Shown: one piece after another, positions 1-53,756 of the stretch
How positions within the stretch are numbered: the first letter of the stretch is position 1
How the letters are laid out: each line of letters opens with the position of its first letter
Sequence record: NZ_CP033797.1
DNA from: a plasmid
Direction: 5' to 3' (one strand)
DNA: 53,756 nt
Program-made: the position numbers and the translations under genes
The notes under the pieces: model-generated
Told to the model about the DNA's origin: nothing
Databases searched by the model: none
The model's input: the letters and a program-made list of their open reading frames with translations, nothing else

Positions 1-247
1 TCATCACGGGCAATTCTGATTCCCGGCTCATATAGTCAATACTGTTTCTTATCCCTTGTCGGGTGATTGCACCGCCTGATATTTTTACAACCACTTCCTT
101 ACTGGCACCCTTTCGGTTGATACGTTCCTGTACGTTACGCTGATAGTTCTTACCACCATTTTTCACTTTATGGGCAAAAGCAGATTTGCGGCCAGCTTCA
201 GAGGATTTACGTTTTACCCGGTATTCTTTATCAACGGAAACGCCCAT
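1..247 (-). CDS. taxC: MOBP-type conjugative relaxase TaxC, N-terminal part; the ORF continues in frame across the window junction into 52843..53756
   Basis: ATG (reverse complement) at 245-247 preceded by GGAGG. Translation MGVSVDKEYRVKRK...SIDYMSRESELPVM stays open to position 1. Joining with the window end gives ...PVM|SESGQVWKGDEIQEAKEHMVDRANDP in frame with the 52843..53703 ORF. Confidence 0.8.
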   Translation of the reverse strand, partial: MGVSVDKEYRVKRKSSEAGRKSAFAHKVKNGGKNYQRNVQERINRKGASKEVVVKISGGAITRQGIRNSIDYMSRESELPVM

Positions 248-249
248 TA

Positions 250-798
250 TTACACCTCCACCTTATTAGATACAGTTCGACCTTTGCATAACATTATGTA
301 GTTTTCAAACTCACTTTTAAGATTAATGATTTCTGTTTTAAGCTTTTCTGCATCCTGATAGAACCCATCTTTATCAAGAACTCTTGCCTGATCATTAAGG
401 ATGATGTAGTGAAAATTCCGGCCTACTTTATCGATAGCATTGCGACACCGATTCATCATAAGAAGTTCTTGATCAAAGAAATCCAGTTCATTATCTAAGG
501 TGGTCTGAATACGGTAGCGGCACTCTCTGGACAAAGTCCATCCATGACGCTTTGCGGCTTTTTCTATTTTATTCCGCTGTTTCATTGTTAAATACATTGT
601 AGTTTTGATAAAATCATTAGTATCTGGCATAAAGTTATCATTATCATCTTCTGTTACTTTGCTTTTAAGTAAAGCACTGGCAAGCAATTTCATGCCTTTA
701 GCAACAGTTAAACCAGGCTCATCTGGATAAATAACCTTCAGACATTCAAGTAGATTATCATGCTGTTTTTCTTCTAGTCTGAAATTAATTTGCTTCAT
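250..798 (-). CDS. taxA: Relaxosome accessory protein TaxA-like (NikA/MobC-type RHH N-terminus)
   Basis: True start MKQINFRLEEKQHDNLLECL (RHH-like beta strand) after GGAGG. Lies 2 nt upstream of the taxC start and next to the oriT-like inverted repeat. The listed ORF begins 13 codons earlier, inside the repeat. Confidence 0.55.
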   Translation of the reverse strand: MKQINFRLEEKQHDNLLECLKVIYPDEPGLTVAKGMKLLASALLKSKVTEDDNDNFMPDTNDFIKTTMYLTMKQRNKIEKAAKRHGWTLSRECRYRIQTTLDNELDFFDQELLMMNRCRNAIDKVGRNFHYIILNDQARVLDKDGFYQDAEKLKTEIINLKSEFENYIMLCKGRTVSNKVEV

Positions 799-886
799 AA
801 ATCCTCCAACAAGAACCGACTGTAGGTCACCGGGCAAACGAGTAAAATGCTAGCATTTTGCGGCGTTTGCCCTATCCTGCATCGCT
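793..886. repeat. Inverted-repeat copy A (~93 bp, 1 mismatch versus copy B), oriT-like; contains palindrome AAAATGCTAGCATTTT plus the promoter, RBS and first two codons of taxA
   Basis: Reverse complement of 793..886 matches 6650..6742 (gcgatgcagga[t/c]agggcaaacgccgcaaaatgctagcattttactcgtttgcccggtgacctacagtcggttcttgttggaggatttatgaag). Confidence 0.85.
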
Positions 887-1075
887 GTGATCTAGTACTA
901 GTCTTGAATTGTGCTTCAGCGTCGAGGAAAAAGCAAAACTGAAGGGCTGTCATGGCTGAAGGTTTCGCTTGTCTACGACCGGAAACATCTCAATGGCTGT
1001 GAGCTATGTGGGATAAGGTTCGCTACGCGAACGGTCTGGCAGGGGGCGCAAGCGCTGTCTTGCAGAGTATATAAA

Positions 1076-1106
1076 AAAGCACCTCCCGCAAACGGGAGGG
1101 CTTCGG
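1076..1106 (-). terminator. Rho-independent terminator for the 1126..1383 gene
   Basis: Minus-strand hairpin GCCCTCCCG-TTTG-CGGGAGG followed by TTTTTT, immediately after the stop of the 85-aa gene. Confidence 0.6.
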
Positions 1107-1125
1107 CGATTCATGACGTGTGAAA

Positions 1126-1383
1126 CTATTCAGGGTCTGGTGTGTCGCCTACCATGCCCTGACGGGCATCACACAACCAGCGGCGTAAGTTGCTCATTCT
1201 TTCCCTGTTTGCGTGGCTTGGTCTTTTCCCTCTGTTTCCGGTTAAAACTCTCCAAACCCTCAGCCCTTCTTTATTCGTCCAGTGAATGACTATTTCACCT
1301 TTACTGTTGAATGCAAGGGAAAAACGAACCGCACCTTCTTTTTGTTGATCACTGATAAAAGTTAAAAACTCCTGCTTTGTCAT
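1126..1383 (-). CDS. Hypothetical protein (85 aa)
   Basis: ORF with terminator downstream; no recognisable motif. Confidence 0.4.
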   Translation of the reverse strand: MTKQEFLTFISDQQKEGAVRFSLAFNSKGEIVIHWTNKEGLRVWRVLTGNRGKRPSHANRERMSNLRRWLCDARQGMVGDTPDPE

Positions 1384-1625
1384 AAAACCTCCAATGTTTC
1401 ATTTACCAGTGAATCTATGCGCTCGTCTTTCCAGCGCTTTTTTGAGCTGATCCATGAACTCAGGGAATGCAGAGAACGGCATGATGGGAAAGACAGGGCG
1501 AGCGCCCTTTTCAACAGCCTGTATTGCTGATAGCATACGTTCCGACATTAGATATTCCTCGCGTGGGAATGAGTGTCACGGTATCAGGTTGCTCCAACAA
1601 CCTGATACCACCTTCTTTTAAAACA

Positions 1626-1967
1626 TCAGTTTTTATTCAAAAGATTAATCACCTCTCTTTTAGCTTCATTCTGCTCCTTCGTTGTGAAGGCAAAATTGAA
1701 CCATGATTCAATCTCTCTTAAAACGCCTTCTTTTGACAGGCCACATTCGTTGAACCAGAATGTTACGTTCTTTTTAAGTGAGTTAATCGCGCTAAGTTCG
1801 TTGTTATCTACTTCGCGAACAGACAAAGTAATGTAACCACGACCCCGGTTTTTTTCTTCGAATGTATGAATGGCAAGAAAAAGTGTTTCTGACTGGATGA
1901 AGGATATGCAGTTTATGGTTTCTTTTTTAACGTTTACTGATTTAAAATCGATGGCATAAGTTTTCAT
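1626..1967 (-). CDS. Hypothetical protein (113 aa)
   Basis: ORF immediately downstream of copy 1 of the duplicated 88-bp promoter/operator module. Confidence 0.45.
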   Translation of the reverse strand: MKTYAIDFKSVNVKKETINCISFIQSETLFLAIHTFEEKNRGRGYITLSVREVDNNELSAINSLKKNVTFWFNECGLSKEGVLREIESWFNFAFTTKEQNEAKREVINLLNKN

Positions 1968-1972
1968 TTTTA

Positions 1973-2060
1973 CTCCCGCCCGTTTGGGCTACTGGATTAA
2001 GGCAAGGAATCATTCCTAACCAACAAATTCAGTATACCATCATATGATGGTAATGCAATT
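1973..2060 (-). promoter_or_regulatory. 88-bp promoter/operator module, copy 1, with 18-bp perfect palindrome TACCATCATATGATGGTA (2035..2052)
   Basis: Direct repeat of 3682..3769 with about 7 mismatches. Lies directly upstream of the minus-strand gene 1626..1967. Confidence 0.7.
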
Positions 2061-2063
2061 ATT

Positions 2064-2303
2064 TTAATCCCTTTCTTTTAGAATTTCTCCACGCTTTACA
2101 AGTTGGTAAACAGGATGTTCATCAGCCAGGAGTAAAAGCATTTCATAAGTACCGGCTGCTAAACCGCGTGAAGTTTTTCCGGTAGTTTCTTTAGCCTGCC
2201 ATGCTGACAAAGTGAAGCCAAAACGATCTGCGGCTTCCTGCTGTGTAAATCCAGCTTTAATGCGAGCGTTTTTCACCTCTTCCGGCGTTGGTTTATCAAT
2301 CAT
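2064..2303 (-). CDS. XRE/Cro-type HTH DNA-binding protein (79 aa); candidate operon repressor or antitoxin
   Basis: ARIKAGFTQQEAADRFGFTLSAWQAKE helix-turn-helix. Overlaps the upstream 93-aa gene by 8 nt. Confidence 0.6.
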   Translation of the reverse strand: MIDKPTPEEVKNARIKAGFTQQEAADRFGFTLSAWQAKETTGKTSRGLAAGTYEMLLLLADEHPVYQLVKRGEILKERD

Positions 2304-2577
2304 ATTTTTTCACCTTCAACAATGTATCGACACAAAATTGCAATAATATTGGGTCTTCAATTTCATTCTTTACCCTATCAAATTCATCTTTGAAAAAAGA
2401 CTGCTGATAAACAATCTTTTTTGTTGTTTTCTTTTCAGATTCTTTTGCTCTAACCTTCATCAGTTTTTCCAGCTCGATGAAGATGCGTCCTGAATCTTCA
2501 GAAACAACAATTCTGTATGTAACATTACCTTTGTTTTTTCTGTCACTCAGTATTTCATCCATTATAATTACCTTCAT
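2296..2577 (-). CDS. Hypothetical protein (93 aa); possible toxin partner of the downstream HTH gene
   Basis: ORF with 4-nt overlap to the upstream gene and 8-nt overlap to the HTH gene. Confidence 0.4.
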   Translation of the reverse strand: MKVIIMDEILSDRKNKGNVTYRIVVSEDSGRIFIELEKLMKVRAKESEKKTTKKIVYQQSFFKDEFDRVKNEIEDPILLQFCVDTLLKVKKYD

Positions 2578-3116
2578 AGTTGTTTAATTAAGCCGGATAA
2601 CTTTACGAGCTGATCTATGTCCAATCCCCGAATCAGGACTTCATAACCATCACCACGCTCTGTCACATGCCCATTCAAACCATTTACAGCTTTAAACCCT
2701 GTTAACGTTCCGTGCCAGTTTTCAAGCTTAACAAGTTGTGACAACATGCCTTTCAGTATTTGCCTTTCTTCCCGCTTTTTCTGTAGTTTCTTCTCATACT
2801 CTCGCGAAGTTTCAACATCGTGTAATGCATTTATAAGTATTTTCTTTTCAATATCTGCGGCTATCTCTACGGGGTTACGCTGTGGTGATACAGTGCATGT
2901 ATGACATGGACTACGCCAGTTACGGCTATCCACGCTGCCTATGATAGCTAACCTTCCTTTGTCCATTCGAATGTGTACAGAATAATTTTTAAATCGTGGC
3001 GACGTTAGTTTTATACGATATTGACAATCATCCAGCAGGTTTACGCGCCAGCCGTTCCCCAGGATACGGCAGACGATTTCAAAAACAGGCCGATAGAGCA
3101 AGAAAAATGATTTCAT
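2574..3116 (-). CDS. Hypothetical protein (180 aa)
   Basis: ORF in the operon downstream of the dnaJ-like gene. Confidence 0.45.
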   Translation of the reverse strand: MKSFFLLYRPVFEIVCRILGNGWRVNLLDDCQYRIKLTSPRFKNYSVHIRMDKGRLAIIGSVDSRNWRSPCHTCTVSPQRNPVEIAADIEKKILINALHDVETSREYEKKLQKKREERQILKGMLSQLVKLENWHGTLTGFKAVNGLNGHVTERGDGYEVLIRGLDIDQLVKLSGLIKQL

Positions 3117-3159
3117 AAACTCACCTTTAAAGTGTTGGGGGCTTTCGCCCCCGTTTTAA

Positions 3160-3675
3160 CTATGCTCTGTTTTCTACTTTCTGCCTGCCAGCTGCTTTAC
3201 GCTTCCCGGCAGTGCCGTACATCTCGCGGATTTCATCAATACTGTGTTCTTTTCGGTTCCAGCGGCTCTTATGTTCTTCAGGACGGTAAAACCACTGTTT
3301 TTTCTTCGCTGCCCATTTGCAACCTATTTCTTTCAACGTGTCTTTATGTTCGCGAGTTTCCCCACTAATCCAGATCCAGTTGCCTATAACTTCATAAACT
3401 AAACCTGATAACCCGGTGAGTACGTTCAACACGCTTTCCATATCGTCACCGTAGTTATAGTGTGCGTTTTCATCGGTGCTCTGAAACGAATTAATTTTAT
3501 CGATGTTTGCCATCAGAAAATCAAAAGCAGCGTTTACAGCTTTCATCAGTTCAGCGCCTAACGGATTACGGTCTGGATGATATTTTAAAGCCGCTTTTTT
3601 ATATGCAGCCTTGATATCCTTTTCAGTCAATTCACCAGATAAACCAAAGACGTTTAATGCTTCCTGAATGTTCAT
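3160..3675 (-). CDS. J-domain (DnaJ-like) protein (171 aa)
   Basis: KAAYKKAALKYHPDRNP carries the HPD J-domain motif; first gene after promoter-module copy 2. Confidence 0.75.
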   Translation of the reverse strand: MNIQEALNVFGLSGELTEKDIKAAYKKAALKYHPDRNPLGAELMKAVNAAFDFLMANIDKINSFQSTDENAHYNYGDDMESVLNVLTGLSGLVYEVIGNWIWISGETREHKDTLKEIGCKWAAKKKQWFYRPEEHKSRWNRKEHSIDEIREMYGTAGKRKAAGRQKVENRA

Positions 3676-3681
3676 GCTTTT

Positions 3682-3769
3682 CTCCCGCCCGTTTGGGCTG
3701 CTGGATTAAGGTAGGGAGCCATTCCCAACCAACAAATTCAGTATACCATCATATGATGGTAATACAATT
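3682..3769 (-). promoter_or_regulatory. 88-bp promoter/operator module, copy 2, with palindrome TACCATCATATGATGGTA (3744..3761)
   Basis: Direct repeat of 1973..2060; upstream of the dnaJ-like operon. Confidence 0.7.
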
Positions 3770-3780
3770 GTTTTTGATTG

Positions 3781-3830
3781 CTTTGTAGTGTAAAGACACT
3801 ATAAAGACAGCGAATGCTTTACGCTGTTGA
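3781..3830. repeat. Cluster of AAAGAC/GTCTTTA motifs (same motif family as the par centromere repeats)
   Basis: gtaaagacactataaagacag...ctttacgctg resembles the repeats at 8385..8450 and 9140..9300. Confidence 0.4.
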
Positions 3831-4870
3831 ACCGTGTTTCAAAGAGGCGCGAACTGTTGTCACATTTTGCATACTCGTTACATCGCGCCGGGGACGTTCG
3901 CCAGTATTGGCGAACCAACAAGCCTGGATATGAGCAATAACCTCCTCTCCCCTGCTAAGCCAATTTCTGACTATCAGACGGCGTTTAGCCTGTCGCAGTT
4001 AGCGCGTGAGCTGGCGAACGGTACGCCGGGGCAGTGTGAAGCACTGGCGCGGGGCGCTGTATCTGCGCGTTATGAGGTGCGTTAGCAGCGCATTACGTGG
4101 CGAGTAGCTGAAACCAATTGATGCCTGACGAACTCTGACAGCAAAAAAACAATCAGGCCGCCAGCTGCTGGGCGACAATAGCCAGCAAAAAGTAACTGAC
4201 CATCATTGCCGGTCGTAAAATTTTGCTGGCATCCCATGTAAGCGGAGTTCACTCCTGATCAATTTCCAGCTTGTTACGTTAAACGAGCTGTATGCTGTTC
4301 TAAGCGGGTTTACCCCGTTCTGCTGAACCCTCGTCGGGGTAAACTCACTTAAAACGCCTCTGAGGGCTTCTGAGTGCGTTTTAGTGCTGGATCTAAAAAG
4401 GATCACTCCACGATCCTTTCCCGTTTTTTACGCATAACTTAAAAATCATCTTACTTTTAAGTTATCTTTGCTCAATGTATCTCTTTGATTTAAAAGTTTA
4501 AAACATCTATTTTTTTTTAGTTAAAATTCTTCTCACCTTTTCTCAGACCTAGGTGATCGAGAAACGGCACCGCTCGCCGCAGTCTTTGGCTGAGGCGTAC
4601 CGCAGGAGCATAGCGACGAGGAACGAACAGCCAAAGCGAGGAAGCGGAATATCTGCTGCTCTGACAGAGAGCACGTACACTCAATGGCTAAAATATGAAC
4701 ACCTTATGTTTTGCTCCAACTTCCGAAGGTTAGAAGGATCTATCCTCTGGGTTTATGCTGAGTTATCCACAGGTACTGTGCATTAAAAGCCTTATATATA
4801 TTTTCTTTTCTTAAAGATCTTAAAGAATTAGAGGTTTTTAATTATCTGATATATATAGGAAAAATAAGCT

Positions 4871-5002
4871 AAACATGATGGTGGATGCGATGAAACATGA
4901 TGATAAATGCGATTAAACATGATGGGAAATGCGACGAGGCATGATGAAAAATGCGTTTTACCATGATGGAAAATGCGACGAAACATGATGGAAAATGCGA
5001 CG
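4871..5002. repeat. Gamma-ori-type iteron array: six contiguous 22-bp iterons (AAACATGATGNNNNATGCGANN) preceded by an A+T-rich segment (about 4790..4870)
   Basis: Tandem 22-mers aaacatgatggtggatgcgatg / aaacatgatgataaatgcgatt / aaacatgatgggaaatgcgacg / aggcatgatgaaaaatgcgttt / taccatgatggaaaatgcgacg / aaacatgatggaaaatgcgacg. No spacers, so not CRISPR. Confidence 0.85.
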
Positions 5003-5125
5003 CTATTAACAGCTTGATTTAAAAGCTTCATATCTGAAGATCTTTGTATGTGAAGTCATCAAGGCGTGCGTTTTATGAGCACATTGGCTGGAGCCTGTCT
5101 GGTTTCGCTGAGTCGCTAAGCGGAC

Positions 5126-5169
5126 AAACATGATGATAAATGCGAATAAACATGATGGAAAAAATAACT
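5126..5169. promoter_or_regulatory. Two further iterons in the pir promoter region (autoregulation operator)
   Basis: aaacatgatgataaatgcgaat and aaacatgatggaaaaaataact, followed by an inverted half-site tcatcatgtt, about 45 bp upstream of pir. Confidence 0.6.
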
Positions 5170-5211
5170 TCATCATGTTAATGTGGCTACTCTTTAGTGA
5201 GAGGTTTTATG

Positions 5212-6111
5212 AGAATAAAAGTTATGAAAAATGTAACTGAAAAAACGAAGATTCGTCACAGGAACGAAATAAATAAAACTCTGGCTCAACTTCCATTGGC
5301 AGCCAAAAGGGTTCTGTGTCTGGCCTTGGTTTATGTTGATCCAAAAAAAGAAATGAAAATGGGGCAGACCTTTAAAATTCGGGCTGATATGTACGCAAAG
5401 ATAGCCGGAATACATCCTTCTGTTGCTTATAAGCAAGTCAAGGAAGGTGCTGAATTGTTAAATGTCAGTAAACTTTCCCTTACGGGGAATGATATGAAGG
5501 AATTAGCAAAGGAACTTGGTCTTCCAAATTCAAAAAACATCGACCGCCTTGACTTATCGATTACTGATTATTGTGCATATAACCAAAATGAGGGATTTGT
5601 AATTCTAAGATTTGGATACACTATCACGCCTTATATATCAAGATTAATTGGGGCGGAAAATAAATTCACAACACAACTAATTGCGTCCTCATTAAAATTG
5701 AGAGGGGAGTATTCGTGGTCATTGTATCAGTTAATTAGGAAGAATTACTCAACGTTTAAAGGGAAAAATTCATTTAGCCTATCTCTGGAAGAGTTGAAGG
5801 ATGAACTTATTGCTTACAATATTGATGATAATGGAGATATTATATATAAGTATCCAGAGTACCCTATATTCAAGCGAGAGGTAATAAATAAGGCTATCAA
5901 AGAAATAAAAGAAAAAACTGAGGTGACTTTCCTGTCTTGCGTTGTCGATGAAAAAGAAGGAAGGAAAGTTAGTAAGTTACGATTTGAATACGCTATAGAT
6001 GAAGATAAATTTGCCGAATCAGGCTCTGATTTTCCTATAGAGTTATTTGACGATGATGATTCTGCTTTTCTTGAGGAGTTTGATAGAAAAGTACCACCCA
6101 AAAAGAAATGA
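5212..6111 (+). CDS. pir: Replication initiator pi protein (R6K Pir-like, iteron-binding Rep)
   Basis: MRIKVMKNVTEKTKIRHRNEINKTLAQLPL... recognised as R6K pi (MRLKVMMDVNKKTKIRHRNELNHTLAQLPL...). Start chosen after the GAGAGG RBS; sits downstream of the iterons. Confidence 0.9.
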   Translation, partial: RIKVMKNVTEKTKIRHRNEINKTLAQLPLAAKRVLCLALVYVDPKKEMKMGQTFKIRADMYAKIAGIHPSVAYKQVKEGAELLNVSKLSLTGNDMKELAKELGLPNSKNIDRLDLSITDYCAYNQNEGFVILRFGYTITPYISRLIGAENKFTTQLIASSLKLRGEYSWSLYQLIRKNYSTFKGKNSFSLSLEELKDELIAYNIDDNGDIIYKYPEYPIFKREVINKAIKEIKEKTEVTFLSCVVDEKEGRKVSKLRFEYAIDEDKFAESGSDFPIELFDDDDSAFLEEFDRKVPPKKK

Positions 6112-6119
6112 GGTGAGTT

Positions 6120-6563
6120 ATGGCTAAAATCTATGATTTCCCGCTGGGCGCAGAGCGAGACAAACTAAGGCATGAAATTGACAGGGAACGTAAAAAGCAA
6201 CGTAGAGTAAAAACGGGCAATCCGTTTATCCGACACGTTAAATGGTTCTGTTTTTATCTTCGCCTTGTCACAGCTGGCGCACTGCATGTAGTTTCTGTTA
6301 TTACCCTGGCTGTATTGGGGGCTTTCAGTAAGGCTATTTTCTGGATTGGCGGGATGGTTTGTGTCGTCACATGGTTTCACCTTGAGCGCCAGTTCTGGAC
6401 ACCACATAATTTCACGATCCCTGTTATCGTAAGCCTGTGGGGATTGAGTTTGTTTGCCACTCCCCTAATGGAGCTGATAAACAAAAAAATGCCGTGGTAT
6501 CGTCTCCTGGTTCCTGATGCGAAAGAAGCAAGCACGGAGACACCTGATGATGAGTCGCGGTGA
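6120..6563 (+). CDS. bis: Bis protein (beta-origin replication accessory, R6K-like)
   Basis: Immediately 3' of pir as in R6K; MAKIYDFPLGAERDKLRHEIDRERKKQRR with a hydrophobic C-terminal half. Confidence 0.6.
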   Translation: MAKIYDFPLGAERDKLRHEIDRERKKQRRVKTGNPFIRHVKWFCFYLRLVTAGALHVVSVITLAVLGAFSKAIFWIGGMVCVVTWFHLERQFWTPHNFTIPVIVSLWGLSLFATPLMELINKKMPWYRLLVPDAKEASTETPDDESR

Positions 6564-6649
6564 ACCAGTCGCAAGCTGCCTGCTTGCACTGTGCATGTTT
6601 GCCTTATACCATCGGTTTAGCATAGTGCGCGATGTGAGTTCTTTTCAAT

Positions 6650-6742
6650 GCGATGCAGGACAGGGCAAACGCCGCAAAATGCTAGCATTTTACTCGTTTG
6701 CCCGGTGACCTACAGTCGGTTCTTGTTGGAGGATTTATGAAG
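6650..6742. repeat. Inverted-repeat copy B (oriT-like), supplying promoter, RBS and start codon for the 6737..7093 gene
   Basis: Matches the reverse complement of 793..886. Confidence 0.85.
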
Positions 6743-7093
6743 TTTGATGTAAAAGAGTTTATTGATGATAAATACGCAAAAGCTATTAATATTTTAAAGG
6801 AAAACCTCAAAGAAAACTATCATGTTTTTTATGGGATCAGATTGAGTGAAATTCTTTTTCCTGCCAGTGAGTATGGCTCTGATGCTTTCTTTAAAGAATT
6901 TGAATCAATTAACAGTGTAATACTACCATTAGTAATCTTTGATTTAACACAACGCAAGCCAATGATGATTATCAGCTTCGATAAGATATCTGATGCCAGT
7001 TTGTTGGCAGGGACGGGTATTGTGGTTCTTGAATGTATGGCCCTGTCCGATCTTCTGACAAATGATAATATTGCTATTTTATATAAAATCTAA
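6737..7093 (+). CDS. Hypothetical protein (118 aa), transcribed outward from IR copy B
   Basis: ATG after GGAGG inside the IR; stop codon overlaps the stop of the convergent 7090..8067 gene. Confidence 0.5.
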   Translation: MKFDVKEFIDDKYAKAINILKENLKENYHVFYGIRLSEILFPASEYGSDAFFKEFESINSVILPLVIFDLTQRKPMMIISFDKISDASLLAGTGIVVLECMALSDLLTNDNIAILYKI

Positions 7094-8067
7094 GAATCTT
7101 CTCTCAGTTTATACTTTCTGCTAGGGTCACCAAGTGTTATCGAGTTTAGTTCATGTGAGTAATGGTGTGTATGGTAATGCGCTGGATTTTTCAGATAATC
7201 GGGGAATGATATTATTTTCCCGCAACTAATTGCAGAATAGAACCAGTTACGGAAAGTTTTGTCATTTGTTTTTAGTGCATGTTTTGGAATAAAAACTAAT
7301 TTAATACTGGAAACGTAATTGACAGGATTAAGTATAGTATATCTGTTTTCTACAAACTCTTTTAAAGCATCTGTAAATTCATATTCTGATGTATAAATTT
7401 CTGTCTTATTACTAGGGCGTTTTATCTGGAATATGAATGAATAGTAGTTCTGGTCAAGTATTTCAACGGTGTTTGAATTTATGCTCAGTTGTTCAATAAC
7501 CGCTTCTCTTTTATACTCTAATTTGTCTCTGACAGATTGATATACAACCATTGCTGCATGATGTGAACCACCACTGTTTGAAGCTACATAGCGGTCAAGC
7601 CAGGAGTAATATGTAACATTGATAGAATCGCGAGGGTTGAAACCTTCATGCTCAATGTGCCATATATTATCCTCCCAGTCTGAAATGTTTTCAGCTTTCA
7701 GGTTTTTGGCGGGATACATCCCCTCCCCCCATGAGTAAAGGTTTTTGAACCAACTACCATTTATTACCTTGTTCCATCCACAACCGAAACTTTTCGAGGC
7801 AGTCAGAGACTGTAATTTGTTAAAATCGAAATCCAGAGAGTGTTTTTTATCTGTAGTTATTATGTTACTCAGAATCTCAGCCAGATCCCTGTCAATATAT
7901 CTCAGTGAGTATTCGCTAAATATATTTTCAAGCTGCAATATGGTGTCTGCATCCGCTGTAGGTTCAACTAACTTAATATCAGCAAGATTTTTAAACGTTG
8001 CAGCGGTCAGCTTATGGTGATCTGTCAACCTGTAGAGTTGACAGATTAATTCGGTTAAATATCTCAT
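7090..8067 (-). CDS. Hypothetical protein (325 aa)
   Basis: Long ORF downstream of the par operon; no recognisable domain. Confidence 0.5.
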   Translation of the reverse strand: MRYLTELICQLYRLTDHHKLTAATFKNLADIKLVEPTADADTILQLENIFSEYSLRYIDRDLAEILSNIITTDKKHSLDFDFNKLQSLTASKSFGCGWNKVINGSWFKNLYSWGEGMYPAKNLKAENISDWEDNIWHIEHEGFNPRDSINVTYYSWLDRYVASNSGGSHHAAMVVYQSVRDKLEYKREAVIEQLSINSNTVEILDQNYYSFIFQIKRPSNKTEIYTSEYEFTDALKEFVENRYTILNPVNYVSSIKLVFIPKHALKTNDKTFRNWFYSAISCGKIISFPDYLKNPAHYHTHHYSHELNSITLGDPSRKYKLREDS

Positions 8068-8091
8068 AGATTATCATCCATGCTTCTATGG

Positions 8092-8373
8092 TTAGAATTT
8101 TGCTGATTCCAGTAACCAGTGGTTTTTCTGGTTTTCGTCCAGATTATCAAATGCGGCCAGCGCTGCCTTTAGAACGGTTGTCCTGCTCTGTCCTGTTCTG
8201 ATCGCCTCAGCCTCTAGGATATCGTCAAAGGCTTCAGAAAGCCGGAAATTAACCAGCTTCGCTTTACCTGGTGTTGGCTTCCTTGTGGCTCCAGAGATAA
8301 AGCGTGCTGTTTCTGCGTTTGTTGCCTGTTCTTCTGTCGCCGGAACGGTTGGCGTTTTCAATTTTAAAGCCAT
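8092..8373 (-). CDS. Ribbon-helix-helix partition protein (ParG/CopG-like centromere-binding protein)
   Basis: KLVNFRLSEAFDDILEAEAIRTGQSRTTVLKAALAAF is an RHH fold; downstream of the Walker ATPase and flanked by GTCTTTA repeats. Confidence 0.6.
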   Translation of the reverse strand: MALKLKTPTVPATEEQATNAETARFISGATRKPTPGKAKLVNFRLSEAFDDILEAEAIRTGQSRTTVLKAALAAFDNLDENQKNHWLLESAKF

Positions 8374-8469
8374 ACAAAATCCTCATTAAAGACACTATCT
8401 AAGTGTAAATACTATAGTGTCTTTATGTTGTCTTTACAATGTAAATTTCTATGTATTCGATTGAAATAT

Positions 8470-9132
8470 TTAGATTATCCCTATTTCCTGGGCGACTAAT
8501 TCTATCTGTGCTTTTGCTGTTGTCAGACTGGAGGCGCGGCTTACATCATGTACCCCTGCCCCTTCATTGCAGGCGCTTTCAAACACATCCAATTCTGACA
8601 TGCGGTTTTTTAGTGGCTGTATCCAGACGTCGTCTGAGCGTAATAATTTATCCAGCTCAATAGCGGCTTTTCTGTGGCGTGGCTTGCTTGGGTTTATTCT
8701 GGTAAGTAGTACCCAGGGTTGCAGGGCTGCGTTTGATTTCTGAGCCATGCGGACTTTCTCGGTTACGCTCGTCAGTGTTTCACTTTCAAAGTCAGATGAC
8801 GCTTTAACCAGAGTTATCATGATATCTGACACAGTCAGTGCGCTACGGAACTCAAGGCTGTCATGTCCGGGGCAGTCAACGATCAGAACATCGCACAGCT
8901 TGCTCAGGCGGTTAATCTCTTTGCTTACATTACCGTATGCCTCGTAGACTGGTACTGTTGGGAGGCTATTCTCCCTGCGTTTTTCATTCCAGCTGATAAG
9001 GTCATTGTTCTTATCGGTTTTAAGGATGATTACCGATTTTTCTCTGTTTGCCAGCATAGATGCTGTGTTAGCCGAGTAGGTGCTTTTCCCTACCCCGCCC
9101 TTATCTGAAACCACCAGTAAAATTTTTCCCAT
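8470..9132 (-). CDS. parA: ParA/ParF-family partition ATPase
   Basis: MGKILLVVSDKGGVGKST is a deviant Walker A; 220 aa. Confidence 0.8.
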   Translation of the reverse strand: MGKILLVVSDKGGVGKSTYSANTASMLANREKSVIILKTDKNNDLISWNEKRRENSLPTVPVYEAYGNVSKEINRLSKLCDVLIVDCPGHDSLEFRSALTVSDIMITLVKASSDFESETLTSVTEKVRMAQKSNAALQPWVLLTRINPSKPRHRKAAIELDKLLRSDDVWIQPLKNRMSELDVFESACNEGAGVHDVSRASSLTTAKAQIELVAQEIGII

Positions 9133-9139
9133 TTCCGCA

Positions 9140-9300
9140 TCCTCGTATTTACGATGTAAAGCTTTTCATGTCTTTACGGTGTCTTTAACTTATAAAGATA
9201 TAGGCGTCTTTATAGTGTCTTTATACTCTTTATGTTTTACGATGTAAATAGAGTATAAAGATAAGTATGTCTTTATGTGTGCTTTACATGGTAAAGCTCA
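9140..9300. repeat. Centromere-like repeat array (GTCTTTA/TAAAGAC/GTAAAG motifs) upstream of parA
   Basis: More than 10 copies of the motif in both orientations between parA and res; a smaller set at 8385..8450 sits between parA and the RHH gene. Confidence 0.6.
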
Positions 9301-9450
9301 TTATGGCTTTACGTTTGATTTACACCGTCTTTCTGATGTAACTGTAGGTGACGTGGTCACATAATGAATCATTTCTTTGGTTCGGTTTGAGTATGCCTTT
9401 AAAATACCATGCGAAACAGGTACTATATGGTTATGCTTTAATAACCTAAA

Positions 9451-10116
9451 TTGAACTGGTTCGACATTGTGACTCATACCGTACCGCAAAGCTTTGTCCG
9501 GGCTTATTTACGCGCCACAACATCTGAACAAGACGCTTCTCGCGCACTCGCTGCGATCGATAGCTTTGCTGATGAGCGTGGCCTTAACATCTGCAATTAC
9601 TACATCGAGAATGAATCTGGTTCGCGGCTCGACCGACCGGAATTATTCAGACTGCTGAACGACTGCCGACAGAACGATATTCTCCTCATTGAAGATGTTG
9701 ATCGGCTTTCACGCTTAACTGGTGAAGACTGGAACAGCCTGAAGAAGTTGATTCGCCAGAAGGATATTCGAGTGATGGCCATCAACGTACCGACAACCTG
9801 GATTGCTTCAGCGAGCCATGATTTTGATAGTCGCATGTTTGCTGCAATCAACGATATGTTGCTTGATATGCTGGCTGCTGTGGCTCGTCGTGATTATGAA
9901 CAACGCCGGGAACGTCAAAGGCAGGGGATTAATAAAGCTCAAAAGGAGGGAAAATATAAGGGGCGTCAGGTCAATCAGGCTCGATACGATGCAATTAATC
10001 GGTTGCTCGATAGCGGTAGTTCTTGGAGCCAGGTTCAGAAAATTATGGCCTGTAGTCGAGGGACAATTAGTAGTGCTGTAAAATCGAGGGAAGATAAACG
10101 TGCTTTGAGTAAGTAG
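9451..10116 (+). CDS. res: Serine recombinase (resolvase)
   Basis: N-terminal YLRATTSEQD (resolvase Ser motif region) and C-terminal HTH; paralogous fragment at 26745..27002. Confidence 0.8.
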   Translation: MNWFDIVTHTVPQSFVRAYLRATTSEQDASRALAAIDSFADERGLNICNYYIENESGSRLDRPELFRLLNDCRQNDILLIEDVDRLSRLTGEDWNSLKKLIRQKDIRVMAINVPTTWIASASHDFDSRMFAAINDMLLDMLAAVARRDYEQRRERQRQGINKAQKEGKYKGRQVNQARYDAINRLLDSGSSWSQVQKIMACSRGTISSAVKSREDKRALSK

Positions 10117-10177
10117 TTACAACACACAAGAAAATGTCTACCCGTCCTAGCTGGTTGGCTTGTGTGATTGTTCAATA

Positions 10178-10206
10178 GGGGTCAGTTTGGATATCGAAAA
10201 TTATTG
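10178..10206 (+). repeat. Truncated Tn3-family terminal inverted repeat (first about 29 of 38 bp) abutted by IS26
   Basis: GGGGTCAGTTTGGATATCGAAAATTATTG matches the 38-bp IRs of the element at 29687..29942 (GGGGTCAGTTTGGATATAGAGAATTATTGTACGGTAAG). Confidence 0.7.
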
Positions 10207-11025
10207 GGCACTGTTGCAAAGTTAGCGATGAGGCAGCCTTTTGTCTTATTCAAAGGCCTTACATTTCAAAAACTCTGCTTACCAGGCGCATTTCGCCCAG
10301 GGGATCACCATAATAAAATGCTGAGCCCTGGCCTTTGCGTAGTGCACGCATCACCTCAATACCTTTGATGGTGGCGTAAGCCGTCTTCATGGATTTAAAT
10401 CCCAGCGTGGCGCCGATTATCCGTTTCAGTTTGCCATGATCGCATTCAATCACGTTGTTCCGGTACTTAATCTGTCGGTGTTCAACGTCAGACGGGCACC
10501 GGCCTTCGCGTTTGAGCAGAGCAAGCGCGCGACCATAGGCGGGCGCTTTATCCGTGTTGATGAATCGCGGGATCTGCCACTTCTTCACGTTGTTGAGGAT
10601 TTTACCCAGAAACCGGTATGCAGCTTTGCTGTTACGACGGGAGGAGAGATAAAAATCGACAGTGCGGCCCCGGCTGTCGACGGCCCGGTACAGATACGCC
10701 CAGCGGCCATTGACCTTCACGTAGGTTTCATCCATGTGCCACGGGCAAAGATCGGAAGGGTTACGCCAGTACCAGCGCAGCCGTTTTTCCATTTCAGGCG
10801 CATAACGCTGAACCCAGCGGTAAATCGTGGAGTGATCGACATTCACTCCGCGTTCAGCCAGCATCTCCTGCAGCTCACGGTAACTGATGCCGTATTTGCA
10901 GTACCAGCGTACGGCCCACAGAATGATGTCACGCTGAAAATGCCGGCCTTTGAATGGGTTCATGTGCAGCTCCATCAGCAAAAGGGGATGATAAGTTTAT
11001 CACCACCGACTATTTGCAACAGTGC
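10207..11025 (-). mobile_element. IS26 (IS6 family)
   Basis: Terminal IRs GGCACTGTTGCAAA at both ends, about 820 bp; encodes Tnp26. Confidence 0.95.
10259..10963 (-). CDS. tnpA: IS26 transposase Tnp26
   Basis: MNPFKGRHFQRDIILWAVRWYCKYGISYRELQEMLAERGVNVDHSTIYRWVQRYAPEMEKRLRWYW... recognised. Confidence 0.95.
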   Translation of the reverse strand: MNPFKGRHFQRDIILWAVRWYCKYGISYRELQEMLAERGVNVDHSTIYRWVQRYAPEMEKRLRWYWRNPSDLCPWHMDETYVKVNGRWAYLYRAVDSRGRTVDFYLSSRRNSKAAYRFLGKILNNVKKWQIPRFINTDKAPAYGRALALLKREGRCPSDVEHRQIKYRNNVIECDHGKLKRIIGATLGFKSMKTAYATIKGIEVMRALRKGQGSAFYYGDPLGEMRLVSRVFEM

Positions 11026-11166
11026 CCGCTCGATTACGCTGATTGCAGCTCAAGTCGGCTACGAAAGTCCTTCGGCGCTGTCTCGCGCATTTAGACGCAA
11101 GACGGGGTTGAGCCCTCGTGACTGGTTGAAAGATCTGGCGGGGGAAAATGATGGCAAAAAGGCCTA
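11026..11166 (+). pseudogene. 3' fragment of an AraC/XylS-family regulator gene truncated by IS26
   Basis: Reads ...VGYESPSALSRAFRRKTGLSPRDWLK... (second AraC HTH) starting exactly at the IS26 end. Confidence 0.65.
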
Positions 11167-11196
11167 AGGCATTACTGCCTTAAGCCATTGAAAAAA

Positions 11197-11715
11197 TTAT
11201 GCATTAATTTTACGTTTTTCCAGTTCAACCAGCGAATGGCCTGCCACAAATATCGAAACAGCAAGCAACCCTAAGTCTTTAAGCAGAAACTGACCTGGCG
11301 CAACGGAAATCGCCGGAAACCCTAAACTAGGCTCAATGACGCCCGGAGTGGAAAACATAAAGCTAAGGGTTGTGAAGAACAGGCCTGCAGACAGAGCGCC
11401 TCCTACCACGGATAGTTTGGGCGACAGCATGCGGCCTGCGATCAGAGTGCCGATCGAAATCTCTAGTATGCCGAGCAGGCTGGAGAACATGTCGACCGAA
11501 AAAATGCTATACACCCATCCCAAAAGCGGGCTGTTGCTCACCAGTGGAACCAGGCCCTCGGCCTCGTAGTGGGTAAATTTCATGCCGCCGAACCAGAAGT
11601 AAATAATAGCGAGAGCCAAGTACGCGCCATAGATACCTAGCCCCATAGTTTTGGTTCCAAGCGTTAAGTGGGCCTGTACGCTGGACTTCGAGTTTTCAAT
11701 GCCTATGGTTTTCAT
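11197..11715 (-). CDS. Inner-membrane protein, DUF417/DoxX-like (172 aa)
   Basis: Four predicted transmembrane segments; FWFGGMKF motif. Confidence 0.45.
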   Translation of the reverse strand: MKTIGIENSKSSVQAHLTLGTKTMGLGIYGAYLALAIIYFWFGGMKFTHYEAEGLVPLVSNSPLLGWVYSIFSVDMFSSLLGILEISIGTLIAGRMLSPKLSVVGGALSAGLFFTTLSFMFSTPGVIEPSLGFPAISVAPGQFLLKDLGLLAVSIFVAGHSLVELEKRKINA

Positions 11716-12445
11716 GTCTGAGCTTCCAGTAGTGAGTGAGAGTGTGTTGGCTGCCGAACGCCGTATGCGTTGGCGATGAGATTATTATGGCTGGCATCTC
11801 TAATCAAGAGGCATCAGAAAGTATTGATTTCAGTGCAGATCGTCTTGGGCGGTGCAATTCGCGATGAAGGGATCGCCGTGGAGAGCGATGAGTGCACTAT
11901 TTCGATAAAGGAGTCGTTTTACATAGGTCGATGAAGCGCGTTGCGGCATCGCCTACTGTCATTTCTCAAATCTGACTATGGGGCTTGGGGCGAAGGGCGG
12001 CACTGACTAGGCTTAGAACAGCTACCAACTAGCCGCGCGGCCGCGATGCACAAAGAATGGTAACTGAGCCGTGAGTGCGGTGGGCGCCCGCATTTATTTC
12101 CAAACCCTACAGATACATCGATCTTCGACTTCAACCGGGCAGATAGCTGTTGCAGCAAGCCTATCAATCGACTTTGACGTGTTAAAGAGGATAGGTTTTC
12201 CAGGGTTGGGGAACAGCATGCCCTGCAGAACGACACACGTCACTTTTGTTAAATTAATAAGCTAGCTACCTATTGGGCATAACCTTGCAATTTGCTTCAA
12301 TTTACGCACATGCACTTGCGACCTCAAAATGCAACGTAAGCCCCGAATATCTCCATTATTGTCGCCGCCAGCCTTAGTTACAGCTGCTATGATGAATGAG
12401 ATCGAAAACTGAAATCCCCCACTAGAATTGTTGACTGGAGTCAAA

Positions 12446-12820
12446 ATGAATAAAAAGCGGCCGGTTAATCTTGATATTCGAACCATTCAGCTTCCTCTCA
12501 CGGCGCTTACATCGATTCTGCACCGGATTTCAGGAATTATGCTCTTTATTTTTCTGGGACTGATACTGTATATGCTGAGCAAATCGTTGGAGTCAGAAAA
12601 GGGTTTTAATGAAGTCAAGGAGATTTTTTCTTCACCTTTCGGCAAAGTTAGTTTCTGGTTGGTATACTCTTCATTTATTTATCATCTCGTAGCCGGAATT
12701 CGACACCTAGTTATGGATGTGGGTGTTGGTCATACTTTGAAAGGCAGCAATCGCGCCTCTACTATTGTTTTAGTAGTGTCGGGTGTTTTAATGGTTGCTG
12801 GCGCCGTATGGATTTGGTAG
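12446..12820 (+). CDS. sdhC: Succinate dehydrogenase cytochrome b556 subunit SdhC, orphan (no sdhD/A/B follows)
   Basis: MNKKRPVNLDIRTIQLPLTALTSILHRISG...HLVAGIRHLVMD matches E. coli SdhC (MIRNVKKQRPVNLDLQTIRFPITAIASILHRVSG...HVVVGIRHMMMD). Confidence 0.8.
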   Translation: MNKKRPVNLDIRTIQLPLTALTSILHRISGIMLFIFLGLILYMLSKSLESEKGFNEVKEIFSSPFGKVSFWLVYSSFIYHLVAGIRHLVMDVGVGHTLKGSNRASTIVLVVSGVLMVAGAVWIW

Positions 12821-13172
12821 CTGTGGAGTCGTAATGCGTATTTACAAGGACTAAAAGCGTCCTTTAAAGCTAACTTACGAAAGTATTTATAATCGACGGT
12901 TCACGCTTAAACGGTTGAATCCTTTCGGGCTTCCGAATAGCTGTTAGCTGAAAGCTATCATGAGCTAAGTTTTCTGTGCATCATCAAATGTGTTAATGGG
13001 AGCGCCATAGTACTAGGTACAAATATGGCTCTAGGACAATGTTAGATGTTTTGGATTTTGAGGCGGATCGCTCTTATCGAAGATCGTCTAATTCGCTCTG
13101 AAGCGCAGGTTTTTTGAAACTATCACCTGGTTGGCACACTGTGCGAATCAACATCAGATATGAGAAAGCCAA

Positions 13173-13499
13173 TCAGGTGAACACTACCCTCGAGGGCTCA
13201 TCTGTCCAGTTAAAGCCTCGAGTCTTTCTGGGTGCGCAAAAGACAAGAAGGTTATATGGGAAAATTATGAGGCCTGGATACCATGCGTCATGGGCGTGCC
13301 GATGCTGTGAGTGACAGAGCGAGAAGCAAGTGAAAGTCCCTGAAGTAGGGGCGGGATGCGCCCGAGTGGCATTTTTTGTCTTAAGGTAGATCGCGTAGCT
13401 GTTCTTCAGAATAATCTTCAGAGCGTTGACGACAGCCATCGCTGTGCATTCCTCAAGAATAGAATGTGTCGGAAGGGTGGCGTCATTGGTGTTAGTCAT
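13173..13499 (-). pseudogene. Possible dps-like (ferritin-like DNA-protection) remnant, frameshifted
   Basis: N-terminus ...VNALKIILKNSYAIYLKTKNA resembles the Dps helix (LN.LLAD...LYLKTHNFHW); the rest of the frame is degenerate. Confidence 0.25.
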
Positions 13500-13680
13500 C
13501 GCTTAGGATTTCTCAATCTGGCTTACACGGGCGCCTGTACCGATATCCCCGCGGATGGCGACGTATCGATGTTGAATTCCTCGCCAGACGAAGTGCAATG
13601 AGCTGCGGCTATAGGCTTGCGCAGCCTTAGATAGCCGGCCGTCGCAGGCGCGCCGGTTGGCCGGGATCTTCTTCTGCCCG

Positions 13681-13956
13681 TCAGGTGTCCGGTCGGAACT
13701 CCAGCACGAACGCTACGACCTTTTCGGCGGACATTTCGCACGGCTTCAACAATGTCCTATCTGATGTAACGCGGAAGAGGTTGAAGCTGACAATGTCAGT
13801 CCCGTCCAACTCCCTGGCGAACAGACTGTTGCGACGTCCGTCCCCAGATCGCCGGACGATCAAGCTGAAACGCCGGCCTTCATAAGTCCCTTCTCTGTAT
13901 CCCTCCGCAAGCTTCGCGAAAGCGGCATCGAACTCGGAATGCTCCATGTCATCCAT
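13681..13956 (-). CDS. Hypothetical protein (91 aa)
   Basis: ORF in the high-GC island; no motif recognised. Confidence 0.35.
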   Translation of the reverse strand: MDDMEHSEFDAAFAKLAEGYREGTYEGRRFSLIVRRSGDGRRNSLFARELDGTDIVSFNLFRVTSDRTLLKPCEMSAEKVVAFVLEFRPDT

Positions 13957-14116
13957 CCTTATTGATAGAACAGAGGCGCGGCGGGTGCGAGACCGCCAGT
14001 GCCGGGTCGCGCTAAGGTGCCGGGCAGATTCCTGCAGCCGACGAGGCCCGGGGTGGGCAGGATAATTGAGATGTCGGCGCCCGCATGGCTATCAGCGAAG
14101 TCGTCCGTCCAGTCTG

Positions 14117-14398
14117 CTAGGCAACGTCCACGCCTTTCCAGAAAGCGATGTAATCCCGGATACCCTCGGCATCCGGAGTGGGGGCGGGATAGGTCCAAGC
14201 GGCGTTCACGTTGAGCGCGTCACCCGCGCGAACATGAAAGAAGCGCGCGGCGCCTTTGATCGGACAGACAGATGTGTGCGGGCTCATCTCAAGCAGGCTC
14301 AGGTCGACTCCTGACGGTGGGAAGTAGTGATTTCCCTCGACGATGACTGTTTCGTCGCTTGTGGCGATAGTAGTGTCTTTCCAGATGGCTGAGACCAA
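14117..14398 (-). CDS. DUF427-family protein
   Basis: Size (93 aa) and the pattern ...IVEGNHYFPP...AWTYP... are typical of DUF427. Confidence 0.45.
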   Translation of the reverse strand: MVSAIWKDTTIATSDETVIVEGNHYFPPSGVDLSLLEMSPHTSVCPIKGAARFFHVRAGDALNVNAAWTYPAPTPDAEGIRDYIAFWKGVDVA

Positions 14399-14465
14399 CG
14401 GACTCTCCTTTTGTATTCATCAACCGGCGAAGGCTCGCGGGCTGGCTGCCCCAAGCCGCACCTCC

Positions 14466-14738
14466 TCAGGTGGCAGGCGGGTTGCGCCCGAGAAGTTTGT
14501 CGAGCTCGCCTCTGACATCGAGCGCGAATAGCTCATCGGAGCCACCGATAAGGGTGCCATTGATGAAGATCTGCGGCACGGAGCTTCGCCCCGACGCTTC
14601 CGCCATGGCCTGCCGGTGAGCCGGATCCGCCTCAATATCGAGCTCCTTCCATCGCACGCCCTTTTCCTTGAGGAGCGCCTTCGCTCGGCGGCAGAACGGG
14701 CACCAATTCGTGGTGTACAGCAATACATCAGTTGTCAT
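14466..14738 (-). CDS. grxC: Glutaredoxin 3
   Basis: YTTNWCPFCRRAKALL carries a CPFC active site; ...SVPQIFINGTLIGG. Confidence 0.85.
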   Translation of the reverse strand: MTTDVLLYTTNWCPFCRRAKALLKEKGVRWKELDIEADPAHRQAMAEASGRSSVPQIFINGTLIGGSDELFALDVRGELDKLLGRNPPAT

Positions 14739-15191
14739 ATTGCATCTCCGGCAGTTGCACGCGGATCGCTGTCATGGCGTTGATCTCCAATTCGCGGCGT
14801 TCAAAGATGGCGACTGCACCTTGGCCGACATCGGAGCAGATGCTGACGATTGGCCGCTATCCAGGCGACATGGCCCAAAGTGCTTTCACCGCCAGGCAGA
14901 GGCCGCACGCGCCTCCTGTAGCGCCGAGCCGATGCTCTAAGGTAACCGAGCCTCGATTGGGACGGAAGCGGTCCCGCTCGAATCGCCCATCATGCTGGTC
15001 GAGCATATCAGGACGACGGATAGTGCAGGAACTTTCAAATTGAGCTTGATGTCGAGCCAGGTATCGCGAGCGAAGGCGTTCTAGAGGCCGGGGGGTACGA
15101 AGACTGTGTTCGGCAAAACGGTTCACGTTGATCGCCAAAGCTTCCCAGGGCGCACGTCTACGATCGGCGCGACGTGAGATAGCTCGCGCCG

Positions 15192-15938
15192 CTAGCCCCC
15201 GTAGCGCTCCGTCTTGATGATGGAGGCGTCCAAGCCCGCCAGCAGCGCGCTATCGGTTGCGATGTTGACGAATCCGTTAGACCCGCAGACGAACACTTGC
15301 GTCGGCTTTCCCTGAAGCCTGGTTAGAATTTCTTGGACCATCATGCCGTCGATCCGTCGCGCAAAGTCCGATGCGCGAACCGGTTTCTCGCGCGTAATCG
15401 CGAGCGCCAGGACGAACGCCGGATCGCTGATTTCGATGCAATGAAGTTCTTCTGAGAAGAGAACGTCCTCGGCGGTTCGTGCGGACAGGAGCAACGCTGT
15501 CGGAACGGCTTGGGCCAATGCGCGGCGCTGCCGGATCATTGCCATCAACGGCACGAGGCCGGAGCCTCCCCCGATCAACAGAACCGGATCTATGGCAGGC
15601 TCAGGCCAAAGGAAATGGCCACCGAGCGGACCGCGAACTTCGATTTCGTCACCAATCGCCGCGATGTCGTGAAAAAACGGCGAAACTTCGGCATCCGGCA
15701 TGCGCTCGATAGCTATCTCGACGATCGGGGTCGAAACTGCCGATGACGCGATCGAGTAGCTGCGCATTGCACTGTAGCCGTCGGGCGCGGTCAGCCGGAT
15801 ATCGACGTGCTGACCTGCGGTGTGCGCGAACGGCTTGCTCAACCGAAGGAAGAAGCTCTTGATACTCGGTGTTTGCTGGATGATGTCGTCGATCACGCAT
15901 GATTGCCACGAACGGACTTGCGCTTCGTTTTCAGTCAT
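15192..15938 (-). CDS. FAD/NAD(P)-binding oxidoreductase (ferredoxin-reductase-like), partner of the molybdoenzyme
   Basis: RSYSIAS (FAD RxYS motif) and GGSGLVPLMAMIR (NAD-binding) motifs; start MTENEAQ overlaps the upstream gene stop (ATGA). Confidence 0.7.
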   Translation of the reverse strand: MTENEAQVRSWQSCVIDDIIQQTPSIKSFFLRLSKPFAHTAGQHVDIRLTAPDGYSAMRSYSIASSAVSTPIVEIAIERMPDAEVSPFFHDIAAIGDEIEVRGPLGGHFLWPEPAIDPVLLIGGGSGLVPLMAMIRQRRALAQAVPTALLLSARTAEDVLFSEELHCIEISDPAFVLALAITREKPVRASDFARRIDGMMVQEILTRLQGKPTQVFVCGSNGFVNIATDSALLAGLDASIIKTERYGG

Positions 15939-16578
15939 GGGTGTATCGTTGTTCGCGCCACGGATCGCCGTAGATGTGATAGCCGTGCAGCTCCCAAAAG
16001 CCGGCCTCGTCACGCGTCGTGAATTGCAGCGCATTCACCCATTTGGCGGATTTCCAGAAGTAAAGGTGCGGCACTAGAAGACGCGCCGGCCCCCCATGAT
16101 CGCGGGAAAGTGGCTTGCCCGCATAACTGAGGGCGACCATCGCTTTCCCGGAAAGCAGATCCGTCAGAGGGACGTTTGTCGAATAATTATCGTAGCAGTG
16201 CGCCAAGACGAAATCGGTAGGCCGATCAAGCTCTGCATCTGCAAGGATGTCTTCAATGAGTACACCCTCCCAAACGGTATCCAGTTTGGACCAAGAGGTG
16301 ACGCAGTGAATATCCTTTGTCACCTGGGTCTTTGGTAGAGTGTTGAATTCGCCCCAATTCCACGTTTTGACGGGCTTCGGACCAATTTTGACTGTGAATT
16401 TCCAGTCGGAGGGCTCTACCCTCGGCGTAGGGCCGGCCGACAGAACAGGGAAATCCTCCACCAGATGCTGACCTGGCGGAATCCGATCGGACTGGTCGCC
16501 TGAACCGCGACCGGTGAAACCTCTGGTGACCATAGTGACCCCTCTTGCTCGATACGGCAGACCGAAGCCGGCCTTCAT
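15931..16578 (-). CDS. Sulfite-oxidase-like molybdopterin-dependent oxidoreductase (MsrP/YedY-like catalytic subunit)
   Basis: ...HCVTSWSKLDTVWEGV...GGPARLLVPHLYFWKSAKWV is an Mo-co oxidoreductase fold. Confidence 0.65.
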   Translation of the reverse strand: MKAGFGLPYRARGVTMVTRGFTGRGSGDQSDRIPPGQHLVEDFPVLSAGPTPRVEPSDWKFTVKIGPKPVKTWNWGEFNTLPKTQVTKDIHCVTSWSKLDTVWEGVLIEDILADAELDRPTDFVLAHCYDNYSTNVPLTDLLSGKAMVALSYAGKPLSRDHGGPARLLVPHLYFWKSAKWVNALQFTTRDEAGFWELHGYHIYGDPWREQRYTHD

Positions 16579-16988
16579 TTCAGTACTCTGCGTAAAGCAT
16601 TTGCCCGCACATCCGCCGAATAAGCCAATCGACTAAAAATCAGATACAGATGCTCTATCATCGTAAAAAATCGCGTATCGAACATAGCGTCAGGCCAGCA
16701 TGATTCCCAATACCCAATGGCTATAGGGTAGATAACCCCAAGGCTGCGTACGCTGATCTGCGGTATGCGGAGCGGAAGTTGCAGGTTCGCTCTCAAACGG
16801 ATGGGCAGCGTGCAAAGCTCAAGGCTCACCAGCGCATGGTTGCCCAGTTCGCGCTCGCCGGCAGCTTGAGTATATTAAGGACGAAATGTCGATCTGATCT
16901 ATTCTGGCTTCAGGAAATAGGGAAAATAAGGTCGGACGTTCGCGCACCGTCGCGACGCGCGATCATCCACTAAGCTTCTGTATCGGGG

Positions 16989-17471
16989 TTGGAGGATCAG
17001 ATGAACGAGATCGAACGACAAGCGCCTGAGCTGCGGGTGCAAAAATGGATTGGCAAAGATGGGGAAAGTATCGCGCCGTTCAAACTGTCAGATATCGGGC
17101 CCGGCCCGAAAATCTTGTTTGCCTTCCAGCATTGGTGCCAAGGTTGCCATTTGCATGGGTTTCCGACGCTACAAAAGTTGCATGCAGCGTTGAGCTCAAA
17201 AGACGTGGGGTTCGCAGTGATCCAGACCGTCTTCGAAGGAACGCATGAGAATACCTTCGAGAAGTTGCGCGTGAACCAGCTCAAGTATGAGCTTCCTATC
17301 GTTTTCGGTCACGACGAGCAACCGACCGGCTCGCCGTTTCCAACCTTCATGGAAGACTACCGCACACGAGGAACTCCGTGGTTTACGGTTATCGACGCTG
17401 GCGGTAGCATTGTTTTCTCGGACTTCCATCTCGACGCGGAGCGACTAGTGAAGCAACTTGAGCAAGGTTAA
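16989..17471 (+). CDS. TlpA/redoxin-family thiol-disulfide oxidoreductase
   Basis: FQHWCQGCHL carries the CxxC motif; thioredoxin-fold length. Confidence 0.65.
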   Translation: MEDQMNEIERQAPELRVQKWIGKDGESIAPFKLSDIGPGPKILFAFQHWCQGCHLHGFPTLQKLHAALSSKDVGFAVIQTVFEGTHENTFEKLRVNQLKYELPIVFGHDEQPTGSPFPTFMEDYRTRGTPWFTVIDAGGSIVFSDFHLDAERLVKQLEQG

Positions 17472-17796
17472 TCGTTGGAAGGTGGGCAATCATCCTGATT
17501 GCCACCCATCCCCTGATGCCCACTACAGGCGTTGCGCGCTGTAACTCTGTTGATCAGCGTGCGAAAACCCGGATCCGGATAGGAGGAGCGTCAACGATTG
17601 AATCAATCCGTTGGGAGAGGGCGGCTCCGCTCCGTCAGCTCGGCAATAGATAACCCATTCTCGCCGAGCAACTCTCTGATCCGATCGACGATATGAGCCC
17701 CTAGCGCCGCTGTCTTGGTCCCCCCCACAGATTCCCAAGATGCGAGTTCACACGCCGATACCTCGTGGTCAGCGCCGAAGTGCTTCTGTCGGTATG

Positions 17797-18102
17797 TCAC
17801 CGCCGCCCTTCAATGATAAAGGCGCGGTAACGGGAACCGGCAAAGCGTTGAGCAGCGATGGTTTGGTAGGCGGGACTGTCATACCAGTCGCGAGCGGCCT
17901 GCATCGTCGGGAAACGCAAGATTACGGCCCCTTCGATGGGCGGCCCCTCCAAATGCTGGATCGCGCCATAAGCGGCGAGAAAGGTAACGTCGTGACCATC
18001 GAACGATGGTCCGACGCCTGCAGAATAGGTTGCGAGTGCATGTGGGTCGCTGGTTTCTTCCCGCGTAAAGACGACGAACGCTTCCATCATTAGGCCTCTC
18101 AA
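17797..18102 (-). CDS. DUF1330-family protein
   Basis: About 100 aa with the characteristic ...ILRFPTMQAARDWYDSPAYQ... pattern. Confidence 0.5.
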   Translation of the reverse strand: MRGLMMEAFVVFTREETSDPHALATYSAGVGPSFDGHDVTFLAAYGAIQHLEGPPIEGAVILRFPTMQAARDWYDSPAYQTIAAQRFAGSRYRAFIIEGRR

Positions 18103-18148
18103 AGGTTGGATCTGTTGGCCATTACCACCGGTGATGGCCTCACAGTCG

Positions 18149-18580
18149 TCAGGCTGGCAACTGGAACCCGATTTTCATGAGTGCCTCGACGCACGCATCC
18201 TGATCCTGCTGATAGTTGCCTCCGGAGATGCCTATGCCGCCGATCAACTTCCCATCCTCCAGAATCGGATAACCGCCGCCGACAGCGACCATCCGAGGGC
18301 GATAGGCTAGCGGCGCCACTTTTGGATCGTTGGTCACATAGTCGTTCCAGACATGGGTCGGGAACCCAAACGAGGCGGAACTCCAGGCCTTGTCGATGGC
18401 AACATCGACGGTAAGGAACGGCGCATCGTCGGTGCGCTCGAACGCGCGCAGGTTACCGGTGGCGTCGACGACGGCGACGGCAGCCGGGATGCCGATGGCA
18501 CGGGCCGCAGCGAGCGCCGCGTCGATGAGGGCGACTGCGGTTTCGCGGTTGATCGAGGCGGTGGCAATAGATTTGGTCAT
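18149..18580 (-). CDS. GlcG/HbpS-like (DUF336) heme-binding protein
   Basis: GGGYPILEDGKLIGGIGISGG signature. Confidence 0.65.
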   Translation of the reverse strand: MTKSIATASINRETAVALIDAALAAARAIGIPAAVAVVDATGNLRAFERTDDAPFLTVDVAIDKAWSSASFGFPTHVWNDYVTNDPKVAPLAYRPRMVAVGGGYPILEDGKLIGGIGISGGNYQQDQDACVEALMKIGFQLPA

Positions 18581-18652
18581 GGGATTCTCATCGCTGGGGC
18601 ATAACCCGTTCGGCTTTTTGAGGTTGGACAAGATGTTTGGCGATCGCGGTCG

Positions 18653-28993: not shown

Positions 28994-29366
28994 AACGCCC
29001 CCTGTGTTAACTATCAACACAATAATAGGAATACTTGCTCCTGGTGTCAACGAGCACACCTAACCAGATTTTGCCCCCCTCCCTGCCAGACCAAGTTTTT
29101 AGCTGACTTTTAGCGGAGAGATAGGTAAGGGCGAAAAGTGCCTTTTCGCTGTAGTGCATTCAGTTGACTCCCTGCCTCCGGGCAAAGACCGGAGGTGCTA
29201 CTTAAAGTTTGTAGGGGAGCATAGTGACCGTACCGTACCGTACCGGCGCGGCTGTTAGGCCGCTGCAAGCGGCGGTCATTATTGGTTTATCCCCGTAATC
29301 CACAGAACTTATCCAGCGAATAAATAGATCTTTAATGAAACTAAGTAGGTCGAAGACCTGATTGTT

Positions 29367-29435
29367 TTGCAGATAATTATTGGTTGATTGCAGATAACCC
29401 CATGAACCTGTTTGCAGATAATTGTGTATAAAAGA
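29367..29435. repeat. Three iteron-like repeats TTGCAGATAA(T/C) spaced about 22-25 bp apart
   Basis: ttttgcagataattattgg / gattgcagataaccccatg / gtttgcagataattgtgtat; nearby simple repeats (ACCGT)x3 at 29226 and (GGTGCA)x3 at 29490. Confidence 0.5.
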
Positions 29436-29686
29436 TATGACGTACCTATTATCACGAGTGTTATGGATGAAAGTTGATAGTTTCGGTGCAGGTGCAGGTG
29501 CAGGTTAATTATTCAGCAATACTAACCGACGGACGCGGGGATACCTCCGCAATGAAACGGATTTTAATAAGCAGGTTCTTTAGTGAGGTGGGGCAGTACC
29601 TGGTTGCTGCATGTTTACCAGCTCAAGCTGGTAAAGTTGAGTCCAGACCATTTTTTCGAACTGTTGGGGGGTTAGGTGGTGTATAT

Positions 29687-29942
29687 GGGGTCAGTTTGGA
29701 TATAGAGAATTATTGTACGGTAAGCCTGTTTTTTGAACAGGCTTACCTGTAGCAATAGGGTGTACTCCCGCGCTATACGGCATTTTCAGAGGTTTGACCT
29801 TAATCGGATAACCTAAATGCGATACTGCAAGAGCGACAACTTAAAAGCGATAGCCACTGACGCAAAATCAACCCCTTACGAACCAAGATTGGTTAAATAA
29901 TGCGCTTAACGTACAAAAATTTCCGATCTCCAAACTGACCCC
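29687..29942. mobile_element. Tn3-derived inverted-repeat miniature element (TIME-like), 256 bp, with 38-bp Tn3-family IRs ending in TAAG
   Basis: IRL GGGGTCAGTTTGGATATAGAGAATTATTGTACGGTAAG (29687..29724); IRR reverse complement GGGGTCAGTTTGGAGATCGGAAATTTTTGTACGTTAAG (29905..29942). No coding capacity between them. Confidence 0.7.
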
Positions 29943-30047
29943 AAGTCGCGTAACCAGCCGCCAGTTCCTGAGCCTGAAAAGCGCCTTGCGGCCATTCTGT
30001 GGGTTCCGGTAGCTAATGGCAGTAAGTTCACCAGAGGGAAGAAAAAG

Positions 30048-30290
30048 GTGAAGGAAGAAATAGCATGGTTGGTTGAGGCGGATTTTGAGGGGGAAGACCT
30101 TGATAATAATGAATACCGTCTGTTCCTTACGTATGAAAACGATGAGGATTTAAAAGAACAGATTGATGATTTATTCCGTGAAATCAATATGTTCGCTGAC
30201 ATGAGGAATTGTGTCGTGGATGATATGACGCTGACAAACGAGAAAACAGGCAAGAGCTGGAATGAGTATGACGGCGGATGGTATGTGTAG
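30048..30290 (+). CDS. Small acidic protein, copy 2 (paralogue of 27003..27305); 5' region disrupted by the TIME
   Basis: Frame is open back to the TIME IR. Conserved LWVPVANGSKFTRGKKKV lies upstream of the annotated GTG. Confidence 0.5.
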   Translation: MKEEIAWLVEADFEGEDLDNNEYRLFLTYENDEDLKEQIDDLFREINMFADMRNCVVDDMTLTNEKTGKSWNEYDGGWYV

Positions 30291-30475
30291 TTACAACATT
30301 CAATGTGGTTTTATGAAGCTTCGGTGAGCGCCCCAGCACACTATAGAAATGATGCGAGCTAAAAGGTTAGGTGGGGGGGAGTTTATGTGCATCAGATGAA
30401 TGTTGTAACTAAACGATGTTTTTATTAAAGGCCGGAGGTGGTTAGCCCCCAGCCTTAGTTACGTTTCCGTATTCA

Positions 30476-30571
30476 TCAATCGATGAACTGGCGGATCAGT
30501 TCCAGAATAGCAATCAGCGCGTTTGCCAGCGCCGCTACCGCTCTAAGAACGATGATTAACAGATTAATCAT
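30476..30571 (-). CDS. TisB-like 31-aa hydrophobic mini-protein (candidate type I toxin)
   Basis: ATG with GGAG 8 nt upstream; MINLLIIVLRAVAALANALIAILELIRQFID; not in the ORF track (under 60 aa). Confidence 0.3.
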   Translation of the reverse strand: MINLLIIVLRAVAALANALIAILELIRQFID

Positions 30572-30940
30572 CCGGTTCTCCAGATAAGCTGGAGGAAATC
30601 ACCGTTGCTTACTCATACACTGCCTGTCACAACGGTTCTCTCGCATTGTTAGATGTAGAGTGACTTCCTCCTGCCAGAGCACCAAACACAGCACCACCTG
30701 TTTGTTCAGCCAGGACTTTTGAAACTATTCATACCCGCCGGAACGGGGAAGGGCAGGGAGGCCACTTACAGAGCTAACCCCGCAATTATACCGATCTGCT
30801 GGCGAAACTCATGCTGTAATTCAGTCAGTTGACAACTTGTGTCAACTGCCACTGGACAGCCTGTGTCAAGTGCCATAATATTATGGGTGTTAGATGTAGA
30901 GTGACTTCCCCGGCCAGAGCACCAACTCCGAACCGGAAAA

Positions 30941-30976
30941 CAAAAAAGCCCGATCTCACCAGTCGGGCTTTTTTGC
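30941..30976. terminator. Bidirectional rho-independent terminator
   Basis: aaaaaaGCCCGAtctcaccagTCGGGCtttttt. Confidence 0.6.
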
Positions 30977-31106
30977 GTCTGAAACAGCGTGCGCTACGTG
31001 AAATCTGAGTTCGAGTGAAGGGAGGTAATCCCGATTTTTTAAACTGAAGCGTCGCCATCCCCCGTGAAAGAAAGCCCCCAACTACGCCCTGACAAAACTG
31101 ATGATA

Positions 31107-31367
31107 TTAACTTTTGCCGTTGTCGGCCAGCCCGAACATAGTATTCAGGCTGGAACGGAATTGATTCACCGATGATACTAGCTCCTGACTCCGCGCTTTT
31201 TCTTGCGCTAGTGAGCGCCTGAGCTGCGTTATCTCGTCTCTGTTACGCTGAAGCTCAAGGATGGCCGTCATAAAGGCTTTACTGGCTGACGCCATTCCGG
31301 TAGCCTCCTGCGCCTTTCTGATAACCTGATCTTCATCGTCATTTGTTCTGATGGTGTAATGCCCCAT
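31107..31367 (-). CDS. Hypothetical protein (86 aa)
   Basis: ORF with TTTGCTGGCA motifs in its upstream region. Confidence 0.4.
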   Translation of the reverse strand: MGHYTIRTNDDEDQVIRKAQEATGMASASKAFMTAILELQRNRDEITQLRRSLAQEKARSQELVSSVNQFRSSLNTMFGLADNGKS

Positions 31368-31477
31368 AGAAAACCTCTTTTGCTGTCATTTTTATCACGC
31401 CGGCACGAATCCGGAAGAAAGATTTGCTGGCAAAAAATCGATGGCCAACTGCTGCGGTCGTAGAATTTTGCTGGCAC

Positions 31478-32296
31478 TTAGCTTTCTCTGAAAGCTTGTT
31501 CACAATCTCCGCAATGGATATTCAACCCGGCCTTACCCCACACAGCAGCACCGCACCCCGGACACTGATATTTTGCCTTGTTCCGTTTAGGCTTGTCCTC
31601 AAACGCCGCAACAAAGGACGTATTGCTCCCGGCTATAACTTCTGAATCTGCGTTCCCGTTCTGTGGCGTCACTGACGGTAACAGAGCCATTGACAGCACC
31701 GCTTCAATATCAATGCCGGAGCCTGCATTCTGATGCGCCTGAGCCAGCGTTTCCCGCCATTGTTCGATAACGGCGGTCATGTCTTTCTGTTGTTCAACCT
31801 GAACGGGGAAGCGGTCAAACCAGCTCAACGCAAATTGCCCCTGAAACAGTTCCAGTGTGACAAGCTGGAAGCGACCGCCGGGGATCGGATAGTCGTTAAT
31901 TTTCTGGCCGACTTTCGCGCCACCAGGTCTCCCGGTGGAAGAGGGCATTAGTCCGATGCTTTCCATTTTGGCCGCCCACTGCGCATTGTGGTACGTCTTG
32001 CGGGAAGGGTTACCAAAGTGAAATTGCCACATATGACACTGTTCATGAACCAGAGTCTGCATAACTTCAATAAGCGGATATGCCGGAAAATACTCAGGAT
32101 TCAGGGCAATCTCATCAATCATTTTGCCGCTGCCATCAGCAGCAACAAAACGTCTGAAGCTGAAATAGCCCATCGTGTTTTTACCGCGCTGGAAGGTGAT
32201 CAGGCAGTCGGGAAGTTCGCCGTTAAACAGCCTCTGATTGTAGAAATCAAACGCCTGCTGTAGCTCGTTGTAAGCGCGTTCTGTGGCTCTGGTCAT
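31478..32296 (-). CDS. SprT-like zinc metalloprotease with C-terminal zinc ribbon (ArdC C-domain-like)
   Basis: HEQCHMWQ HExxH motif; C-terminal CPGCG...CGDC. Confidence 0.65.
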   Translation of the reverse strand: MTRATERAYNELQQAFDFYNQRLFNGELPDCLITFQRGKNTMGYFSFRRFVAADGSGKMIDEIALNPEYFPAYPLIEVMQTLVHEQCHMWQFHFGNPSRKTYHNAQWAAKMESIGLMPSSTGRPGGAKVGQKINDYPIPGGRFQLVTLELFQGQFALSWFDRFPVQVEQQKDMTAVIEQWRETLAQAHQNAGSGIDIEAVLSMALLPSVTPQNGNADSEVIAGSNTSFVAAFEDKPKRNKAKYQCPGCGAAVWGKAGLNIHCGDCEQAFRES

Positions 32297-32298
32297 TA

Positions 32299-32532
32299 TC
32301 AGGACTCCTGAAAGACTACCCAGCATTTAGCGCCGTCATAGTCATTCCCGCCCTCGGCAATAAACATATTACCTTCGGCATCGACGGCAATTGCTCCTGG
32401 GCGTTCATGCTGTGGATCGCGGAGAACGTTTTTCCAGCCATACGCCTCGCCATCCCATATAAGCACAACACAGGAATCAGCATGTTCCTGATTCCGCTGA
32501 CGCCATACCTTTGCTATTCCGACATGATCCAT
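32299..32532 (-). CDS. Hypothetical protein (77 aa from MDHVGIAKV)
   Basis: ORF; three TTTGCTGGCA motifs upstream. Confidence 0.35.
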   Translation of the reverse strand: MDHVGIAKVWRQRNQEHADSCVVLIWDGEAYGWKNVLRDPQHERPGAIAVDAEGNMFIAEGGNDYDGAKCWVVFQES

Positions 32533-32742
32533 ATGCTCACCCTTATCTGTATTGTACGATACAGATAAAATATAGTAGCCCGAAACCGAATGCAATCATT
32601 TTTGCTGGCATTTTGGGTCGCCGACTGGCATCGAGAAAGGAATTATGCTGGCATTATTGCGCGGCCGCATCAGCTGCAGAAGGTATCTTTGCTGGCAGGA
32701 TTAAGGAAGCCTCCGGTACAGAGGCTTGAGGGGGGAAACGAC

Positions 32743-33012
32743 TCAACGCTTTTTCGCCCACGTTTTTTCATCATCGGTGAGCTGTTCTTTATGCAAGTAA
32801 TCTCCGGGAACTGGAGGCGGCGTTACCAGCTTAGGATGCCCTGTATCGATATCGCGAACAGTCACCAGTCCGACAATATCCCCATTTTCTTTTAGCGCCC
32901 ATGCAGCAAGCTGGTATACGGTCGATTCGCCATGCTCACCGGGGACATTATCATGCCTGAAATACCAGTCTGTTGCCGGGATGATTTGTTTGTAGGGTGA
33001 TAAGTCACTCAC
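32743..33012 (-). CDS. Hypothetical protein (89 aa)
   Basis: ORF only. Confidence 0.35.
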   Translation of the reverse strand: MSDLSPYKQIIPATDWYFRHDNVPGEHGESTVYQLAAWALKENGDIVGLVTVRDIDTGHPKLVTPPPVPGDYLHKEQLTDDEKTWAKKR

Positions 33013-33060
33013 GTTTTAATCTCCTTAAAACCCTCCGCACAACCTGGAGGGCTTATAAAG

Positions 33061-33516
33061 TTACTGTTTATCGTCAGCAGAACCAGACGGCTCTTTCTTG
33101 ATAAGAAAATCGTCCAGAGAACGGCCAGCCTTTAACGCTTCATCAATCGGTTTTGGCGAACGTCCACGGCCAGACCAGAATTTAACTTCGCCATTTTCTT
33201 CAAACTGATACTTTGGCGGTGCTTTCGGCAATTTACTCTTACGTGCATTTGGCGCATCGTCGGTCAGACCAAGCAACTCTTCAGGAGAAAAACCTTCCCC
33301 AGCGATGAGCTGAAGCAATTCCTGACGTTTTTTCTCACGTTCCTGACGTTCTGCGGCTTCACGTTCAGCATCTTCTCGCCGCTCTTCGATAACAGCGTTC
33401 AACTTTTCCTGCATTTCCAGCAGTTGCTCAAAGCTCGTTTCACGCGCAAAGACACGGACAGAACGAATATTCGTCAGAAGTCTTCGGGCTGCATCAAACG
33501 TTTCATTATCGCTCAT
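33061..33516 (-). CDS. hns: H-NS-family nucleoid protein (plasmid-borne)
   Basis: C-terminal ...YQFEENGEVKFWSGRGRSPKPI DNA-binding motif; coiled-coil N-terminus. Confidence 0.85.
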   Translation of the reverse strand: MSDNETFDAARRLLTNIRSVRVFARETSFEQLLEMQEKLNAVIEERREDAEREAAERQEREKKRQELLQLIAGEGFSPEELLGLTDDAPNARKSKLPKAPPKYQFEENGEVKFWSGRGRSPKPIDEALKAGRSLDDFLIKKEPSGSADDKQ

Positions 33517-33534
33517 AGTTCCTCTCTTTATGGG

Positions 33535-33744
33535 TTATCTGACGTGTTGCCAGACTGATGCGGGGATTTTATCAAACAGTTTATTCATGATTATCTCAGC
33601 CAATCGGTGATCAGCAGCAGAATAAAATGTTACCAGCTCTCCAGCGGTAAGGCTGCGTTCATTTTTTTCTATAACTTTCTCTAAGGTTTCCCGGTGTTGG
33701 CACTTTCTTAACTGGAAAAGCCAGTCTTGTCTGGTTTTCACCAT
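33535..33744 (-). CDS. hha: Hha/YmoA-family modulator
   Basis: ...[17 protein letters not shown]...[28 protein letters not shown] resembles Hha. Confidence 0.85.
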
Positions 33745-36065
33745 TATTTTTTCCTGAACTCAAAACCAAGTTTGCCTGTAGATTTATCCTGCAAGGTAAC
33801 TACAGCGTCAAATTTTTTCCCGGCTTTGCTGGTAAACCCTTTAATCTCGCTGGTTTTACCTTTTTTTATCACCGTTTCAACCTGATTTTGTGTCAGTTTC
33901 TTGCCGGAAAACTCAGACCAGATTTTAAACTCACACCCCGTACAGAAAAAGCCTTTTGGCCTGATTAAAATCTCTTTGTTACAGGAAGGGCAGGGGACAC
34001 CAAGACGGGCGCTTGCCCCCTCAGAAGCCTGTTTCTCTGTAACAGGTTTTCCATCTTTATCCGGGAATGATGTTTTACACTCAGGATAACATGAGCATCC
34101 CCAGAAAAAGCCATTCTGCCCCTTACGTTTGCGCAGAAAACCTTTGCTACAGACAGGGCAGGGCGTGGCATTAGACGAAATGTTAATCCCGTTTTTATCC
34201 AGATCGTCGATTAAACCGCGAATATAATCGTCGTTGTCTCTGATAAAATCCTCAACGGTCAGTTCGCCGGATTTGATTTGCGCCTGTTTTTCAGCCCATA
34301 TTGCCGATATGTTGGGTTTAATCACTTCAGGCGGAAGAGCAGCGCAGAACTCCTGCCCCTGTTTTGTTGTTTTCCATACCAACTCAGAGTAGCCCTTTTC
34401 TTTCTCTATCGAGATAAGCCCGGTATTGGCAGCCAGTTTTTCAAGGATACCCGCACGGGTAGCTTCTGTGCCGATACTGCCCCGGTCACTGCTCCCCTCG
34501 TCTTTGGCTTCAAGCGCTTTTCTCAGAGCCGGATCATCGATAAATTTTGCCGCACTGGTCATCGCGGCCAGTAACGTTGACTCCGTAAAATAGCGGGCTG
34601 GAGTTGTCTTTTTCTTGTCCACGTCAGCCGACTCACACAGGCCGCTGTCATTAAATTTCAGAGTCGATAAATCAAAACCGCCCGTTCCGGCATCTTCGGC
34701 ATCGTCCTCTTCATCATTGTCTTTACCCAGCGCTTCCCAGCCCTTTTGTATCAGAACGCTTTGTGTGGCCGTGAAGGTATCACCTTTAATATCGAAGTGA
34801 ATTTTTGTTTTGTCACGGATGGCATCCGGGTAAAACAGACCAATGAAATAGACGGCCACCAGGTTATAGACGTTCCGCTCTTTCTCACTGAGCTGAATAC
34901 CGGCTCCGCTTTTCGTCGTCGGAATAATGGCATGGTGTGCCTCGATCTTACTGGCGTTAAAGGCTTTATGCTTTTGTTCCTTCTCCATATCTGCGGTTGC
35001 CGACGCCAGTTCCGGCATTGTGGCCGCGATAGCGACTGCAATATCCCCGGCCTGATAAAAATGCTCATCTGAAAGATAGCGGTTGTCAGAGCGGGGATAG
35101 GTCAGCAGCTTGTGTGTTTCATACAGCCCCTGCATCACATCCAGCGTTTCCTTAGCCGTATAACCGTATCGTTTTGCACAAAGTTGCTGAAGCGTGGACA
35201 AGTTCAAGGGCAGCGGCGGTTTGGTATTTTCCGGTTTAGTTGTCGCGATCGTCACGATAGCGTCCTTACCCGCTACCCGTTCGGCAATATGCGCGGCCTG
35301 TGCTTCTGAAATCAGGCGTTTTTTATCGTCGATCTGATCGCCGTCCGTTGTCTGATATTTCGCCTTAATATGATTCCCGTTCATCTTCAGACTGGCGAAA
35401 ACATCGTAGTAAAAGCTTTCAGTGTGATTCTGGTTTGCCAGCGTGCGCATGTTCACCAGTCCGAGAACCGCACTCTGTACACGACCAACGTTCAGAACAC
35501 CGTCATATCCCTTCTCACGGCCTTTGAGCGTACAGCCTCGCGTCATATTATAACCAAAGTCCTGATCGCACAGAGAACGTGCCAAAGCGCTATCTGTCAT
35601 GCCGCGAAATTTTTCGTTAGGCTGCATGTTTGCCAGCGATTTTTGCACTGGCGCAAGGTTGAGATCGGCAACCAGCAGCCGCTGGACGGGCTTCTTGTTT
35701 CCGGCATAACCTAAAATCTCATCAACCAGTAAACACCCTTCATCGTCGGGGTCGCCAGCATGAACAATGCTATCGGCTTTTTCTATCAGCGACAGAATAA
35801 TGCGGGTCTGTGCTTCAGATTCAGGTTTTAGTTTGTACGTGGGTGGATAAACGGCTTTAATCGGTAAATCGCTGAATCGCCAGTTAGCATATTTTTCGTC
35901 ATAATCCTGCGGGTCATAAAGCTCAAGCATATGACCATAACACCAGGTAACAGCATCAGCGCCGTGTTCAAAATAACCGTTTTTCTTCTCCGTATTAGGG
36001 TTGCCACCTAATCCTTCGAAAATCGCTTTTGCTAATGATGGTTTTTCAGCAATAAAAAGTCTCAT
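33744..36065 (-). CDS. topB: DNA topoisomerase III
   Basis: [15 protein letters not shown]... Toprim; ...[12 protein letters not shown]...; C-terminal zinc ribbons. Confidence 0.9.
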
Positions 36066-36066
36066 A

Positions 36067-36723
36067 TTAATGGCTCCTGTCAATACAATCTTTTTGTACT
36101 AAGGACTGAATTTCGCCCACTGCCGCAACGATAATTTCTTGTGCATTATCTTTGTCAAAGGCGTTAACTATTATTGATAGCTGGTCACTGACATCCCTTG
36201 CTAATGAAAAAGTATCTTCATTGTCATCATCCTCCCAGACATATCGGTTTTTCAATAATGACTCCACGCTGCCTGTTTTACTCGTTGTTGTGCAGGTGAA
36301 AGAACCATCTTCTAATCGCCGGGTTTCTATTTCATACTCAAACACTGGCTTAAAGTTTTCCAGAGTGTTAGAAGTAAATGCAACAGCAATAACTCGCTTC
36401 CCTCTGGCGCTCATGATTTTTAAAAAATCATACAGAAATGAATCATTTATGTTCTGTGAAAATTCTACACTATCGAGAATGACAGTGGATTCCTTCGCAT
36501 CCAGAATATGATCCAAGTAAATATCTTCATTAGTACGGCAAAGGAAATGCAAGTCTGGATAACATGTTGCACCGCACATTTTTGAAAAGTCAAAGTAACG
36601 CGAATCGGGGATAGTTGCTTCTTCGAGTAGTTTACTTTTTCCTGTCCCCGTCCTCCCATGAACCAGAACATGCCCTTGCGATTTTTTCAGGGCGTCTTGT
36701 GCTGTTTTCTTATCATGTTCCAT
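36067..36723 (-). CDS. Small P-loop NTPase (218 aa), uncharacterised; gene C of the 3-gene operon
   Basis: Walker A VHGRTGTGKSKLL; Walker-B-like TVILDSVE; stop 1 nt from the topB start. Confidence 0.6.
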   Translation of the reverse strand: MEHDKKTAQDALKKSQGHVLVHGRTGTGKSKLLEEATIPDSRYFDFSKMCGATCYPDLHFLCRTNEDIYLDHILDAKESTVILDSVEFSQNINDSFLYDFLKIMSARGKRVIAVAFTSNTLENFKPVFEYEIETRRLEDGSFTCTTTSKTGSVESLLKNRYVWEDDDNEDTFSLARDVSDQLSIIVNAFDKDNAQEIIVAAVGEIQSLVQKDCIDRSH

Positions 36724-36725
36724 TT

Positions 36726-37382
36726 TTAATCCTCCAGCTGAAGTGCGCCAGTAGCAAAGGCAGCTTCAACAATTGCGGAAAGTTGATGCGTTGGCATATA
36801 ATCTTTGTAATTAATCCATACTCGTTTAATTTTCCCATCCACTTCTACGGCACGCTGTCTCCTTTCATTACAATCACTATCCAGCCATACACCATTGAAT
36901 AAAGGAGAACTGTTATTCTTAAAATAGACTTTTTTATCTTCATCAGACATGCAGTTGAGCATATGCGCGAGATAACGAGATACAAGCGCGAAACTTCTTA
37001 CCGTATGGTTCTTATCGTCAGGTTCAACGTTTTTATTATCGAACTCTATAATGCCGCCTTTGTGGATTCTGAATTCCCCAAATGTCATAACATGCGCACG
37101 TTCTGGTTTTGTCGGGAATGTCCATGTAGCGTAAAAAGAGTATACCCCGCGCTCTTTTTCTATCCACGCCTCCGCAACGAAGCAAGCTTCGCTACCATCC
37201 AGACAAGCTGAATAGCGCGGAGGTACACAAAACGAATCACTGTCGTGAGAAACAGGCTGCGTGTATTTTCCAAGAATGAAGGTGTCACCGACTTTCATAT
37301 CCCTGATTGAACGCTGAAACCAGAGCGGCATACGGCAGTAACGCATAAAATCATAAACCGTCTTTATTGAACTCACTTTCAT
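36726..37382 (-). CDS. Hypothetical protein (218 aa), gene B
   Basis: ORF 2 nt upstream of gene C; no recognisable domain. Confidence 0.5.
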   Translation of the reverse strand: MKVSSIKTVYDFMRYCRMPLWFQRSIRDMKVGDTFILGKYTQPVSHDSDSFCVPPRYSACLDGSEACFVAEAWIEKERGVYSFYATWTFPTKPERAHVMTFGEFRIHKGGIIEFDNKNVEPDDKNHTVRSFALVSRYLAHMLNCMSDEDKKVYFKNNSSPLFNGVWLDSDCNERRQRAVEVDGKIKRVWINYKDYMPTHQLSAIVEAAFATGALQLED

Positions 37383-37393
37383 TATTGGCTCCT

Positions 37394-38167
37394 TTACCAG
37401 CCATACGGATAAGCAGGAAACGTCAGCCAGCTTTCAAGCAGGTATTCGGTTTCTTTGTTCCAGTAAAAATAAAAACCCCTGGGATTGAAGAAAACGGAAT
37501 AACCGTCAATCTCACCAATTTGTTCTGCTTTATTGAACAAAGGATTGACATAAAAATCATCTTCGAAAGAATCAGTGAGATTAGACGCTACGAAATCCTT
37601 ACGAGATAGTTTTGTTATTTTGTCACGCTCATCATCAAAGTTAATGCGTTCCATTGTATGGGGATTGATGCCAAAACCTACCGTTCCGCCAGTGAATGCT
37701 CTGTGTTCAAAATTACCCCATGTAAGTTCATCTAATGAATCGACATGTTTTTGTGTGATTTCCAGAAAGGATTGTTTAACTGGTTCCTTATCATCATAGT
37801 TAGCTTTCTCCGGGAAACTGATAAGAAACTCAGCCGTTTCACCCTTATCATGATTGAATAAAGGGTTTAACTCCTCCTCATTTTCAAATTCTTTCTTAAA
37901 TGCTTCAATATCACGCACGAAACATGACATATAGTAATATCTGTCTGTCTGGAACAACCCTTGTAAATCTTCACCATGAAGCAAAGCAAACTGGCAAATA
38001 CGATCATACAAATCCATTGCCTTTTGATAATCATCGTTAGGGACGATTAACTTTACCTCAGCCGCGCTTTCTGTCATGCCTGGTGTAACATAAACATCTG
38101 CACTTACAAGCAAGTTACCAACACATAAGCGGTTATTGAAACGTTCTTTATCGGATTCAGTCATCAT
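37394..38167 (-). CDS. Hypothetical acidic protein (257 aa), gene A
   Basis: ORF 14 nt downstream of nuc and 11 nt upstream of gene B; aromatic-rich C-terminus. Confidence 0.5.
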   Translation of the reverse strand: MMTESDKERFNNRLCVGNLLVSADVYVTPGMTESAAEVKLIVPNDDYQKAMDLYDRICQFALLHGEDLQGLFQTDRYYYMSCFVRDIEAFKKEFENEEELNPLFNHDKGETAEFLISFPEKANYDDKEPVKQSFLEITQKHVDSLDELTWGNFEHRAFTGGTVGFGINPHTMERINFDDERDKITKLSRKDFVASNLTDSFEDDFYVNPLFNKAEQIGEIDGYSVFFNPRGFYFYWNKETEYLLESWLTFPAYPYGW

Positions 38168-38181
38168 CGTTTCATTCCTCT

Positions 38182-38652
38182 TTATTTACTATGCCGCCAT
38201 TCCCACGGCGGCACTGGTTGACTGTCAGCCCACAGGCCGCGCTTTTGTTCCTGTGCTGCCCTTTGCAGAGCCGGTAATGAATTATCGCTGTTGTACTTGT
38301 CGTAAACCCATGCTGCACCAGATTGCACCATAAAGCGGTTGGCCTCTGTGCCGTTCGCCGTGAACACACGCCCGATAATACGCCCGTAGCGATCTGTCTG
38401 CGTATACGTCACCGTGACGGGCAGCGCTGCAACCAGGCCTTTAAGCTGATTGGTTGACCAGCGCCCGAAAGCCTGTTTCTTTTCCGGTGCATCGATGTTT
38501 GCCAGGCGAATCCTGACGGGCTTTTTATCCTGCAATACTTCGATGGTGTCACCATCGAGCACACGGATAACTTTTCCCTGAATTTCTGCTGCACACAACG
38601 TAGCTGGAAGCACGACTACAAAAAGAGAAAAAGCATAAAGAAAACACTTCAT
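38182..38652 (-). CDS. nuc: Secreted thermonuclease (SNase/micrococcal-nuclease-like)
   Basis: Signal peptide MKCFLYAFSLFVVVLPATLCA; ...RIRLANIDAPE... catalytic motif. Confidence 0.85.
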   Translation of the reverse strand: MKCFLYAFSLFVVVLPATLCAAEIQGKVIRVLDGDTIEVLQDKKPVRIRLANIDAPEKKQAFGRWSTNQLKGLVAALPVTVTYTQTDRYGRIIGRVFTANGTEANRFMVQSGAAWVYDKYNSDNSLPALQRAAQEQKRGLWADSQPVPPWEWRHSK

Positions 38653-38984
38653 CGTTTCTTTTCCTCCCACATGATAGTTCCTATCTTAAACAGTGAGAAA
38701 ATCACGATGATTGAAACACCAACAACTACCAACATAGGAATAATCAAGCTATACAAATTAATTGTATAATTAAAAAAACGCTCAAAGTAATAGTATTCAG
38801 ATTCAGATGTACTTCCCCATAAGATAACGGCGATACGATAAAACCCATAAACCAATACAGGGAACCAAGCCATAAAAAAGAGTAGCCGAGTAAACACTGA
38901 GGCAACCGTTTTAGAGTATCCTATGAAAATAAACAGAATATCACTGACTCTTCCTGCTGCTGATCCCATAATAATCTTCGCCAT
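38649..38984 (-). CDS. Small membrane protein (111 aa)
   Basis: Three predicted transmembrane helices. Confidence 0.45.
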   Translation of the reverse strand: MAKIIMGSAAGRVSDILFIFIGYSKTVASVFTRLLFFMAWFPVLVYGFYRIAVILWGSTSESEYYYFERFFNYTINLYSLIIPMLVVVGVSIIVIFSLFKIGTIMWEEKKR

Positions 38985-38989
38985 AATCT

Positions 38990-39193
38990 TTAATCCTCTT
39001 TATCCTGTTTCTCAACGTCACATTCATCCAGAAAAATTTTATCATTGCAATTAACCAGAGAGATGTAAGCGGTACAGTTTTCGATAATCGCATTTACTGT
39101 CTCATTACCTGTATTTTTCAAATCACTTAGATTCTGAGTAACCGTTACTGTTTGAATATTATGACGTGACATTTTTAAAATCATTTTATCCAT
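38990..39193 (-). CDS. Hypothetical protein
   Basis: ORF only. Confidence 0.3.
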   Translation of the reverse strand: MDKMILKMSRHNIQTVTVTQNLSDLKNTGNETVNAIIENCTAYISLVNCNDKIFLDECDVEKQDKED

Positions 39194-39261
39194 AACTAAC
39201 GTCCTTCGGTTGTTCAACCCCGCAAATCTCAGATTAAAATCTGAAATTTGCGGGGTTATCG

Positions 39262-39600
39262 TTATTCCTGGAATGAGCGACCATAGCGCTGAATAATCAT
39301 TTCCAGATTGTCTTTATTGATTACAGCGCCGTCACAGGTATTTAAGATACTTTGCCTAAGCCTTGCTGTGGCTTCAGGATTATAGTAGGGGGTAAAAACC
39401 CGGACATTGAAAAAGCGCTGATTAACTGTCTGACAGGCTGGCTGTGTATCCCCCTGTAATTTTCCGGCCATGCAGGTTAACAATTCACATGGATCACCCG
39501 TCTGGTTTAACCCGTCAGTGTGGTTATGCTTTTTGGCTAAAGCAGGCGTTGTCAACACAGCAAGAACGAGCGGAACTATAAGCACATTGCGAACATTCAT
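39262..39600 (-). CDS. Secreted protein (signal peptide)
   Basis: MNVRNVLIVPLVLAVLTTPALA. Confidence 0.4.
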   Translation of the reverse strand: MNVRNVLIVPLVLAVLTTPALAKKHNHTDGLNQTGDPCELLTCMAGKLQGDTQPACQTVNQRFFNVRVFTPYYNPEATARLRQSILNTCDGAVINKDNLEMIIQRYGRSFQE

Positions 39601-39604
39601 AATG

Positions 39605-40000
39605 TCATCCTTTCTGAAGATAGATATTGATGGATTTAACACCAAATTCATCACGCTTATATCGGTACTGGATTAATCCATATGCACCGTTAGACCTAAG
39701 CCAGTTTTTTGCAGTAAAGAAGTCTTCACCCCGGCTACTTTCAATAATAATTGAGTCTGAATGAGCAACAGCATAGAAAACCGCATCATCGTAAAGACGG
39801 TTCTCAGGAGTAAAGTTTTTTATAACCTTTATCCAGGATGAATTAACACGGTCAGATTTAATTACCGTAAAAGTAGGTTGCCAGTCCATTAACTGTGAAT
39901 TCATTGTTTCCGGGTTTTTCTTCCAGTCAACCTGTGGGGGTTCAGGAGGTGATGAACAGGCAGAAAGAAAGACAAAACCAGCCAGCACTATTCTTTTCAT
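39605..40000 (-). CDS. Lipoprotein
   Basis: MKRIVLAGFVFLSAC lipobox. Confidence 0.5.
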   Translation of the reverse strand: MKRIVLAGFVFLSACSSPPEPPQVDWKKNPETMNSQLMDWQPTFTVIKSDRVNSSWIKVIKNFTPENRLYDDAVFYAVAHSDSIIIESSRGEDFFTAKNWLRSNGAYGLIQYRYKRDEFGVKSINIYLQKG

Positions 40001-41838
40001 AATAAAACCTCAGATTCAAGCTCACCTACGGAAAGCATTTTTTCTTTTGAAGGGTATTTAAGCCCCTTAACACCAAAGATATTTTTTGTCTTGTTAAGAC
40101 TGGACGTTAAAGCAGCCAGCTTCGGACTTACCAGCATAAGCCTGTCCATAAAATACGAATCAAGGTAGTAAAGGGCTTTTTTGGCTTTAACAGGGTTCTC
40201 ACCCTTCAGGATGATAAACTCCTCTGAAAACTCCAGCGTTCCCAGCTCCTGTGGAAGTACCAGAGCGCGTTGAGCGTCACTTTCGGAATTGCTTTTTGAT
40301 GTCGAACGACCGCTCGTTTTACTGGAACCAGTAGACTTAGCGGTTGTATAACCAAGCTTCTCTGAAATCTTTTTAGCATCATCCTCTTCACTGACAGCAT
40401 AGATAATCCGGCAAGGGTGCGCACTCATCAGAGTCTTAGCTCCCTCTATACCGTAGATTTCATTAAGCTGGCTGATATTCTGATAAATCGTCAAAAGCTT
40501 GAGTTTAAAGCCTGCAATGTACCCCGAACCTTTTTTAATAATCGGCATATAACCAATTGAAGGGAACTCATCTAGAAACATTAAACAGTCATGCTTAAGC
40601 GTTGGGTCAAAATCCGGGTTTTCCCTCAATGTGACTTCAACGACAAAGTTAAAGAACAGGTTCAGGAAGTCATAGGCAAGGGACATATCCTCCGCATTCA
40701 CGCCAACATAAATAGAGATATCTTCCCGGCGCAGCTGGCGAAGGTCAAAATCATTACCGTCAGTACATTTTCTGACGGTAGGGAGGTAAAACAGACTCAT
40801 TTTTTTACGGAATGAACCATCGATACTTGAACGCTGTTCGTCTTCAGTTTCGTGGTACTCACGGATTTTCGTCAATGCATCCCGTAAGTGAAACAATGCC
40901 GTTTCATCTAATCCCGCTATCCCCTCAAAGTCTTCACGGTTAGCCAGTACGTTTTCCCGATCAATATTGCTGTAAAGGTCAACAACAGAACCGATTGAGA
41001 AAATGGGTTTAAGATTGAATTCGTTAAGCCAGTCAGGAGCGTAATTGATAAAAAAGTGAAGCAGTTTTGCAAGGCCAGTCCAGTATTGCCCGGCAAGGTT
41101 GTTAAAGTGGGCTTCGGCTCCCGTCATACCATAAGACGGGAACAGAATTTCTATCAGCTTCAGTAAGTCTTTAGCGCCACTCTCAGCTTTTAAATCAATA
41201 TAGAAAAGCGGGTTAAACTTATGCGTTTTACTGTTAAAGGGGTCTAACAAAAAAACTTTATTCTGGAGAATCACCTCGCGAACTTTACTGGTGATTTTCC
41301 ACAGTTCCTGTTTTGGGTCTAAAGCAATAAGAGAGTGCTTTCTTACCAGAAGATTAGGAATTCCTATTGCAGCACCTTTACCCGCGCGTGTACCTGCACC
41401 CAGCGAAACAAAATCAGGAGCCGTATACCAGAGATATTTTCCCTTGTAAGCGCCGACAAGTATATCGTCGTCATTCTCTTTCTCCCATTTTAGCAGCTTT
41501 GATTTTTTTAAATCATCATCGCTGGCAAATTTCGCATCACCATAGAGAGAAAAATCTTTTTTATTCAATTGCCAGATAATAAAAACGGGAACGATAACTG
41601 AGGCAGCTAAACCAGAAAGAAGAGCGGGCATTGCCGTAATTCTGATATCTGACCGTATATTACTTTCTGTCATGAGTCGCCAGAGTAACATAGAGTCGAA
41701 GTTCTTCCATATGAACAGTGGCGTTTTACCATTAAAAAAGTAGACAGCAACAGAACCTGCATAATACGTAAAAAGACACATAACAAAACCGATAAAGAGC
41801 CACTGCCCTTTATCAGGGAGTTTAAGAGACATGATCAC
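39997..41838 (-). CDS. taxB: Type IV coupling protein (VirD4-like) TaxB
   Basis: N-terminal transmembrane segments; Walker A GAGTRAGKG; 613 aa. Confidence 0.85.
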   Translation of the reverse strand: MIMSLKLPDKGQWLFIGFVMCLFTYYAGSVAVYFFNGKTPLFIWKNFDSMLLWRLMTESNIRSDIRITAMPALLSGLAASVIVPVFIIWQLNKKDFSLYGDAKFASDDDLKKSKLLKWEKENDDDILVGAYKGKYLWYTAPDFVSLGAGTRAGKGAAIGIPNLLVRKHSLIALDPKQELWKITSKVREVILQNKVFLLDPFNSKTHKFNPLFYIDLKAESGAKDLLKLIEILFPSYGMTGAEAHFNNLAGQYWTGLAKLLHFFINYAPDWLNEFNLKPIFSIGSVVDLYSNIDRENVLANREDFEGIAGLDETALFHLRDALTKIREYHETEDEQRSSIDGSFRKKMSLFYLPTVRKCTDGNDFDLRQLRREDISIYVGVNAEDMSLAYDFLNLFFNFVVEVTLRENPDFDPTLKHDCLMFLDEFPSIGYMPIIKKGSGYIAGFKLKLLTIYQNISQLNEIYGIEGAKTLMSAHPCRIIYAVSEEDDAKKISEKLGYTTAKSTGSSKTSGRSTSKSNSESDAQRALVLPQELGTLEFSEEFIILKGENPVKAKKALYYLDSYFMDRLMLVSPKLAALTSSLNKTKNIFGVKGLKYPSKEKMLSVGELESEVLL

Positions 41839-42878
41839 TCCTTCAGCTTTTCAAAGTATTCCTGAAAGTGAATATCGCGATAGTAAATACCCGATGCAAA
41901 GCGTAGATCTTCGTCATCAATGTACTTAATACTCATGATTACATCGACGTTGCTCAAAACCCTTCGCAGTATAATGTTATAGGGCAGATTCTGGCATTCC
42001 GGGTTCATATAACACCGCTGAACAAGGCCAAGCACAGCATTTTCAGGCGTGCTTTCATGTACCGTGGTTATGTTTCCTGCGTGGCCGGAACTTGAACCTT
42101 TAAGAAAATCCCAGGCTTCCGCGCCACGAACTTCTGTCATCAGTATCCTGTCTGGATTCATACGAAAACCAGAACGTAGTAGAGAGGCCGAGTTAACAAC
42201 GATACTTTCACCCTCTGACGGGTAATACAGCTTCACATGGTTTTTATGAAAACGGAATTTTGCCTCATCAGTATCTTCTATTGAAACACATCGCAGATGA
42301 TGAGGGATGTATTGCAGACAGGCATTTGCAAACGTGGTTTTCCCGGCTCCGGTTCCGGCACAGAACACCATCGTTTTACCTTTAACCAGACATTCAGGAA
42401 TAAACCGTTCAAAACGATTATCTTTAAACATTAAAGATAATTCGTCCTCTTTATTCCTGAAATCAGCGCCCTGATTTAGCTTCGAGTAGAAACCCTGTTT
42501 AACGAATGTTTCATGGTCAATAAAAACACTGGACGGCTTACGAATTGTGATTGATACCGTTTCACGTTCCGTTGCCGGGGGGATGACAATCTGTACGCGC
42601 TCCCCAAGGGGGAGCGTGGCAGAGCGCAATGGATATTCTGGCGTAACAGAACCCCCATCATGATAATCAGAAATTGCCCCAGCAAATGACATACAGTCAC
42701 CAAAAGTCATATTCGTTTGGTGTTGCTGCCATTTACCCCTGACTTTAACAAACAGTTCACCGGGACGATTTACGGCAATCTCGGTTAAACCCTCCACACT
42801 ATTTAGCCACTGATGAAAATAATCATTCACGATATCGTAAACAATATGGCGATTTTCAGTATTAATATCACCCTGCAT
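41835..42878 (-). CDS. pilX11: VirB11-like ATPase PilX11
   Basis: CAGTGAGKTTF Walker A. Confidence 0.9.
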   Translation of the reverse strand: MQGDINTENRHIVYDIVNDYFHQWLNSVEGLTEIAVNRPGELFVKVRGKWQQHQTNMTFGDCMSFAGAISDYHDGGSVTPEYPLRSATLPLGERVQIVIPPATERETVSITIRKPSSVFIDHETFVKQGFYSKLNQGADFRNKEDELSLMFKDNRFERFIPECLVKGKTMVFCAGTGAGKTTFANACLQYIPHHLRCVSIEDTDEAKFRFHKNHVKLYYPSEGESIVVNSASLLRSGFRMNPDRILMTEVRGAEAWDFLKGSSSGHAGNITTVHESTPENAVLGLVQRCYMNPECQNLPYNIILRRVLSNVDVIMSIKYIDDEDLRFASGIYYRDIHFQEYFEKLKE

Positions 42879-42889
42879 TACCTGACCTC

Positions 42890-44101
42890 TTATCGCATTT
42901 TCAGTTTATAGATACCTGAGAAATCCAGATCCTGACCGACAATCAGAGTAATAATCTCCCCCTGATTTTTATAAAGCGTTGGTGGAATATTCACACTGTT
43001 AGAAAAGGCTTCACGGGCGATATCAGCAAAAGCCTGTCGGCTGTTTGCGGTATAGTCCGTCTGGTTATCCTTATTGTTTTTAGCGGCTCCACTCGCCCAC
43101 TGAGCCACATCGGGGATCATGCCAACCATCATAGCCCCGGAAAAACGCTCCCAAAAATGCGTATCAATCCAGCCTGACGCTCCGGCCTCACCTAATGGCC
43201 CAGCCGCCTGTGTATCAATCAGCGGAATATCGATAAACGGTGCAGTGCGTGTTCTCAGTTTGGTCGCCATAAGGAATACAGCGCCCTGACCGTGCTGAAG
43301 GGAACCGGCTTTATAAATCACATGGGCGGCAGTTCCTTTTTCGATGAGTTTTACATTACCGTTGGCACTGTAAATGTCAGAATTAACCGTGCAGACCAGT
43401 TTTCCTGCGAGATCAGAGATAAACTTTCTGTCCAGTGAACAGGGTATGCCCGTATTTTCTGGAATAAATAGATTGGGATCATAGGGAACCCTGGTAATTT
43501 TCGACAGCGATACGGGCGCTCCGGCATTAACAGGCTCGACCTCCTGTGTCGTGCTGGTATTACCTCCACCTTTGGTTTCACTGGCTGTTTGTGTTGAGGC
43601 GCTGCCGGAACCTCCCGATGCCGCAGAGCTACTGCCACCATAAGACACATCAAGCGCACGGCTGAAGTTATGCTGTACGCTTTCTGGCGCTGCTTCAGCT
43701 TTCCCGCTGTTGTTATCCCCTTTTTTCTCTTCCTGCCCGCCCTGCGTCTTTTGGTCAGAATTAAAAGGGTCAACGTCATCGCTTAACCCGGTCTGACGCT
43801 TCACCGACCCCGTAGCCACATCACTACTGGCTGGTTTTTCGTCATTACTGGACATTGAACGGATGATGGAAGGGACATAATAGACGGATACCCCAGCAGC
43901 CAGCAGAACAAAGGCGGCCACAATGATGATTAGCCCCTTACGTGATTTTTTAAGCTTCTCGATGCCCAGGCTGTTAGCTGGCCGTCCTGAATCCTCCTCT
44001 TTATCTGTTTTGTCGGCCTGCTCAAGCTCTTTCTGTCGCCGTTCGCGCAGTTCCCGCTCAATTTCAACGGCGGTGAGAGTTTTATTTTCCTGTTCGCTCA
44101 C
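42890..44101 (-). CDS. pilX10: VirB10-like PilX10
   Basis: N-terminal transmembrane segment, proline/glycine-rich linker, conserved C-terminal beta-barrel region. Confidence 0.85.
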   Translation of the reverse strand: MSEQENKTLTAVEIERELRERRQKELEQADKTDKEEDSGRPANSLGIEKLKKSRKGLIIIVAAFVLLAAGVSVYYVPSIIRSMSSNDEKPASSDVATGSVKRQTGLSDDVDPFNSDQKTQGGQEEKKGDNNSGKAEAAPESVQHNFSRALDVSYGGSSSAASGGSGSASTQTASETKGGGNTSTTQEVEPVNAGAPVSLSKITRVPYDPNLFIPENTGIPCSLDRKFISDLAGKLVCTVNSDIYSANGNVKLIEKGTAAHVIYKAGSLQHGQGAVFLMATKLRTRTAPFIDIPLIDTQAAGPLGEAGASGWIDTHFWERFSGAMMVGMIPDVAQWASGAAKNNKDNQTDYTANSRQAFADIAREAFSNSVNIPPTLYKNQGEIITLIVGQDLDFSGIYKLKMR

Positions 44102-45027
44102 TGGATCACCTCTTTTTCAACTTTCGGAGATACGGTGTCTCCTGCCGGAAGCCGGACTTTGCCAAAGCCCCGATTTTCAACCCCGACAACCTGATTTCCG
44201 ATACGCAACACAAAACGCTGGTCTACAGGCACACCCACAACGGTAAAACTGCTGCTTTTCTTCACTACCGGATTAGTCAGGGTTTCCTGATCGCCGCTCA
44301 TGACAAAAATACTCGGGATTTTCTTCAGTGGGCTGAATCCAAACCAGGTATAACGGCCATCGTCATATGCATAATCCGGGCTGATATCCTGGCTACCTTC
44401 AGCAACTCGCTTCCAGTACTGCCAGTTGCGCGGAGATTTGGCATTTTCAAGCGCGTTGTTGATGGTTTTTTCTTCCTGCCGCTTGTTGTAAGCCTCAATC
44501 CTTTTTTTCTCGATCTCGGCCTGCTCTTTACGCCTTTCCTGCGGGTACTGGTAATTCACAACAAAAGCAATTTTATCCGGCTGGCGAAACGTCCGGGCGT
44601 TCAGCTCCATGCTGTAATTGCGTTTTGTGGTACGGACAAACAGGTTTGTTCGCCAGCGTTCCAGATCGGTTTCAGGGTCAAGAGCCACGTTAACGACTTC
44701 AGATGACTGCTTTCCGTTCTCGTCCGTGTTGTTGTTCTGCACCGTCTGTTTAACTGGCTTCACTTCGACATAAACAAGATTATCTTCTTTATTCACCGAC
44801 CATCCTTGGGGGAAGCCTGTTCTGGCACTGATAACAGTTTCGTCGTCATCAAATACCAGTGTGGTTGTATAGCCGACTGCACTGTTAATAACAGTCGTAT
44901 TTTGAGGGTTATAACTGACAATCTGGTTTCGTGGATCGAAGCGGCTTCCCGATGGCTGTACTGCCGCATTACAAATGTGCGCAGCCATCAGAAGCGCAAT
45001 TACTAACGCTCCTTTTCTTATTTTCAT
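44098..45027 (-). CDS. pilX9: VirB9-like PilX9
   Basis: Signal peptide; position and size within the operon. Confidence 0.8.
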   Translation of the reverse strand: MKIRKGALVIALLMAAHICNAAVQPSGSRFDPRNQIVSYNPQNTTVINSAVGYTTTLVFDDDETVISARTGFPQGWSVNKEDNLVYVEVKPVKQTVQNNNTDENGKQSSEVVNVALDPETDLERWRTNLFVRTTKRNYSMELNARTFRQPDKIAFVVNYQYPQERRKEQAEIEKKRIEAYNKRQEEKTINNALENAKSPRNWQYWKRVAEGSQDISPDYAYDDGRYTWFGFSPLKKIPSIFVMSGDQETLTNPVVKKSSSFTVVGVPVDQRFVLRIGNQVVGVENRGFGKVRLPAGDTVSPKVEKEVIQ

Positions 45028-45031
45028 ATTT

Positions 45032-45760
45032 TCACCCTTTAACTTCTTTATCGCGAACGTAGCTGGTTACAACGAATTTGAGCGGATTATTATTACGTTC
45101 ACCCGATGCCATTTCGACCTGTGGCTCAATCCGGTAAGTTAGCCGGATATTCCAGTATTCATCATTATTTTGGCCTGTCGCCACATCCCTGACGGTTAGT
45201 TTAAAGCGAACATATGCCCCCATATCCTTATCATCAGGACGGGATGACGGGCTGATAATGACAGACGGCTTATCTTGCACGGTAGCCGTTCTTTCAGCTT
45301 TTCTGTAAATGACTTTAGGTGAATTACTGCTATTGATTAGAGCATTATATTCAGTTGCCACATTTTCAGCGCTATAGAGCAATACATAATCATAGTCATG
45401 CTGAAGACTAAAATAGTTATAACCTTCGCGACGTTTAACGTACTGAGTGATAAAGTATTTTGCCAGCGCTTCATTTTCAGAGAGATTTTCTTTTTTAACA
45501 GAAGTCAGTCTTTCAGCAACGCCAGTGACACCATTAATAAGATAAGCTTCGACAACCGTACTCTTTAACGGAAGCGCACCATTCAGGGCAAGCAACGACA
45601 ACACACCAACGGCCATCCCGGCAATACCACCAAATTTATATATGCGGTTCATTTTCTCCTGTAACACTACATTTTTCTCTTCAAATGTGGTTGAAGAGTC
45701 CGTTACTTCTTTTTTCTTATTAAAACCGGGTAGTTTTAATTCTAGAATTTTAAACCCCAT
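45032..45760 (-). CDS. pilX8: VirB8-like PilX8
   Basis: Single transmembrane segment followed by an NTF2-like domain; operon position. Confidence 0.8.
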   Translation of the reverse strand: MGFKILELKLPGFNKKKEVTDSSTTFEEKNVVLQEKMNRIYKFGGIAGMAVGVLSLLALNGALPLKSTVVEAYLINGVTGVAERLTSVKKENLSENEALAKYFITQYVKRREGYNYFSLQHDYDYVLLYSAENVATEYNALINSSNSPKVIYRKAERTATVQDKPSVIISPSSRPDDKDMGAYVRFKLTVRDVATGQNNDEYWNIRLTYRIEPQVEMASGERNNNPLKFVVTSYVRDKEVKG

Positions 45761-45878
45761 TGCGCATTACCTCTGCTGAATTAACAGGTTCGCTTTTCCC
45801 GGAAACCGGAGGTTGTTTGTGCGACGCCTGACAACCAAACAGACAAAGCGTCACGAAAAACGTGATAATTAGTTTCAT
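45750..45878 (-). CDS. pilX7: VirB7-like lipoprotein PilX7 (42 aa; not in the ORF track)
   Basis: MKLIITFFVTLCLFGCQASHKQPP lipobox; stop overlaps the pilX8 start. Confidence 0.65.
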   Translation of the reverse strand: MKLIITFFVTLCLFGCQASHKQPPVSGKSEPVNSAEVMRNGV

Positions 45879-46000
45879 AGTAAAACCTGAGATTAAAGAT
45901 GAGTGAGAAAATAGAGTGGGATTAACTGGTAAAAAAAAGACATTATCAACTAGGCAGTAATAAAAAAGATGAAAATAAACATATATAATAAATTATTCAC

Positions 46001-47056
46001 CTATCCTCCATATTTCTTCTTAGCCATTTCGATTGCGGCACTACGCAGTTTTTTTGCACCAATGTTTAACCCCTGCCCGGTCAGATTACCCAGCTTACCG
46101 GACATTCCCGGAGACTGACCAAGCCCCCCTTTCTGACGACTAATGCCCTTCCATGCGCCAATACCTGCGTTTCTCCCCATGCCAAGAGCACCACGCGCCA
46201 TGCGGGAAGCACCAAATACGCCAGCACCTATCCCCATAGCAGCAGCTCCCTGCAATGCCCCCTCAACGCCAACACCAGCGAGCTGTGAAGCATAGGTTTT
46301 GGCCTGCCAGATAATCCATGCCATAAATAACCCTGCAACCCCAGCCTGAGCACCTGTAGATATCAGATTCAATTCATTTACATTAGTTATTGAGACTGAT
46401 AGCACTCCGTTAAGGAAAGTCATACCAGCTTTAATCGCCAGACCTCCAAATAGAAATATAAAGCATGAGCTGAATATTAATTGAAGCCAGCTATTAAACA
46501 TCTGACGTAAAAAACCGAATGACAGGCAAAGAATAAAAAGAGGCGCTGTAACAGAAAGTACTTTTAGCGTAACCTCTGCTGCAAGGTAAACAATCGAGGT
46601 AAGTAGCATAGCTAATATCCCTCCTGCATACGTCAACAAAGCAGCAATAGAACCATCAGTTTTTACGTATTTAGAAGTGTCTTTTGACATAAGATATTTT
46701 GCAACTTCAAGAACTTTTGTCCATAACTGATCAAGCCACTTCCAAGGATCTCCTCCGGCAAATGTTGTTTTCAATCCATCTATAGCCTGATTTGCACTAT
46801 CTAACCAACCCCCCATATTTCTGACAAAAACAAGAATCAGCCAAAAACGAAATAAATTCCAGATAAAATCCTGAACATGAGATTTCTGCTTCCCTACGAC
46901 TACTGTATAGGCATACCACAAAACATATATCGATATCCCATACTTTCCCAGCGTGTATGCTATTGATGAAAAGCTATCTAACTGACCAGCCAAAGACTGG
47001 TCAAGAACACTTACAATAACATCACGGGCTGTTTCAAAATAATCAGAGGTTGCCAT
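46001..47056 (-). CDS. pilX6: VirB6-like polytopic membrane protein PilX6
   Basis: Multiple transmembrane segments; operon position. Confidence 0.8.
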   Translation of the reverse strand: MATSDYFETARDVIVSVLDQSLAGQLDSFSSIAYTLGKYGISIYVLWYAYTVVVGKQKSHVQDFIWNLFRFWLILVFVRNMGGWLDSANQAIDGLKTTFAGGDPWKWLDQLWTKVLEVAKYLMSKDTSKYVKTDGSIAALLTYAGGILAMLLTSIVYLAAEVTLKVLSVTAPLFILCLSFGFLRQMFNSWLQLIFSSCFIFLFGGLAIKAGMTFLNGVLSVSITNVNELNLISTGAQAGVAGLFMAWIIWQAKTYASQLAGVGVEGALQGAAAMGIGAGVFGASRMARGALGMGRNAGIGAWKGISRQKGGLGQSPGMSGKLGNLTGQGLNIGAKKLRSAAIEMAKKKYGG

Positions 47057-47067
47057 AACAGCTCCCG

Positions 47068-47322
47068 TTAATTTTTATCTTTAACAATCCCCTTAAATGC
47101 ATCTTTAAAGGAAGGTTCTGCTGCATGTAATTGCTTATATCTAAACAATCCATCTTTAGCATTTTGACAATTGTCACTATCACTGCCAGAAGCCTTGCAT
47201 TCAGCCACCTTCTTTTCGGCCTCAAGATGATGTTCTTGCCACCAATCAGCAGATTTAACATCCTCACATCCAGCAAGAATAAGAACAGCACCAGTCAAAA
47301 ATGCAATTTTCATCTGTTTCAT
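47068..47322 (-). CDS. eex: Entry-exclusion lipoprotein
   Basis: MKQMKIAFLTGAVLILAGC lipobox; located between pilX5 and pilX6 as in IncX plasmids. Confidence 0.65.
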   Translation of the reverse strand: MKQMKIAFLTGAVLILAGCEDVKSADWWQEHHLEAEKKVAECKASGSDSDNCQNAKDGLFRYKQLHAAEPSFKDAFKGIVKDKN

Positions 47323-47330
47323 GTTTTTCC

Positions 47331-48065
47331 TTATTTCATCTGATAATCGTTTGCAGAAAACGCTCCTTTAAAAGATGGCTCTTCTGCATTTAACTGCTTT
47401 TCTCGAAAAGCAGCCTGTAGCATGTTCTCCTTGTATTCTGCAAGATCGCGCTGCTTATCGCGATACATTTCATACTGAAATTTGAGCTTCTCGAACTTCA
47501 GGTTCTCCAGAGAGACAGCATTAGTCGCGTCCTGCGTAGCTTTTGTGTCCTTCGCGTTTTTAACCTGGTCGATAAGGTCTTTCATCGACTGGTTGTCGCT
47601 ACGCAGCTTTTCTTCAAGCTGATTACCGTACTCAACCCCTGCCAGCTGGGACAGGAACGTCGCTTCACAGCCCCGAACCTGGTTACCTGTGTACCCCAGC
47701 CCTTTACAGGTATCCGTTACCTTGTAGTCGGAAAGCAGCGATTTAGCCTGCGCAGAGAGCACAGCATCAGGGTTTTTAATGTAGTCATCGATAAATGCAT
47801 TACCCTGGTCGTAAATCTGTGTTAGTTCCTTACTGACAGACTGTGCGTCCTGAACCAGCCCCTGAACGTCACGGATACCTGTTTTCGTTAACAGCTCGTC
47901 CTTATAGGCCGTAAGCTCGTTCTCCCACTGTTTGGCCTCTTTTACCCACTGCGCCGCCGTATCTAACGCTGACTTTGCATCATGCACAATCACCCCGCTA
48001 CCTATAGCAAAGGCGCTTGCCGAGCAACAGATGAGCGTTGCGGCCAGAAATTGTTTTTTCATCAT
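47331..48065 (-). CDS. pilX5: VirB5-like minor pilin PilX5
   Basis: Signal peptide; operon position; coiled-coil. Confidence 0.75.
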   Translation of the reverse strand: MMKKQFLAATLICCSASAFAIGSGVIVHDAKSALDTAAQWVKEAKQWENELTAYKDELLTKTGIRDVQGLVQDAQSVSKELTQIYDQGNAFIDDYIKNPDAVLSAQAKSLLSDYKVTDTCKGLGYTGNQVRGCEATFLSQLAGVEYGNQLEEKLRSDNQSMKDLIDQVKNAKDTKATQDATNAVSLENLKFEKLKFQYEMYRDKQRDLAEYKENMLQAAFREKQLNAEEPSFKGAFSANDYQMK

Positions 48066-48072
48066 ATTCACC

Positions 48073-50832
48073 TTAATTAATTCCACGATTGGCACGTTCA
48101 AGATAGATATCAATCCAGTCTTCCGGTTTCATCCCTTCTTTCCAGATTTCATCGAACAGCTCCAGCTGCTCCGTAGAAGCACTTAAAATCGGGAGATAAT
48201 AAGCGGCTTTACCCAGATCTAACTTTGCAAAGGCTGCAAAGTCATCGCGTTCGCCCTGCCGCTGTGGGTTTTTGACCACCATGAACTGACGCGAAAGCGG
48301 GTCAATAGCTTTAATTTTGTCAAAATAAAGCTCTTTTACCTGTAGGCCGTCGACATATTCCCCACGCTTGGCTTTAGGATTTGCAAGATAGATATGTGTG
48401 GCACACTGTTCACGAACAGCAGCTGCTATCGGCGTTTTAATCAGCTCATCCGGCGACTGCGTAGCGACAACGAGCACCATATCCAGCTTACGTCCAGTCT
48501 TGAGTTTGTTATAAACGAAATCCCTGAAAGCATCGTTGTTCAGCCACTGCCAGAACTCATCCATATAAATAATGAGTCGTCGGCCGTCGGCCAGCATTGT
48601 TACGCGATAAATCAGATAAAACGAAGCTACCGGGGCAACAACTTTATCATCCAGAAATTCCGTACCATCAACACCAAAAACATCCAGATTGGATACGTCA
48701 AAAGTATCTGTGCGATTATCAATGACCCAGCCGTATTCACCTCCCTGTTTCCACGCTTTAAGACGAGCCTTGATACCATGACGCTTAGTTTCTGCATCAT
48801 CTGGTTCAAGAATAAGCGGAATAAGTTTACTGACAGGGAATGAACGATCTTCCCTTGCCATTAAACGCTCAACTGCATCTGAAATCAGGCCGTTCTGGTA
48901 ATCATCCAGGGTATTGTTATTAAGCGTACAAATCAGTCTTATCAAATCCTTCATAAAAGCGATGTTACGCTTGGTTGGCTTCAGAGCCGCTGGATTCCAC
49001 CCGGTCGGTGCGCCACCCTTAACCCGGTAATATTCACCTCCCATAGCGCGAATGCCGACTTCACCCGCCCTGTCTTTATCAAAAAAAACAGTGGTCAGTT
49101 TCCTGACCTTTCGGTTAGACGGAAAGGACTCCGGCGCACCGTACTGTTGTACGGCGTATGCTTTCGTCATTAAAAGGACAGTTTTACCTACGTTTGATGT
49201 CCCAAGAATTTCCGTATGTCCCAGCGTTGGGTTTTTACCAAAGAAATTCTGGTTTTCCGTGGTCATATGGTAGTTGAGGTGATAAATATCATTACCAGAA
49301 CCGCGCAAGGTAATTAATCTGTCACCCCAGGTATTCCCTTTTTCTTTCCCTGTAAAGAAGTTATGGAAGCTTTCCATTTCAGCAAAATTAAGACTGCTAA
49401 GGGTACACAAGCGAGGGCGCAAGTTATAATTACCCGGTAACTGAGCAAAATACGCAGCCCCAAGACTCAGGGTCGAATATGTGATAATAAGCCCAAGGTC
49501 TTCAAGGGTTGTGGTCACTATATTGGTGTCTTTAACCAGACGTTCCGGCGTGTCAGCAAAAACAATCAGCGTCTGGTGACTCTTACCAAAAGAGTTGTAA
49601 CCACTGGAAACCATATCCAGACCAACATGCAAATCAGCCAGCAATGATTTAGCCGCATCATCAGTCATCTCAAGCTTATCAATCTGATCGTCCAGCGCCT
49701 TGATGGAGGCTTGCTTATCCATCGTAGTGAAAGACGATGTAAAGACATATTCAACAGGGAGATACATCAGCGCATCAAAAATTCCGGCGTCCGTCTCCTG
49801 AAAGTAATCCTTTATTTCAATGCACCGGAAATATCTGGCGTGATCAGAAGCTGTAATTTGCCCTGCATCGTTACCGAAAAACAAGTCTTTACCGCCAAGA
49901 TAAGTATAAAAAGGACTATTAGTTACTCTTACCTTTTGAAACTTCCCGGATAGCAGATACTGAAAAAGGGAAAGTTGGTCAGAAAATACCTTGCTATTTT
50001 CTTCAAACAAACCAAGACGGCGAGAGTGGAACCTGGACAGATAAGTATCAAGTCTGCCACAAATTTCGTTCATGTCGTTAATGGGTTCATCAAAAATATT
50101 TTTATTCCGCTTATTCCTTGAAAGAAAATGTGAAACTTTATCTTCAGCATTGAAAGGCTTATAACAGACTGTCAGATAAAGTTTGTTTTCAAAATATTCA
50201 GGCTCAGAAAGAGAACGGTAATAATCATTCATAACCCGGTTAACAAATGGGATTTTACTGTTAAATGAAGACTGAACCTCTTTCTTTACACGAACACGGT
50301 GTGTGTAGAACGTCACAGGCTTACCCTCAAAGCTTCGAATAAGCGTGTTGAGTTGGTCTGTCAGTAACGTCAGATCCTCCTCATCAACACATTCAAAGTA
50401 AGCGCCGTCAATATGCCAGGTAGCCAGCAAATCACGGCTTTTTGTGACGATTAGATTATCTGTGATATGAGAAGAGTACGGTATCAGCTCCTCAATAGAA
50501 GACTGGTCTTTCAGCTTCATAAAATTGTCCACTCTGGAAATATCAACTTCATCATACTGGCTCCCCGCATAATGGACGGCACTGAAGCGTTTGTTTGACA
50601 AGGGATGACCTTTGATTACAGTTCGTAGATAAAGCAGGTCAAAGAAACGCTCATCGATCTGTGTTACTCGCTTGATGGCATACCACCCTGGCAATATGAG
50701 TGCATACATTGCATCATGAATCCATACACCAAGTAATACAGAAATAAGGCACATTCCAAGGAAGGGGTAGAGCGGAACGCCCAACCCCCGGATTAAAGCG
50801 GGGCGTGTCAGCCCTTTAAAAAGAGTACTCAT
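48073..50832 (-). CDS. pilX3-4: VirB3-VirB4 fusion ATPase PilX3-4
   Basis: N-terminal VirB3-like transmembrane region; GTSNVGKTVLL Walker A; 919 aa. Confidence 0.9.
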   Translation of the reverse strand: MSTLFKGLTRPALIRGLGVPLYPFLGMCLISVLLGVWIHDAMYALILPGWYAIKRVTQIDERFFDLLYLRTVIKGHPLSNKRFSAVHYAGSQYDEVDISRVDNFMKLKDQSSIEELIPYSSHITDNLIVTKSRDLLATWHIDGAYFECVDEEDLTLLTDQLNTLIRSFEGKPVTFYTHRVRVKKEVQSSFNSKIPFVNRVMNDYYRSLSEPEYFENKLYLTVCYKPFNAEDKVSHFLSRNKRNKNIFDEPINDMNEICGRLDTYLSRFHSRRLGLFEENSKVFSDQLSLFQYLLSGKFQKVRVTNSPFYTYLGGKDLFFGNDAGQITASDHARYFRCIEIKDYFQETDAGIFDALMYLPVEYVFTSSFTTMDKQASIKALDDQIDKLEMTDDAAKSLLADLHVGLDMVSSGYNSFGKSHQTLIVFADTPERLVKDTNIVTTTLEDLGLIITYSTLSLGAAYFAQLPGNYNLRPRLCTLSSLNFAEMESFHNFFTGKEKGNTWGDRLITLRGSGNDIYHLNYHMTTENQNFFGKNPTLGHTEILGTSNVGKTVLLMTKAYAVQQYGAPESFPSNRKVRKLTTVFFDKDRAGEVGIRAMGGEYYRVKGGAPTGWNPAALKPTKRNIAFMKDLIRLICTLNNNTLDDYQNGLISDAVERLMAREDRSFPVSKLIPLILEPDDAETKRHGIKARLKAWKQGGEYGWVIDNRTDTFDVSNLDVFGVDGTEFLDDKVVAPVASFYLIYRVTMLADGRRLIIYMDEFWQWLNNDAFRDFVYNKLKTGRKLDMVLVVATQSPDELIKTPIAAAVREQCATHIYLANPKAKRGEYVDGLQVKELYFDKIKAIDPLSRQFMVVKNPQRQGERDDFAAFAKLDLGKAAYYLPILSASTEQLELFDEIWKEGMKPEDWIDIYLERANRGIN

Positions 50833-50853
50833 ATTTACGCCCCTGAGATTAAC

Positions 50854-51162
50854 TTATGACAACCAGTCCGGTACGTAAGGAGCAATGATAAAGATAATCA
50901 TCCCGATAATCAGAGGATAAATCCATGTCATATGTTGACGTGCAAACAGCGCAATATATGCAATACCTAAGCAAATAATGGTGATTGCTGGTTTTCTCAA
51001 GTCAGTAAGGAAATCAATGATCTTTTGTAAAAAACCGGTAGTCTTTGTAGATACATCATCAGCAAAAGCTGGTTCCGCAACACAAAGCATTAAGGCAGCC
51101 ATAAAGACAGTGAGTGTTAAGTAACGTTTATTCAGTTTCAACATCGTTTGTTTCCTTTTCAT
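50854..51162 (-). CDS. pilX2: VirB2-like pilin PilX2
   Basis: Long signal/leader followed by two hydrophobic segments. Confidence 0.75.
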   Translation of the reverse strand: MKRKQTMLKLNKRYLTLTVFMAALMLCVAEPAFADDVSTKTTGFLQKIIDFLTDLRKPAITIICLGIAYIALFARQHMTWIYPLIIGMIIFIIAPYVPDWLS

Positions 51163-51772
51163 CTGATACGGTGCCACGCATGGCATATTTTGGATAAACA
51201 GTAGTTTCTTTTCGCGTAATGTCCTGTGTTGCAGTCTCCTTTCCTATTTCATCCTTAACCGATGGAACAGCCCATACCTTTTTGTTGTCTGGACGGCTAT
51301 AACCAATACGCTGCGTATAGCTCGTATTATTAAAATTTAATTCAGATTTTTGCCCCGTTACAAAATTTCCAGAGTAATAACAACTAAGAGCGTTTTTTAA
51401 ACTCCCTCCCCTTTGATAGCAATCAAGCATGATTTTTTCGAATACGGTAAGGTTTGTACACGGCGAGAAAAGTTTTTCTGCATTGACGCCATATTTAGAA
51501 AAATTAGTGCTTGTTATTTGCATAAGACCCGTTGAATAACGGTGATTTCTAGCTTCAATTTTTTTTATTATGCTTAGTGCATCCTCCTTAGAACTTGGGA
51601 AATAAGAAATTACGCCACTATCACCGGGCTTACGCTCACCTTTCGGTATAATCTCGGCTATAGCATAAGGATTAAAGCCAGATTCAACCCTTGCAACTTC
51701 ATGAGCAGTATCAGGATGAACGCTGGCGGCGCATTGCATAGCAAGCGCGATAAAAGCTGAGGTAGATAACAT
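51128..51772 (-). CDS. pilX1: VirB1-like lytic transglycosylase PilX1
   Basis: ...EVARVESGFNPYAI...GLMQI... SLT-domain motifs. Confidence 0.85.
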   Translation of the reverse strand: MLSTSAFIALAMQCAASVHPDTAHEVARVESGFNPYAIAEIIPKGERKPGDSGVISYFPSSKEDALSIIKKIEARNHRYSTGLMQITSTNFSKYGVNAEKLFSPCTNLTVFEKIMLDCYQRGGSLKNALSCYYSGNFVTGQKSELNFNNTSYTQRIGYSRPDNKKVWAVPSVKDEIGKETATQDITRKETTVYPKYAMRGTVSDEKETNDVETE

Positions 51773-51817
51773 TGATTACTCCCGGCCAGAACAGCACGGA
51801 ACAGATCGGCAGAACGA

Positions 51818-52045
51818 TTACTCTTCGGAGTCCATATCGGCTCCGTTTATGAGTTCATCTATTGCCTTTTGTGAACATGTTTTAATGAGATACTGCACAA
51901 AACCAGAGTCAGAAATACGCCTTCCCCGGCGGTAGCTAATCTCAACAGCGATTCGCTCAACTTCATCACGAACGTCAGAAGGGAGATAGAGGGTATTACG
52001 TTGAGGCTTGCGCTTGCTTGAAGTCTTTTTTCTGGTAACAGTCAT
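51818..52045 (-). CDS. Small RHH-like DNA-binding protein (75 aa)
   Basis: NTLYLPSDVRDEVERIAVE; 5' end overlaps the actX 3' end in another frame. Confidence 0.4.
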   Translation of the reverse strand: MTVTRKKTSSKRKPQRNTLYLPSDVRDEVERIAVEISYRRGRRISDSGFVQYLIKTCSQKAIDELINGADMDSEE

Positions 52046-52487
52046 TTTTCTTCCGTTTCATTTTGTGGGTTAAGCTTTTTTCTGTGATGTAGTTGAGCAT
52101 GGCTATACTTCTCTTCCTTGGATCATCCATCAGCATTATTTCCACCAAACGGGGGGCGTTAGTATGGCTAAGTTGATTCCGTTCTCCTTGTTGTACGTTA
52201 AATATTTCCTCATCAGGTACAGGTAACGGCTCTCCACCAAAAGCAATAAACCGCTGAACATAAGGTAATGCGGTGATAGTAGATGAGTGAATTTTTTCAA
52301 AATCGGCCTGGATGAAAAGATACCCTGGGAAAAGTGGTAACAGCCTTTCTCTGAACGAGATTTGTTTATCCGGGCGACGATACTTTTCTGAAATCATAGG
52401 GCAGTAGTAAGAAAAGTTATGCTGTTCAAGATGGGAGAAAACAGCAGCAAACCTCGTCGTAGTAAATTGCAAAACGTACCATTTCAT
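51996..52487 (-). CDS. actX: NusG/RfaH-family transcription antiterminator (ActX-like activator of the pilX operon)
   Basis: MKWYVLQFTTTRFAAV... is a NusG N-terminal-like start; located upstream of pilX1. Confidence 0.55.
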   Translation of the reverse strand: MKWYVLQFTTTRFAAVFSHLEQHNFSYYCPMISEKYRRPDKQISFRERLLPLFPGYLFIQADFEKIHSSTITALPYVQRFIAFGGEPLPVPDEEIFNVQQGERNQLSHTNAPRLVEIMLMDDPRKRSIAMLNYITEKSLTHKMKRKKNDCYQKKDFKQAQAST

Positions 52488-52842
52488 AGATTTTTCCTTT
52501 CATGCGCTCTCTCGACTCGGATGACCCCGAAGTGGATAAGAAAAAGAAAAAGGACAAATTTTAATCTCGAAGTGACTTTATCAGCTACTTGTGCTGCTTT
52601 CAATCCGTTAAGTAGATCTTTCGATCGCCATAACTTCATATCGCACTTTGTTTATGCTGCAAAAATAACAATATTAAGATGATTTATCTTTATATATTAC
52701 AAAAGACAGATCAAATGATCGTGATGGGATCTTTTCACAGATGACTTAACTAAAATTTTAAGCTGTAGTTGGTTTTTCTTTAAAATGGAGTTCGTGATAA
52801 AATAAATCGATCTTATTCAATGAGTTACAAGTGCTTTTGAAA

Positions 52843-53756
52843 TTATCCTAATTTGATACCAATCTTCATCTTTTGTTCGTTCTGGAGCATCGCTTGTTTG
52901 ATTTGGATGAACTGTTTCATCTGGAGCTGCTGCTTCTGAAGCATTGCAGCACTGTTAAGCACCAGTTCTTTACTTGATGAAGGGGTTCTATCGATACCTT
53001 TAACACCAAGATTATCAAGCTTCCACTCGTTACGATGGACTGTCTTCCAGCCATGTTGAACACCATGTTTATCAAGTGCAGGTATTTTTACTTCCTTTTG
53101 ACCGAGTTTTTTAAGCTTAACAAGATCGCCCTTCTTAACATTTTCTCGTGATGTAAGATCGCCAAAATCAGCCCCCCAGTATGTCTTTTCAACCCCCTTG
53201 TTAAGGGTCTTCAGTTTCAAGAAATGCTGCTTCGGCTTCGTTTTATCATGCTGGTAATGGTCATAACCAACATCCACAACCTCATAAACGCCCTTCTGTC
53301 GCTTAGGAGCGGTACTGTGAGCATCCCTGATAGACTGATTAAGTCCTTGCTGCTGCCTGTGTGTTGCCTTAACGTCATAACCTTTAAGTTTTAGCTCTTC
53401 GCAAAAACCAGTTCTAATCTCCCTTAAATCCTTCTTTCTTATATCGGTACGCTTTCCATCTTCATCACGGATACGGAAAACAACATGAACATGAGGATGG
53501 TCTTTTTTATCGTTATGATACCCAAGAACAAAGCGATGGTTTGGATACTTCTTGTGCATCGTTTTTCTGACTGACTCAAGCAAGTCTTCTGGTTTCACTT
53601 TTGCAGAGACAGGCGGTGAGAACACGATATTTTGTGTCACCTTTTTATTTTCTTTACCCTTATCGTTCATTACATTTTGAGGGTCGTTTGCACGATCTAC
53701 CATGTGCTCTTTTGCTTCCTGTATCTCGTCACCTTTCCATACCTGGCCGCTTTCAC
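52843..53756 (-). CDS. taxC: Relaxase TaxC, C-terminal part (continues from 1..247 across the junction)
   Basis: YHNDKKDHPHVHVVF is the MOBP-type histidine-triad motif; frame stays open to the window end. Confidence 0.8.
   Translation of the reverse strand, partial: ESGQVWKGDEIQEAKEHMVDRANDPQNVMNDKGKENKKVTQNIVFSPPVSAKVKPEDLLESVRKTMHKKYPNHRFVLGYHNDKKDHPHVHVVFRIRDEDGKRTDIRKKDLREIRTGFCEELKLKGYDVKATHRQQQGLNQSIRDAHSTAPKRQKGVYEVVDVGYDHYQHDKTKPKQHFLKLKTLNKGVEKTYWGADFGDLTSRENVKKGDLVKLKKLGQKEVKIPALDKHGVQHGWKTVHRNEWKLDNLGVKGIDRTPSSSKELVLNSAAMLQKQQLQMKQFIQIKQAMLQNEQKMKIGIKLG

Follow-up and report, generated by a model that had tools for sequence, protein, structure and literature searches.

A duplicated promoter-leader cassette with a predicted HTH-repressor operator in the leading region of an IncX5 resistance plasmid

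Genes and transcription units at the locus

The window, i.e. the whole 53,756-bp stretch of DNA that was analysed, is an IncX5 resistance plasmid. Two copies of a repeat, denoted P2 and P1 below, head two co-oriented minus-strand gene strings between an inverted-repeat arm at 793-890 and oriV. The minus-strand open reading frames of 171, 180, 93, 79, 113 and 85 amino acids are laid out as described in a sequence-only reading of this DNA. For P1 that reading had listed the 113-aa and 85-aa genes, which stand, and had overlooked a conserved 49-aa ORF. In the direction of transcription the features are:

3160 to 3675, minus strand: 171-aa J-domain protein with an HPD motif, first gene of P2 (Pfam DnaJ, E = 1.5e-10)
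3136 to 3153, minus strand: GC-rich hairpin between the J-domain and 180-aa genes, without a U-run in the sense strand
2574 to 3116, minus strand: 180-aa protein, conserved in IncX3, IncI2 and Arsenophonus
2296 to 2577, minus strand: 93-aa protein (88 aa in the RefSeq version)
2064 to 2303, minus strand: 79-aa HTH protein with a modelled XRE fold, proposed repressor
1626 to 1967, minus strand: 113-aa protein, first gene of P1
1580 to 1609, no strand: perfect palindrome, stem of 12 bp, GGTATCAGGTTG-N6-CAACCTGATACC, preceding the 49-aa/virBR pair
1399 to 1548, minus strand: conserved 49-aa ORF, annotated in RefSeq
1126 to 1383, minus strand: 85-aa VirBR orthologue, gene of 258 bp
1082 to 1099, minus strand: intrinsic terminator with a 7-bp GC stem and U-run, after virBR
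793 to 890, no strand: left arm of a 98-nt, 97%-complementary inverted repeat with its partner at 6645-6742, upstream of ddp1/taxA

The first cassette-driven genes of IncX3, X4, IncI2 and an Arsenophonus plasmid share 77-87% identity with the J-domain gene. Pfam and NCBIfam searches gave no match for the 180-aa protein. A small gene upstream of and overlapping the HTH gene was present in every relative examined; similarity of the 93-aa-type protein sequences was established within IncX3/X5 and within IncX4/IncI2. The 113-aa protein shares 60% identity with an IncX3 protein of 112 aa and 48% with an IncX1 protein of 59 aa. The palindrome at 1580-1609 is almost invariant in IncX3 and IncX1, and the 49-aa ORF is 63-83% identical among IncX1, X3 and X5. 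The 85-aa protein has 78% identity with the IncX3 protein of the same length at the corresponding position, which was taken as VirBR. The functionally essential VirBR residues R20, R42 and R67 are present, and the length and position of the gene, between the HTH region and taxA, agree with the published description (PMC11214620). These features identify the 85-aa gene as the orthologue of virBR.

The terminator at 1082-1099 is the first canonical one downstream of both P2 and P1, and a terminator scan found none between the HTH gene and the P1 copy of the repeat. Therefore, the two leftward operons proposed from the sequence are probably nested units which share this terminator; the proposed gene order was retained. 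The distance of 4 bp given between the HTH gene and this copy needs a small correction, the stop codon being at 2064-2066, 3 nt beyond the copy end used there.

The region had been assigned to the replication module. Instead, it constitutes the leading (establishment) region between oriT and oriV. The arm at 793-890 is proposed to be one of twin oriTs; two oriTs have been described in IncX3 and R6K (PMC11915502, citing Avila et al. 1996). ddp1 and ddp3 were identified by NCBIfam. The cassette genes adjoin the oriT arm on the side opposite to the relaxase gene. Their common direction of transcription, towards oriT, agrees with that described for genes of leading regions (PMC11541004).

The repeated cassette and its leader

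With 7 mismatches in 88 positions, the copies at 1973-2060 and 3682-3769 are 92.0% identical, in agreement with the earlier estimate. The gap-free repeat is longer, 97 nt with 91% identity (1969-2065 and 3678-3774). Outside of the repeat the matches drop (8 of 20 at 1953-1972; 7 of 20 at 2061-2080). The perfect 18-bp palindrome noticed before, TACCATCATATGATGGTA, was confirmed at 2035-2052 and 3744-3761. In the window of 53,756 bp no further site with up to three mismatches was detected. By chance 0.02 sites would be expected, and none of 100 shuffled sequences contained two or more. Similarly, the leader part CCAGNAGCCCAAACGGGCGGGAG occurs exactly twice in the window. The duplicated module was found in 1,120 PLSDB records, hence it is not peculiar to the IncX5 plasmid; all but 3 of 60 sampled records carried it at two places.

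Each repeat is a minus-strand expression cassette consisting of a -35 element, an operator in the spacer, a -10 element, a leader, a Shine-Dalgarno sequence and the ATG. The elements of the two cassettes are:

3673 to 3767, minus strand: cassette P2, -35 to the ATG of the J-domain gene, 95 nt (regular expression and cassette alignment; repeat family)
3762 to 3767, minus strand: predicted P2 -35, TTGTAT, read from the sequence, position conserved in all cassette relatives
3744 to 3761, no strand: putative operator O2, TACCATCATATGATGGTA, filling the 16-nt spacer with a 2-nt overlap with the -10
3740 to 3745, minus strand: predicted P2 -10, TATACT; TATAAT at the homologous position in IncX3 and IncX1
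3710 to 3730, minus strand: P2 leader hairpin 1, 5'-proximal, about 3 nt from the predicted transcription start
3682 to 3698, minus strand: P2 hairpin 2, GCCC-AAAC-GGGC (3687-3698), followed directly by the Shine-Dalgarno sequence GGGAG (3682-3686)
1965 to 2058, minus strand: cassette P1, -35 to the ATG of the 113-aa gene, 94 nt
2053 to 2058, minus strand: predicted P1 -35, TTGCAT, 5 nt past the HTH stop codon
2035 to 2052, no strand: putative operator O1, TACCATCATATGATGGTA
2031 to 2036, minus strand: predicted P1 -10, TATACT
2001 to 2021, minus strand: P1 leader hairpin 1
1973 to 1989, minus strand: P1 hairpin 2 (1978-1989) and Shine-Dalgarno sequence GGGAG (1973-1977)

The predicted sigma-70 promoter thus reads TTGCAT or TTGTAT, a 16-nt spacer and TATACT, and the positions are conserved across all relatives. 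The -35 hexamers match the consensus at only three of six bases, which is why a generic promoter scan missed them. The 88-nt repeat had been termed a promoter module. This holds for about 30 nt, which are promoter and operator; the remaining two thirds are a structured leader and the ribosome-binding site.

The leader of about 57 nt contains a 5'-proximal stem-loop and a second GC hairpin which abuts the Shine-Dalgarno sequence. Upon folding, the same two hairpins formed in every cassette copy. In hairpin 1 compensatory changes were observed at five of nine pairs. Hairpin 1 of P2 shows such a change from A:U to G:C with respect to P1. In register, 84% of the cells in the leader alignment could pair, compared to 43-62% when the register was slid. 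The alignment contained 15 G.U pairs versus a single A.C mismatch, which indicates that it is the sense strand that folds. Folding z-scores of the single sequences were weak for both leaders of the window (-1.3 and -0.2). Most likely, the hairpins are RNA elements which would stabilise the 5'-end of the mRNA and set translation initiation.

Operator classes and the HTH protein

The cassette was then compared among plasmid groups. Its length from -35 to ATG is constant at 90-98 nt. Two cassettes each are present in IncX3, X1 and X4, three to four in IncI2, three in an IncX4-typed plasmid, three in the IncL plasmid pOXA-48 and at least two in an IncM plasmid; one was found in the Arsenophonus plasmid. 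All two to four copies within one plasmid bear operator arms of the identical class. In a family alignment, six operator classes corresponded one-to-one to six variants of the recognition helix of the HTH protein:

IncX5 and IncX3: helix FTLSAWQAKE, operator TACCATCATATGATGGTA
IncX1: helix YQLNSWQMKE, operator TACCTGCAAATGCAGGTA
Arsenophonus: helix ISLNYWQRKE, operator TACTGACTATAGTCAGTA
IncX4: helix VGLRTWQKKE, operator TACGACTTAAAGGTCGTA
IncI2: helix VGLSTWQKKE, operator TACATCTAAATAGATGTA
Two different backbones with HTH proteins 88% identical: helix M[TS]PRTWRRKE, operator TAGGTCA-N4-TGACCTA

IncX4 and IncI2 are a case in point: the J-domain genes are 99% identical, whereas the HTH proteins share only 68% and the operators differ. 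Within a plasmid the operator arms differ at 2.0%, the centre at 18.1% and the leader at 8.8% of the positions; between classes the arms differ at 48.6%. Conserved arms around a variable centre are the signature of a dimeric site with an uncontacted centre. Because the HTH gene is physically linked to the operators, part of the class correlation could reflect co-inheritance of a recombining module. The contrast of arms and centre argues for selection on the site, whichever protein binds there.

In an AlphaFold2 model (pLDDT 79.6) the 79-aa protein has helices at residues 7-17, 21-27, 32-39, 50-59 and 69-77, with an HTH formed by helix 2 (21-27) and the recognition helix 3 (32-39, TLSAWQAK). 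The top 25 Foldseek matches in the PDB were all XRE-type HTH or HTH DNA-binding proteins, most with probabilities of 0.91-1.00 and TM-scores up to 0.77, at E-values of only about 0.03. The best matches were the C-terminal domain of MqsA, Aca1, Aca10, the C-proteins C.BclI and C.Esp1396I, HipB and 434 Cro. These are HTH proteins with palindromic operators. By sequence the protein stayed below the Pfam gathering scores (HTH_31, 16.2 bits at a cut-off of 27; HTH_3, 15.4 at 23); these two and MqsA are among its weak sub-threshold matches in NCBIfam and Pfam. According to the model, then, the 79-aa protein has a five-helix XRE fold.

Taken together, TACCATCATATGATGGTA is most likely the binding site of the 79-aa repressor. 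That it would bind the palindrome as a dimer is suggested by the covariation and by the conservation of arms versus centre. The autoregulated regulon that had been proposed around the HTH protein is thus supported in part, namely by the location of the operator in the spacer, the covariation of helix and operator and the predicted XRE fold.

Could the palindrome be an operator bound by another protein, with the 79-aa protein employed otherwise? Candidates would be VirBR, a host factor, or the 93-aa protein, either by itself or together with the HTH protein as a co-repressor. We consider another ligand unlikely. The small gene overlaps the HTH gene in every relative examined, and its product has diverged along with the HTH protein, with only 42% identity between IncX4 and IncI2 as against 99% for the J-domain gene. 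Hence covariation cannot separate the 93-aa and HTH proteins. However, no DNA-binding domain was detectable in the 93-aa family in Pfam and NCBIfam, and in pOXA-48 a deletion of orf19 was neutral whereas orf20, the HTH gene, could not be deleted (PMC12365149). VirBR is a proven DNA-binding protein, yet its target is AT-rich and non-palindromic (PMC11214620), and IncI2, IncX4 and IncL have palindromic cassettes without having VirBR. Further, the three cassettes of pOXA-48 carry a non-palindromic 18-mer, TATGGCTCATTAGACGTA, in the same frame, and this change from a palindrome to an asymmetric site goes together with that from a single to a tandem HTH domain. A single-chain pseudo-dimer would be expected to recognise a site of this asymmetric type.

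Alternatively, the 93-aa and 79-aa proteins might form a type II toxin-antitoxin pair with an MqsA- or HipB-like antitoxin, the palindrome serving only conditional autoregulation of the pair. Both genes are small and overlap, there are weak matches to MqsA, HipB and Xre antitoxins, one relative is annotated as 'antitoxin Xre-like HTH', and the pOXA-48 homologue is essential for plasmid maintenance. Against this, a distance of 1.4 kb separates the pair from the operator, which lies upstream at the start of an operon of four genes, a second copy precedes unrelated genes, and the 93-aa protein matched no toxin family in Pfam or NCBIfam. Transposon insertions in orf19 of pOXA-48 were depleted, which the authors ascribed to polarity on orf20, and the orf19 deletion had no effect (PMC12365149); an upstream toxin gene would be expected to behave differently. 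IncX3 mutants with a partial HTH deletion are apparently viable. A toxin-antitoxin pair thus appears very improbable.

About as improbable, if anything slightly more so, is that the repeat is a recently duplicated promoter and 5'-UTR under gene conversion, in which palindrome and hairpins have no specific regulatory function. Copies within a plasmid are indeed more alike than copies of different plasmids, which suggests concerted evolution. However, architecture and length were kept across plasmid groups despite a sequence divergence of about 50%, palindromy was rebuilt from different sequences in six classes, the arms are better conserved than the centre and the hairpins show compensatory changes.

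The location in a replication region, as originally assigned, raised yet another reading: the palindrome might consist of inverted iteron half-sites bound by Rep dimers as in the R6K pir operator, which would couple the operons to replication control. The IncX5 iterons, AAACATGATGGAAAATGCGACG, do share the heptamer ATGATGG with the operator half-site. Yet IncX3 has the identical operator and unrelated iterons, TGAAAAATCCTCTCACCTTACG, IncX1 has iterons of the IncX3 type and a different operator, and IncI2, which lacks this type of Rep, has the same cassette design. These mismatches across IncX1, X3 and X5 indicate that the operator follows the HTH protein and not the replicon. An iteron-type operator is contradicted by the comparative data, as the operator does not change with the iterons, and we give it hardly any credence.

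Proposed regulation and related systems

From the sequence anatomy, its conservation, the covariation of operator and HTH protein, the HTH fold and the identity of VirBR we propose that the two repeats are portable leading-region cassettes under a 79-aa autorepressor which would give rise to a burst of establishment proteins and VirBR. As a whole we consider this model probable. P2 would transcribe the J-domain, 180-aa, 93-aa and 79-aa HTH genes. Transcription from P1 would start with the 113-aa gene and read through into the 49-aa gene and virBR as far as the terminator at 1082-1099. A dimer of the XRE-fold protein would occupy both operators, occlude RNA polymerase and turn off both promoters, its own included. 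Upon entry of the plasmid into a recipient without repressor, the two strong promoters would fire. The result would be a burst of establishment proteins and of VirBR, and the latter would de-silence the T4SS. As repressor builds up, expression would settle at a low steady state. Such negative feedback with overshoot would amount to zygotic induction. We infer the regulatory steps, i.e. promoter activity, binding, repression, read-through and burst kinetics, for all of the IncX, IncI2 and IncL cassettes.

VirBR is an H-NS counter-silencer at PactX and hence an activator of the T4SS (PMC11214620; PMC11915502). Probably the cassette regulon also controls this conjugation activator. Read-through from P1 would have to cross the 12-bp-stem palindrome at 1580-1609, and a separate promoter upstream of virBR was predicted by the VirBR authors (PMC11214620). 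An IncX3 deletion mutant, rs00275, was viable and its transfer rate changed less than 12-fold (PMC11880322); by the match of locus-tag numbering rs00275 is probably the HTH gene. This mild phenotype implies that derepression is not dramatic for conjugation, at least in steady-state donors.

If the model holds, VirBR, whose control is described only as 'metal-inducible', would have a concrete upstream regulator, and the unexplained essentiality of Orf20 in pOXA-48 would have a testable mechanism with predicted sites. The IncN 'CUP' concept of 1997 would extend to a cassette family in at least five incompatibility groups. Repressor/operator modules would be exchangeable among the cassette-bearing plasmid groups, and operator classes could mediate cross-talk or establishment interference between co-resident plasmids. 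The resistance genes blaNDM-5, mcr-1 and blaOXA-48 travel mainly on plasmids of the groups IncX3, IncX4, IncI2 and IncL. Possibly, and we put this forward tentatively as something that may well not hold, the 79-aa protein and its relatives constitute an unrecognised family of 'establishment repressors' across IncX, IncI2 and IncL/M, each with its own operator specificity and reiterated CUP-type cassettes. By analogy, these specificities may be likened to the immunity regions of phages. If so, VirBR of IncX plasmids would be under zygotic induction and fresh transconjugants would be transiently hyper-conjugative. The essentiality of Orf20 in pOXA-48 would be due to runaway activity of the cassette promoters in its absence. 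Establishment genes of an incoming plasmid would be repressed in trans by a resident one of the same specificity class, and this would be what drives the diversification observed among repressor-operator pairs. In all CUP-type cassettes the conserved leader with its two hairpins would represent a novel RNA element acting in cis.

An autoregulated HTH repressor acting on a palindromic promoter operator is a textbook principle. The networks of the Kor/ArdK type with negative feedback (KorA/B/C of RK2, ArdK/StbA of R388), reportedly treated by Fernandez-Lopez et al. in 2014, likewise comprise an autoregulating plasmid repressor which controls several backbone promoters via reiterated operators, with a predicted overshoot after transfer. 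They differ in protein family and operator; in addition, here the whole cassette of promoter, leader and ribosome-binding site is reiterated and not the operator alone. Aca (anti-CRISPR-associated) repressors and the controller C-proteins of restriction-modification systems are also small dimeric XRE-fold proteins encoded in the operon which they repress. Their palindromes overlap a strong promoter, and entry genes are expressed in a burst and then shut off. The setting is different, a phage or a restriction-modification system in place of a conjugative leading region, and there is one promoter as opposed to a multi-copy cassette. We know of no anti-defence function of the IncX5 cargo genes.

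Orf20 of pOXA-48 (DNDJGHEP_0014) has been described as an essential 'XRE-like regulator' (PMC12365149, PMC12361523). Its HTH domain is homologous at 38-42%, its gene is the last one of a cassette-headed operon, and pOXA-48 has three cassettes of the same design, in which the Orf20 sites proposed here are predictions. Unlike the 79-aa protein, Orf20 is a 159-aa tandem duplication of the HTH domain, and pOXA-48 is not maintained without it; the IncX3 orthologue, by contrast, seems deletable.

The closest design is that of the IncN plasmid R46. There, too, several operons of the leading region, adjacent to oriT and with a common orientation, are headed by a repeated upstream element, CUP. Each CUP element is annotated as a promoter plus an ArdK-binding site, and binding and repression by ArdK were demonstrated experimentally on an IncN plasmid (PMC5371602, PMC6289460). 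The R46 CUP elements in front of ardB, ccgD, ardA and ccgAI can be aligned with the cassette and are similar in design. They measure 97-98 nt between -35 and ATG, with a CATCG-type start, leader hairpin 1, hairpin 2 of the GC type and a Shine-Dalgarno sequence. The alignment from IncX5 to R46 runs via IncX4, IncI2 and IncL intermediates; direct identity is low, with only five invariant columns. Cassette-driven genes of IncI2 and IncL encode homologues of CcgD (48%) and CcgAI (56%). In an all-against-all BLAST of window proteins with the R46 Ccg proteins, ArdR and ArdK (ArdA and ArdB left out) there was no match. The IncX5 repeat of only 97 nt is without the GC-rich upstream part of about 200-300 nt of the IncN CUP. 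The repressors are unrelated: BLASTP of the 79-aa HTH protein gave no alignment with ArdK and E = 3.4 with ArdR. In R46 a block common to the CUPs and the ardK promoter, CGTACTTGTATTGAC, overlaps the -35 and is a candidate ArdK site; it is absent from the IncX5 cassette. The operator is also placed differently, as an 18-bp palindrome inside the spacer in IncX, whereas the R46 spacer is not palindromic. The IncX system, then, is probably a variant of the IncN 'CUP' regulon with a different putative repressor.

The duplicated repeat and its place in the leading region

The sequence-only reading was correct in describing 1973-2060 and 3682-3769 as a duplication: 7 of 88 positions differ, an identity of 92.0%. 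It was equally right about the perfect 18-bp palindrome TACCATCATATGATGGTA, which is present in both copies (2035-2052 and 3744-3761). Allowing up to three mismatches, no third site was found in the 53,756 bp (chance expectation 0.02). The gap-free repeat spans 97 nt at 91% identity (1969-2065 and 3678-3774), and resemblance between the copies drops at once outside of it. The designation 'promoter module' applies to about one third of the repeat, i.e. promoter and operator; the remainder is transcribed leader and ribosome-binding site. The two minus-strand promoter-leader cassettes are denoted P1 (1965-2058) and P2 (3673-3767).

Elements of cassettes P1 and P2
-35 hexamer, minus strand: TTGCAT in P1, TTGTAT in P2
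Spacer of 16 nt between -35 and -10, minus strand: TACCATCATATGATGG
Operator arm positions: TACCATCA
-10 hexamer, minus strand: TATACT in P1 and P2
Predicted transcription start: about 7 nt past TATACT, at ~G2024 (P1) and ~3733 (P2)
Leader, 5' to 3': 9-position stem-loop; linker; hairpin GCCC-AAAC-GGGC; GGGAG; 5-6 nt; ATG

A generic promoter scan called neither P1 nor P2 because the -35 hexamer fits the consensus at only three of six bases. IncX3 and IncX1 plasmids have a perfect TATAAT as the corresponding -10.

The first 7 kb of the window are 100% identical to an Enterobacter asburiae IncFII+IncX5 plasmid and 99.6-99.7% identical to many Enterobacterales plasmids (~36-107 kb, mostly 42-66 kb). 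A phage origin of the region was rejected as megablast against a phage collection gave no match.

Order of features
Ending at 798: relaxase and ddp1/taxA
793-890: inverted-repeat arm 1, 98 nt
1082-1099: canonical terminator after virBR, the only one following P1
1126-3675, minus strand: leftward genes with cassettes
1126-1383, minus strand: 85-aa gene (258 bp)
1399-1548, minus strand: conserved 49-aa ORF
3775-4870: non-coding DNA, ~1.1 kb, between P2 and iterons
4874-5001: 22-bp iterons
5197-6111: rep gene
Between rep and arm 2: 147-aa gene
6645-6742: inverted-repeat arm 2
Beyond arm 2: ddp3

The genes at 1126-3675 adjoin the oriT arm on the side opposite the relaxase gene and thus constitute the leading region; the repeats do not lie inside the replication module as had been claimed. 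All cassette genes are transcribed towards oriT, as leading-region genes are reported to be (PMC11541004), and the arm at 793-890 is presumably nicked in the usual orientation. The 98-nt inverted repeat (97% complementary) brackets the entire oriV/rep/leading segment. Both arms hold the palindrome AAAATGCTAGCATTTT and are located directly upstream of ddp1 and ddp3. This fits the two oriTs of R6K and IncX3 reported in a passage of PMC11915502 that cites Avila et al. 1996.

The minus-strand ORFs are laid out as first read, except that the conserved 49-aa ORF had been left out. P2 heads the genes for a J-domain protein (171 aa), 180-aa and 93-aa proteins and a 79-aa XRE-fold protein (HTH, 2064-2303); P1 heads the 113-aa gene, followed by the 49-aa ORF and virBR. 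These two cassette-headed gene strings had been taken for two operons. A U-run terminator is absent between P2 and the one at 1082-1099, which is downstream of the 85-aa gene, and only 5 nt separate the HTH stop codon from the P1 -35. Therefore, they are probably nested transcription units and not separate ones.

A further palindrome, of the CTTTAC-N3-GTAAAG type, has 9 strand-wise matches in the window (0.9 expected), with sites at 3781-3795, 8432-8446, 9147-9161, 9235-9249 and 9282-9296. The sites are concentrated in the promoter region of a parA-like gene (8470-9132), and a weaker copy directly precedes the P2 -35. Two IncI2 loci (L005 and L008) have 6-7 repeats of the motif. The distribution is suggestive of a second, global regulator, which would act on P2 too but not on P1.

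The predicted repressor and its operators

The 79-aa protein scored under the thresholds for HTH_31, HTH_3 and MqsA in Pfam and NCBIfam. As a PDB sequence search gave a best E of only ~0.3, a fold search was used. The AF2 model is a five-helix bundle (pLDDT 79.6), and its best PDB matches are XRE-type folds: the MqsA C-terminal domain, Aca1, Aca10, restriction-modification controller proteins, HipB and 434 Cro. Operators were classified from an alignment of the HTH relatives together with a reading of the cassettes of these relatives. This gave six classes of 18-mer, all placed alike with respect to the -10, and each class goes with a recognition-helix sequence of its own.

Recognition helices and operators
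IncX5, IncX3: FTLSAWQAKE, operator TACCATCATATGATGGTA
IncX1: YQLNSWQMKE, operator TACCTGCAAATGCAGGTA
Arsenophonus: ISLNYWQRKE, operator TACTGACTATAGTCAGTA
IncX4: VGLRTWQKKE, operator TACGACTTAAAGGTCGTA
IncI2: VGLSTWQKKE, operator TACATCTAAATAGATGTA
IncX4-typed plasmid and second IncI2 plasmid: M[TS]PRTWRRKE, operator TAGGTCA-N4-TGACCTA

The two HTH proteins of the last class are 88% identical on two unlike backbones. Between the IncX4 (L004) and IncI2 (L005) loci the J-domain proteins are 99%, the HTH proteins 68% and the small upstream proteins 42% identical, and the operators differ. In this pair, repressor and operator seem to behave as a specificity module that is swapped or diversifies, similar to phage immunity regions. 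Copies within a plasmid differ at 2.0% of positions in the operator arms, 18.1% in the operator centre and 8.8% in the leader; between classes 48.6% of arm positions differ. Such a pattern would be expected if the arms are contacted by a dimeric protein and evolve together with it.

Could the palindrome be an iteron-type operator bound by Rep? The heptamer ATGATGG of the operator half-site is contained in the IncX5 iterons AAACATGATGGAAAATGCGACG (4874-5001, 5129-5150). IncX5 and IncX3 have the operator in common and unrelated iterons; IncX3 and IncX1 have iterons in common and different operators. Because IncX3 combines the same operator with unrelated iterons, the shared heptamer appears to be coincidental, and because the operator does not track the replicon across plasmids, Rep binding was rejected. 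Binding of the predicted operators by HTH as an autoregulated repressor is well supported by comparison. In this respect the sequence-only reading is supported; where the repeats lie in the plasmid and what the module consists of had to be corrected. We consider the proposed repressor mechanism as a whole to be rather likely. Possibly the product of the small gene invariably found ahead of the HTH gene is a binding partner.

pOXA-48 (IncL) has a particular form of this repressor. Its Orf20 is a 159-aa chain, a tandem duplication of the HTH domain (L006, 5977-6456). The pOXA-48 cassettes at 5396, 6914 and 11173 carry an asymmetric 18-mer, TATGGCTCATTAGACGTA, in the operator frame, with a variant upstream of orf19. 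An asymmetric site is what a single-chain pseudo-dimer should recognize, and these sites are predicted Orf20 operators. Orf20 was essential for pOXA-48 in two 2025 studies which left its targets open (PMC12365149, PMC12361523); the assignment of cassette and operator offers a specific hypothesis for this essentiality. KorC of IncL/M was rejected as an HTH relative: the pOXA-48 homologue is orf20, and the reported KorC site is in the orf24-korC promoter.

Leader hairpins and a possible connection to virBR

When the cassette copies were folded one by one, two hairpins recurred in all of them, unchanged in position. RNAalifold on MAFFT alignments recovered only 7 pairs, as loop lengths differ and shift the 3' arms. 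Instead, each sequence was folded separately and pairs were counted from an anchor, with shuffle and register-slide controls. With hairpin 1 anchored at fixed columns, 84% of cells were standard pairs in register compared with 43-62% after a slide of 1-3 nt, and compensatory double changes across lineages occurred at 5 of 9 pair positions. Per-sequence shuffle P was 0.001-0.07, except for IncL (0.05-0.08) and IncN (0.2-0.3). Already between P1 and P2 the hairpin 1 stem shows one A:U to G:C double change and one U.G to U:A change. Thermodynamic z-scores of single leaders were modest (-0.2 to -3.0), thus stability alone is no evidence for structure. The stems contain 15 G.U pairs and one A.C mismatch, a ratio which points to folding as sense-strand mRNA and not to a second double-stranded DNA site for a protein. 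No Rfam family matched the leader: a scan of 800-5200 by E-value returned two hits, both at chance level and to eukaryotic families. The predicted 5' end is about 3 nt away from the start of hairpin 1, which may protect the mRNA there; hairpin 2 directly adjoins the Shine-Dalgarno sequence and is able to pair with part of it.

The 85-aa gene at 1126-1383 is 78% identical to the IncX3 85-aa gene at the corresponding position. It has the length of VirBR and all three residues reported as essential, R20, R42 and R67 (PMC11214620). Judged by these features it is the IncX5 orthologue of VirBR, which turns on the T4SS by removing the plasmid's H-NS homologue from PactX (PMC11915502). In IncX1, X3 and X5 virBR is always downstream of a cassette with none intervening; ahead of the gene come a 49/50-aa ORF, which is conserved, and a palindrome (12-bp stem) that hardly varies. 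In the window this palindrome, GGTATCAGGTTG-N6-CAACCTGATACC, is perfect and single-copy (1580-1609), lies after the 113-aa gene and ahead of the 49-aa/virBR pair, and has no U-run on the sense strand; its counterparts in IncX3 (L002 ~3727-3758) and IncX1 (L003 ~3201-3233) are almost sequence-invariant. Control of virBR is a possible role, either as one more operator or through RNA processing or stability.

Given read-through from P1, the VirBR level would be set by the HTH circuit, and a freshly entered plasmid would therefore briefly over-express VirBR. An IncX3 deletion mutant, rs00275, was viable and transfer changed less than 12-fold (PMC11880322); by locus-tag numbering rs00275 is probably the HTH gene. 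In addition, a promoter of its own was predicted for virBR (PMC11214620). Both speak against a strong effect, and we give membership of virBR in the HTH regulon an even chance. No function was assignable from Pfam or NCBIfam to the J-domain (HPD motif), 180-, 93-, 113- and 49-aa cargo proteins. Speculatively, the J-domain protein might recruit the DnaK of a new host for Rep activation.

Distribution and relationship to the IncN CUP elements

By blastn with 116 nt the module was found in 1,120 PLSDB records, at two places per record in all but 3 of 60 sampled. Family breadth of HTH was taken from tblastn on PLSDB, since a protein homologue search gave only relatives of at least 65% identity; the 79-aa protein matched 4,242 records, IncX, IncI2 and IncL/M plasmids among them. 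The distance from -35 to ATG was 90-98 nt in every cassette of the representative loci.

Cassettes in representative plasmids
IncX3: 2, heading the J-domain gene and a 112-aa gene
IncX1: 2
IncX4: 2
IncI2: 3 or 4
IncX4-typed plasmid: 3
Arsenophonus plasmid: 1 found, heading the J-domain gene
IncL pOXA-48: 3
IncM plasmid: at least 2

In IncN plasmids co-oriented leading-region operons are headed by CUP, a conserved upstream repeat annotated with a promoter and an ArdK-binding site each (PMC5371602). For one IncN plasmid, ArdK binding and repression were demonstrated experimentally (PMC6289460). The R46 CUPs before ardB, ccgD, ardA and ccgAI have the same layout (97-98 nt) and are alignable with the IncX/I2/L cassettes. 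CcgD of R46 is 48% identical to a cassette-driven 92-aa protein of IncI2, and CcgAI is 56% identical to a cassette-driven 59-aa protein of pOXA-48. Shared layout, the homologues of CUP-controlled proteins and the CUP annotation mark the IncX5 repeat as a probable short CUP-type cassette; its direct sequence identity to R46 is low, and the alignment runs through IncX4, IncI2 and IncL intermediates.

The IncX5 cassettes differ from the IncN CUP/ArdK regulon in repressor and in repressor site, and on both counts fall outside of it. BLASTP gave no significant match between HTH and ArdK or ArdR, which were rejected as homologues. A BLAST comparison with the R46 Ccg, ArdR and ArdK proteins revealed no ard/ccg cargo genes in the IncX5 window, and the IncX5 repeat is without the long upstream part of the IncN element. 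This GC-rich part is missing from the IncX3 and IncX1 cassettes as well. IncX4 and IncI2 repeats reach 200-330 nt further upstream of the promoter, GC-rich and with a hairpin and A-run end as in the R46 CUP.

Long repeats
IncX4 (L004): 3168-3586, 5249-5667
IncI2 (L005): 2418-2866, 3375-3596, 5370-5818

In the non-coding stretch of the window an imperfect inverted repeat (4297-4317 / 4335-4355) contains CGGGGTAAACTCACTT, resembling GGGGTAAACTCGCTT from the long GC-rich part of the IncX4 repeats. It may be a remnant of a full-length CUP element.

A full-text literature search, with subscription journals mostly outside it, retrieved no paper in which CUP elements are connected with IncX, IncI2 or IncL, nor a description of the IncX HTH, the palindrome, or an HTH/palindrome pair in IncI2/IncL. 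Within this incomplete coverage, which is not proof of novelty, CUP-like cassettes and the HTH/palindrome pair seem undescribed in IncX, IncI2 and IncL. Its proposed logic is familiar: in the IncN CUP/ArdK, Aca and C-protein circuits, as would be the case in IncX5, a small repressor encoded within the unit tempers strong promoters that fire on entry.

Follow-up and report, generated by a model that had tools for sequence, protein, structure and literature searches.

IncX plasmids spread carbapenemase and colistin-resistance genes, and on one of them three small genes are packed so closely between a nuclease gene and a topoisomerase gene that the question arises whether they build one machine or only share a place. 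The window analysed here (the whole stretch of 53,756 nucleotides, record NZ_CP033797.1) comes from a circular IncX5 plasmid, and the same block, labelled as 'hypothetical protein' only, is present in 47 sequenced plasmids. The three genes (A, B and C) and their neighbours are listed below, with protein lengths of A, B and C taken from the ORF listing.

33061..33516, minus strand: hns, after topB
33535..33744, minus strand: hha, after topB
33744..36065, minus strand: topB, type IA topoisomerase (Topo III), downstream neighbour, starting 1 nt past C
36067..36723, minus strand: gene C, 218 aa
36726..37382, minus strand: gene B, 218 aa
37394..38167, minus strand: gene A, 257 aa
38182..38670, minus strand: nuc, secreted staphylococcal-nuclease-family thermonuclease, upstream neighbour of A (PF00565, E 1.2e-23)

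In the sequence-only reading the block was described as three tightly packed frames read in the same direction as nuc, topB and hha, and this description is exact in its coordinates and spacing: gaps of 11 nt (A-B) and 2 nt (B-C) are followed by one of 1 nt, in which the C stop codon TAA (36069..36067) is separated by one base from the topB ATG at 36065 (...CAT TAA T ATG AGA...). For topB the ORF listing gives an in-frame upstream TTG at 36083, and the ATG at 36065 is the start annotated in relatives. Each of the three ORFs is preceded by its own Shine-Dalgarno sequence. No terminator-like sites were found on the minus strand from 34269 to 40755, and promoter-like sites in the region are at chance level (19 seen, 19.4 expected). 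With the same strand and no intervening terminator, co-transcription of A, B and C with the T4SS (type IV secretion system) genes is plausible. The IncX5 map reads on a single strand taxA-taxC-NusG-like-virB1..11-virD4-cag12-hyp x3-nuc-A-B-C-topB-hha-hns-ardR-sprT; the slot is bordered by the coupling-protein, Cag12, TrbM and nuc genes on one side and by topB-hha-hns on the other, and the block forms the distal end of the operon for T4SS and coupling protein. The oriT-like repeats, two in number, are about 15 kb away.

793-890: oriT-like 98-nt inverted repeat adjoining taxA
6645-6742: oriT-like 98-nt inverted repeat adjoining ddp3

Leading-region anti-defence genes are carried on the first-transferred DNA beside oriT and transcribed toward oriT (Samuel et al. 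2024, PMC11541004). When the oriT-like repeats were mapped against gene positions, leading-region-like genes were found at 1.6-3.7 kb and A, B and C at 36-38 kb, within the T4SS/coupling-protein transcription unit and outside the leading region, where the transfer direction used for this assignment is that of MOBP plasmids in general. The earlier framing of the block as part of a 'stealth/establishment operon' is therefore weak.

A, B and C are real genes under purifying selection. The dN/dS ratio against diverged homologues is 0.05-0.28 in every module and public data contain 36-82 clusters (90% identity) per family, so the ORFs are genuine genes and not chance frames. Conservation of the families reaches down to 28-40% identity and crosses orders. 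The AF2 models, made for A and B, are confident, and all three products are cytoplasmic proteins. The A product is acidic (pI 4.5, net charge -23, 257 aa) and consists of two separable domains.

37688..38167, minus strand: N-terminal domain of A (residues about 1-160), which as a module also exists alone or on other tails
37394..37687, minus strand: C-terminal domain of A (residues about 161-257), by alignment and secondary structure a beta-meander rich in aromatic residues, ending ...ESWLTFPAYPYGW

The N-terminal domain stands alone as a 127-128-aa protein in the IncX-like plasmid pSTW0522-51-5 and within an IncF tra operon; in P0179 (hhalign probability 97%) and P0055 it is joined to the tail of C. 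Divergence is faster in it than in the C-terminal domain: in L003 and L006, for example, identity is 62-67% for the former and 89-91% for the latter. The C-terminal domain has a dN/dS of 0.05-0.17, and in Citrobacter sp. NCU1 (L011) it is encoded upstream of topB with no N-terminal domain attached. In IncX1 plasmids gene A is a frameshifted remnant. Some A homologues start with the TopB N-terminus; these are recombination scars. The acidic and aromatic-rich composition of A suggests binding of proteins rather than DNA.

The product of gene B is neutral, with 218 aa in one compact domain, and is unrelated to A. For both proteins no usable match was obtained in Pfam, NCBIfam, PADLOC or PHROGs with the single protein, nor in Pfam with every member of the respective alignment, and neither had a PDB match by sequence, whether a single protein or a profile was used; the best E-value of the B structure against BFVD was only 0.08. 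It had been stated earlier that A and B match no recognised family, and with profile and structure searches included no characterised family was matched either; both appear to be orphan-fold proteins. DUF6012 proteins occupy the same nuc-topB slot in pKP13d and in Erwinia, Providencia and Enterobacter plasmids; with 196 aa they are similar in size and likewise uncharacterised, and no papers on DUF6012 were found. They are not homologous to B, however: a diverged DUF6012 origin of B was rejected at an hhalign probability of 0.2% (B profile against pKP13d DUF6012), DUF6012 was matched in Pfam by 0 of 45 members of the B family, and no DUF6012 gene is present in the window.

Gene C is the one member of the block with a recognisable motif, as had been noticed from the letters.

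36274..36723, minus strand: N-terminal mini P-loop domain of C, residues 1-150
36634..36657, minus strand: Walker A GRTGTGKS, C residues 23-30
36472..36486, minus strand: Walker B-like strand TVILD, C residues 80-84
36067..36234, minus strand: C-terminal acidic tail of 55 aa, residues 164-218 plus stop, a module common to proteins with unrelated heads, from alignments

The Walker A pattern GxxxxGK[ST] is present in C, with G23, T27, G28 and K29 invariant in the close family, and is degenerate in three of 19 family members, all distant ones. TVILD is likewise invariant in the close family; its Asp is changed to Asn in the IncI2 homologue, in the near-identical cluster representative of the latter (P0195) and in P0199, and a catalytic Glu is not evident next to it. 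Since some members have degenerate Walker motifs, it may be that not all of the family hydrolyse ATP. The nearest kind of protein is the minimal AAA+/STAND-type P-loop NTPase core (Pfam AAA_14, AAA_16, nSTAND3, Sigma54_activ_2), with which the P-loop domain of C shares Walker A, a Walker B-like hydrophobic strand ended by Asp, a 'GKR-hhhh' strand and a length of about 150 aa. In contrast to such cores, C reaches no curated cut-off: Pfam matches are all sub-threshold (T2SSE 20.2 bits, cut-off 24.9; AAA_16 20.7 bits, cut-off 32.6; FtsK), those in NCBIfam have E 0.04 or worse, and in PDB searches the P-loop segment only was matched. The family also differs in a motif of its own, IPDSKYFDF, in the loss of Walker A or the Walker B Asp in some members and, in this plasmid, in the extra acidic tail. 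One distant stand-alone relative passes nSTAND3 (31.6 bits, cut-off 27.2). C is most likely a small nucleotide-dependent switch with an AAA+/STAND-type core.

The profile of the P-loop domain found only 39 matches among 1.84 billion representatives, about 20 of them stand-alone proteins of 140-165 aa. Homologues are encoded on IncI2 plasmids (37% identity) and on one IncP-like plasmid, the nearest being a 172-aa IncI2 ORF called 'YfdA' or 'sigma-54-interacting regulator' and an ORF of 140 aa that precedes topo III in the IncP-like p5_3214; no papers on yfdA/IncI2 were found. Like these relatives, C is encoded in a transfer region beside a coupling-protein or topoisomerase III gene: the P-loop directly precedes topo III in IncX5 and p5_3214, directly follows the coupling protein in IncI2 and comes two genes after it in L014. 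In Providencia p1_000369 it is near neither. A 131-aa protein of pKP13d and the ParA-like 'AAA ATPase' of p8_SCLZS62 were considered as relatives of C and rejected.

The tail of C (pI 4.05, net charge -10) has no match in PDB or Pfam. It is found alone or on different heads in P0168, P0169, P0171, P0176, P0178, P0179, P0055, P0183 and P0190, the heads being unrelated or A-like, and is kept where the P-loop is deleted (P0183, L006). Its coding sequence overlaps two further elements.

36074..36078, minus strand: topB Shine-Dalgarno AGGAG, inside the last C codons (GAC AGG AGC CAT TAA T ATG), kept in L006, L014 and L016
36131..36158, minus strand: candidate promoter-like site TTGACA-16-AATTAT, 10 of 12 matches, within the sequence coding for the tail, about 65 nt upstream of topB

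In plasmids whose TopB is just 37-38% identical the tail reaches 85-94%, and for this reason linkage to topB was rejected as the cause of its conservation. Conservation purely at the DNA level was rejected as well, because dN/dS is 0.14-0.25 and synonymous sites have diverged (dS 0.18-2.3) with the amino acids preserved. Nevertheless, tail dS is lower than that of the adjoining topB, so some constraint may act on the DNA, where the topB ribosome-binding site and the promoter-like site overlap the tail; the promoter-like hexamers are only partly kept in diverged tails. As a module, the tail probably serves in protein docking. It is very highly conserved in two TopB clades that diverged deeply, which counts against a specific, co-evolved binding of TopB; this conservation could come largely from the recent spread of one cassette.

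The distribution of the genes bears on the question of one system or several. Obligate co-occurrence was not seen, since in annotated contexts and in PLSDB counts every module is found without the others. PLSDB holds 304 records with A (mostly Escherichia), 184 with B (63 Vibrio, 17 Xylella, 7 Escherichia), 50 with full-length C and 47 with all three. A occurs without B or C in pKP13d and p8_SCLZS62, B without A or C in pXH1508-4, Erwinia, Providencia, IncF pKPYL1, Vibrio pVPA3-1 and Xylella pXFAS01, A and B without the P-loop in Pantoea, Arsenophonus and Serratia quinivorans, and the P-loop by itself in IncI2 and the IncP-like plasmid. Other IncX-like plasmids have A, B, the P-loop and the tail in this slot singly or recombined, and these also turn up in the transfer operons carried by IncF, IncI2, IncP-like, Vibrio and Xylella plasmids. 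Five modules (A N-terminal, A C-terminal, B, mini P-loop and the 55-aa tail) are exchanged freely by recombination among diverged backbones: a Serratia plasmid has B at 93% and the tail at 94% identity with TopB at 38%, L016 has the tail at 85% against TopB at 37%, and L003 has the A C-terminal domain at 89% against TopB at 37%. Presence in every IncX subgroup was not seen: the genes are invariably together in IncX5 (47 plasmids), but in IncX1, pKP13d-type and other IncX-like plasmids they are missing, have decayed or have given way to other genes. Given their constant company in IncX5, a functional interaction specific to this lineage may exist.

The explanation preferred here, held with a little more than even confidence, is that the block is not a three-component system: its three accessory genes are independent of one another, can be exchanged horizontally and occupy a variable 'cargo slot' where the IncX transfer operon has its distal end. 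In IncX3 the virB operon is antiterminated by a NusG/RfaH-like protein and repressed by H-NS, and transfer changed less than 12-fold for 9 of 11 deleted conserved hypothetical genes in or near the transfer region, which are not exactly A, B and C (PMC11880322). A, B and C would be made in transfer-competent donors alongside the T4SS, under the NusG/RfaH-like antiterminator of the plasmid and H-NS silencing, and, without being essential, would modulate the handling of DNA that goes with conjugation or the conflict of the plasmid with its host or with other plasmids. Interchangeable heads, the A-like N-terminal domain included, might reach a common partner through the tail, in the coupling-protein/topoisomerase III neighbourhood. 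The hypothetical genes of IncX3 pHNYX644 (PMC11880322) are similar: they lie on the same strand inside the transfer operon or where it ends, vary between related plasmids and, taken one by one, are hardly or not at all needed for transfer. The A, B and C families differ from them in that they span several Inc groups and are shuffled at the level of domains.

It is unlikely that A, B and/or the tail-bearing proteins are effectors which enter the recipient through the T4SS together with DNA and there blunt defences or aid establishment, the tail serving as a coupling-protein docking signal. Variable heads on a conserved C-terminal tail, genes placed just downstream of virD4 in a T4SS operon, the mosaic and fast-shuffling content typical for conflict loci and the faster divergence of the A N-terminal domain all agree with this explanation, as does Xylella pXFAS01, where the B homologue adjoins a 1495-aa zincin/ArdC-like polyvalent protein and LPD29-domain proteins. 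Xanthomonas XVIPCD-type T4SS effectors have a conserved C-terminal coupling-protein-binding domain and variable N-terminal heads. Tail-bearing proteins resemble them in the conserved C-terminal module, the interchangeable heads and the location near virD4; the tail, however, has no sequence similarity to XVIPCD, is acidic, 55 aa long and always placed at the topB junction. Substrates of VirB/D4-type T4SS carry a positively charged, Arg-rich C-terminal signal, and no such signal is present in the C tail (net charge -10) or at the acidic or hydrophobic C-termini of A and B, which is a weak test as other signal types exist. Moreover, the tail in this plasmid is found on C only and not on A or B. 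The position outside the leading region also speaks against delivery, although it is less relevant to protein transfer. Known families give no help: ArdA, ArdB/KlcA, ArdC, Ocr and similar anti-restriction or anti-defence proteins in Pfam, NCBIfam and PHROGs were matched by neither A nor B (Pfam run on all family members), no similarity to anti-CRISPR families was seen, and no phage relatives were found in IMG/VR and INPHARED by a pattern scan that covered alignments other than that of the P-loop. Taken further, the portable tail would be a docking or translocation module that brings the coupling protein or topoisomerase III of IncX together with interchangeable heads (mini P-loop, A-like N-terminal domain, others), and the nuc-topB slot would be a reservoir of conjugation-delivered effectors, with unseen folds in A and B, directed against recipient defences or rival plasmids; a small chance is given to this as well.

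Distinctly improbable is the dedicated machine proposed at the outset, in which C is a P-loop ATPase with A and B as partners in defence, anti-defence or DNA processing. The tight packing and the co-occurrence of all three genes in the 47 IncX5-type plasmids would fit such a machine, and the fusion of an A-like N-terminal domain to the C tail in some plasmids is a weak 'Rosetta stone' link between A and C. The co-occurrence data largely refute it nonetheless, because each gene is found without the others in many plasmids, with sharply different taxonomic distributions, and A is pseudogenised by frameshift in IncX1; A and B are also unrelated to each other. No known defence or anti-defence protein was matched by A, B or C: in PADLOC-DB 2.0 nothing was found for A and B, and for C just a P-loop-level match to mad8 (20.5 bits, E 7e-5) and weaker ones to HerA and JetC. 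Some role in conflict may nonetheless exist.

Very unlikely, too, is a role of the genes as fertility-inhibition or plasmid-competition factors, that is, cytoplasmic proteins which disturb co-resident rival plasmids at their coupling protein or relaxosome in the manner of FipA of pKM101, PifC or Osa. The analogy is positional: in IncN, fipA (DUF6710) adjoins nuc where the T4SS operon ends (PMC5696584), and the resemblance to FipA of IncN pKM101/R46 is that of a cytoplasmic accessory protein of about 200 aa encoded beside a nuclease gene in the distal MPF_T transfer region, although the IncN nuc is of the PLD family and that of this plasmid of the SNase family. The genes also belong to the dispensable, variable accessory content of transfer operons in several Inc groups. 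Homology to FipA/DUF6710 was rejected by sequence and profile comparison, with hhalign probabilities below 1% (0.4% for A and 0.1% for B), and no other known fertility-inhibition family appeared in the Pfam or NCBIfam scans. As for decaying or meaningless ORFs that merely fill the space between nuc and topB, to which the decay of A in IncX1 and the barely affected transfer after deletion of IncX3 conserved hypothetical genes (PMC11880322) might point, this is extremely improbable and refuted for the copies of this plasmid by the dN/dS values of all modules and the confident folds of A and B, next to the conservation of the families across orders.

As it stands, the finding of conserved hypothetical accessory genes in a slot of this kind is ordinary for plasmid genomics, and it brings a caution that tight gene packing is not evidence of a multi-component system. 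From the coupling protein to topB, the IncX backbone is a cargo slot prone to recombination, with several plasmid-specific families that lack any Pfam model, A and B being also without a structural neighbour. These families can be named concretely as candidate factors of plasmid-host or plasmid-plasmid interaction, and if the tail were truly a docking or translocation signal, it would offer a route to finding conjugation-delivered proteins.

Three adjoining minus-strand ORFs, here called A, B and C and together the block, lie between nuc and topB. The three genes, taken from the ORF list, and the ribosome binding site of topB are located as follows:

37394..38167, minus strand: A, 257 aa
36726..37382, minus strand: B, 218 aa
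36067..36723, minus strand: C, 218 aa
36074..36078, minus strand: topB Shine-Dalgarno sequence AGGAG, within the final codons of C

The gaps are 11 nt between A and B and 2 nt between B and C, and the C/topB junction (...CAT TAA T ATG AGA...) leaves 1 nt between the TAA of C and the topB ATG at 36065. The tight packing between nuc and topB-hha and the 1-nt distance to topB, both described in the sequence-only reading, were thus confirmed with exactly the same coordinates and gaps. One Shine-Dalgarno sequence per gene is present in the block. The topB ATG at 36065, with AGGAG before it, is the start annotated in relatives; the ORF lister picks TTG at 36083, overlapping C by 17 nt. The block lies downstream of the SNase-family nuc (PF00565, E 1e-23) and is followed by topB, hha and hns. 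The pI values are 4.5 for A, an acidic protein (net charge -23), and 4.9 for C; B is neutral.

The replicon is a circular IncX5 plasmid, the record of which was opened within the relaxase gene taxC. Its backbone (30359-53756 and 1-10177) shows 98.6-99.7% identity to the Serratia plasmid NZ_CP020505.1 (IncX5, MOBP, MPF_T), and a GC-rich accessory insert occupies 10.2 to 30.3 kb. The stretch 10200-30350 has 52-64% GC and breaks the AT-rich IncX5 backbone; a second resolvase-like match and a ParA-like match are found within it at about 26.8-28.1 kb. The backbone genes are ordered on one strand as taxA, taxC, a NusG/RfaH-like gene, virB1-virB11, virD4, cag12, three small ORFs, nuc, A, B, C, topB, hha, hns, one ORF, ardR and sprT-like. 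In the region 34269-40755 no terminator-like sites were found on the minus strand, and promoter-like sites occur at chance frequency. The cag12-nuc interval holds a 111-aa hydrophobic ORF (38649-38984, GRAVY 0.91) and a 130-aa ORF (39262-39654) with an N-terminus that resembles a signal peptide by eye and a TrbM/KikA-like annotation at the matching slot of related plasmids; both are probably T4SS envelope accessory proteins. The block is carried at full length and at least 99% identity by 47 PLSDB plasmids (Klebsiella, Enterobacter, Citrobacter, Serratia, Escherichia and others), annotated every time as "hypothetical protein".

A synteny table (tblastn over 30 fetched loci, plus annotated contexts) showed that IncX-like plasmids differ in what they carry between virD4/cag12/trbM/nuc and topB; this interval is a variable slot.

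Content of the slot in IncX-like plasmids
pKP13d: A, DUF6012 and a 131-aa ORF
p8_SCLZS62: A only
IncX1 pEC596-tetX4: frameshifted A remnant and an 81-aa ORF
pXH1508-4: B only
Erwinia pyri plasmid: B and DUF6012
Providencia p15793C_57: B, several ORFs and DUF6012
Pantoea and Arsenophonus plasmids: A and B
Serratia quinivorans: A, B and mini-C (27 N-terminal aa joined to the tail)
pSTW0522-51-5: A N-terminal domain alone and DUF6012
Citrobacter sp. NCU1: A C-terminal domain alone

IncX1 plasmids have A cut down to about 300 bp: the unannotated remnant of pEC596-tetX4 (4962-5354 of the fetched locus) falls into a 62-aa ORF and a 57-aa ORF in separate reading frames, a split pattern seen in approximately 150 PLSDB records. 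In a Klebsiella IncX-like plasmid (loci L014/L015; 4887-5408, 6001-6711) the mini P-loop domain is a gene of its own upstream of nuc and the tail sits on another head of 236 aa downstream of nuc, hence the two parts of C are split over two genes of the same operon. Across IncX-like plasmids the genes are varied, swapped, decayed or absent. A true three-component system, the ATPase with two partners put forward from the sequence alone, is not supported, as each module is found without the others or in other combinations.

The modules occur outside IncX as well. An IncF tra operon (traI-traX-finO-dsbA-ORF-B-DUF2726-PLD nuclease) has a B homologue with 45% identity at its distal end, others in Vibrio pVA1-type plasmids (28% identity, 96% coverage) lie upstream of hns, coupling protein, mobC and topoisomerase, and the one in Xylella pXFAS01 adjoins LPD29 proteins and a zincin/ArdC-like polyvalent protein of 1495 aa. 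A homologue of the A N-terminal domain is placed between traU and traP of an IncF tra operon. In about 460 IncI2 plasmids the P-loop separates virD4 from pilN, in an IncP-like plasmid (traI-traG-traF-Ploop-topoIII-traD-traC) it immediately precedes topoisomerase III, and in a Providencia plasmid it is close to relaxosome genes. PLSDB contains A in 304 records, mostly Escherichia, B in 184 (63 Vibrio and 17 Xylella among them, just 7 Escherichia) and full-length C in 50. Because of the separate occurrences, the unlike counts and hosts and the absence of homology between A and B, the three appear to be independent accessory genes and chance neighbours in IncX5.

From plasmid to plasmid, slot modules show much higher similarity than the backbone on either side of them. 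A Serratia plasmid has B 93% and the tail 94% identical with TopB at 38%; in locus L016 the tail is 85% identical with TopB at 37%, and in L003 the A C-terminal domain reaches 89%, the N-terminal domain 62% and TopB 37%. Two Arsenophonus A homologues (P0047, P0051) begin with about 20 residues, MNLYIAEKxSxAKDIA, of the conserved TopB N-terminus, which suggests a scar of past recombination at the topB 5' end. The 55-aa acidic C-terminal tail of C (...ARDVSDQLSIIVNAFDKDNAQEIIVAAxGEIQSLVQKDC...) is carried by unrelated heads (P0169, P0171, P0176, P0178), by A-N-like heads (P0179, hhalign probability 97%; P0168 and P0055, judged from motif and sequence inspection) or stands nearly alone (P0183, P0190). 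The tail gene directly precedes topB in the examined IncX-like contexts and lies 0.6-0.8 kb from topB in two others. The tail is a protein module, since divergence at its synonymous sites has left the amino acids conserved. Its dS is below that of the adjoining topB, and its DNA overlaps the topB Shine-Dalgarno sequence and a promoter-like site (36131-36158) with only partly conserved hexamers. No match to the tail was found in PDB and Pfam.

P-loop NTPase motifs are restricted to the third gene, as had been noticed: C has GRTGTGKS at residues 23-30 and TVILD at 80-84. Family models gave sub-threshold P-loop scores (T2SSE 20.2, AAA_16 20.7, mad8 20.5 bits), and the C profile had only 39 matches among 1.84 billion representative proteins, divided into three separable modules: the mini P-loop domain, an insert and the tail. 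The insert, not present in C of the window, is related to a Phage_ORF5-type repeat; longer C paralogues of 271-275 aa (P0154-P0159) have about 55 aa of it (YDTLEIEDYMSDESVGRQVTDYRK...) between P-loop and tail, and an 850-aa protein (P0216) has it four times (Pfam Phage_ORF5, E 7.5e-34). The mini P-loop domain also forms stand-alone proteins of 140-165 aa which match AAA_14, AAA_16, nSTAND3 and Sigma54_activ_2, mostly below threshold; on these matches the core of C is probably AAA+/STAND-like, and the family itself is an orphan. Walker A is lost in 3 of 19 P-loop family members, and the Walker B Asp is replaced by Asn in three (the IncI2 homologue; P0195, the nearly identical representative of its cluster; and P0199).

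A and B gave no match in Pfam, NCBIfam, PADLOC or PHROGs, all members of their alignments showed no consistent Pfam family, and PDB searches by sequence and profile with all three proteins were empty apart from P-loop segments, in agreement with the earlier statement that A and B match no recognisable family. AlphaFold2 models from family alignments are confident for both: A (pLDDT 91.8, pTM 0.77) is predicted to have two domains, alpha/beta at the N-terminus and an aromatic-rich beta-meander at the C-terminus, and B (pLDDT 87.4, pTM 0.86) a single compact one. At 90% identity the families fall into 63 (A), 82 (B) and 36 (C) clusters, located almost entirely on enterobacterial plasmid-like contigs of 30-60 kb, with no Pfam domain or informative name among them. 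No relatives were found in the phage collections IMG/VR and INPHARED. The block proteins are uncharacterised structural orphans.

The arms of a 98-nt inverted repeat (793-890 just upstream of taxA (ddp1), 6645-6742 by ddp3; 97% complementary) look like two oriT-like copies on either side of the replication and leading-region segment, an arrangement that matches R6K. At least seven 22-bp iterons (4870-5168, consensus AAACATGATGGnAAATGCGAn) are present upstream of the replication initiator gene (5224-6108). A 97-nt direct repeat (1969-2065 and 3678-3774, 91% identity) containing the perfect palindrome ACCATCATATGATGGT directly precedes two minus-strand genes, a 113-aa ORF and a DnaJ-domain ORF; these repeats are possibly leading-region promoters or single-strand initiation elements. 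Leading-region genes are transcribed toward oriT, and the genes at 1.6-3.7 kb, with the repeats before them, read toward the taxA-side copy. A, B and C are positioned at 36-38 kb within the T4SS/coupling-protein transcription unit and are not leading-region genes whichever oriT copy serves, with the transfer direction taken from MOBP plasmids generally.

In IncX3 the long virB operon is under two plasmid-encoded regulators, a NusG/RfaH-like antiterminator and the repressor H-NS; of 11 conserved hypothetical genes deleted in or near the transfer region two were these regulators, and loss of any of the other nine had no effect on transfer or one below 12-fold (PMC11880322). In R6K the H-NS homologue Sfx covers the entire transfer domain, and sfx has a promoter of its own at the end of topB (bioRxiv 10.64898/2026.02.23.707533). 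No function for nuc-topB slot genes is given in these two papers or in PMC11796372, and no paper on DUF6012 or the IncI2 yfdA ORF was found.

Translocated anti-defence effectors are one rival explanation of A, B and C. Fertility inhibitors are another, and the gene of such an inhibitor, FipA of pKM101, also adjoins nuc (PMC5696584); however, A and B show no homology to FipA, which was rejected as their relative. Junk ORFs are contradicted by dN/dS of 0.05-0.28 over the tested modules of A, B and the C tail, which shows that A, B and C are true genes.

Nei-Gojobori dN/dS, window copies against diverged homologues
A N-terminal domain: 0.10-0.28
A C-terminal domain: 0.05-0.17
B: 0.07-0.19
C tail: 0.14-0.25
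TopB (comparison): 0.07
nuc (comparison): 0.08-0.22

Tentatively, C may be a small nucleotide-dependent switch, docked by its acidic tail onto a shared partner near coupling protein/topoisomerase III, and in other plasmids the same tail might dock alternative heads. A, an acidic, aromatic-rich protein in which the N-terminal domain evolves fast, and B could be protein-binding modulators of conjugation-associated processes or of plasmid-host or plasmid-plasmid conflict. To a plasmid biologist none of this should come as a great surprise, the tail shared by different heads being a curiosity of modest weight. On the reading with the best support, A, B and C are accessory genes that move independently of one another and occupy a cargo slot, prone to recombination, in the distal end of the IncX transfer operon. 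Donors competent for transfer probably express them together with the T4SS, and transfer probably does not depend on any single one of them.
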